A DNA stretch of 32,000 nt from Pirellula staleyi DSM 6068 (GCA_000025185.1 CP001848.1:5310001-5342000); one strand, 5' to 3'; counted from the stretch's first letter, positions 1-32,000 are shown. A program made the numbers and translations. The notes: generated by a model not told the origin, from the sequence alone.

Positions 1-165
1 TCGATCATGGGGAGACTCCAGGACATGGAAGACATGATGAGGCTGATTGCTCACACTGGTATCCATCCGGAAATCGGGGCCATCCTACCGATGCAGCACG
101 CTGCCGAAGGATTTCGCGCAATGTGGGAAGGTAGGCCCCAAGGGAAAATCGTCTTCACGCGATGA
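1..165 (+). CDS. 3' end of a medium-chain (zinc-type) dehydrogenase/reductase family gene; the 5' part lies outside the window
   Basis: Frame 1 is open from base 1 to TGA at 163-165. It reads ...MMRLIAHTGIHPEIGAILPMQHAAEGFRAMWEGRPQGKIVFTR*, which resembles the C-terminal tail of MDR alcohol dehydrogenase / quinone oxidoreductase proteins. Only 54 aa are visible, so the family call is tentative. It overlaps the convergent nhaA stop by 11 nt. Confidence 0.45.
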   Translation, partial: SIMGRLQDMEDMMRLIAHTGIHPEIGAILPMQHAAEGFRAMWEGRPQGKIVFTR

Positions 166-1534
166 CTTCAGCCGGGCGGCCGTCGCTTGGTCTAAGGAAA
201 TAGAGAAGCAAGCCTAGTCCGAAAATCGCGCTCACAGCCGAGCCAAGGAGCGTGCCAATTTTCCCGGCTGAGAGCTGCTCCGCGTCGAGCGCGAGCCCGG
301 CGATGAAGAGCGACATCGTAAAGCCAATGCCTGCCAGACAACCGGCTCCCAGGAGAATTTTCCAGTTCACTCCGCTGGGAAGTCGTGCGAGGCCGAGTTT
401 CACAGCTATCCAACTAAAGGCCACGATTCCTAGAGGTTTTCCGAGGATCAGGCCAGCAGCAACAGCGAGCGCGACCGAGTCTGTGACAGCGGCGAGTTCA
501 ATTTTTACACCAGCGTTCGCCAGAGCGAAGATAGGCATGATTCCGAATGCGACCCAAGGGTGGAGCGCTGTTTCCAAACGATCGAGTGGCGAGACCGTTT
601 CCCGGGCGGTGGTGGTCATCAGCTGAACCAACTCCTCGTGATCCACAGGGTGGTCGTGTTGGGGATCTTGGCCCAGCTTCAGCAAAACTACTCCCTCGGC
701 CAGGTTCACCAAGCTGCGCCGGGTAAACCAAGAGGCTGCTGGCGTGAGCAAGCCGAGAACCACTCCTGCAACCGTTGGGTGGACACCCGATTTCAGGAAG
801 GCCAGCCAGACGCCAGCTCCTAGTACGACATAAGCGGGGACTAGCCGAACCCCGATCCAGCGGAACAAGTAGATCACACCAAAACTGGCGATGCTGATGC
901 CCAGAAACAACAGCGATGTATTCGAGGTGTAAGCCACGGCGATAATCAGGATGGCCCCGATATCATCCACGATGGCCAGCGTGAGTAGCAGGATCTTCAG
1001 TCCGAAGGGAACGCGATTGCCGAGCAGAGTCAGAAACCCCACCACAAAAGCAATGTCGGTGGCCATAGGTATGCCCCAGCCTTTCACTCCCGGTCCCCCG
1101 CCTTCTACGAAGTAGTAAACGGCAGCGGGAACAATCATTCCCCCTAGAGCAGCTGCGGCTGGCAGAGCTACCTTGCGAGGATCGCGAAGTTCGCCGAAGA
1201 CGATTTCGCGTTTGATCTCTAAACCAACGACGAAAAAAAAGAGCGTCATCAGCCCATCGTTGATCCAGAGCAAGAGCGGCTTGTAGAGTTCAAAGCGTCC
1301 TACAGTGAAACCGACACGCGTCTGCCAAAGCTGGGCATACCACTCTGACCAAGGCGAGTTGGCCACGATGAGAGCGAGGAGTGTGCAGGCCAACAGCACC
1401 ATGCCCCCCGACGTTTTGTTATGCAGAAATCGGTCGACGGGGCGTAGCCATGGTTCGATCAGCGTCTGGCGAGATTCCTGGGTCGGACCGGTGGGGTGAT
1501 GGGCATCTGGCAGCCACTCGGGGATCTTCATCAC
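155..1534 (-). CDS. nhaA: Na+/H+ antiporter NhaA
   Basis: 459-aa polytopic ORF with NhaA hallmark segments: FFFVVGLEIKRE, GWGIPMATDIAFVVGFLTLLG, and the paired-Asp helix LTLAIVDDIGAILIIAVAYT (compare E. coli FFLLVGLEVKRE and IIDDLGAIIIIA, recalled from memory). The start could be either of the two adjacent Met codons at 1534/1531. Confidence 0.93.
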   Translation of the reverse strand: MMKIPEWLPDAHHPTGPTQESRQTLIEPWLRPVDRFLHNKTSGGMVLLACTLLALIVANSPWSEWYAQLWQTRVGFTVGRFELYKPLLLWINDGLMTLFFFVVGLEIKREIVFGELRDPRKVALPAAAALGGMIVPAAVYYFVEGGGPGVKGWGIPMATDIAFVVGFLTLLGNRVPFGLKILLLTLAIVDDIGAILIIAVAYTSNTSLLFLGISIASFGVIYLFRWIGVRLVPAYVVLGAGVWLAFLKSGVHPTVAGVVLGLLTPAASWFTRRSLVNLAEGVVLLKLGQDPQHDHPVDHEELVQLMTTTARETVSPLDRLETALHPWVAFGIMPIFALANAGVKIELAAVTDSVALAVAAGLILGKPLGIVAFSWIAVKLGLARLPSGVNWKILLGAGCLAGIGFTMSLFIAGLALDAEQLSAGKIGTLLGSAVSAIFGLGLLLYFLRPSDGRPAEVIA

Positions 1535-1637
1535 AAGGCGCTCCGACTTGTTTCAGTTCTCTCCAAAGGAAAAACCACCCCGAGAACGAAACTCAAGTTC
1601 GACCGCATCGCCTCCCGCCCAGGCTGTGGGTCCGAGA

Positions 1638-2081
1638 TCATCGGCCGGACTCATTTTTGCGAGTGCCGGGGCTGGTGATCATTTTATCGGCGGCTCGAGG
1701 GACGGAACCCACCTTGAGCAGATTTTCTCCGTCGTTCAGCGGCTTAACGTGTCGGGCCTGCTCGTTGATCACGTCAGCTTCGCTGGATAAACCACCTTCT
1801 GCTTTCGTGGAGGTCGCATCAAGTTCGGCGGTTGGCGGTTGAGCAGGGGTTCGTCGCTGAAGCGGACCAGAATCGTGCCTATCCCCCGATTTTCCATGGA
1901 GCATGGTGACAGGAATACCTTGGGGAAAGACCACTTCGCGAGCCTCGTCTGGCATCGAAATGCCATGCTGCTGAAAAGCGAGTTTCACCAGACGAATTAC
2001 CGACGACCGCACCTTCAACCAGCTATGCTCGCGGCCATTGAGCCAGAAGAAAACCCGCAGATTAACCGTTGATGTCCCTAG
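1638..2081 (-). pseudogene. C-terminal fragment of an MscS-family mechanosensitive channel gene, separated from its 5' part by the IS insertion
   Basis: The minus-strand frame reads ...GTSTVNLRVFFWLNGREHSWLKVRSSVIRLVKLAFQQHGISMPDEAREVVFPQG... from the CTAG at 2078-2081 down to the stop at 1638-1640. This is the C-terminal alpha/beta domain typical of MscS-like proteins. It has no start of its own: the tracked ORF begins at a TTG. Confidence 0.8.
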
Positions 2082-2102
2082 AGCCTGTTATTGACTTATC
2101 TG
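2082..2102. repeat. Left terminal inverted repeat of the IS
   Basis: AGCCTGTTATTGACTT matches the reverse complement of the right end at 15 of the first 16 positions. Confidence 0.85.
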
Positions 2103-2125
2103 CTTGCAATTGCTGTAGTTAGGGG

Positions 2126-2584
2126 ATGAAACACACGACAGGGAAGTCGTATCCCAGCGACGTAACGGATGCGGAGTGGGAATTCCTGCTCCCTTACTTA
2201 AGCCTCATGCGCGAGGATGTGCCGCAGCGTTCCTATTCACTGCGCGACCAGTTTAACGCCATGCGCTACGTGGTGAAAACAGGAATCCAGTGGGACTTCC
2301 TGCCGCATGAAATGCCTCCGTGGCGGGCCGTCTATCAACAAATGCGACGCTGGTTCGAAGCGGGAGTCTTTGAGGAAATTGCGCAAGACCTCAGGCTGAT
2401 GGTGCGTCTTTTGGAAGGACGTGACGAACAGCCAACCGCTGTGATCATGGATGCGCGGACACTCCAATCGACGCCTGAAAGTGGTGGCCGCGCGGGATAC
2501 GACGGTGCGAAGAAAAAGAAGGGCCAATATTGCCGTCGATACACTGGGAAATCTGCTGGCGGTTTACATCACTGCAGCCAATGA
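2126..2584 (+). CDS. IS5-family transposase, upstream ORF (N-terminal DNA-binding part plus the first catalytic Asp)
   Basis: MKHTTGKSYPSDVTDAEWEFLLPYL...FNAMRYVVKTGIQWDFLPHEMPPWRAVYQQMRRWFEAGVFEEI...AVIMDARTLQSTPESGGRAGYDGAKKKKG is the typical N-terminal half of IS5/IS427-type transposases. The frame then degenerates after the A-rich tract at 2507-2525. Confidence 0.85.
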   Translation: MKHTTGKSYPSDVTDAEWEFLLPYLSLMREDVPQRSYSLRDQFNAMRYVVKTGIQWDFLPHEMPPWRAVYQQMRRWFEAGVFEEIAQDLRLMVRLLEGRDEQPTAVIMDARTLQSTPESGGRAGYDGAKKKKGQYCRRYTGKSAGGLHHCSQ

Positions 2585-2924
2585 GCAAGACCGCGACCAA
2601 GTCGCCATCCTCTCGCAGAGAGTGCAAGAGGTGACGGGCAGCAATGTGGAGATAGCGTACGTCGATCAAGGCTATACGGGCGCCGCAGCAGCCGAGCAGG
2701 CTGAAGCATCCTCGATAAGATTACAAGTTATAAAACATACCGAGACCAAGCGAGGCTTTGTCCTATTGCCACGCCGCTGGGTTGTTGAGCGCACCTTTGG
2801 TTGGCTGAGTCGCTTCCGCCGTCTCGCGCGTGATTATGAGAGACTCACCGTCACGCTCACCAACTTCCACTGGCTCGCCTTCCTCACCATACTCCTCGCA
2901 AAAATCTACAGACAAAGTCAATAA
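2451..2924 (+). CDS. IS5-family transposase, downstream ORF (DDE catalytic part); the meaningful part starts near 2508
   Basis: ...RKRRANIAVDTLGNLLAVYITAANEQDRD...IAYVDQGYTG...RRWVVERTFGWLSRFRRLARDYE carries the second Asp and the Glu of the DDE motif. It is in the +1 frame relative to the upstream ORF, with an overlap at 2451-2584. Confidence 0.85.
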   Translation: MRGHSNRRLKVVAARDTTVRRKRRANIAVDTLGNLLAVYITAANEQDRDQVAILSQRVQEVTGSNVEIAYVDQGYTGAAAAEQAEASSIRLQVIKHTETKRGFVLLPRRWVVERTFGWLSRFRRLARDYERLTVTLTNFHWLAFLTILLAKIYRQSQ

Positions 2925-2930
2925 CTGGCT
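2909..2930. repeat. Right terminal inverted repeat of the IS
   Basis: The reverse complement, AGCCAGTTATTGACTTTGTCTG, pairs with 2082-2102. Confidence 0.85.
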
Positions 2931-3996
2931 CTAGGCTCTCGACCAGCACCGATGGCTCGGGGTCGTTCAGAACGGCTGGATGGTCCGCCAACACTTTCCG
3001 TGCAATTTCCTGCGCCTCGTTGATCGAATCATCGTAGCCAATACCAACGCCAAAGTCCTCGCGCCGGTTGACGTTCGTGGTGAAGTTGCGGAGGTTGCTT
3101 TTGTAGACAGTAGAGTTCGGGATCTGCACAAGATTGCCATCGAGTGTCATCAGGATGGTGGTTCGCACATTCAGTTGCTGCACATAACCGGTGACTCCCG
3201 TCACCTCGACCAAGTCACCTGTCTCGAACGGACGCTGCATGCTGAGGAAGATGCTGGCCAGAAAATTCTCGGTAATGTCACGAAAGGCAATTCCAACGGC
3301 CAAACCGACCAGTCCCGTACCTCCCACCACCGTCAGTGCTAGTTGGGTCAAGCCGGAGACTCGCAGAATGATGTAGACGCCCAAGAGCAAAACCAACACA
3401 CCCACGGATCGGGCCATCACATTTCGCAGCAAATTGGCCCGGACTCTTGCGAGAAGAAAACTCCGCGCAGCGCGGGTAGCCAGCACTCCAGCGATGGCAA
3501 AGAGCGCCAGAATAAGTAGTCCAAAGAAGAAAAAGGGGAGCGAGCGAATGACATCGCGCCACAGGACAAGCAATCCACTCGAGGCAGGACTGAAATCCCA
3601 CACTGATGGTTCTAGCACTTCCATCCGATTTGCCACGGCGACCACATCCTGAGTGTTCCGTGCCAAATCGCCAGCCCATTTTTTGAGTTCATCGGTCTCG
3701 GCCCCACCATTCAGAAAGACGACCCCTTCGCGAACCTCAATTCGAGGTTCGATAAACCACCCGGTGGCATCGAGCACACTCTGAAGTCGCTTGCCAATTT
3801 CTTCATCGCGAGCGACGGGCTTGATGTCCACCTTCGCAGTTGCCGGGGCGAGGTCTTCTTTCTCATGAGCCGAGACTCTCGATGGAGTGTCGGCCGCGCG
3901 CTCCGGCGACTGTGCCACGAGAGTCGTCGAAAGTGGGCCGCAAGCGCCGAAGACCAGCGTCACGGTTAACATGACGCGACAGCAATAGCCGACCAT
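2931..3996 (-). pseudogene. N-terminal ~354 codons of the IS-disrupted MscS-family mechanosensitive channel gene (BON-like periplasmic region, TM helices, MscS beta-domain)
   Basis: Signal-like N-terminus, then a BON-like segment (KRLQSVLDATGWF...VREGVVFLNGGAETDELKKWAGDLARNTQDVVAVANRMEV). Three or more TM helices follow, then the conserved MscS core FETGDLVEVTGVTGYVQQLNVRTTILMTLDGNLVQIPNSTVYKSNLRNFT. The tracked ORF (2884-3996) runs on into the IS and picks up 17 foreign codons before a stop. Confidence 0.85.
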
Positions 3997-4041
3997 GATT
4001 CGTCTCCGGCGATGCTGCTACGTTCACGGCCCCATCGAGTA

Positions 4042-4413
4042 CTAGCCCGATGAACCCAGGGTAATGGAGCGATCTTCGGCATGTGCAGCCCGAGGCTGAG
4101 CCGTCAACTCGGCAGGAGTCGATTCGGCAGCGGACTCTCCACCAGAGAGCTGCAGATCTTCCAGCGAGCATTTGAGAATAAGATTGTCAGTGGCGCTCGA
4201 TACCTCGCTAATTGGGATGTGAATGGCCTGTGTTCCAAACCAAGGCCGCTTGAGCTTCAGCTCGTCCAAGATCGCCCGATTGAGATTGACTTCCAAAGTC
4301 ACTAAGTGCCATGTCTCAATATCGACAGACATGTCGGCAACGGTACCAATATTACGACCTTGTTGGTCGATCATATTAAGGCCAATCAGATTTGTAACCT
4401 TCGATTTTGTCAT
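4042..4413 (-). CDS. PRC-barrel domain protein
   Basis: MTKSKVTNLIGLNMIDQQGRNIGTVADMSVDIETWHLVTLEVNL...IHIPISEVSSATDNLILKCSLEDL fits the PRC-barrel pattern: an 'L.G..V.d..G..iG.v.d...d....v..l.v' N-terminus with the later 'ipv..v......i.l'. I chose the internal ATG at 4411-4413 because AAGGA lies 8 nt upstream. The ORF is open back to 4467. It ends 45 nt upstream of the MscS start, so co-transcription is likely. Confidence 0.6.
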   Translation of the reverse strand: MTKSKVTNLIGLNMIDQQGRNIGTVADMSVDIETWHLVTLEVNLNRAILDELKLKRPWFGTQAIHIPISEVSSATDNLILKCSLEDLQLSGGESAAESTPAELTAQPRAAHAEDRSITLGSSG

Positions 4414-4547
4414 TTTCAGATCCTTAAAGAATAGATTCGACAGTTGAGAGCGTCTAAAGAGAGTCAATTAGTAGATGGAACATGCACCACTATTGAGTAG
4501 TGGTTATTCCAGGGTGTGTTAGGGATCTCGATCGATACGTGAATTAC

Positions 4548-4572
4548 CTGTCGATGCGACACGCATCGACAG
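4548..4572. other. Perfect 11-bp-stem hairpin / 25-nt palindrome
   Basis: CTGTCGATGCG-ACA-CGCATCGACAG has no mismatch. It lies in the non-coding region ~80-135 nt upstream of the PRC-barrel gene. No U-run follows on either strand. Confidence 0.6.
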
Positions 4573-4715
4573 CGACCATCATCAGCGACATTACAGTGAA
4601 AACTGAATGGATATAGAGACCTATTACTCGGCTCTAGGGTGGAAGAATGCTTACAATCGGCGCGCACTATGACACTCTTGGGGTGTAGGGCAAACAAAGC
4701 TGAAGCCTGGCAAGA

Positions 4716-4767
4716 AACAAAAAAAGCCGGTGTGATGGAATCCTTTGGGTATTCCAAGACACCGGCT
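4716..4767 (-). terminator. Rho-independent terminator (minus strand)
   Basis: On the minus strand: AGCCGGTGT-ctt-GGAAT-acccaaagg-ATTCC-atc-ACACCGGCT, followed directly by TTTTTTT (the complement of the A-run at 4719-4725). This is a 9-bp outer stem plus a 5-bp inner stem. Confidence 0.75.
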
Positions 4768-5098
4768 TACTATTCAACGAGCCTTCTGGTCTCCCAGTCT
4801 GCTCTTCAATTAGTCATCCGAACCAATTCGCAGCGACGTGCACTGCGACGCCTCTGCCAACCGCTGTCATTATCGCAGTCGCTCCCAAGAAGGCAATGGT
4901 TCGCTCATTAATGTGGTCGCAACAGCTGTCACAGGAGCGCTGCCGAAGAAGCGTAAACCTTGTTTCCTGAAGGGATCGAAGCGTCCAGCGTAAATCCCCC
5001 TTCACTTGCCACCGCCCCTAGAGCTCTCGGTTATTCCAAACGAGGCTGAATAATCTGAAAAACTGGTTCCGTCAGACGGACTAGCTCAAGGTGATGGC

Positions 5099-5311
5099 TC
5101 ACGAACCTTGGATGGCTTCTTTCATGTCTTGGCCTGCCTCTTTGACAGCATCGCCAGCGTCTTCGGCGGCATCACGAAGTTCTTCGTTGGGGCGGGCATC
5201 AATCGCATCCTTGATTCCGTTGGGCTGGTTGGAGTCTGACTTCTGCCCACAGCCCGACAGGATGAGAAGCGTGCTGGCGATAAGCAGGTAGCGATGCAAA
5301 TTCAGTTTCAT
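5099..5311 (-). CDS. Small secreted lipoprotein (70 aa), acidic helical C-terminal part
   Basis: MKLNLHRYLLIASTLLILSGC|GQKSD... is a signal peptide with lipobox L-S-G-C. The remainder is charged and helical (DAIDARPNEELRDAAEDAGDAVKEAGQDMKEAIQGS). The longer tracked ORF (5099-5692) has no protein-like N-terminal part. Confidence 0.6.
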   Translation of the reverse strand: MKLNLHRYLLIASTLLILSGCGQKSDSNQPNGIKDAIDARPNEELRDAAEDAGDAVKEAGQDMKEAIQGS

Positions 5312-5697
5312 GTTTATGCTCTTTTGGGGAGGGCCGGGGCTAGTGACAGAATCGACTGTAGCAAGAACGTGAAAAATTAGCCCGAGCAGTATCTTCGGAA
5401 TCGCAAACAGGCTCCGAGTTCTGCAGAGCCGAGCGCGGGTGGTTTTTCCTGAGAAAATATCGCGGCGTAATGCATGCAAGAAATCGTGCGTGCAAACCCG
5501 AGAGAAAGGTCGGTTTGGAAGGGCTGAATCAATTTTTTTCCCGCCATGGCCGTTCTCTGCCGGTTCTGCGGGACATTGGGCCGACAAATTCGTAGCGTGA
5601 TCCGGGCCCCCCAATAGAATAAGAGGGAGGGACAACCACCCGCTTGTCGGCCACTGGCTGTGTCGTCGGCCGCCAGTGCGAAGATTAGCCAAGGACG

Positions 5698-5784
5698 GTT
5701 ACTCGCAGCGCGTGTCACAGCGACCGTGGGGGCGTCCTAAGTTCTTGTCGGCGATTGCCGTCGGCTCTTTGAGTTACTCGCAGC
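5698..5784 (+). repeat. Two exact copies of a 12-nt direct repeat upstream of the giant repeat-protein gene
   Basis: GTTACTCGCAGC occurs at 5698-5709 and 5773-5784. The second copy ends 15 nt before the ATG at 5800. CTTGTCGGC is also duplicated, at 5643-5651 and 5744-5752. Confidence 0.6.
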
Positions 5785-5799
5785 TGAGAAACTGGAACC

Positions 5800-8700
5800 A
5801 TGCCCCAGCAGAATCGTCGAACTGTTCGCACCGATCGCCAGAAGCAGAGTGCACGTCAGCGTTGCGCAAAGGTGCAGGCTCGAAAATTTTTGTTCGAGAA
5901 CCTGGAACAGCGCACCGTGCTGGCTAGTTCGATTACTGGGGCTGTTTACCTAGACGCCAACAACGATGGTGTGCGGGGAGCGAGCGAAGTGGGGGTTCCC
6001 GGGGTGCAAATCACCCTGACTGGCACCGACAGCAGCAATAACAGTGTGACGCGAACGACGCTTACCTCTAACACTGGGTCATGGTCGTTTGAAGGTTTGG
6101 CAACTGGCACTTATACCGTCAGCGAGCGTCAGCCAACGGCGATGCTGGATGGCAAAGATGCATCGGCTTTCAGTGGCAGCGTGGTGGGAAGCGATACGAT
6201 CTCGAGCATTGTGCTGGGGGCCGATCAAGCCGCGTCGGGGCTGAACTTTGGCGAGCGTGGCATTCTGCCGCAATACATTGGTCCGCAGTGGCAGTTTGCT
6301 TCGTCGGGTTCGCAAGAGGCCTTGTTCCGCGAGACGATTGCACAAGCGGAGGCTCTCGCTGGAAATACAGATCTAGCGGCTCAGATTCGCGCAGGAAGTG
6401 GCACGAGCACCAACGTTGCGCCGGTCGGCACGAGCGACACCTACAGCACGACTCCTGGCACCGCTATCACAATTACAGCAGCCAATGGTGTGCTGGCCAA
6501 CGACACCGATGCCAATGGCAACACGCTCACTGCTTCGCTGGTGGGGAACGTGACCAACGGCACACTGACGCTCAACGCCAATGGTTCCTTCACCTACACG
6601 CCGAACGCCAATTTCAGCGGCACCGATACTTTTACTTATCGCGCCAGCGATGGTTCGCTCACATCCGGCGTAACGACGGTCACCATCACCGTCGCTGCCA
6701 CCAACACTGCGCCGGTGGCGACAGCCGATTCGTACAACGCCACCGAAGATACTCCGCTGACCGTGGCCGCCGCTTCCGGGGTGCTGGCCAACGACACCGA
6801 CGCGCAGAACAACACCCTCACGGCGAGCGTTGTCGCTGGTCCTACGAGTGGCACGCTGACCCTGAACGCCAACGGTTCGTTCACCTACACGCCGAACGCC
6901 AATTTCAGCGGCATCGATACGTTTACCTATCGGGCGAGCGATGGAAGTTTGAATTCAGCCAACACGACTGTCACCATCACCGTCGCGCCGGTCAACGATC
7001 CACCGGTGGCGGGGAATGATTCGTACAGCACCACCACCGACACAGCACTCACGGTCCCGGTGGCGACCGGCATTCTTGCCAACGATACCGATGTCGAGAA
7101 CAGCACGCTCACAGCCACCGTGGTTGCGCAGCCAGCCAGCGGCACTCTGACACTCAATGCCAACGGCTCGTTCACCTACACACCCAATACAGGGTTCACT
7201 GGCACCGATACGTTTACCTATCGGGCCAATGATGCAGCCGCCGACTCGGGTGTTGCCACCGTTACTATCACGGTGGCTGCGCCCAATGCAGCCCCGGTCG
7301 CCGTCGCCGACAATTACAACGCCACCGAAGACACCGCGCTCACCATCAATGCAGCTGCAGGGGTGCTGGCAAACGATACCGACAGCGATAGCGATCCGCT
7401 CACCGCTACGATCGTCGCGCAGCCCACGAGTGGCACCTTGACCTTGAATGCCGATGGGTCGTTCACCTATACCCCCAGCGCGAACTTCAACGGCACCGAC
7501 ACGTTCACCTATCGCGCCAGCGATGGGACGGTAAACTCGCCAGTCGCCACCGTCACGATCACCGTGGCGGCTGTCAACGATCCCCCTGTGGCGAGTAACG
7601 ATAACTACTCGACCGCCGAGGATACGCCCCTCACCATCGCCGCGCCTGGCGTCCTCGGAAACGATACCGATGTCGATGGCAACACGCTCACCGCTATCGT
7701 CGTGACTCAGCCCACGAGTGGCACACTCACGCTCAATGCCAACGGCTCCTACACGTATACCCCCACCTCTGGCTTCAACGGTACCGATACGTTTACGTAC
7801 AAAGCCAACGATGGGACTGCCGACTCAAACACTGCCACGGTAACAATTGTCGTCGGCACAGCGAATCAAACACCGGTCGCCGTCGCCGATAGCTACAACG
7901 CCACCGAAGACACCACGCTGACCGTGAATGTGGCAAGTGGTGTTCTGGCCAACGATACCGATGGCAACAACGACACGCTGATGGCGGCAGTTGTGACAGG
8001 CCCCACCAGCGGAACGTTAACGCTCAATGCGAATGGATCGTTCTCCTACACACCAAACGCCAACTTCAGCGGCACGGATACCTTCACCTACACAGCGAGC
8101 GATGGTCAGGCGACATCGAGTGCTGTTGTCGTCACGATCACCGTAGCGGCTGTCAACGACGCGCCAGTGGCGACCGAAGATTCCTATACCACCGCGGAAG
8201 ATACTGCGCTCACCATTGCCGTCCCGGGTGTGCTGACCAACGATACCGATGTCGAAGGGACTTCGCTCACCGTGGTGGTGGTCGATCAGCCGGTGCACGG
8301 CACACTCACTCTCAATCCCAACGGCTCGTTTACTTACATGCCGTTCCTGAACTTCTCGGGAACCGACACCTTCACATACCGCGCTAGCGATGCGACAAGT
8401 GAGTCGAACCTAGCGACCGTCACGATCACCGTGACCGCTGAAAACGATCCCCCTGTCGCCACCAACGACACCTACACCGTCGATGAAGATGCAGCGCTCA
8501 CCGTCAACGCTGCGTCGGGAGTTTTGGATAACGACACCGATGCCGAGGACAGCACGCTCACCGCTGCTGTGGTTGATCAGCCGACAAACGGCACGCTGAC
8601 GCTGATTAGCGACGGTTCGTTCACCTACACTCCCGATGCGAATTTCAGCGGCACTGATTCGTTCACCTATCGCGCCAATGACGGAACGGCCGAGTCGAAT

Positions 8701-10812
8701 CTGGCCACTGTTACCATCACAGTCGCGCCGGTGAACGACGCACCGCTGGCCACCAACGATGCCTATGCCACCGGCGTCGACGAACAACTAGTAATCGCGC
8801 TCCCGGGCGTGCTAGCCAACGATACCGACGCCGATGGCAACAGCCTCACCGCTGCGGTGGTCGACAACCCCACTTCGGGCACACTCACGCTCAACAGCGA
8901 CGGCTCGTTCACCTATACACCTGGCAGCGGCTTTCAAGGGACCGACACGTTCACCTATCGCGCCAGCGATGGAACTACCACTTCGAACCTTGCCACAGTC
9001 ACGATCACGGTGAATTCTGCGCCGGTGGCTGTCAACGATCTCTATTCAACCGACGAAGATACGCCACTTGCGATCACACTCCCGGGCGTTTTAGGCAATG
9101 ACACGGACGCCGATAGCGACACGCTCACCGCAGTGGTCGTAACTCAGCCGACCAGCGGCACACTCGCGCTCAACGCCGATGGCTCGTTCACCTACACGCC
9201 GAACGCCAACTTCAGCGGCACCGATAGCTTTACCTATCGCGCTAATGATGGCTTCGAAAACTCGAACATCGCTACCGTCACCATCACGGTGAATTCGGTG
9301 AACGATGCTCCCGTCGCCACCGCCGACTCCTACAGCACACCCACCGACACCGCACTGGTTGTTAGTGGGGCAGGGGTGCTCGCCAACGATACTGATACCG
9401 ACGGCGACGATCTCACCGCTGTCGTCGTCGATCAGCCAACCAGTGGGTCGCTCGCGTTCAACGCCGATGGGACCTTCACTTACACACCCAGCAGTGGTTT
9501 CCAGGGAACCGACAGCTTCACCTATCAGGCGAGCGACGGTCTGGCGAATTCGAACGTTGTGACCGTAACGATCACCGTCAATAACGCCCCGGTGGCAGTC
9601 GCTGATAGTTATACGACCGACGAAGATACCCCGCTTACAGTCGCCATCGAGGGAGTCCTTGAAAACGATACAGATGCAGATGCCGACACACTCACCGCCG
9701 CCGTGGTCGACCAGCCTGCGCACGGCTCTCTCACGCTCAATAGCAATGGCACTTTCACCTACACACCCGAGACCAATTTCAGCGGCACCGATACCTTCAC
9801 CTATCGCGCAAGCGATGGGATCAACGATTCGATTCTTGCTACGGTCACCATCACGGTGACGGCGGTCAACGATGTCGCGATCGGTACGAATAAGACCTAC
9901 GATGCGACGCAAGATGTCCCCCTCGCGATCAACGCCGCAAGCGGCCTGCTCACCGGCGCAACCGACGCCGAGAACGATACCCTAAGCGCAGTTCTCGTTG
10001 GCACTCCCATCGGAGGAACGGTCGATCTCAATTCCGATGGCTCCTTCACCTTCACCCCCAATGCTGGGTTCTCGGGGGCCGCGAGCTTCACTTTCGTCAT
10101 CAACGATGGCACCGCTGATTCAGCCACCTACACTGCCTCCATCGACGTGATCCCGACCGCTGTCAACACGGCTCCGGTTGCAGTGGCCGACAGCTACACG
10201 CTCGATGAAGATACACCTCTGGTCGTGGATGCACTCGCCGGACTTTTGGCTAACGATAGCGATGCCGAGAGCGACTCTCTTACCATCGAAGTGGTCGATT
10301 CTCCTGCGAGCGGCACACTCAACCTGTCGGGGGATGGCTCGTTCACCTATACCCCCGCTCCCAACGTCAACGGCACTGTGACGTTCACGTACAAGCTCAG
10401 CGATGGAACCGCCGACTCGGCCACGGTGACAGTCACGCTCAACATCACACCGGCAAACGACCCGCCCGTGGCGGTGAGTCAGTCGTACGCTACAGCCGAG
10501 AACACAGCACTTACCATCAGTGCTCCGGGATTACTGACCGGCGGTTCAGACGTCGACGGGAGCGACGTACTCTCGGCTGTGAAACTGACCGATCCTGCTA
10601 GCGGCACGGTGACGGTCAATGCCGATGGGTCGTTTGTCTACACACCAAGCAGTGGATTTGCCGGAACCGACTCGTTCACCTTCGCCCTAAGCGACGGCAC
10701 CACGAACTCGGCTCCCGCCACCGTCACCATTGAAGTAGGTGGGGAAGGGGAGCCCTGGATGGGGTCGCTCATCGACCAAATCTTCGGCGAAAACGAAGAC
10801 TGGATGGCGTAG
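5800..10812 (+). CDS. Giant secreted/surface repeat protein (1,670 aa): basic leader, SdrD-B/Cna-B-like domain, 15 tandem ~96-aa cadherin/VCBS-like ('tandem-95') repeats, short acidic tail
   Basis: A single uninterrupted 5-kb ORF. Aa 44-150, [33 protein letters not shown]...[18 protein letters not shown], fits the SdrD B-like fold family. Then 15 units follow of consensus N-D-A-P-V-A-x-x-D-S-Y-x-T-x-E-D-T-x-L-T-[IV]...GVLANDTD.[DE]...LTA.[18 protein letters not shown]...F.GTD.FTY.A.DG...SN.ATVTITV. Confidence 0.9.
   Translation: [1670 protein letters not shown]
6412..10737 (+). repeat. Coding tandem-repeat array, 15 units of ~285-294 nt
   Basis: Repeat boundaries can be read directly from the translation (aa 205-1646). 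Many stretches recur nearly verbatim at the DNA level, for example those encoding [32 protein letters not shown]. Confidence 0.9.
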
Positions 10813-11063
10813 CTCAGCCTCAGATTTTCCATGTGGCTGCAGGAAAGCCCGCGCCTTGATGCATTCACAGATGATGCATGCACAGCAGCACTAGCAAGTC
10901 GCTGATGTGTCGCGCTCACGTGGTACTTTGCGCCCTCTAGTAAAGCTTTTCCGACAAACGTGGCTTTAACGGTCACAAAAGGTTGAACGACAAGGAAAGG
11001 TTTGACGATACCCTAACGCGAGGGGCTCAAGTCAGCTGTTACTCTGTCGGTGGAGAGACACGG

Positions 11064-12494
11064 ATGTCGTTTCCTAAGTCGGTGCTGGTCGCGATCACCT
11101 GCATCTTGGTTAGTACACCACTCTTCGCGCAAACGTCGACACCACGGCGTGCTACGTCGCCTGCGACAACATCTCGCTTGCCAGCCTCGAGCTCGCCGAG
11201 CCCCAGGACTTCTTCCGCCAGCACCTCGCGGGCACAGCCCGCTATCTATCGCGCGCCGACGACACAGCGTGCCCAGCCTGCCAGCTATGCCAGTGAAGTT
11301 CCACCGGAACTCTACGAAACCGACGCCTACGCCGCTGGTCCATCGAGCAGCGACTATGGCCCTGCGTGCGACGGCTGTGGTGGTCCCAGCTGCGGGGCAC
11401 AAGGATGCTGTGCCCCTGGTTGTTTCACCGGCTGGGGATGCTGCGATCTTTACGTCCGGGCCGAGTACCTGATGTGGTGGTCGAACGGCGCAAACGCACC
11501 AGCACTCGTCACCGAAAGTCTCCCCGGCATTCCGCAGGCCAATGCGGGGGTCCTCGGAAGCCCTGGGACCTCGATCCTCTATGGCGACGAAAATCTCGAC
11601 AGCGATCTGCGAAGCGGAATTTTGTTCGGCATTGGTGGTTGGTGCGATCCTGGTCACACGATCGGCTGGGAAGTTAACTACGCCTATCTCGGCGAAGACA
11701 ACCAAGACTTCTACGGCGACAACACCACCAGCACCATTCTCGCCCGCCCCTTTTTTAACACCCAAACCGGCGCGCAAGATTCGCGATTGATCAACTACCC
11801 TGGTCTTGTGAGTGGCAGTGTGGGAATCGATGCCACCACCGAGTTCCAATCGCTCGAAGCGGTCATTCGCAGCTGTTTCATGCAATCGTGCTACGGCCGC
11901 ACCGATTTCATTTTGGGCTATCGCTATGCCAACCTCACCGAGCAAGTGCGGATCGAAGAATCGACCCTCGCTCTCTCCGGGGTCATCGCCGGTACGACGA
12001 TCGACATCGTGGACGACTTCAAGACCCTCAACGAATTCAATGGCGTGAACCTCGGCTTCATCACCGAACGCCGAATCAATCCTTGCTGGAGCTATGAGTT
12101 CACTGCCAAGGTGGCACTCGGCACCACCAAATCAACCGGCACAATTCGCGGCCAACGCACCACCACTAACACGCTCGGAACCTCGACCACCAACGGTGGC
12201 CTTCTGGCGCTCGACACCAATATTGGCGACTACTCGCAAACTGCGTTCAGCGCAATGCCAGAACTCGGAATTCAGTTGCGCTACGACCTCAATCCTTGCT
12301 GGTCAGCGACCTTTGGCTACAGCGTGCGCGCGATCACCAACACCATGCGAGCAGCCGAGCAGATCGATACCACGATCAACCCGACCCAAATTCCGCCGGG
12401 AACTTTCACCGGCGCAAACCGCCCTGACTTTCTGTTTGGTGAATCGGTGTTCGTCGCTCAGGGACTCAACTTTGGCCTCCAGTGCGCTTTCTAA
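11064..12494 (+). CDS. BBP7-family (planctomycete DUF1551-type) outer-membrane beta-barrel protein
   Basis: Start chosen at ATG 11064, with GGAGAG 7 nt upstream. The signal peptide is MSFPKSVLVAITCILVSTPLFAQ. An S/T/P/R-rich linker and a Cys/Gly-rich patch (CDGCGGPSCGAQGCCAPGCFTGWGCC) follow. Then comes DLYVRAEYLMWWSNGANAPALVTES...GTSILYGDENLDSDLRSGILFGIGGW and alternating amphipathic strands, ending ...GLNFGLQCAF (terminal Phe, an OMP beta-signal). The family name is recalled from memory, not searched. Confidence 0.7.
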   Translation: MSFPKSVLVAITCILVSTPLFAQTSTPRRATSPATTSRLPASSSPSPRTSSASTSRAQPAIYRAPTTQRAQPASYASEVPPELYETDAYAAGPSSSDYGPACDGCGGPSCGAQGCCAPGCFTGWGCCDLYVRAEYLMWWSNGANAPALVTESLPGIPQANAGVLGSPGTSILYGDENLDSDLRSGILFGIGGWCDPGHTIGWEVNYAYLGEDNQDFYGDNTTSTILARPFFNTQTGAQDSRLINYPGLVSGSVGIDATTEFQSLEAVIRSCFMQSCYGRTDFILGYRYANLTEQVRIEESTLALSGVIAGTTIDIVDDFKTLNEFNGVNLGFITERRINPCWSYEFTAKVALGTTKSTGTIRGQRTTTNTLGTSTTNGGLLALDTNIGDYSQTAFSAMPELGIQLRYDLNPCWSATFGYSVRAITNTMRAAEQIDTTINPTQIPPGTFTGANRPDFLFGESVFVAQGLNFGLQCAF

Positions 12495-12555
12495 AGCCAA
12501 GCGATTCTGGAGCGATTGAAACCGAATCGGATGATGCTGAAAGAGGCTGGGCGAT

Positions 12556-14244
12556 TTAATAGACATCTTTCTTCAAGCGTCCTGATTTCAACCACTCCTG
12601 CAGCTTCTTTTTCGCTTCGTCGGCAGTGAGATGTCCCTGCTCGACGATGATCTGCTGCAGTGTCTTCTCGACATCCGCCGCCATCCGCTTAGCGTCGCCG
12701 CAAATGTAAACCACTGCACCGCCAGCAAGCCACTGCCATAGCTCGGCTGCATGCGCGAGCATTTCATGCTGCACGTAGCGTTTCTCCACTTGGTCGCGTG
12801 AGAACGCCAGCGACAGCCGCGTGATCACACCTCGCGAGACAAAGTCCTCGAGTTCCGACTGATAGAGATAATCCTTCTCGCGCGATTGATTCCCAAAAAA
12901 CAGCCACGATTTGCCCGGCATCTTCAGCCGATCGCGATGCTGTAAGAACCCACGAAACGGCGCGATCCCAGTCCCGGGACCAATCATGATGATCGGCGTG
13001 CTGGGGTCGGCGGGCAGGCGAAACTTCGACGGATGCACGAACACCCGAATCGAATCGCCCGGTTGCAATCGAACCCCTGCATAGTGCGATGCAATTCCAA
13101 ATCGACGCTCCTCACCAGCCCGGTACTCAGCTACCCCCATCGTTAAATGAACTTGCAGCGGATGAGCTTGCTGCGATGAAGCAATCGAATAGAGACGTGG
13201 TTGCAGCGGCGGAAGTTTTTCAACAAACGTCTCGATCGATGCGATACGAATCGAGAAACGGTTGATGAGGTCGGCAATCGATGCGAGCAGCAGTGGGTTC
13301 TCGTCAGCAGTGAGTCCCTCTTCAATCACGCGCCGCGCATCGCTCGCGCCAATCTGTGCAAAGTATTCGAGCAGCCCGACGTTTGCCTTGTTAATCACCA
13401 CTTGCTGGAGCAGCAGTGTGCGTAGCGATTGGGGTTCCTCGTCACCGCGCGTGATAAGTTGCTCGCCCGAGTGCTGCAGCGCCTCGAGAAGTCGCTCGAC
13501 CATCGCGGGATCATTCTCGGGGAGAATGCCGAGACTATCTCCCGGTTCATAAGTGAGGTTCGACGTGCCTAAATCGATCACCACATGACGCGTATCTTTG
13601 CCGGCATCCAGTTCCGTCAGTCGATCGTTGGAGATGAGTCGGGCGATGAGTGGATTCTTCTTCGACGTCCCCAGCAGCCCCTTGGCATGCGCAGCTGTTC
13701 CGTTTGCGATCCCCACAGCTGCGGCAGGAGCAGAGTCATTAGAAGTCTGCCCATAGGACCCATGGCCATTCTGAGAATGACCGTTTTGGCCGTTCGTTTT
13801 CGCCGGATTGCTCGCATGTTCCGCGAGGAGCTTTTTCAGCGTTTTGGCGGTTGGAGTTCCACCTGGCGAGCAGCGTGTGAGGTCCTTTTCTTCGCCTCGA
13901 GCGACAGCTTCGGCATAGGTTTGACAGAGATAGCCGCACGATCCACAGTCGAGCTGCGCCATGGCTGACATCAGCTTGAGTTCGAGCGGCCGATCGCTGG
14001 CCAGGGCAACCCTTTCATCTATAGAGAGGGACGAATCGCGCCACGGAAACTCCTCGGGCGCTAGCGGTGCGACAGCTGGAGGCTCGAGCACGGCAACGCT
14101 GCTGTGCGAAGATGTTACTGGTGACATCACGGCAGCTGTGCCACCAGAATCGCGCGCGGTGAGCATCGCGGCGAAGAAGCCATTCAACCACGCGCGCTGC
14201 GCTGGCGAAAATGGTGCCGAGTCGGGGATCACCGGAATTTTCAT
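12556..14244 (-). CDS. CysJ-like FAD/NAD(P)H oxidoreductase with an RnfB-type [4Fe-4S] domain in place of the flavodoxin domain
   Basis: The C-terminal 370 aa are a ferredoxin-NADP reductase / CysJ FAD module (RLYSIASS, GPGTGIAPFRGFLQ, VYICGDAKRMAADVEKTL, ends ...KDVY). Aa ~95-140, QLDCGSCGYLCQTYAEAVARGEEKDLTRCSPGGTPTAKTLKKLL, aligns with the E. coli RnfB segment [44 protein letters not shown] (recalled). No FMN/flavodoxin-like region is visible. Its ATG overlaps the nirA stop (ATGA at 14241-14244). Confidence 0.8.
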   Translation of the reverse strand: MKIPVIPDSAPFSPAQRAWLNGFFAAMLTARDSGGTAAVMSPVTSSHSSVAVLEPPAVAPLAPEEFPWRDSSLSIDERVALASDRPLELKLMSAMAQLDCGSCGYLCQTYAEAVARGEEKDLTRCSPGGTPTAKTLKKLLAEHASNPAKTNGQNGHSQNGHGSYGQTSNDSAPAAAVGIANGTAAHAKGLLGTSKKNPLIARLISNDRLTELDAGKDTRHVVIDLGTSNLTYEPGDSLGILPENDPAMVERLLEALQHSGEQLITRGDEEPQSLRTLLLQQVVINKANVGLLEYFAQIGASDARRVIEEGLTADENPLLLASIADLINRFSIRIASIETFVEKLPPLQPRLYSIASSQQAHPLQVHLTMGVAEYRAGEERRFGIASHYAGVRLQPGDSIRVFVHPSKFRLPADPSTPIIMIGPGTGIAPFRGFLQHRDRLKMPGKSWLFFGNQSREKDYLYQSELEDFVSRGVITRLSLAFSRDQVEKRYVQHEMLAHAAELWQWLAGGAVVYICGDAKRMAADVEKTLQQIIVEQGHLTADEAKKKLQEWLKSGRLKKDVY

Positions 14245-16070
14245 GCTACCTCCTTCATCGCCACACTCGAGTTGGCAATCACACGAGTCAATTCATCGAG
14301 CGTTCGTTTACGCGACCAATCGGCAAACGTTTGCTCGCGAAAATCTCGGCCATCATTCCAAGCGATGAGCAAACGCTCGACGATGCTGGGCATCTCGGTC
14401 GCAGGGATACTCGCTTGAAGCTGTCGTCCAATTCCGCGATCGTCTCCAAATCCACCACCCACGAACAAGTGATACCCTTCGACCATTTCTTCCCCTTGCG
14501 CCACCTTCGTTCCGAGCAGGCCAATATCTCCAATCGCATGCTGTGCACACGAATGATGACAACCAGTCAGATGAATGTTCACCGGCAGATCGAGCTGAAT
14601 CTTGGACTCGAGATAAGTGGCGAGTTTCAGTGCATGTTGCTTCGTGTGAGCAGCAGCGAACTTGCAACCAGCAGCTCCCGTGCAGGCGACGAGTCCACTC
14701 CGAACGTTCGTAGCTGAGGTGCAGAGACCGGTTGCTTCGATCGCTGCTTGGACCGCAGGAATGTCGTCGGTTTTGATGTCGGAGATCAGCAGATTTTGCC
14801 AAACCGTGAGTCGAATGGTGCCACTTCCATAACGATCGGCAACCTGGGCAAGATCACGCATCTGCTGAGCGCTGAGACGTCCGACCGGGAGTACCACACC
14901 GACATAGTGCAGCCCCGGCTGTGCTTGGGGATGGAAACCGAGGTGAGCGCCAGACACCGCTTTCGTGCGTGGTAGCTCGACATACTCCCGGGGTACCTGT
15001 CGCAGCGGTTTGCCATACGATTTCTCGACGAGTTTCAGAAACTCGGCCTGACCGAGTCGATCGAGGACATACTTGAGACGTGCCCGCTTGCGATCGGTCC
15101 GATCACCTTCCTGCAGAAAAACCCGGAGCACGGCAGCAGCGAGGTCGACACATTCACACTCGCGCAGCAGAATGCCACAGTCACTTGCAAAATCGCCATG
15201 ACCAGTGATGCCGCCGAGTTCCATCCGGAAAAAAATCTCCGGAGCACTGGTTCCGTCGAGCGACCCTCGCACCGCAAAGAAACCGATATCGTTGGTGTCA
15301 GCGAGTGTTGTGGTGCGACCTCCACCGTCGAACGAGATGTTGAACTTTCGCGGTAAGCCATACATTTCAGGATGCTGCAGAATGTAGTGGTTCATTTTTC
15401 GTGCAAGAGTGCGCGTATCGATGATTTCTTCGGGATCGATGCCAGAGGTCGGCGGAATGGTGATGTTGCGAATATTGTCGGCGCCACTTCCGCGCGTAAT
15501 CACTCCGAGTTCGACGAGTCCATCGATCACCTCCAGGGGATACTCGGCCGGGATCTCTCGCAGCTGAAGATTGGAGCGCGTGGTGACGTCGGTATATCCC
15601 CCAGCGAACTTTTCCGCGATGTCGGCGATGCCACGAAACTGATGCGAGTTCGTCATACCTCCTGCAAAACGAAGGCGACACATGAACGCATTTTGGGCAG
15701 GGGCCACGTGAAATAAACCGTGGTATTTATAGAGAAATACGTCGGTTCCTTTGGGAAATCGAGCTTCACTTGCCGCCTGCTCCATGGCGTCTCGCATTTG
15801 AAACGGGTCTTTCGATCGCTTCGCTTGCTCCTCACTGGAAAGTTTGAGCCCCCGGTCGAGAAACTGATTCTGCGCGACACCATGCGCGAGCCGCGCATCG
15901 GGCGGGAGGGGACTCGGCACCGTTTCGGGCGTTGTCGCTGGGAGCATCCCCAGGGCCGAGAGGGTCGAAGCAAAGGTGGGATTTCGACTCGTTTGCAGAG
16001 CATCGCAGCCCGCTGCAAATCCCATCAGATACTGCTGCTGTTCTTCGGAAAACGTTTGTGGAGCGTTCAT
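14241..16070 (-). CDS. nirA: Siroheme/[4Fe-4S] ferredoxin-type nitrite reductase (NirA family)
   Basis: A 609-aa product from ATG 16070, with GAAGGA upstream and an ATGA overlap with the nasA stop. It shows the duplicated nitrite/sulfite reductase half-domains and the cluster/siroheme Cys motifs (...VACTGAAGCKFAAAHTK... and ...LTGCHHSCAQHAIGDIGLLG...). Calling it a nitrite rather than sulfite reductase rests on the nrt/nasA context. Confidence 0.85.
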   Translation of the reverse strand: MNAPQTFSEEQQQYLMGFAAGCDALQTSRNPTFASTLSALGMLPATTPETVPSPLPPDARLAHGVAQNQFLDRGLKLSSEEQAKRSKDPFQMRDAMEQAASEARFPKGTDVFLYKYHGLFHVAPAQNAFMCRLRFAGGMTNSHQFRGIADIAEKFAGGYTDVTTRSNLQLREIPAEYPLEVIDGLVELGVITRGSGADNIRNITIPPTSGIDPEEIIDTRTLARKMNHYILQHPEMYGLPRKFNISFDGGGRTTTLADTNDIGFFAVRGSLDGTSAPEIFFRMELGGITGHGDFASDCGILLRECECVDLAAAVLRVFLQEGDRTDRKRARLKYVLDRLGQAEFLKLVEKSYGKPLRQVPREYVELPRTKAVSGAHLGFHPQAQPGLHYVGVVLPVGRLSAQQMRDLAQVADRYGSGTIRLTVWQNLLISDIKTDDIPAVQAAIEATGLCTSATNVRSGLVACTGAAGCKFAAAHTKQHALKLATYLESKIQLDLPVNIHLTGCHHSCAQHAIGDIGLLGTKVAQGEEMVEGYHLFVGGGFGDDRGIGRQLQASIPATEMPSIVERLLIAWNDGRDFREQTFADWSRKRTLDELTRVIANSSVAMKEVA

Positions 16071-18361
16071 AGTCCTTCTCCCATGCGATCGACGCGCACA
16101 GCGCAGTCTTTGTAGGAAGGTTGGCGCGAATGAGGATCGTAGTGAGCGAGCGTCAGTTGGTTCACGGCAGCGTAGTGCATCGGGGCAAAGATGGTCCCAG
16201 GAGCGACCGTCGTCACCACGCAAGTGCGAGCAACAATCGTTGCGCGTCTCGAGCGCACTCGTACCGCACATGCATGGGTGATCCCAAGTCGCTCGGCATC
16301 TTCGGGATGTATTTCGATGTAGAGATCAGCCGGGTAGAGCTTACGCAGGACCGCCGATTTCGAAGTGCGCGTTTGCGTATGCCACTGCGCGACACTCCCT
16401 CGTCCGGTGAGCAAAAGGAGCGGAAATTCTGCGTTCGGCTGTTCAGGCATCGGACGTGGCGCGTCGAACAACAACTTGGCGCGGCCATCGGGGTGAAAGA
16501 ACTTTCCCTCTGAAAATAAACGCCGCTGCTGACTACCGATCGGCATCGGGCGCTCACTGAATCGGCTAGCCGCTGCAGCATCGCTCTCGGTCCAAGGCCA
16601 CTGTATGCCCCCCGCCTCATCGAGATGCTGATAGCCGCGAATTCCGGTGATATCGCAAGGTCGTCCACGCGAAAGTTCTTGAAGCACTGCAAAAACCTTG
16701 GCTGGCGAATCGAGTTCTTCGAATTGCTCGAGTCCCCCCCAGTACTTGGCAAGCAAGCGGAAGATCGAGAAGTCAGCCAAGGCAGACCCGGGCGATCGCT
16801 GCACACGTTTGATACGTCCCACACGGCGCTCGGAATTGATGAACGTTCCTTCTTTCTCGCCCCAAGGTGCAGCAGGGAGAATCAGATGCGCGAGCTGCGC
16901 AGTTTCCGTGGTGGTGTAAATATCTTGCACCACGAGGAAGTCGAGCTGTGCGAGAGCCTGGCGTGTCTCGGCCTGCTCGATCCAGGAATGAGCGGTGTTA
17001 GTGGCGATGATCCAGAGCCCACGAATCTTTCCTGCACGAACTGCATCGAGAATCTCGTCGTACGCCATGCCGCTCGAGCTAGGAATACGTGCCGCGTCGA
17101 TCCCTAGGATTTTTGCCACCTCGTGACGATGATCTTCACGCGTAAAATCACGACCTCCAGCGAGTGCCGAGGTGTTGCTGAACAGCCGCGAACCCATCGC
17201 ATTGCACTGACCAGTAATCGAGTTGGCACCCGTTCCTGGCCTACCAAAGTTTCCGGTGACGAGCGCCAAGTTGATAATACTCTGCGCCGTACGCACCCCC
17301 TGGTAACTTTGATTCACTCCCATCGTCCACCAGAACGATGTGCGCTCCGACTGATGCACCAGCCTGGCAAATCCCTCAATCTGCGACAGCGTCAATCCCG
17401 TCTCTAGCTGCAACCGTTCGAGGGTAAATGCCTCGAGAAACGCTTGAAATTCGGCATATCCGGAGGTGTGCTGCTCGATGTAATCCCGATCCATCCAGCC
17501 ACGCTCGATGAGCAAACGGGTGATGCCGTAGAAGAATGTTTGATCCGACTTGGGGCGAATAGCGAGATGCATGTGAGCCGCTTGTGCCGTCTCACTTTGG
17601 CGTGGATCGATCACCACGATTTTGGCTTGGCGACGATTCGCGAGGACACGCTCCCACAAAATCGGATGGGCAATGCACGGATTAGCGCCGACAAAAACCA
17701 GCAGGTCTGATTCTTCGAAATCGGAGTAGGTGTAAGGGGGGGCATCGAACCCGAGCGATTGCTTATAAGCGGTCGCAGCAGTTGCCATGCATTGCCGTGT
17801 ATTACTATCGCCGTGCAAAAAACCGAAACCAAATTTTGCGACCGCGCCGAGTAAGAACATCTCTTCGGTCGCGATCTGTCCGGTGCTCAGGAATGCCACA
17901 CTTTCAGGGCCATACTTGGCCTGGATCGACTGAAATTGATTTCGGAAATGCTCTGCGGCTTGATGCCAATCGATCGGTCGAAACTCGCCTGTGGATTGAT
18001 CGCGAAAAAGGGGAGTCGTCGCGCGATCGGGAGCCGACAGTGGCGCGAGACCTTCCCAACCTTTCGGGCAGGCCATGCCGAGGTTCACAGGATAGGACGT
18101 ATCGGGCGAGACATTGATCGCTTCACCATCGCGTAGATGAATCTTGAGTCCACAGCCAGTGGAGCAAAAGCCGCACACCATCGTGGTGGTGGTTTCCGGG
18201 GCGAGACGTTGCGGCAAGAGGGGAAGGCCGAGTTGTTCGTTTTGGAGCGAGAGTTCGCGAGTGAGAGGGCCATCCCAAGTACGGAGGAGCGAGTTTTCAT
18301 GGCTCGCGCGCGGCGCATCGTCGAGGTGGATCATTTGCAGAAGTGGCAACAGCTTGATCAT
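16067..18361 (-). CDS. nasA: Assimilatory nitrate reductase catalytic subunit (molybdopterin oxidoreductase, NasA/NarB type)
   Basis: It has the N-terminal [4Fe-4S] motif VCGFCSTGCGLKIH...MACPKG followed by molybdopterin oxidoreductase and dinucleotide-binding regions along the full length. The start is taken at ATG 18361 because it forms ATGA with the upstream stop; ATG 18334 (MIHLDD) is also possible. No twin-arginine signal and no C-terminal 2Fe-2S or flavin domain is present. Confidence 0.88.
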   Translation of the reverse strand: MIKLLPLLQMIHLDDAPRASHENSLLRTWDGPLTRELSLQNEQLGLPLLPQRLAPETTTTMVCGFCSTGCGLKIHLRDGEAINVSPDTSYPVNLGMACPKGWEGLAPLSAPDRATTPLFRDQSTGEFRPIDWHQAAEHFRNQFQSIQAKYGPESVAFLSTGQIATEEMFLLGAVAKFGFGFLHGDSNTRQCMATAATAYKQSLGFDAPPYTYSDFEESDLLVFVGANPCIAHPILWERVLANRRQAKIVVIDPRQSETAQAAHMHLAIRPKSDQTFFYGITRLLIERGWMDRDYIEQHTSGYAEFQAFLEAFTLERLQLETGLTLSQIEGFARLVHQSERTSFWWTMGVNQSYQGVRTAQSIINLALVTGNFGRPGTGANSITGQCNAMGSRLFSNTSALAGGRDFTREDHRHEVAKILGIDAARIPSSSGMAYDEILDAVRAGKIRGLWIIATNTAHSWIEQAETRQALAQLDFLVVQDIYTTTETAQLAHLILPAAPWGEKEGTFINSERRVGRIKRVQRSPGSALADFSIFRLLAKYWGGLEQFEELDSPAKVFAVLQELSRGRPCDITGIRGYQHLDEAGGIQWPWTESDAAAASRFSERPMPIGSQQRRLFSEGKFFHPDGRAKLLFDAPRPMPEQPNAEFPLLLLTGRGSVAQWHTQTRTSKSAVLRKLYPADLYIEIHPEDAERLGITHACAVRVRSRRATIVARTCVVTTVAPGTIFAPMHYAAVNQLTLAHYDPHSRQPSYKDCAVRVDRMGEGL

Positions 18362-20016
18362 CGGTCGTCTCCCGGCATTTTGGCGGGTGTGCATGCCTGG
18401 AAGTACAGCATTCGCTCGAGCAGATTTCCGAGGAGCAGAGTAACTGCACTGACTACCGCGATTGGGAAAACGGGAGTTTGTTGCATTGCGCTTTCTTGTG
18501 AGCTGGTAGCAATCAGGAGCAGAATCATCGGCCCCAGAAATCCGCCACAAACGATCGCGCTCATTTGCATTTGAAATGCATCCGACAGTGCATTACGCAG
18601 CAGAAGTGCGGTGCGCTCGAGACTTCGCGATGGATACTGCTGTCGCCTGCGGCGCGATTCATTCAGCGAAAACGCTTGCACGGAGGCCACCATCAGCGAA
18701 GCGAGCGCCAGCAGCGCCACAAGTGTTGGCTGATTACGGCTCGCGAGAATCACCACTGTGGCGACACCAAGCCCTAAACCAAGAGTGCTTCCCAAAAATC
18801 GCGGGAAGGTGCGCGAGGCATTCCAGTAATCGCGACCTGTGGCGACGTAGATCATCGCGGAGGAAATCACACCAACGATTCCCACGCAGAGTGCCAGCGA
18901 CGAGAGGCACGAGGCAAGAGTCGTAAAGCTGAGTAGCGCGAGCAAGGCAGCAAGGCCAAGCAGACCCCCATAGGGTCCAAGTGTGACGATTTCGCGACTG
19001 AGCCAACTGGTTCGCAGTCCCATCCATGCCCGCCAAGCACCAAACGGTTTTCCGAGATGAAGAGCCGCTGCATTTCCACCCACCAGACCGGTCGCTGCAC
19101 TCACGATCAGCAGTGCGAGCGACGCACGAGCATCAATGGCTCCCGCAGCAAAAAATATTCGCTCGAGCAGCAGAGTGCCGACCGACATTTGGGTTAGCAC
19201 CAGCATCGCGACGAGTGGAAAATGGGGATGAGCAATGTGCGGAAGCGTGTCGTTGGCGGCGACGATACCCGCCAATTCTCCCTGAATATCCGCAACATTT
19301 TGCAGTTTGGCGGAGCGATAGATGGTGGTGGGAATCGTGAGCGAGGGGTCGGGGCTAGCCGCGAGAAACGTCGACGTTTGGGCGCGCTGTCGCGCGGTCT
19401 GCTGCGAAACGATCGTGATCCGAATCGCCTGATTCGGACAACCGGCGACACAAGCCGGAGCATCTCCCGCCTCGAGTCGCTGGCGGCACATATCGCACTT
19501 CCGCACAATCCCTTTCGCGGCGCTATACTGCGGCACTTCGTAGGGGCACATCAAAATGCAGTACTGACATCCAATGCATTGATCGTCGAGATGGCGCACA
19601 ATCCCCGTAAGTGGATCTTTGTCGTACGCTTGGACGGGGCATCCCTGCAAACAGCCAGGCTCGACACAGTGGTGACAAGCTGTCGTCACATACTGCTGAG
19701 GACGACTTGCATCGCTGATCCCGAGCAGCATCCCGACATGTCGCCAAGTCTCTGCTTCCTCGAGTCCATTCAGGTTATGGCAAGCGGTGACGCAAGCTTT
19801 GCATCCCGAGCAGGCATCGAGATCGACTTCAAACGCCAACTGCTCGCCAGACTTCGGCGACGACGTGGGAAGTAGCGCGCGATAATGCGCGGCATGATCC
19901 ATCGTCTGCTGCTCGTGCCAACTGGAAAACTCCCCCACAGCCGTCAGTTGCTGCTGTTCGAGGAGCAATTGCCGTAGGAAATTATCTGCAGAAACGGTGG
20001 GAATCCGCTTCTCCAT
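18358..20016 (-). CDS. Fusion protein: DmsB/NrfC-like four-cluster ferredoxin (N-terminal) plus DmsC/NrfD-like 8-TM membrane anchor (C-terminal)
   Basis: There are four Cys clusters: CSGCKACVTAC, CHHCVEPGCLQGCP, CIGCQYCILMCP and CDMCRQRLEAGDAPACVAGCP. About eight hydrophobic helices follow, with the DmsC-type loop HLGKPFGAWRAWMGLRTSWLSREI after TM2. The start is taken at MEKRIP (20016), 13 nt after the nrtD stop. No signal or Tat motif is present. Confidence 0.8.
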   Translation of the reverse strand: MEKRIPTVSADNFLRQLLLEQQQLTAVGEFSSWHEQQTMDHAAHYRALLPTSSPKSGEQLAFEVDLDACSGCKACVTACHNLNGLEEAETWRHVGMLLGISDASRPQQYVTTACHHCVEPGCLQGCPVQAYDKDPLTGIVRHLDDQCIGCQYCILMCPYEVPQYSAAKGIVRKCDMCRQRLEAGDAPACVAGCPNQAIRITIVSQQTARQRAQTSTFLAASPDPSLTIPTTIYRSAKLQNVADIQGELAGIVAANDTLPHIAHPHFPLVAMLVLTQMSVGTLLLERIFFAAGAIDARASLALLIVSAATGLVGGNAAALHLGKPFGAWRAWMGLRTSWLSREIVTLGPYGGLLGLAALLALLSFTTLASCLSSLALCVGIVGVISSAMIYVATGRDYWNASRTFPRFLGSTLGLGLGVATVVILASRNQPTLVALLALASLMVASVQAFSLNESRRRRQQYPSRSLERTALLLRNALSDAFQMQMSAIVCGGFLGPMILLLIATSSQESAMQQTPVFPIAVVSAVTLLLGNLLERMLYFQACTPAKMPGDDR

Positions 20017-20029
20017 CGGTGCCGGAAGA

Positions 20030-20941
20030 TTAACCACAGCGAGTCTCCGGCACTTCAGGCGTGGGGAAGACTCGCATGCCATCGCGCGGCACTACTGCTG
20101 TTGCTGCTACCGGGATTGCAGGAACAGGCTCAGCTTCCGCAATCGTAGATTTTAGAGCCGTCGGAACGAGGTGAGCATGTTCGAGGAAATCGAGCATGCG
20201 ATGTCGGAGCAGATGATACTCGGGGTGAGCCAACACAGCGGTGCGATGACGCGGTCGATCAAAAGGGACGTGCAGAATCTCTCCCACCGTCGCCGCAGGA
20301 CCGCTGGTCATCATCACCACACGGTCGGACATGAAGAGTGCTTCGTCGATGTCGTGCGTCACCATCAGTGTGGTCGCTTTGGTTTGCGCGAGGAGTTCGA
20401 TAAGCACCTCTTGCAGCTCGAAACGAGTGAGCGAGTCGAGCATCCCAAAGGGTTCATCGAGCAGGATCATTTTGGGAGCCAGTGCAAAGGCACGCGCAAT
20501 TCCGACGCGCTGCTGCATCCCTTGCGAGAGCTCTTTTGCGAGCTGTTTGGCCGAATCGGCAAGCCCTACAAGTTCCAGGTAGTAGTGCGCCATCGCGCGC
20601 CGCTCGGCCCGCGGCACATGCGGGAAAACACGGTCAATTCCGAGCAAAACGTTATCAATCGCCGTGAGCCAAGGGAGCAGGCAAGGGGACTGAAAAACCA
20701 CGCCCCGATCGGGACCAGGGCCATCGATTTCGCGTCGCGCCACGACGATCTGACCGCGCGAGATGGTCGTCAATCCGGCAATCATCGAGAGGACGGTGCT
20801 CTTCCCACAGCCGGAGTGACCAATCAGCGAAACGAACTCCCCCTCGGCGATGTCGAGATTGAAATTGTCGACGATCACCACATCGCCACTCGTTTGGGGA
20901 TAGGTTTTGGCGACGCGATAAAGTTCGACATAGTCGGCCAT
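20030..20941 (-). CDS. nrtD: Nitrate/nitrite ABC transporter ATP-binding protein (NrtD/CmpD type)
   Basis: [15 protein letters not shown]...[19 protein letters not shown] (Walker A), [16 protein letters not shown] (signature), [15 protein letters not shown] (Walker B), [25 protein letters not shown]. This closely resembles the cyanobacterial NrtD pattern as I recall it. The longer ORF, to 21028, starts at GTG and adds a non-protein-like leader. Confidence 0.85.
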
Positions 20942-20987
20942 GATGCACTCGCGATAGCTGGCTGGTGATCGACAAAATTCATCCGCA

Positions 20988-21044
20988 CCGAGGGGCTGGG
21001 CGCGAGGACTACCGAAGTAGCCTCGCACACGCAGCCCCTCTCGG
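20988..21044 (-). other. Extended intercistronic stem-loop between the two ATPase genes
   Basis: Minus strand: CCGAGAGGGGCTG-cgtgt-GCGAGGCTAC-TTCG-GTAGTCCTCGC-gcc-CAGCCCCTCGG. The inner 10-bp stem has one bulged A and a UUCG tetraloop. The outer 11-bp stem has a 2-nt bulge. No U-tract follows. Confidence 0.6.
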
Positions 21045-21070
21045 CGGAGAAGGTGAACGGTTGAAGGGAC

Positions 21071-21955
21071 TTAGCTACTCGCCAGCGCAGAGGGACGACG
21101 TAGCGATCGCGCGGGGAGTTGGCGAGGCTGATACTTGGGGGCACTGATACCTTGACGTTGCTGGCTGCTCGGAGCCTTGCGTTTGCTATCTACAAGTGTT
21201 TGCGTGATCTCGGCACGCAGCTGTACGAACGTTGGATCGTGAGCGAGTTCGGCCAGATTACGCGGGCGAGCGAGTGCCACTTCCACCGAGGTCCCCAGTG
21301 TTGCGCTCGGACCGGGCGAGAGTGGAACGATCCGATCGGCCAGCATTAGCGCTTCGTCGACGTGGTTGGTGATCAGCACGATTGTTTTGTTTTCACGCAG
21401 GAAAATCTGCTGTAATTCTTTTTGCAGCTCGCCACGGGTCAGCGCGTCAAGGGCTCCGAGGGGCTCGTCGAGCAGCAGCACTTGGGGGTCCATTGCCAGA
21501 GCGCGAGCCAAGGCCACGCGCTGCCGCATGCCGCCCGACAGCTGCGCGGGCTTGCGATCTTTGGCATGCGCGAGATTCACAAGTTCCAGATAGTGCATCG
21601 CGCGATCGCGACGATCGGCTGTCGATTTTCCTGGCGTGACCTGCGAAACCGCGAGCAGAACGTTATCGAGCGCCGAGAGCCAGGGCAGCAGCGAGTAGTT
21701 TTGAAACACTACGCCGCGCTCGGGACCAGGCTCGCTCACAGCGGCACCGTCGAACAGAACCTGTCCCACATCGGGCTGCGTGAGTCCGGCGAGCAGAGAA
21801 ACTAGTGTCGACTTACCCGATCCTGAGTAACCCACGATGGCCACCATCTCGCCGCGGCGAACGTCGAGCGAAACATCGTGCAGCACTTCGCGGCGCGCGA
21901 TCCCCGCTCCATACCCTTTCGACACATGCTGCAGCGATAAGCAGATGGGCATCAT
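21071..21955 (-). CDS. nrtC: Nitrate/nitrite ABC transporter ATP-binding protein (NrtC-like ATPase domain only)
   Basis: MMPICLSLQHVSKGYGAG...IVGYSGSGKSTLVSLLAGL (Walker A), LSGGMRQRVALARALA (signature), LLLDEPLGALDALTR (Walker B), ITNHVDEALMLADRIVPLSPGP. It lacks the C-terminal NrtA-like regulatory domain of cyanobacterial NrtC. The tracked ORF's first 141 codons overlap nrtB out of frame and are discarded. Confidence 0.8.
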   Translation of the reverse strand: MMPICLSLQHVSKGYGAGIARREVLHDVSLDVRRGEMVAIVGYSGSGKSTLVSLLAGLTQPDVGQVLFDGAAVSEPGPERGVVFQNYSLLPWLSALDNVLLAVSQVTPGKSTADRRDRAMHYLELVNLAHAKDRKPAQLSGGMRQRVALARALAMDPQVLLLDEPLGALDALTRGELQKELQQIFLRENKTIVLITNHVDEALMLADRIVPLSPGPSATLGTSVEVALARPRNLAELAHDPTFVQLRAEITQTLVDSKRKAPSSQQRQGISAPKYQPRQLPARSLRRPSALASS

Positions 21956-22026
21956 TGCGAAGATCCTGGAAGTGAGCAGATATCGATTGAAAACGACAGG
22001 GAAACCAGCGAGAGAAACACGAAGCT

Positions 22027-22866
22027 CTAGGCATAGCGAACCCAGCGTTCGACGATGCTCATCAAGCGATCGAGCGCGAGCCCCACCGCGCCGATCGTGA
22101 GGATGCACAGCAAAATGTGCTCGTAAATCAGGCTGTTGTACTCTTGCCAGAGAAACCCACCGACTCCGGGTACGCCGGTGAGCATCTCGGCGGCCACAAT
22201 CACGAGCCAGGCGATGCCGAGGCTCAATCGAAAACCGGTGAACATGTAGGGGAGGGCAGCGGGGAGCATGATTTTCCAGAGCATCGTCCAGCTCGACAGC
22301 CGCAGGACACGGGCGACATTCAAATAGTCTTGAGGAATGGCTCGCACTCCTTGGGCCGTGTTGATGACCGTCGGCCACATCGAGCAGAGGGCGATGGTGA
22401 AGATGGCCGCTGGTTCCGACTTACCAAAGAGGACGAGTCCTAGCGGCAGCCAGGCCAGTGGTGAAACAGGCCGTAGGAACTGAATCACCGGATCGAACAT
22501 GCGAGTCAGCAGCGGCGAGCTACCGAGTGCAAAGCCGAGGGGAGCTCCGAGGACGATCGCCAGCAGATAGCCTTTGGCGACGAGCACCAAGGAGTACCAG
22601 GTGAATCGCAGGATGCCTTGATCGAGTTCGCCCCGCTTGGCAAAGGGCTCCATCACATACAGCCGACTCATCTCCCAGGTCTTCAGCGGCGAGGGGAGAC
22701 TGGGAGCCCACGTGGCGGACGAGATCCACCAGACGGCGACAAACAGGAGCGCCCCGACCAGTGGCAGGAGGATAAAGTCGCCAGGAAATCGTTTGTCTTG
22801 CATCGGATTCACGCTTTGCTCAAGTCCCAGATAACGCCAGACCACACCGCGAACTGCAGCGCCCAC
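22027..22866 (-). CDS. nrtB: Nitrate/nitrite ABC transporter permease
   Basis: A 6-TM permease with the NrtB-type segment LRPVSPLAWLPLGLVLFGKSEPAAIFTIALCSMWPTVINTAQGVRAIPQDYLNVARVLRLS. The GTG at 22866 overlaps the nrtA stop (TAGTG). An alternative ATG lies at 22803 (MQDKRF). Confidence 0.85.
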   Translation of the reverse strand: MGAAVRGVVWRYLGLEQSVNPMQDKRFPGDFILLPLVGALLFVAVWWISSATWAPSLPSPLKTWEMSRLYVMEPFAKRGELDQGILRFTWYSLVLVAKGYLLAIVLGAPLGFALGSSPLLTRMFDPVIQFLRPVSPLAWLPLGLVLFGKSEPAAIFTIALCSMWPTVINTAQGVRAIPQDYLNVARVLRLSSWTMLWKIMLPAALPYMFTGFRLSLGIAWLVIVAAEMLTGVPGVGGFLWQEYNSLIYEHILLCILTIGAVGLALDRLMSIVERWVRYA

Positions 22867-24203
22867 TAGCCATCTTTCCGGCTATGGACCTGGAACGAGA
22901 GGGCATATTCCTCGGGCTTCGCGGGGTCGAAAGTCACACCGTCGAAGAGTGTCTCGGGGGTGGAGTCTTCGCCCGGATGCTGAAAACCGATCTCTTGCAT
23001 CGCTTCGTTGTAAAGATCGGGGCGGAGGACCTGCTGGCAGACTCCGTCGTAGTCGGGAGCCTCGTCGACCATCCCCCAGCGACGGAACTGCGACAGCCAC
23101 CACTTCACATATTTCTGCTGCGGATAGTTACAGTGGCGGCTGCTGAAGATCATGTAGTGATCGTCTTTTTTCGTGCGTCCATCGCCGTAGTCGTAGTCCC
23201 CGAGCAAACGCCCCTGAATGATCTCTTGCGGGCCATTGATGTACGTGGGAGCCGAAACGATCTTGGCTTGCTCGGGACGGTTGCCGAGGTCATCGAGCCA
23301 TACACTCGCTTCGTGGAGCGCTTTAAGAACTGCCTTCACCGTCTTGGGGTTCTGCTCTGCAAATTCCCCCGTGAAAGCGCACACTTTTTCGGGATGGTCG
23401 GGCCACATCTCTTGGGTGGTGATGGCGGTATAGCCAATGCCGTCTTGAATGGCGCGAGCATTCCAAGGCTCGCCAACGCAGAAGCCATCCATCTTGTCGA
23501 TCTTCATGTTGGCTACCATTTGGGGTGGCGGAATGGTGGCCAAAGCGATATCGCGATCGGGATTAATCCCACCTGCCGCCAGGAAGTAGCGCATCCACAT
23601 GGCATGCGTTCCGGGAGGAAACGTCATGGCGAAGGTCATCGGAGTCCCTGCAGCTGCAGCAGCAGCGACGATCGGCTTCAAAGCTTTTGGATCGGCGGCG
23701 ACTTTGCCTTTGAGCGAAGCCTTGAGAGAAATCGCTTGTCCGTTGCGATTCATGATCCAAGGAATCACCATCGGCCGTTTGGGGGAACCGAGGAGCCCCA
23801 TCGTCGAGGCGATCGGCATGCCAAACAGCATGTGGGTGGCGTGAATGTCGCCGTTGGAGAGCGAGTCGCGAATCGCGGCCCAACTGGCCCCTTTGCGAAC
23901 GGTGGAGTTGATGCCGTATTTTTTGAAGAGCCCCTTTTCGTGGGCGATCACAATTGGCGAGCAATCGGTGAGAGCAATGATGCCGAAGTTGAGATCGGTG
24001 ACCTCGGGTGCTTCACCAGCGATGGTTCCGGCGGGAACAGCACCGACGTCGGCCGACGCAGAGGCATCGGCGGCAGGAACTCCGCAGCCCGCGATGAGAG
24101 TCGAACCACTGACAGCAGCGGCAGCAGCGAGAAAGCTGCGGCGGGAGACTTGGCTGGATTGCAGAGCAGGGGACTGCAGGGGGCGAGGCGCTGATTTCGA
24201 CAT
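22866..24203 (-). CDS. nrtA: Nitrate/nitrite ABC transporter substrate-binding lipoprotein
   Basis: The start is taken at ATG 24203. MSKSAPRPLQSPALQSSQVSRRSFLAAAAAVSGSTLIAGC combines a twin-arginine motif with a lipobox. The mature part is NrtA/CmpA-like (NFGIIALTDCSPIVIAHEKGLFKKYGINSTV...GEPWNARAI...). The upstream 67 codons of the tracked ORF are not protein-like. Confidence 0.85.
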   Translation of the reverse strand: MSKSAPRPLQSPALQSSQVSRRSFLAAAAAVSGSTLIAGCGVPAADASASADVGAVPAGTIAGEAPEVTDLNFGIIALTDCSPIVIAHEKGLFKKYGINSTVRKGASWAAIRDSLSNGDIHATHMLFGMPIASTMGLLGSPKRPMVIPWIMNRNGQAISLKASLKGKVAADPKALKPIVAAAAAAGTPMTFAMTFPPGTHAMWMRYFLAAGGINPDRDIALATIPPPQMVANMKIDKMDGFCVGEPWNARAIQDGIGYTAITTQEMWPDHPEKVCAFTGEFAEQNPKTVKAVLKALHEASVWLDDLGNRPEQAKIVSAPTYINGPQEIIQGRLLGDYDYGDGRTKKDDHYMIFSSRHCNYPQQKYVKWWLSQFRRWGMVDEAPDYDGVCQQVLRPDLYNEAMQEIGFQHPGEDSTPETLFDGVTFDPAKPEEYALSFQVHSRKDG

Positions 24204-24278
24204 CGGCTGTGCTCTCGAAAAGGCGGTGGAGTGCTCGCGGCGGGCAAAGTGACCACGCTGCGACCGCCTGCTGAAGAA

Positions 24279-24294
24279 AGCTACCGGTGTGCCA
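24279..24294 (-). promoter_or_regulatory. Candidate sigma-54 (-24/-12) promoter for the nrt-nas-nir operon
   Basis: The minus strand reads TTGGCACACCGGTAGCTT. GG and GC have exactly the consensus spacing (TGGCAC-N5-TTGC), with one mismatch in the -12 box (TAGC for TTGC). The predicted start is ~24268, about 65 nt upstream of the nrtA ATG. This is a pattern match only. Confidence 0.4.
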
Positions 24295-24325
24295 AAGAAA
24301 GTGCGTGCAGCGTGACCAGCAGCCT

Positions 24326-24354
24326 GTTTGGCTGCGAAATTTCCGCCGCCAAAC
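24326..24354. promoter_or_regulatory. 29-nt dyad-symmetric element upstream of the candidate nrtA promoter
   Basis: The plus strand reads GTTTGGC-t-GCGAAATTTCCGC-c-GCCAAAC. The outer 7-bp arms are perfect and the inner 13-mer is nearly palindromic. The centre lies ~47 nt upstream of the -24 GG. Confidence 0.4.
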
Positions 24355-24586
24355 TGCAAAACGCCAATTCCACGGAGGGGCTTGGGAATTCTTTTGCCGC
24401 GCAATCTGGCGGCGCTGCTGCCTAAGAATCACACCGACCCTAAGAGCGCCAGGGTGATCGCGCCGCGACCACTTCTGGTCGCTGCCGAACCGCTGAGGCA
24501 AAAAAAGGTTATTGGCGGGCTATCGACCTTAACGTTTACGAAAACTTCGGCAACTCGATAGATTCTGAGCAATGATCTGCCCCACT

Positions 24587-24624
24587 GGTGTCGACAAAAC
24601 AGGTGTCGCCAGCACATTCGACAC
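24587..24624. promoter_or_regulatory. Three copies of GTGTCG(A/C) in the divergent nrtA/porin intergenic region
   Basis: GGTGTCGAC lies at 24587-24595 and GGTGTCGCC at 24602-24610 (direct, 15-nt period). TCGACAC lies at 24618-24624 (inverted). The cluster is ~90-125 nt upstream of the porin ATG. Confidence 0.35.
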
Positions 24625-24711
24625 GGCCTGCCCGTAGCAATGTTCGCGATTTCTCTCGGCGGAGAAAATTCGGGATGGAGCCCTAGTTTCTTTCGCGGAG
24701 CGAATCCGATC

Positions 24712-26364
24712 ATGCGTGCGCAAGCCTCTATTGTTTCGCTACTTGCCTGCACTTTCGCGGCATTTCCCGGCGTCGCTTTGGCCCAAATCTCGGCGACGCC
24801 TGAGCCGGCCGTCGTTGCCGTCGCCGAAGAGTACAACACAGGCTACGCTGCTGCCGCTAGCCCAGTGCTGGAGCCCACCACCGAGCCCGGGCTCGACTAT
24901 TTTGCCCCCCAGGCCGAAAGCGAATCGCTCCCCTCAGACGTTGCTGCCTACGACCTGTCAGCCGCGTCGAGTTCCAATGCAGAGATGGCTCCCGCCGACG
25001 CTGCGAAGAAGCAAGCCGACCTGAAAAAAGCAGTCGGGAGCGCCTACGCCCCTCTCTTCTTCAACAACAAATTCGACTACATCAACAACCCGCTTTACTC
25101 CGACTGGTATCCCGGTGATGCCCTGAAACGGATGCCGGTGGGTGATTGCATGACGCTCGACATCGGCGGCCAGTATCGGATGCGTCAGCATAGCGAGCGA
25201 AACTTTCGTGGCCTCGGCCTCACTGGCCGCGACGACGACTTCTTGCTCCATCGCACGCGGCTGTTTGCCAACCTCACTTATGGCGATCACATTCGGGTCT
25301 ATGCCGAAGCGATCGATGCCGATTCGAACTACGAAAACTTCGCCCCCCGGCCGATCGAAGTGAATCGGGCCGACATGCTCAATCTGTTCGTCGATTTCAA
25401 ACTGTTCGACTGCGACACGCAGTCGCTGACGGCACGCGTCGGACGTCAAGAATTGCTGTATGGATCGCAGCGTTTGGTTTCCCCTCTCGACTGGGCCAAT
25501 ACGCGGCGCACGTTCGAAGGGCTCAATTTTCTCTGGCGCGGTGAAGACTGGAACGCAGACTTCTTCTACGTCGAGCCGGTGCAAACCGATCCGATCCACT
25601 TCGATTCGGCAATCGACGAGCAAGAGTTTTTTGGGGTCTACGCCACCTACAAAGCGATCAAAGATCAAACGATCGACCTGTTCGCGCTGCAGTACAACAA
25701 TGCCAGTGCGCCGAAGAATTTTCAGTACACCACACTTGGCAGCCGCTGGCAGGGATCGGTCGACAGCTGGCTGTGGGAAACAGAAGGGGGTGTCCAGTTC
25801 GGCGAGAACAGCGACGGCTCTGATCATTCGGCAGGATACTGGACTCTCGGCGGCGGCCGGAAATTCGACCACTGCTGGAAACCAACGCTGTGGGTCTACT
25901 ACGACTGGGCCAGCGGAGGGGATGTGCTGGGAGCAGGCAATGGCTTTGACCACCTGTTTCCCTTGGCCCACAAGTACCTCGGTTTCATGGATCTGTTTGC
26001 TCGCAGCAATATCGAATCGCCCAACGTTCAGCTGACCTTCTCGCCACGTGAGAAGATCAACATGACGGTCTGGTATCACTACCTGTTCCTGGAAACGACT
26101 GGTGACACCCCTTACAACGTGAACATGACCCCGTTTAAGTCGGGCAACGCGCCTCCCAGCAGCGACCTGGGACATGAAATCGACTTCACCGTGCAGTATG
26201 TGATCAATCCACGGATGGATGTGCTGTTTGGCTACTCGCACTTCTTTGCGGGGGACTACTACAAGCTCTCGCCAGTGGGTCCTGTGGCTCCTTCCGGTAC
26301 ACCTGGTGTGCCCTATGCGGGAGACGCCAGTTTCTTCTACACGCAGTTCACCTGGAACTTCTGA
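24712..26364 (+). CDS. Alginate-export (AlgE-like) family outer-membrane porin
   Basis: The start is taken at ATG 24712, with signal peptide MRAQASIVSLLACTFAAFPGVALAQ. The barrel part shows the family pattern as I recall it: LDIGGQYRMRQH...FLLHRTRLFANLTYGDHIRVYAEAIDA...ARVGRQELLYGSQRLVSPLDWANTRRTFEGL.F.W. It ends ...FFYTQFTWNF (terminal Phe beta-signal). Confidence 0.7.
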   Translation: MRAQASIVSLLACTFAAFPGVALAQISATPEPAVVAVAEEYNTGYAAAASPVLEPTTEPGLDYFAPQAESESLPSDVAAYDLSAASSSNAEMAPADAAKKQADLKKAVGSAYAPLFFNNKFDYINNPLYSDWYPGDALKRMPVGDCMTLDIGGQYRMRQHSERNFRGLGLTGRDDDFLLHRTRLFANLTYGDHIRVYAEAIDADSNYENFAPRPIEVNRADMLNLFVDFKLFDCDTQSLTARVGRQELLYGSQRLVSPLDWANTRRTFEGLNFLWRGEDWNADFFYVEPVQTDPIHFDSAIDEQEFFGVYATYKAIKDQTIDLFALQYNNASAPKNFQYTTLGSRWQGSVDSWLWETEGGVQFGENSDGSDHSAGYWTLGGGRKFDHCWKPTLWVYYDWASGGDVLGAGNGFDHLFPLAHKYLGFMDLFARSNIESPNVQLTFSPREKINMTVWYHYLFLETTGDTPYNVNMTPFKSGNAPPSSDLGHEIDFTVQYVINPRMDVLFGYSHFFAGDYYKLSPVGPVAPSGTPGVPYAGDASFFYTQFTWNF

Positions 26365-26704
26365 GTCGAAGGAACGCTTCATCCGGCGCGTGATGGAAGT
26401 CGATGCATCCGCAATACTGTGCATCTGCGGGCGATAATCCCGGCGGTGAGACGAGCGCAGAACGTCACCGCTGGTTGCATGGCGTCAGCCGCTACGCTAC
26501 CAATCGGGCATCGCATGCTCGCTCGCTAGGCATTTTGCCCGGCGTGTTTCCTTAGCGGCATCAACCTCTCCCCAGCCAGCGTGTAGCGGAATTCGCTTTT
26601 CCACTACATATGTAGCCGACGCGGCACACGGTTTGCCGCCCATAGATGATAAGGTTCCACCAGTGGCGAGTGAATCTCGAGCGACAGACGCAGCGGGCGA
26701 GGCC

Positions 26705-28240
26705 ATGGACTATTCGGGGAGTCGACGACCGTTACGCATCCTCGTCATTGACGACGATCCTCTCGTTGCGCGCTTCGTGCAATCGATTAAGACCTTACCG
26801 ACCTTTGAATTGATCTGCTGTCGTACGCTCGCCGAAGCCCGCCGGCAATCGCTGTCGCGGCTCGACACCGTTCTGCTCGACCAAGGTTTGCCCGATGGCG
26901 AAGGGCTTTCGCTGCTCGACGAGATTCGCGCTTGCGATCCCCATTTGCCGGTTCTGTTCATCACCGCCCAGGTTGGAAGCCGGACCGCGATCGAAGCCAT
27001 GAAGCGCGGCGCGTTTGATTACCTCACCAAGCCACTCGATCTCGCCGCGCTTGCGCGTCAGCTAGAACTGACCCTCGAAGCGCGCCGACTGACGCGCACG
27101 CCAGTGGTGATTGCGCGCGCTGGTGAAACGCCCGATGATGTCAGCGATGTACTCGTTGGCAATAGCGCTGCAATGTCGGCTGTGTACAAAGCGATCGGTC
27201 GCGCTGCTTCGAGCGATGCCCCGATTCTGCTGGTCGGCGAAATGGGGGTCGGGAAACTCCTGGCCGCACGTGCGATTCGCCAGCATAGCGCGCGAGCATC
27301 TGAAGCGTTTCGCGTCGTCGCTTGCAACGGCGTTTCGCTCGAGCAACTCGAGCTGCAACTTTTTGGCGACGATCACACAGCTGGCAAGCTCGAGCAATGT
27401 GCCCGCGGTATCGTAGTGATCGAGGATATCGATCTTGCGCCGCTGTCGATTCAAACCCGTCTGCTGCAGCACTTGCTTCCCGGTAGCTTTCCGAGCGAAT
27501 CGGATAAACCGCGAACCGTAGCCCCCGCCGAGAACGCCAGTCTCTCGACGCCACGGATCATTGCCACCACTTCGCAAAACCTGGAAGAGATGGTTGGCCG
27601 TTCACTTTTTCGATCAGAACTCTACTACCTGCTCCGCACGATCACGATTACACTTCCGCCGCTGCGACTCCGTCGCGAAGATATTCCTCCACTGGTCGAT
27701 CACTTCATCAGCCGCATGGCTCACCTCAGTCCGCAGTACAACATCTCGAACGTCCGTGTTTCTCCCCCTGCGCTCGCCATGCTGGTGAATCACGACTGGC
27801 CCGGCAATCTCGACGAATTACAAAGTGTGATTCGTCACGCGCTGATGGAGAGTACCGGCGCGGTGGTCGCTTCCGATACGCTGCAGCGGCTTCTTAAAAA
27901 CCAGCCTACGCTTGTGCATGCGCCGACTCATGCAACGAGCGAAGCGACCACCACTCACTGGCGCAGTTTTGTCGCCGATCACGTTTTTCACGAGAAAAAC
28001 GATCTCTACGCCGATGCGATTGCCGAGATGGAGCGGCAGGTGATTGCCTTGGTCCTCGAAGAGACCAAAGGGAACATTGCCCACGCAGCGCGGCTGCTCG
28101 GCATCACCCGTGGCAGTTTACGAAAGAAGGCTCGCACACACGATCTGCTGGCTAAACATGTGGCCGATTTGGGCGATGACCAAGAGGAACCTGCCACCGA
28201 TGCGCCATCACCGATCAGCCTGGATACGCCGCAACAATGA
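26705..28240 (+). CDS. NtrC-family response regulator (REC + degenerate AAA+ + Fis-type HTH)
   Basis: REC domain: LRILVIDDD...TVLLDQGLPDGEG...VLFITAQ...YLTKP. AAA+ domain: LVGNSAAMSAVYKAIGRAA...ILLVGEMGVGKLLAARAI... C-terminal HTH: EMERQVIALVLEETKGNIAHAARLLGITRGSLRKK. The start is taken at ATG 26705; the ORF is open from TTG 26633. Its stop overlaps the kinase start (ATGA at 28237-28240). Confidence 0.85.
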   Translation: MDYSGSRRPLRILVIDDDPLVARFVQSIKTLPTFELICCRTLAEARRQSLSRLDTVLLDQGLPDGEGLSLLDEIRACDPHLPVLFITAQVGSRTAIEAMKRGAFDYLTKPLDLAALARQLELTLEARRLTRTPVVIARAGETPDDVSDVLVGNSAAMSAVYKAIGRAASSDAPILLVGEMGVGKLLAARAIRQHSARASEAFRVVACNGVSLEQLELQLFGDDHTAGKLEQCARGIVVIEDIDLAPLSIQTRLLQHLLPGSFPSESDKPRTVAPAENASLSTPRIIATTSQNLEEMVGRSLFRSELYYLLRTITITLPPLRLRREDIPPLVDHFISRMAHLSPQYNISNVRVSPPALAMLVNHDWPGNLDELQSVIRHALMESTGAVVASDTLQRLLKNQPTLVHAPTHATSEATTTHWRSFVADHVFHEKNDLYADAIAEMERQVIALVLEETKGNIAHAARLLGITRGSLRKKARTHDLLAKHVADLGDDQEEPATDAPSPISLDTPQQ

Positions 28241-30519
28241 GTCGTCTGGGGCCATCGAAAGGATCTAGCTCCACCGCTGCGAGTGCCGTGCGATTAACGC
28301 GGCTGTACATCGCTGCGCTTTCCGCAGTCGCGCTCCTCACGCTCGCTGGTCAGGTTTTGGTGCAGTTCTCGCTCTCGACGCAAGTGGCCGATGCCCGCGT
28401 GGTGAATCTTGCGGGACGACAGCGCATGCTGAGTCAAAAGATCACCAAAAGCATTTTGGCCATGCAACAAGCCCGCGATGCTGCCACACGCACTGCTTTT
28501 CGCGAGGAAGTCGAAACCGCGCTTCCACTGTTCGTGCGGAGCCATCACGCACTGCAATTCGGAGATCGAGAACTCGGGCTCCCTGGAAACAATAGCGCGC
28601 CGATTGCTGCCATGTTCTCCAAACTCGAGCCACAATTCCAAACAATCGCGACCCTCGCCCAAAATGTTCTGGTACTCACCGATCCAGACTCCGCTACAAC
28701 GACTACCCCTGCTACGGTGGACCTTCAGAAATATTCGGAGCCATTGCTTGCAACCGAGCAACTCTTCCTCGCATCGATGGACACGATCGTTTTCGAGTTC
28801 GATCGCGAAGCTGAAGCGCGCGTCGAGCGACTCCGCTTGATCGAAACACTTTTGTTCGTCACCACACTGCTTGTCTTGCTACTCGAAGGATGGCTAGTTT
28901 TCCGGCCAGCCGTCGCACAAATCGAGCAGCATACTAGCGATCTGGTAAAGTCGCAGCACGAACTGCAACAGGCGAAAGAAGTGGCCGAAAATGCGAATCG
29001 CGAGAAAGATTTGCTCCTCGCGAACGTGAGCCACGAACTACGCAATCCCTTGCATGCGATTTTGGGATACAGCGATCTTGTGCTGCGGGATCTTCCAAGC
29101 TCAGTAGCGCGCGAGCATCTTGCCATCATTCGTGACGCAGCCGAAACCCAGTTGCGGCTGGTTAACGATCTGCTCGATATCTCGCAGCTCACAAGTTCCA
29201 CGCTCAGGCTGCAGCTCGAGCCCGTAGATCCCCACAGCATCATTCGCCGCTGTCTCTCGATCACCGCGCCGCTCGCCACGCAGAAAAACATCCAGCTTCG
29301 CTTGATCCCCCACACGCAGAAGGGACAATCTCTCGCGGAAAACGCCCCCACCTATGTCGAGGCCGATCCGCTACGACTCTTGCAGGTACTCTGGAATCTC
29401 GTCACCAACGCCATCAAGTTTTCTGAGCATGGCGAGGTAACGATTCATACCTGCACCGATTGGGAGCATAGCCGCTTCACAATCACCGTACGCGATCGAG
29501 GCCCAGGGATTGGACTTGCTGAACAAACGAAAATCTTCGATCCGTTCTATCAGATCGATACGTCGCTCGAACGCAAGCATGGCGGCATCGGTTTGGGACT
29601 AGCCATCTGCAAATTTCTGGTCGAAGGGATGGGAGGTTCGATTCGTCTTGAGAGCGAACTGAGCCAGGGAAGTGAATTTACGATCGAGCTGCGGACCACA
29701 TCTCCACCGGAAACTCAAGCGGCTCAGGACACCGCGAAGCAAGCGACGCTCGCGAATGAATCCGCTCATCCACAGCCGTTGCAACTACTCGTGGTCGACG
29801 ACGATCCGATCAACCTCAAGCTGCTCGATGCGTGGCTCACTCCGCTCGGACACAAAGTGCTCTGCGCTAGTAGCGTTGCCGGTGCCTTTGAACTGTTTGC
29901 TCAACATGGATCAATCGATGCCTGTCTGATCGACATCCAGATGCCGAGCGTAAGTGGCACCGCTTTCGCCCAACAGCTGCGCGCGATGCTGCTGGTTCAG
30001 AAGACTTCCGTTCCACGTCTGATTGCCGTTTCGGCTACAGCCAAACCGGCATCCACGGAAGATTTGCCGTTTGATGATTGGCTCGAGAAACCGATCGCGC
30101 TGCTCGACTTGCTCCACGCGCTTCCAAGCAACTCGTTAATGCACACCGCGCGACAACGGACAGCGTCTCAAGCCTCGGAACGCTGGAATGCGGCGCTCGA
30201 TCGATTGAGCGGCAATCACGAACTGCTGCAACTGCTGGCGAGCGATTTTTTGGAAGGTATTCCGCGGATCTCAGCGGATCTGCGGACTGCGGTCAACGAG
30301 GGAAACCTCACCGAGCAGCGTCGCATCGTGCATCTGCTGCGAGGGCAAGTTTCTGTCTTTCAAGCGACGCAGCTGGCCGAGGAATTACTGCGTTATGAAA
30401 CAGTCGACCATGCTTCGGCGACTCCTCCGGCGATCAACCTACCACGCCTGGAAATGCTTACCTCGGAGCTTTGCGCGGAACTGCGACAGCTGCTGGCTAG
30501 CCCGCTCCACTCGTCTTGA
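28237..30519 (+). CDS. Hybrid sensor histidine kinase: PilJ/NarX-like periplasmic four-helix sensor, HisKA, HATPase_c, REC, HPt
   Basis: TM1 is LYIAALSAVALLTLAGQVLVQF. The periplasmic segment carries VVNLAGRQRMLSQKITK (a P-box-like motif), followed by TM2. The H-box is LLANVSHELRNPLHAILGYSDL. The ATP-binding part includes DRGPGI...GGIGLGLAICK. The receiver is LQLLVVDDDPINLKLL...ACLIDIQMP...LEKP. The C-terminal HPt segment is RRIVHLLRGQVSVF. Confidence 0.85.
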   Translation: MSRLGPSKGSSSTAASAVRLTRLYIAALSAVALLTLAGQVLVQFSLSTQVADARVVNLAGRQRMLSQKITKSILAMQQARDAATRTAFREEVETALPLFVRSHHALQFGDRELGLPGNNSAPIAAMFSKLEPQFQTIATLAQNVLVLTDPDSATTTTPATVDLQKYSEPLLATEQLFLASMDTIVFEFDREAEARVERLRLIETLLFVTTLLVLLLEGWLVFRPAVAQIEQHTSDLVKSQHELQQAKEVAENANREKDLLLANVSHELRNPLHAILGYSDLVLRDLPSSVAREHLAIIRDAAETQLRLVNDLLDISQLTSSTLRLQLEPVDPHSIIRRCLSITAPLATQKNIQLRLIPHTQKGQSLAENAPTYVEADPLRLLQVLWNLVTNAIKFSEHGEVTIHTCTDWEHSRFTITVRDRGPGIGLAEQTKIFDPFYQIDTSLERKHGGIGLGLAICKFLVEGMGGSIRLESELSQGSEFTIELRTTSPPETQAAQDTAKQATLANESAHPQPLQLLVVDDDPINLKLLDAWLTPLGHKVLCASSVAGAFELFAQHGSIDACLIDIQMPSVSGTAFAQQLRAMLLVQKTSVPRLIAVSATAKPASTEDLPFDDWLEKPIALLDLLHALPSNSLMHTARQRTASQASERWNAALDRLSGNHELLQLLASDFLEGIPRISADLRTAVNEGNLTEQRRIVHLLRGQVSVFQATQLAEELLRYETVDHASATPPAINLPRLEMLTSELCAELRQLLASPLHSS

Positions 30520-30535
30520 TGGGGGCTGGCGATCA

Positions 30536-31243
30536 CTACTCTCCGCGGAAGCGATAGCCGACCCCTTGCTCGGTAAGGATATACTGCGGACGAGCAGGAT
30601 CGACTTCGATTTTGCGACGGAGTCCCGCGACAAACACACGCAAGTAGTGATTCTCTTGCGAATCTTGCGGTCCCCAGACTTCGCGCAGCAGAAATCGATG
30701 CGTGAGGACTTTTCCAGCATGCTTGATCATCGTGATCAGCAGCTTGTACTCGAGTGGTGTTAGATGGACTTCCTCTTGCTTGCGATAAACCAGTCGCGAA
30801 GCAAAGTCGACTTTCAAATCGCCGATGGTGGTCGCTGTCGCTTCCGTCCCTGTGCGATGCGAGTGTCGCAGCGCGGTTCGCATCCGCGCGAGTAGTTCTC
30901 CCATGCTGAATGGTTTCGTGACGTAGTCGTCGGCACCATGATCGAGCGCCTTGATCTTCTGCGACTCTTGATCGCGGGCCGACAAAATGATGATTGGCGA
31001 CGTATACCATTCGCGCAGTTGCTCGAGCACTTCTTGTCCATCGCGATCTGGCAAACCCAAATCGAGCAGAATGAGATCGGGAGGTGGACTCGTAGCAATT
31101 TTGAGTCCTTCCGCTGCGCTCGAAGCCTCTTGGATGCGGTAACCTTCACTGGTGAGCGACGCGCGCAGCATTTTCCGGATCGGTGCTTCGTCTTCGATGA
31201 TAAGGACCAGCGGATCATGCATAAATCGAACCATCGTCTCCAT
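30536..31243 (-). CDS. kdpE: OmpR-family response regulator KdpE
   Basis: LVLIIEDEAPIRKMLRASLTSEGYRIQEA...PDLILLDLGLPDRDGQEVLEQLREWYTSPIIILSARDQESQKIKALDHGADDYVTKPFSMGELLARMRTALR is nearly collinear with E. coli KdpE as recalled. A winged-helix C-terminus follows (LTPLEYKLL...GVGYRF). It lies directly downstream of kdpD. The start could be 31243, 31234 or 31222. Confidence 0.85.
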   Translation of the reverse strand: METMVRFMHDPLVLIIEDEAPIRKMLRASLTSEGYRIQEASSAAEGLKIATSPPPDLILLDLGLPDRDGQEVLEQLREWYTSPIIILSARDQESQKIKALDHGADDYVTKPFSMGELLARMRTALRHSHRTGTEATATTIGDLKVDFASRLVYRKQEEVHLTPLEYKLLITMIKHAGKVLTHRFLLREVWGPQDSQENHYLRVFVAGLRRKIEVDPARPQYILTEQGVGYRFRGE

Positions 31244-31251
31244 GGTTGTGC

Positions 31252-32000
31252 TCAGCTGGCACGACTTGAATCACTCGGCGACAAAGGAACTTGCGGAATA
31301 TCTTGAGCGAGTGGCAAATGAATCACAAACTCTGCACCTCCCGCCGGGAGATTTGCCGCTTCAATACGACCACCGTGCACCTTCACGATCGCGCGGCAAA
31401 TGGCGAGCCCCAGTCCACTGCCACGTCCACCATCGGCCGAAGGAAACGCGCGGTAGAACTTGTCGAATACTTTCTCTTCGGCTCCGGCAGGGAGTCCTGG
31501 TCCGTTGTCGGCCACCGTCACACGCACCTCTTGTCCCTCGACCACCGCACGAACCGAAATCGTACTTCCCGCAGTTGTGTACCGCGCTGCATTCTCCAAG
31601 AGATTGACAAACACTTGCTCCATCAGCAAGCCATCGAGACGCAAAAGGGGAAGCTGCTCGGGTATCTGAATGATCAGCTGATGCTGCGTGAGCGATTTTT
31701 CGATCCGACGAATCGACGAACCGACAATCTCTTCGAGCATATGCCACTCGAGATGCGGGGGAGAAGCCCCGGCGTCGAGTTTCGACATCTGCAAAATATT
31801 CTCGAGCAGCCGGCCGAGCCGAACAGCTTCCTCGGCGACGGTCTGCAGCAACTGCTCGCGCGTCGATGGTGGTAGCGACGAGGCTTCGAGCAGCGTGCTG
31901 CTGGCCCCTGCAATTGCCGCCAGCGGCGTTTTTAAGTCATGCGAAACACTGCTCAAGAGACTGCTGCGCACCTGTTCTGCCTCGGCTTTCACGCGCGCGT
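31252..32000 (-). CDS. kdpD: Sensor histidine kinase KdpD, C-terminal transmitter part (5' end outside the window)
   Basis: The frame is open to the window edge. The H-box is LLSSVSHDLKTPLAAIAGASSTL, followed by the HATPase region (NLLENAARYT, DNGPGLP, GSGLGLAICRAIV). The kdpE gene sits immediately downstream. Confidence 0.8.
   Translation of the reverse strand, partial: ARVKAEAEQVRSSLLSSVSHDLKTPLAAIAGASSTLLEASSLPPSTREQLLQTVAEEAVRLGRLLENILQMSKLDAGASPPHLEWHMLEEIVGSSIRRIEKSLTQHQLIIQIPEQLPLLRLDGLLMEQVFVNLLENAARYTTAGSTISVRAVVEGQEVRVTVADNGPGLPAGAEEKVFDKFYRAFPSADGGRGSGLGLAICRAIVKVHGGRIEAANLPAGGAEFVIHLPLAQDIPQVPLSPSDSSRAS

Follow-up and report, generated by a model that had tools for sequence, protein, structure and literature searches.

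Eight co-oriented genes on the minus strand of Pirellula staleyi DSM 6068, extending from NrtABCD to an FeS-FAD-NAD(P)H protein at positions 12556-24203, were identified with Pfam and NCBIfam. They probably represent a complete Pirellulales-type operon for nitrate-to-ammonium assimilation, combining import with a quinol-fed NasA module and an NAD(P)H-fed NirA module. The probability of this reading was estimated at about 0.62. One reductase is probably supplied from the membrane quinol and the other from NAD(P)H; the actual electron donors, complex formation and co-transcription are what we infer. Positions refer to the window, the whole stretch of 32,000 nucleotides that was analysed. The order nrtA, nrtB, nrtC, nrtD, FeS/DmsC fusion, nasA, nirA and FeS/FNR gene, as given in the original prediction, was borne out by the Pfam and NCBIfam matches. 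It was found again in seven further loci, and Pirellulales including Rhodopirellula baltica repeated the full eight-gene order.

The last four genes were joined by ATGA overlaps at exactly the three predicted positions, 18358-18361, 16067-16070 and 14241-14244. The stop codon of nrtA overlapped the start codon of nrtB in TAGTG (22864-22868), likewise as predicted. The gap between nrtB and nrtC was 71 nt and that between nrtC and nrtD 42-129 nt, set by the choice of the nrtD start. The junction from nrtD to the fusion gene was either a 13 nt gap or an overlap. The starts of nirA and the FeS/FNR gene matched the N-termini of homologues. The gene overlaps suggest a translationally coupled operon. 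Promoter and terminator scans within the gene region gave signals no better than chance.

A lack of co-conservation of the two fusion genes with nasA and nirA had been named as the observation that would contradict a dedicated function, and the opposite was found. The DmsB-DmsC fusion was located directly upstream of nasA in all 79 assessable loci, covering three phyla, and in 13 of 13 loci of a 201-genome phylum sample. NirA adjoined a CysJ-like partner in 21 of 21 assessable loci. Altogether, 95 loci (15 + 80) were examined, with 92 assessable FeS-DmsC/nasA pairs. For about three quarters of these, the retrieved sequence contained a nitrite reductase that forms ammonium (NirA or NirB-NirD); most of the others were short contigs or contained nitrate-transporter genes. 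Related loci carried NirB-NirD together with an MFS transporter, or NirA with its partner. The proposed self-contained Nas variant with dedicated redox partners was supported, with two qualifications. Its two modules are separate units and not one co-evolving pathway; most DmsBC-NasA loci carried a NirB-NirD fusion in place of NirA and its partner. The unusual fusion architectures were real, but neither was rare. The DmsBC fusion was present in at least 592 species genomes, and at least 8000 cluster representatives scored in an NF004859-type search, the FeS domain having been checked in a minority of these. No experimental study of either reductase/partner pairing was found in the literature.

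Nitrate import was represented by four genes. The gene nrtA (22866-24203) encoded the nitrate/nitrite-binding periplasmic protein of an ABC importer (Pfam NMT1_2, 307 bits) with the twin-arginine signal SRRSFL at its N-terminus, and nrtB (22027-22866) the permease (TIGR01183 ntrB, 227 bits, cut-off 209). The two ABC ATPases were nrtC (21071-21955) and nrtD (20030 to 20941 or 21028). On TIGR01184, nrtC scored 281.5 bits, 10 bits under the subfamily cut-off of 291.8, and nrtD exceeded the cut-off with 304.7 bits. Binding protein, permease and both ATPases thus matched the NrtABCD family models with one ATPase slightly low. The start of nrtC was the ATG at 21955, with alignments to homologues beginning at residues 2-6. 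The true start of nrtD is likely the ATG at 20941, since homologues aligned from residues 20-33. The product of the gene named nrtC is simply an ATPase; the C-terminal NrtA-like domain present in cyanobacterial NrtC is missing.

The fusion gene (18358-20082, minus strand, alternative start M23 at 20016) matched Pfam Fer4_11 and DmsC, the latter with 53.7 bits. Its product comprised a conserved N-terminal segment of about 50 aa, four [4Fe-4S] motifs and an 8-helix DmsC/NrfD-type anchor. The 16 Cys of the FeS motifs, with codons between 19438 and 19812, were invariant in 32 homologues. In hhalign, the probability was 99.9 for E. coli DmsB and 97.6 for E. coli DmsC, covering DmsC residues 6-280 of 287. 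The AlphaFold2 model reached a pLDDT of 85.8 with 8 TM helices, and the best Foldseek matches were four-cluster proteins (PsrB, ArrB, FdnH) of complex iron-sulfur molybdoenzymes (CISM) and NrfD-like anchors (PsrC, ActC). The predicted quinol-site loop extended from H320 to E342 in the numbering from M23 (18991-19059, minus strand, codons checked). These residues aligned with H65 and E87 of E. coli DmsC at an equal spacing of 22 residues; H65 and E87 presumably have roles in menaquinol binding. H320, E342 and the entire HLGxP...SWLSRE loop were invariant in the 32 homologues, which came from three phyla.

No twin-arginine motif was found in the real N-termini of the fusion and NasA, whereas NrtA did have one. 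The loops of the anchor held on average 8.6 K+R on the FeS side versus 0.9 on the opposite side in the 32 homologues, a bias that points to a cytoplasmic placement of the FeS domain. These features fit an inward-facing menaquinol:nitrate reductase formed by the fusion and NasA. Two hallmarks of CISM enzymes of the DmsABC/PsrABC type were present. One is the four-cluster protein, whose 16 Cys fall into four ferredoxin-type motifs, and the other the 8-helix anchor of the DmsC/NrfD type, which lacks haem and retains the quinol-site residues. A third, the export of the catalytic dimer by Tat to the periplasmic side, was not indicated, given the missing Tat motif and the loop charges. The complex may work in a CISM-like manner with the opposite orientation.

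The nitrate reductase gene nasA (16067-18361, minus strand; Pfam Molybdop_Fe4S4, Molybdopterin and Molydop_binding) encoded a Mo-bisPGD enzyme predicted to be cytoplasmic. It showed the Mo-bisPGD fold, an N-terminal [4Fe-4S] cluster (FS0, Cys 63/66/70/98) and a Cys ligand to Mo. The closest solved relative was NapA of D. desulfuricans with 357 bits, the Mo-ligand Cys191 being aligned to C140. A cytoplasmic location and a nas-operon context were indicated by the missing Tat signal and by nrtABCD and nirA flanking the gene here and in related loci. The scores on the NasA and NasC equivalog models of NCBIfam (NF041323 and NF047855) remained below the cut-offs (465 bits vs 1000 and 432 vs 1100). 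About 55 aa at the N-terminus (LLRTWDGPLT...) formed an extension specific to the clade of the protein, and the subclade with this extension comprised precisely the fusion-bearing genomes of the 201-genome phylum sample. By its sequence, P. staleyi NasA is a distinct subclade.

The sirohaem/[4Fe-4S] nitrite reductase gene nirA (14241-16070, minus strand) scored 896 bits on NF007126 'NirA family' (cut-off 523) over residues 3-604, and the sirohaem-[4Fe-4S] Cys motifs were present as C463-x5-C and C504-x3-C. Nitrite rather than sulfite as the presumed substrate is indirectly backed by a separate CysI/Sir gene and the operon context. The adjacent FeS-FNR flavoprotein (12556-14244, minus strand; Pfam FeS, FAD_binding_1 and NAD_binding_1) scored 755.7 bits on the curated NCBIfam model NF004859 (cut-off 432), covering profile positions 10-539 of 539. 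A helix motif at its N-terminus (residues 7-30) was followed, after a linker, by an RnfB-type [4Fe-4S] domain; a second linker, of low complexity (150-187), led to the CysJ-type FAD/NAD(P)H module (190-562). The cluster Cys C100, C103, C107 and C125 were invariant in 57 homologues, and residues 194-562 matched E. coli SiR-FP 1DDG with 296 bits. The protein was not a diflavin reductase of the CysJ/CPR type. A flavodoxin match was absent, and residues 62-148 formed a four-Cys FeS domain, also in the AlphaFold2 model. The NirA partner contained the [4Fe-4S] domain in 11 of 11 loci from planctomycetes. In 8 of 8 verrucomicrobial loci, a flavodoxin domain occupied this position. This FMN/FeS domain swap between the partners of the two groups is new.

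NirA and its partner shared an N-terminal motif (hhalign probability 97.2, E 4.7e-11). In NirA, an N-terminal extension of about 70 aa carried F-S-x-E-Q-x-x-Y-L-x-G-F, conserved in homologues, and the shared motif was absent from NirA-like genes without a partner. It aligned with E. coli CysJ residues 26-48 with a probability of 80.6, inside the 51-residue octamerisation region of CysJ (bioRxiv 10.1101/2024.06.14.599029). The apparent relationship of the NirA/partner motif to this region is new.

Searches with Pfam found no ferredoxin, NirB/NirD, NasB/NasC-type flavoprotein or sirohaem gene in the window, in line with the claimed absence of the usual partners. NirBD, NarG and NapA were not found in the P. 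staleyi genome either. NasA was its sole NasA-type or nitrate-reductase-type molybdoenzyme, only two NIR_SIR genes were present, and a SUMT gene was located about 700 kb from the operon. Upstream of the operon, a sigma-54-type -24/-12 element, TGGCAC-N5-TAGC (24280-24294, minus strand), was located 77-91 nt before the nrtA ATG. It had one mismatch at -12 and was the only match in the window, with 0.10 expected by chance and at least one match in 10 of 100 shuffles; rpoN was present in the genome. Divergently to the operon, an outer-membrane beta-barrel of the Alginate_exp family (24640-26364, plus strand; Pfam, 258 bits) was encoded, likely an anion porin accompanying the operon. Of 95 related nas loci, about 20 had a homologue alongside, among them the same-order loci. 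Next on the plus strand were an NtrC-family response regulator (26633-28240) and a hybrid histidine kinase (28237-30519) whose sensor domain is of the PilJ/NarX type, both assigned with Pfam. The pair are candidate nitrate-sensing regulators. It also adjoined the operon in two of the seven same-order loci, and PilJ-type kinases lay beside many other loci. The operon may be controlled by sigma-54 and nitrate.

In the proposed mechanism, nitrate would be imported by NrtABCD, assisted by the divergently encoded dedicated outer-membrane porin. It would be reduced in the cytoplasm by NasA with electrons from the product of the upstream fusion gene, a predicted menaquinol-binding eight-helix DmsC-type anchor joined to a DmsB-type wire of four [4Fe-4S] clusters. 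The anchor would be inverted relative to E. coli DmsC, so that the FeS domain and the quinol site would face the cytoplasm. NasA and the fusion would constitute a DmsABC/PsrABC-style CISM acting as an inward-facing menaquinol:nitrate oxidoreductase, which is probably non-electrogenic. Planctomycetota, Verrucomicrobiota and Myxococcota use menaquinones, and menaquinol (about -74 mV) is able to reduce nitrate (+420 mV). Nitrite would receive six electrons via NAD(P)H, FAD, [4Fe-4S] and NirA to yield ammonium. NirA and the flavoprotein would resemble a CysJ/CysI-like two-subunit enzyme with an RnfB-type FeS domain for the FMN domain, probably assembled through the N-terminal helix motif present in both.

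Separate transcripts for the transporter and reductase genes, arising from internal promoters, would be a minor but real possibility. The gaps around nrtC leave space for such promoters, and in three loci nrtABCD was either separated from the reductase genes or oriented divergently. Against this, all eight genes share one orientation, terminator signals do not exceed chance, the fusion gene follows nrtD within at most 13 nt, the last four genes overlap, and the order was retained in at least seven other genomes. A second alternative concerns the supply of NasA. The DmsC-like domain could serve only to hold the protein at the membrane, or to connect it to the quinone pool for regulation, and NAD(P)H could feed NasA through a flavoprotein reducing the four-cluster wire, here the FeS-FNR protein and elsewhere a small FNR-like protein. 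A gene for such a small protein was located directly upstream of the fusion in seven loci of one planctomycete lineage, and an FAD_binding_6/NAD_binding_1 gene in Gimesia-type loci, so NAD(P)H could feed the FeS wire in some organisms. One FNR-type protein is also co-encoded with both reductases in the P. staleyi operon, and NasC of Bradyrhizobium needs the flavoprotein Flp (PMC4724949). This route is nevertheless unlikely. Most fusion-nasA loci lack an adjoining FNR-like gene, the FeS-FNR or FMN-FNR protein goes with NirA and not with NasA, and the invariance of the DmsC H65/E87 equivalents and their loop across three phyla is hard to square with a passive tether.

A primarily respiratory or redox-balancing role of NasA and the fusion, as an inward-facing NarGHI analogue, was judged improbable. 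Respiratory CISM enzymes are typically bound to the membrane and linked to quinol in this way, and with neither NarG nor NapA in the genome the complex would be the sole route of nitrate reduction. However, the 92 assessable FeS-DmsC/nasA pairs of the 95 loci lie in nitrate-assimilation gene clusters, and an NtrC-type regulator and a sigma-54-like promoter were present at the operon. A quinol site on the cytoplasmic side would moreover free protons inside, so that no proton-motive force would be gained. It is very doubtful that the last two genes encode the haemoprotein and flavoprotein of a sulfite reductase and merely lie beside the nas genes, even though NF004859 and the source annotations carry the name 'sulfite reductase subunit alpha', the FNR half matches E. 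coli CysJ with 296 bits and the genome has no other CysJ-like gene. The haemoprotein scored 896 bits on the NirA-family model versus 154 on the CysI model, and a true CysI/Sir-type gene (NF010029, 736 bits) stands alone 3.7 Mb away. The pair overlaps nasA by ATGA, and in 21 loci from two phyla it shared a cluster with nasA. The role as partner of sulfite reductase implied by the name of NF004859 was not reflected in the loci, in all 21 of which the flavoprotein gene adjoined a NirA-family gene within a nas cluster, and the model's cut-off is loose, E. coli CysJ passing at 444 bits. An assimilatory operon with a quinol-fed NasA and an NAD(P)H-fed NirA is preferred over these alternatives.

Compared with known systems, the importer corresponds to cyanobacterial NrtABCD in its four components and in the family models that they match. 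It differs in the absence of the C-terminal NrtA-like regulatory domain from NrtC, in the export of NrtA by Tat and in the outer-membrane porin gene accompanying the operon. NasA resembles the classical assimilatory nitrate reductases NarB, Klebsiella NasA/NasC, Bacillus NasBC, Paracoccus NasC-NasG-NasB and Bradyrhizobium NasC-Flp (PMC4724949) as a cytoplasmic Mo-bisPGD enzyme with an N-terminal [4Fe-4S] cluster, encoded in nas operons with transporters and a nitrite reductase. The donors known for these enzymes, namely ferredoxin, flavodoxin, NAD(P)H flavoproteins and the Rieske protein NasG, are soluble, whereas the obligate neighbour of P. staleyi NasA is a membrane quinol-type module, and the extra N-terminal segment of about 55 aa occurs only in its clade.

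The predicted complex has the layout of the three-subunit enzymes E. coli DmsABC (DMSO reductase) and Thermus PsrABC (polysulfide reductase), with Mo-bisPGD in the catalytic subunit, four clusters in the FeS part and a quinol anchor of eight helices that lacks haem. In contrast to these, B and C are joined in one chain, a Tat signal is absent and the complex is predicted to face the cytoplasm. Its catalytic subunit falls within the Nas/Nap/Fdh branch instead of that of DmsA and has an assimilatory context. The sulfite:quinone oxidoreductase SoeABC of Allochromatium vinosum (Dahl et al. 2013, cited in PMC6382920) is similar by description. It is reported to be a molybdoenzyme that is bound to the membrane, faces the cytoplasm and lacks a Tat signal, and to combine an FeS subunit with a quinone-linked anchor resembling NrfD/DmsC. 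It differs in its substrate, in the separate B and C subunits and in the oxidative direction of electron flow from substrate to quinone.

P. staleyi NirA shares the sirohaem/[4Fe-4S] domains and the ammonium-forming assimilatory role with the ferredoxin-dependent enzymes of cyanobacteria and plants, P. aeruginosa PA4130 (PMC8092218) and Bradyrhizobium bll4571 (PMC4724949). These use a free ferredoxin re-reduced by a separate FNR, whereas P. staleyi joins a [4Fe-4S] ferredoxin-like domain and an FNR module in one adjacent gene product. The cyanobacterial NirA model also lacks the N-terminal extension of about 70 aa, and its alignment to P. staleyi NirA begins at residue 73. Like the E. coli NADPH-sulfite reductase CysJ/CysI (SiRFP/SiRHP), the P. 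staleyi pair would be a sirohaem reductase of two subunits that receives its electrons from a CysJ-type FAD/NADPH module. The verrucomicrobial partner, which has a flavodoxin domain, is a true diflavin CysJ. In P. staleyi, an RnfB-type [4Fe-4S] domain stands in place of the FMN domain, and the haemoprotein is of the NirA family and carries the CysJ-like N-terminal motif that E. coli CysI lacks.

The operon comprised eight co-oriented genes on the minus strand at 12556-24203, and their predicted identities were borne out by Pfam and NCBIfam. NrtA matched NMT1_2 (Pfam) and carried the twin-arginine signal SRRSFL. NrtB was assigned to TIGR01183 and the two NrtC/D-type ATPases to TIGR01184. The next gene (18358-20016, or to 20082 with the upstream start) encoded a fusion protein of 552-574 amino acids, in which 4Fe-4S dicluster domains are followed by a DmsC domain. 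NasA (16067-18361) showed the Molybdop_Fe4S4, Molybdopterin and Molydop_binding domains, and NirA (14241-16070) matched NF007126 with 896 bits. The last gene (12556-14244) encoded a flavoprotein of 562 amino acids that combines an RnfB-type 'FeS' domain with domains for FAD and NAD(P)H of the CysJ type and matched NF004859 over its full length with 756 bits. Read from the sequence, the three ATGA overlaps (18358-18361, 16067-16070 and 14241-14244) and the TAGTG overlap (22864-22868) lay exactly where they had been placed originally. The other intergenic gaps measured 71 nt, 42-129 nt and at most 13 nt. Comparison with the N-termini of homologues bore out the overlapping start codons assigned to nirA and the flavoprotein gene. 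Judging from the sequence, the eight genes would be transcribed together and translationally coupled. Between 12300 and 24700, predicted promoters and terminators were no more numerous than expected from shuffled sequence, which makes these scans uninformative. A TGGCAC-N5-TAGC element 77-91 nt upstream of nrtA was the single match in the window, and 10% of shuffles also yielded one; rpoN is present in the genome. All sequencing runs listed with DNA of the window were DNA metagenomes (drinking water, biofilm, sludge and soil).

Divergent from nrtA lies a gene for an outer-membrane barrel of the Alginate_exp family (24640-26364), homologues of which occurred beside about 20 of 95 related nas loci, which makes it a candidate porin for nitrate or nitrite. 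Also beside the operon, 26633-30519 encodes an NtrC-family regulator together with a hybrid kinase whose sensor domain is of the PilJ/NarX type; the pair was kept at the two closest loci. PilJ-type kinases recurred beside nas loci of Isosphaeraceae and Sorangium. Convergent with the operon end, 5800-12494 encodes a protein of 1670 amino acids with 15 cadherin/Big_9 repeats, then a BBP7 beta-barrel.

In textbook accounts, bacterial nitrate assimilation is supplied with electrons by ferredoxin, by flavodoxin or, via soluble flavoproteins, by NAD(P)H. The predicted lack of a ferredoxin gene in the operon was upheld, as no internal gap could hold one. The other usual partners, including NirB/NirD, were likewise missing from the ORFs of the window, the remainder of which encoded an NhaA antiporter, an MscS-like channel, the giant cadherin-repeat protein, the BBP7 and Alginate_exp barrels and two two-component systems. 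A search of the complete genome, a single contig of 6.2 Mb, agreed. A NirB-NirD query returned only generic similarity to pyridine-nucleotide oxidoreductases, and a NirBD hidden elsewhere was dismissed. Three molybdopterin enzymes were present: NasA, one clear FdhF/YdeP type, which ruled out a second nitrate reductase, and a weak partial match. The SUMT gene for sirohaem synthesis was located about 700 kb from the operon, and no match to CysG_Nterm (TIGR01470) above cut-off was obtained genome-wide. The genome encoded two NIR_SIR proteins. The second was a CysI/Sir-type sulfite reductase (NF010029, 736 bits), and a sulfite reductase function of NirA was rejected on account of this separate gene. 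It was solitary (1656602-1658344 of the single contig, G000:C1; minus strand, 5602-7344 of locus L121) and lacked a CysJ-like neighbour, the sole CysJ-like gene of the genome being the flavoprotein gene in the nas operon.

The fusion has the features expected of an electron wire joined to a quinol-oxidising anchor. Its N-terminal half resembled E. coli DmsB (probability 99.9 in profile comparison) and its C-terminal half resembled residues 6-280 of the 287 of E. coli DmsC (probability 97.6). An alignment of 32 homologues (A1) showed 16 invariant cysteines, sufficient for four [4Fe-4S] clusters, and an equally invariant membrane-domain signature, H320-L-G-x-P...R...S-W-x-S-R-E342 (numbered from the alternative start M23). 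In the profile alignment, H320 and E342 corresponded to DmsC H65 and E87, which according to the literature are needed for menaquinol binding and oxidation. The AlphaFold2 model had eight transmembrane helices (pLDDT 85.8, pTM 0.86). Foldseek related the FeS half to the CISM four-cluster subunits ArrB, FdnH, PsrB and NarH; the membrane half matched ActC and PsrC, both NrfD-like anchors, the latter from menaquinone-bound polysulfide reductase. The loops of the 32 homologues held a mean of 8.6 Lys+Arg on the FeS side versus 0.9 on the other. By the positive-inside rule, this bias puts both the quinol site and the FeS wire on the cytoplasmic side; E. coli DmsC shows the opposite tendency in its K/R pattern. 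No twin-arginine signal was present at the real N-termini of the fusion or of NasA; Tat regex matches on upstream-extended frames came from non-coding read-through and were discarded as false.

NasA contained the FS0 cysteines C63, C66, C70 and C98, and its C191 aligned with the molybdenum ligand Cys140 of D. desulfuricans NapA. Residues 1-55 of both proteins formed conserved clade-specific segments with no match in solved homologues, LLRxWDGPLTxDLxLxPGxFGLG in NasA and LLxEQQxLTAVERFSxxH in the fusion. These segments may be docking elements.

Co-conservation of the fusion with nasA, on which the original prediction had been made to depend in advance, was found in both collections searched. 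In the 201-genome phylum sample, 13 genomes besides P. staleyi encoded a full-length fusion, with nasA directly downstream in 13/13. The species-level genome collection yielded at least 592 stretches with relatives of the fusion, from Planctomycetota, Verrucomicrobiota and Myxococcota, including Sorangium. Among the best 80 of these loci, nasA followed immediately in 79, and the 80th stops at a contig edge. Conversely, NasA of at least 55% identity with an alignment reaching the N-terminal extension occurred exactly in the fusion-bearing genomes of the 201-genome sample. In the two genomes whose fusion was more divergent, NasA identity was 41-43%, and the remaining NasA-like matches were at most 39% identical and lacked the extension. 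Because each is found with the other in both directions, the fusion and nasA appear to act as one unit. NasA-like ORFs of about 1200 amino acids were seen in three planctomycete genomes of this sample without the fusion (G012, G161 and G178). They probably encode NasA joined to a reductase module, which would be another self-sufficient design.

The unit was combined with different nitrite modules. The majority of fusion-nasA loci had a NirB-NirD fusion and an MFS transporter, and 21 had NirA with a CysJ-like partner. The full eight-gene order was also present in Novipirellula rosea (L082), Rhodopirellula baltica (L090), a Pirellulaceae MAG (L036), Botrimarina (L075) and loci L031 (genome G173), L091 and L099; in L074, L100 and L115 it was kept as far as the contigs extend.

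A respiratory role of the fusion-NasA unit is argued against by the gene context, which was assimilatory throughout the loci examined, and because a cytoplasmic quinol site would add nothing to the proton-motive force. Electrons might also enter the FeS wire from NAD(P)H through the flavoprotein, the DmsC-like domain being a mere tether or regulatory link. This alternative is kept alive by Planctomycetaceae of the Gimesia type (L021-L024, L026, L052 and L113), in which a gene for an FNR-like protein of 267 amino acids (FAD_binding_6/NAD_binding_1) lies between nirBD and the fusion, just upstream of the latter (9092-9895 in L113, 9095-9895 in L052). The protein is similar to Bradyrhizobium Flp and is possibly an alternative or extra electron input to the wire. 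Menaquinol oxidation by the fusion, for which the invariant H320 and E342 speak, is the reading followed here.

For the nitrite step, residues 194-562 of the flavoprotein resembled the FAD/NADPH fragment of E. coli CysJ (1DDG, 296 bits), and C100, C103, C107 and C125 were invariant in 57 homologues. The predicted model showed, in order, an N-terminal helix, a linker, the FeS domain, a second linker and the FNR module. The expected co-conservation with NirA held, the two genes being adjacent in 21/21 assessable loci. The shuttle domain of the partner split cleanly by phylum. All 11 planctomycete loci had the [4Fe-4S] domain, whereas the partner was a canonical diflavin CysJ in 8/8 classifiable verrucomicrobial loci (L037, L038, L040, L044, L066, L070, L087 and L102), with a flavodoxin domain (GSQTGxAE..., STxGDGEPP) at the same position. 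This swap at one position supports the FeS domain as the electron shuttle from FAD to NirA.

The N-terminal motif was the same in both versions of the partner. Its predicted occurrence in NirA as well (14167-14211 in the flavoprotein gene, 16008-16052 in nirA) proved real when the profiles of partner (A3) and NirA (A4) N-termini were compared with hhalign (probability 97.2, E 4.7e-11). These statistics and the FMN/FeS swap go beyond the original prediction. NirA-like genes in loci without the partner had neither the motif nor the N-terminal extension. In profile comparison, the motif resembled residues 26-48 of E. coli CysJ (probability 80.6), which lie within a 51-residue region of SiRFP that drives octamerisation (bioRxiv 10.1101/2024.06.14.599029). 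NirA and the flavoprotein can reasonably be proposed to assemble through this shared helix.

Taken together, assimilatory nitrate reduction in Planctomycetota, Verrucomicrobiota and Myxococcota would usually be powered by a membrane-anchored, inward-facing menaquinol:nitrate oxidoreductase, so that the quinone pool of respiration would feed nitrogen assimilation directly. Nitrite would be reduced through a CysJ-derived flavoprotein with an interchangeable shuttle domain (FMN or [4Fe-4S]), co-oligomerised with NirA via the CysJ-type helix, and the two modules would together make up a membrane-associated assembly that takes nitrate to ammonium independently of free ferredoxin. This joint reading is tentative, with a probability of roughly 0.4. 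If menaquinol is indeed the substrate of the conserved DmsBC-NasA pair, nitrate is assimilated in three large environmental phyla on electrons of the respiratory chain, and the coupling between redox state, oxygen and nitrogen assimilation would have to be seen differently for heterotrophs of soils, fresh water and the sea. The annotation of metagenomes would also be affected. Members of both gene families are numerous and are annotated as a matter of routine, at present as a generic '4Fe-4S/DmsC' protein and as 'sulfite reductase subunit alpha'. The latter name (NF004859) is probably a misnomer in the nas-operon context; the family is commonest in Pseudomonadota (ESM Atlas), and its cut-off is loose, since E. 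coli CysJ itself passes with 444 bits. The verrucomicrobial and planctomycete partners offer a natural experiment on CysJ-type electron delivery to sirohaem enzymes, and the shared motif a testable assembly mechanism. These predictions are directly testable because cultivable strains such as R. baltica and N. rosea also carry the operon.

Open-access papers and bioRxiv yielded no report of a DmsB-DmsC fusion paired with NasA or of an FMN-less CysJ-like partner of NirA. The nitrate module can be likened to a DmsABC/PsrABC complex turned inwards, differing in its Nas-type catalytic subunit. SoeABC is described as cytoplasm-facing (PMC6382920, citing Dahl et al. 2013) and by that published description comes nearest. 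In how it works, the nitrite module is comparable to CysJ/CysI sulfite reductase with another shuttle domain; it is unlike the NirA systems that rely on free ferredoxin in cyanobacteria, P. aeruginosa (PMC8092218) and Bradyrhizobium (PMC4724949).
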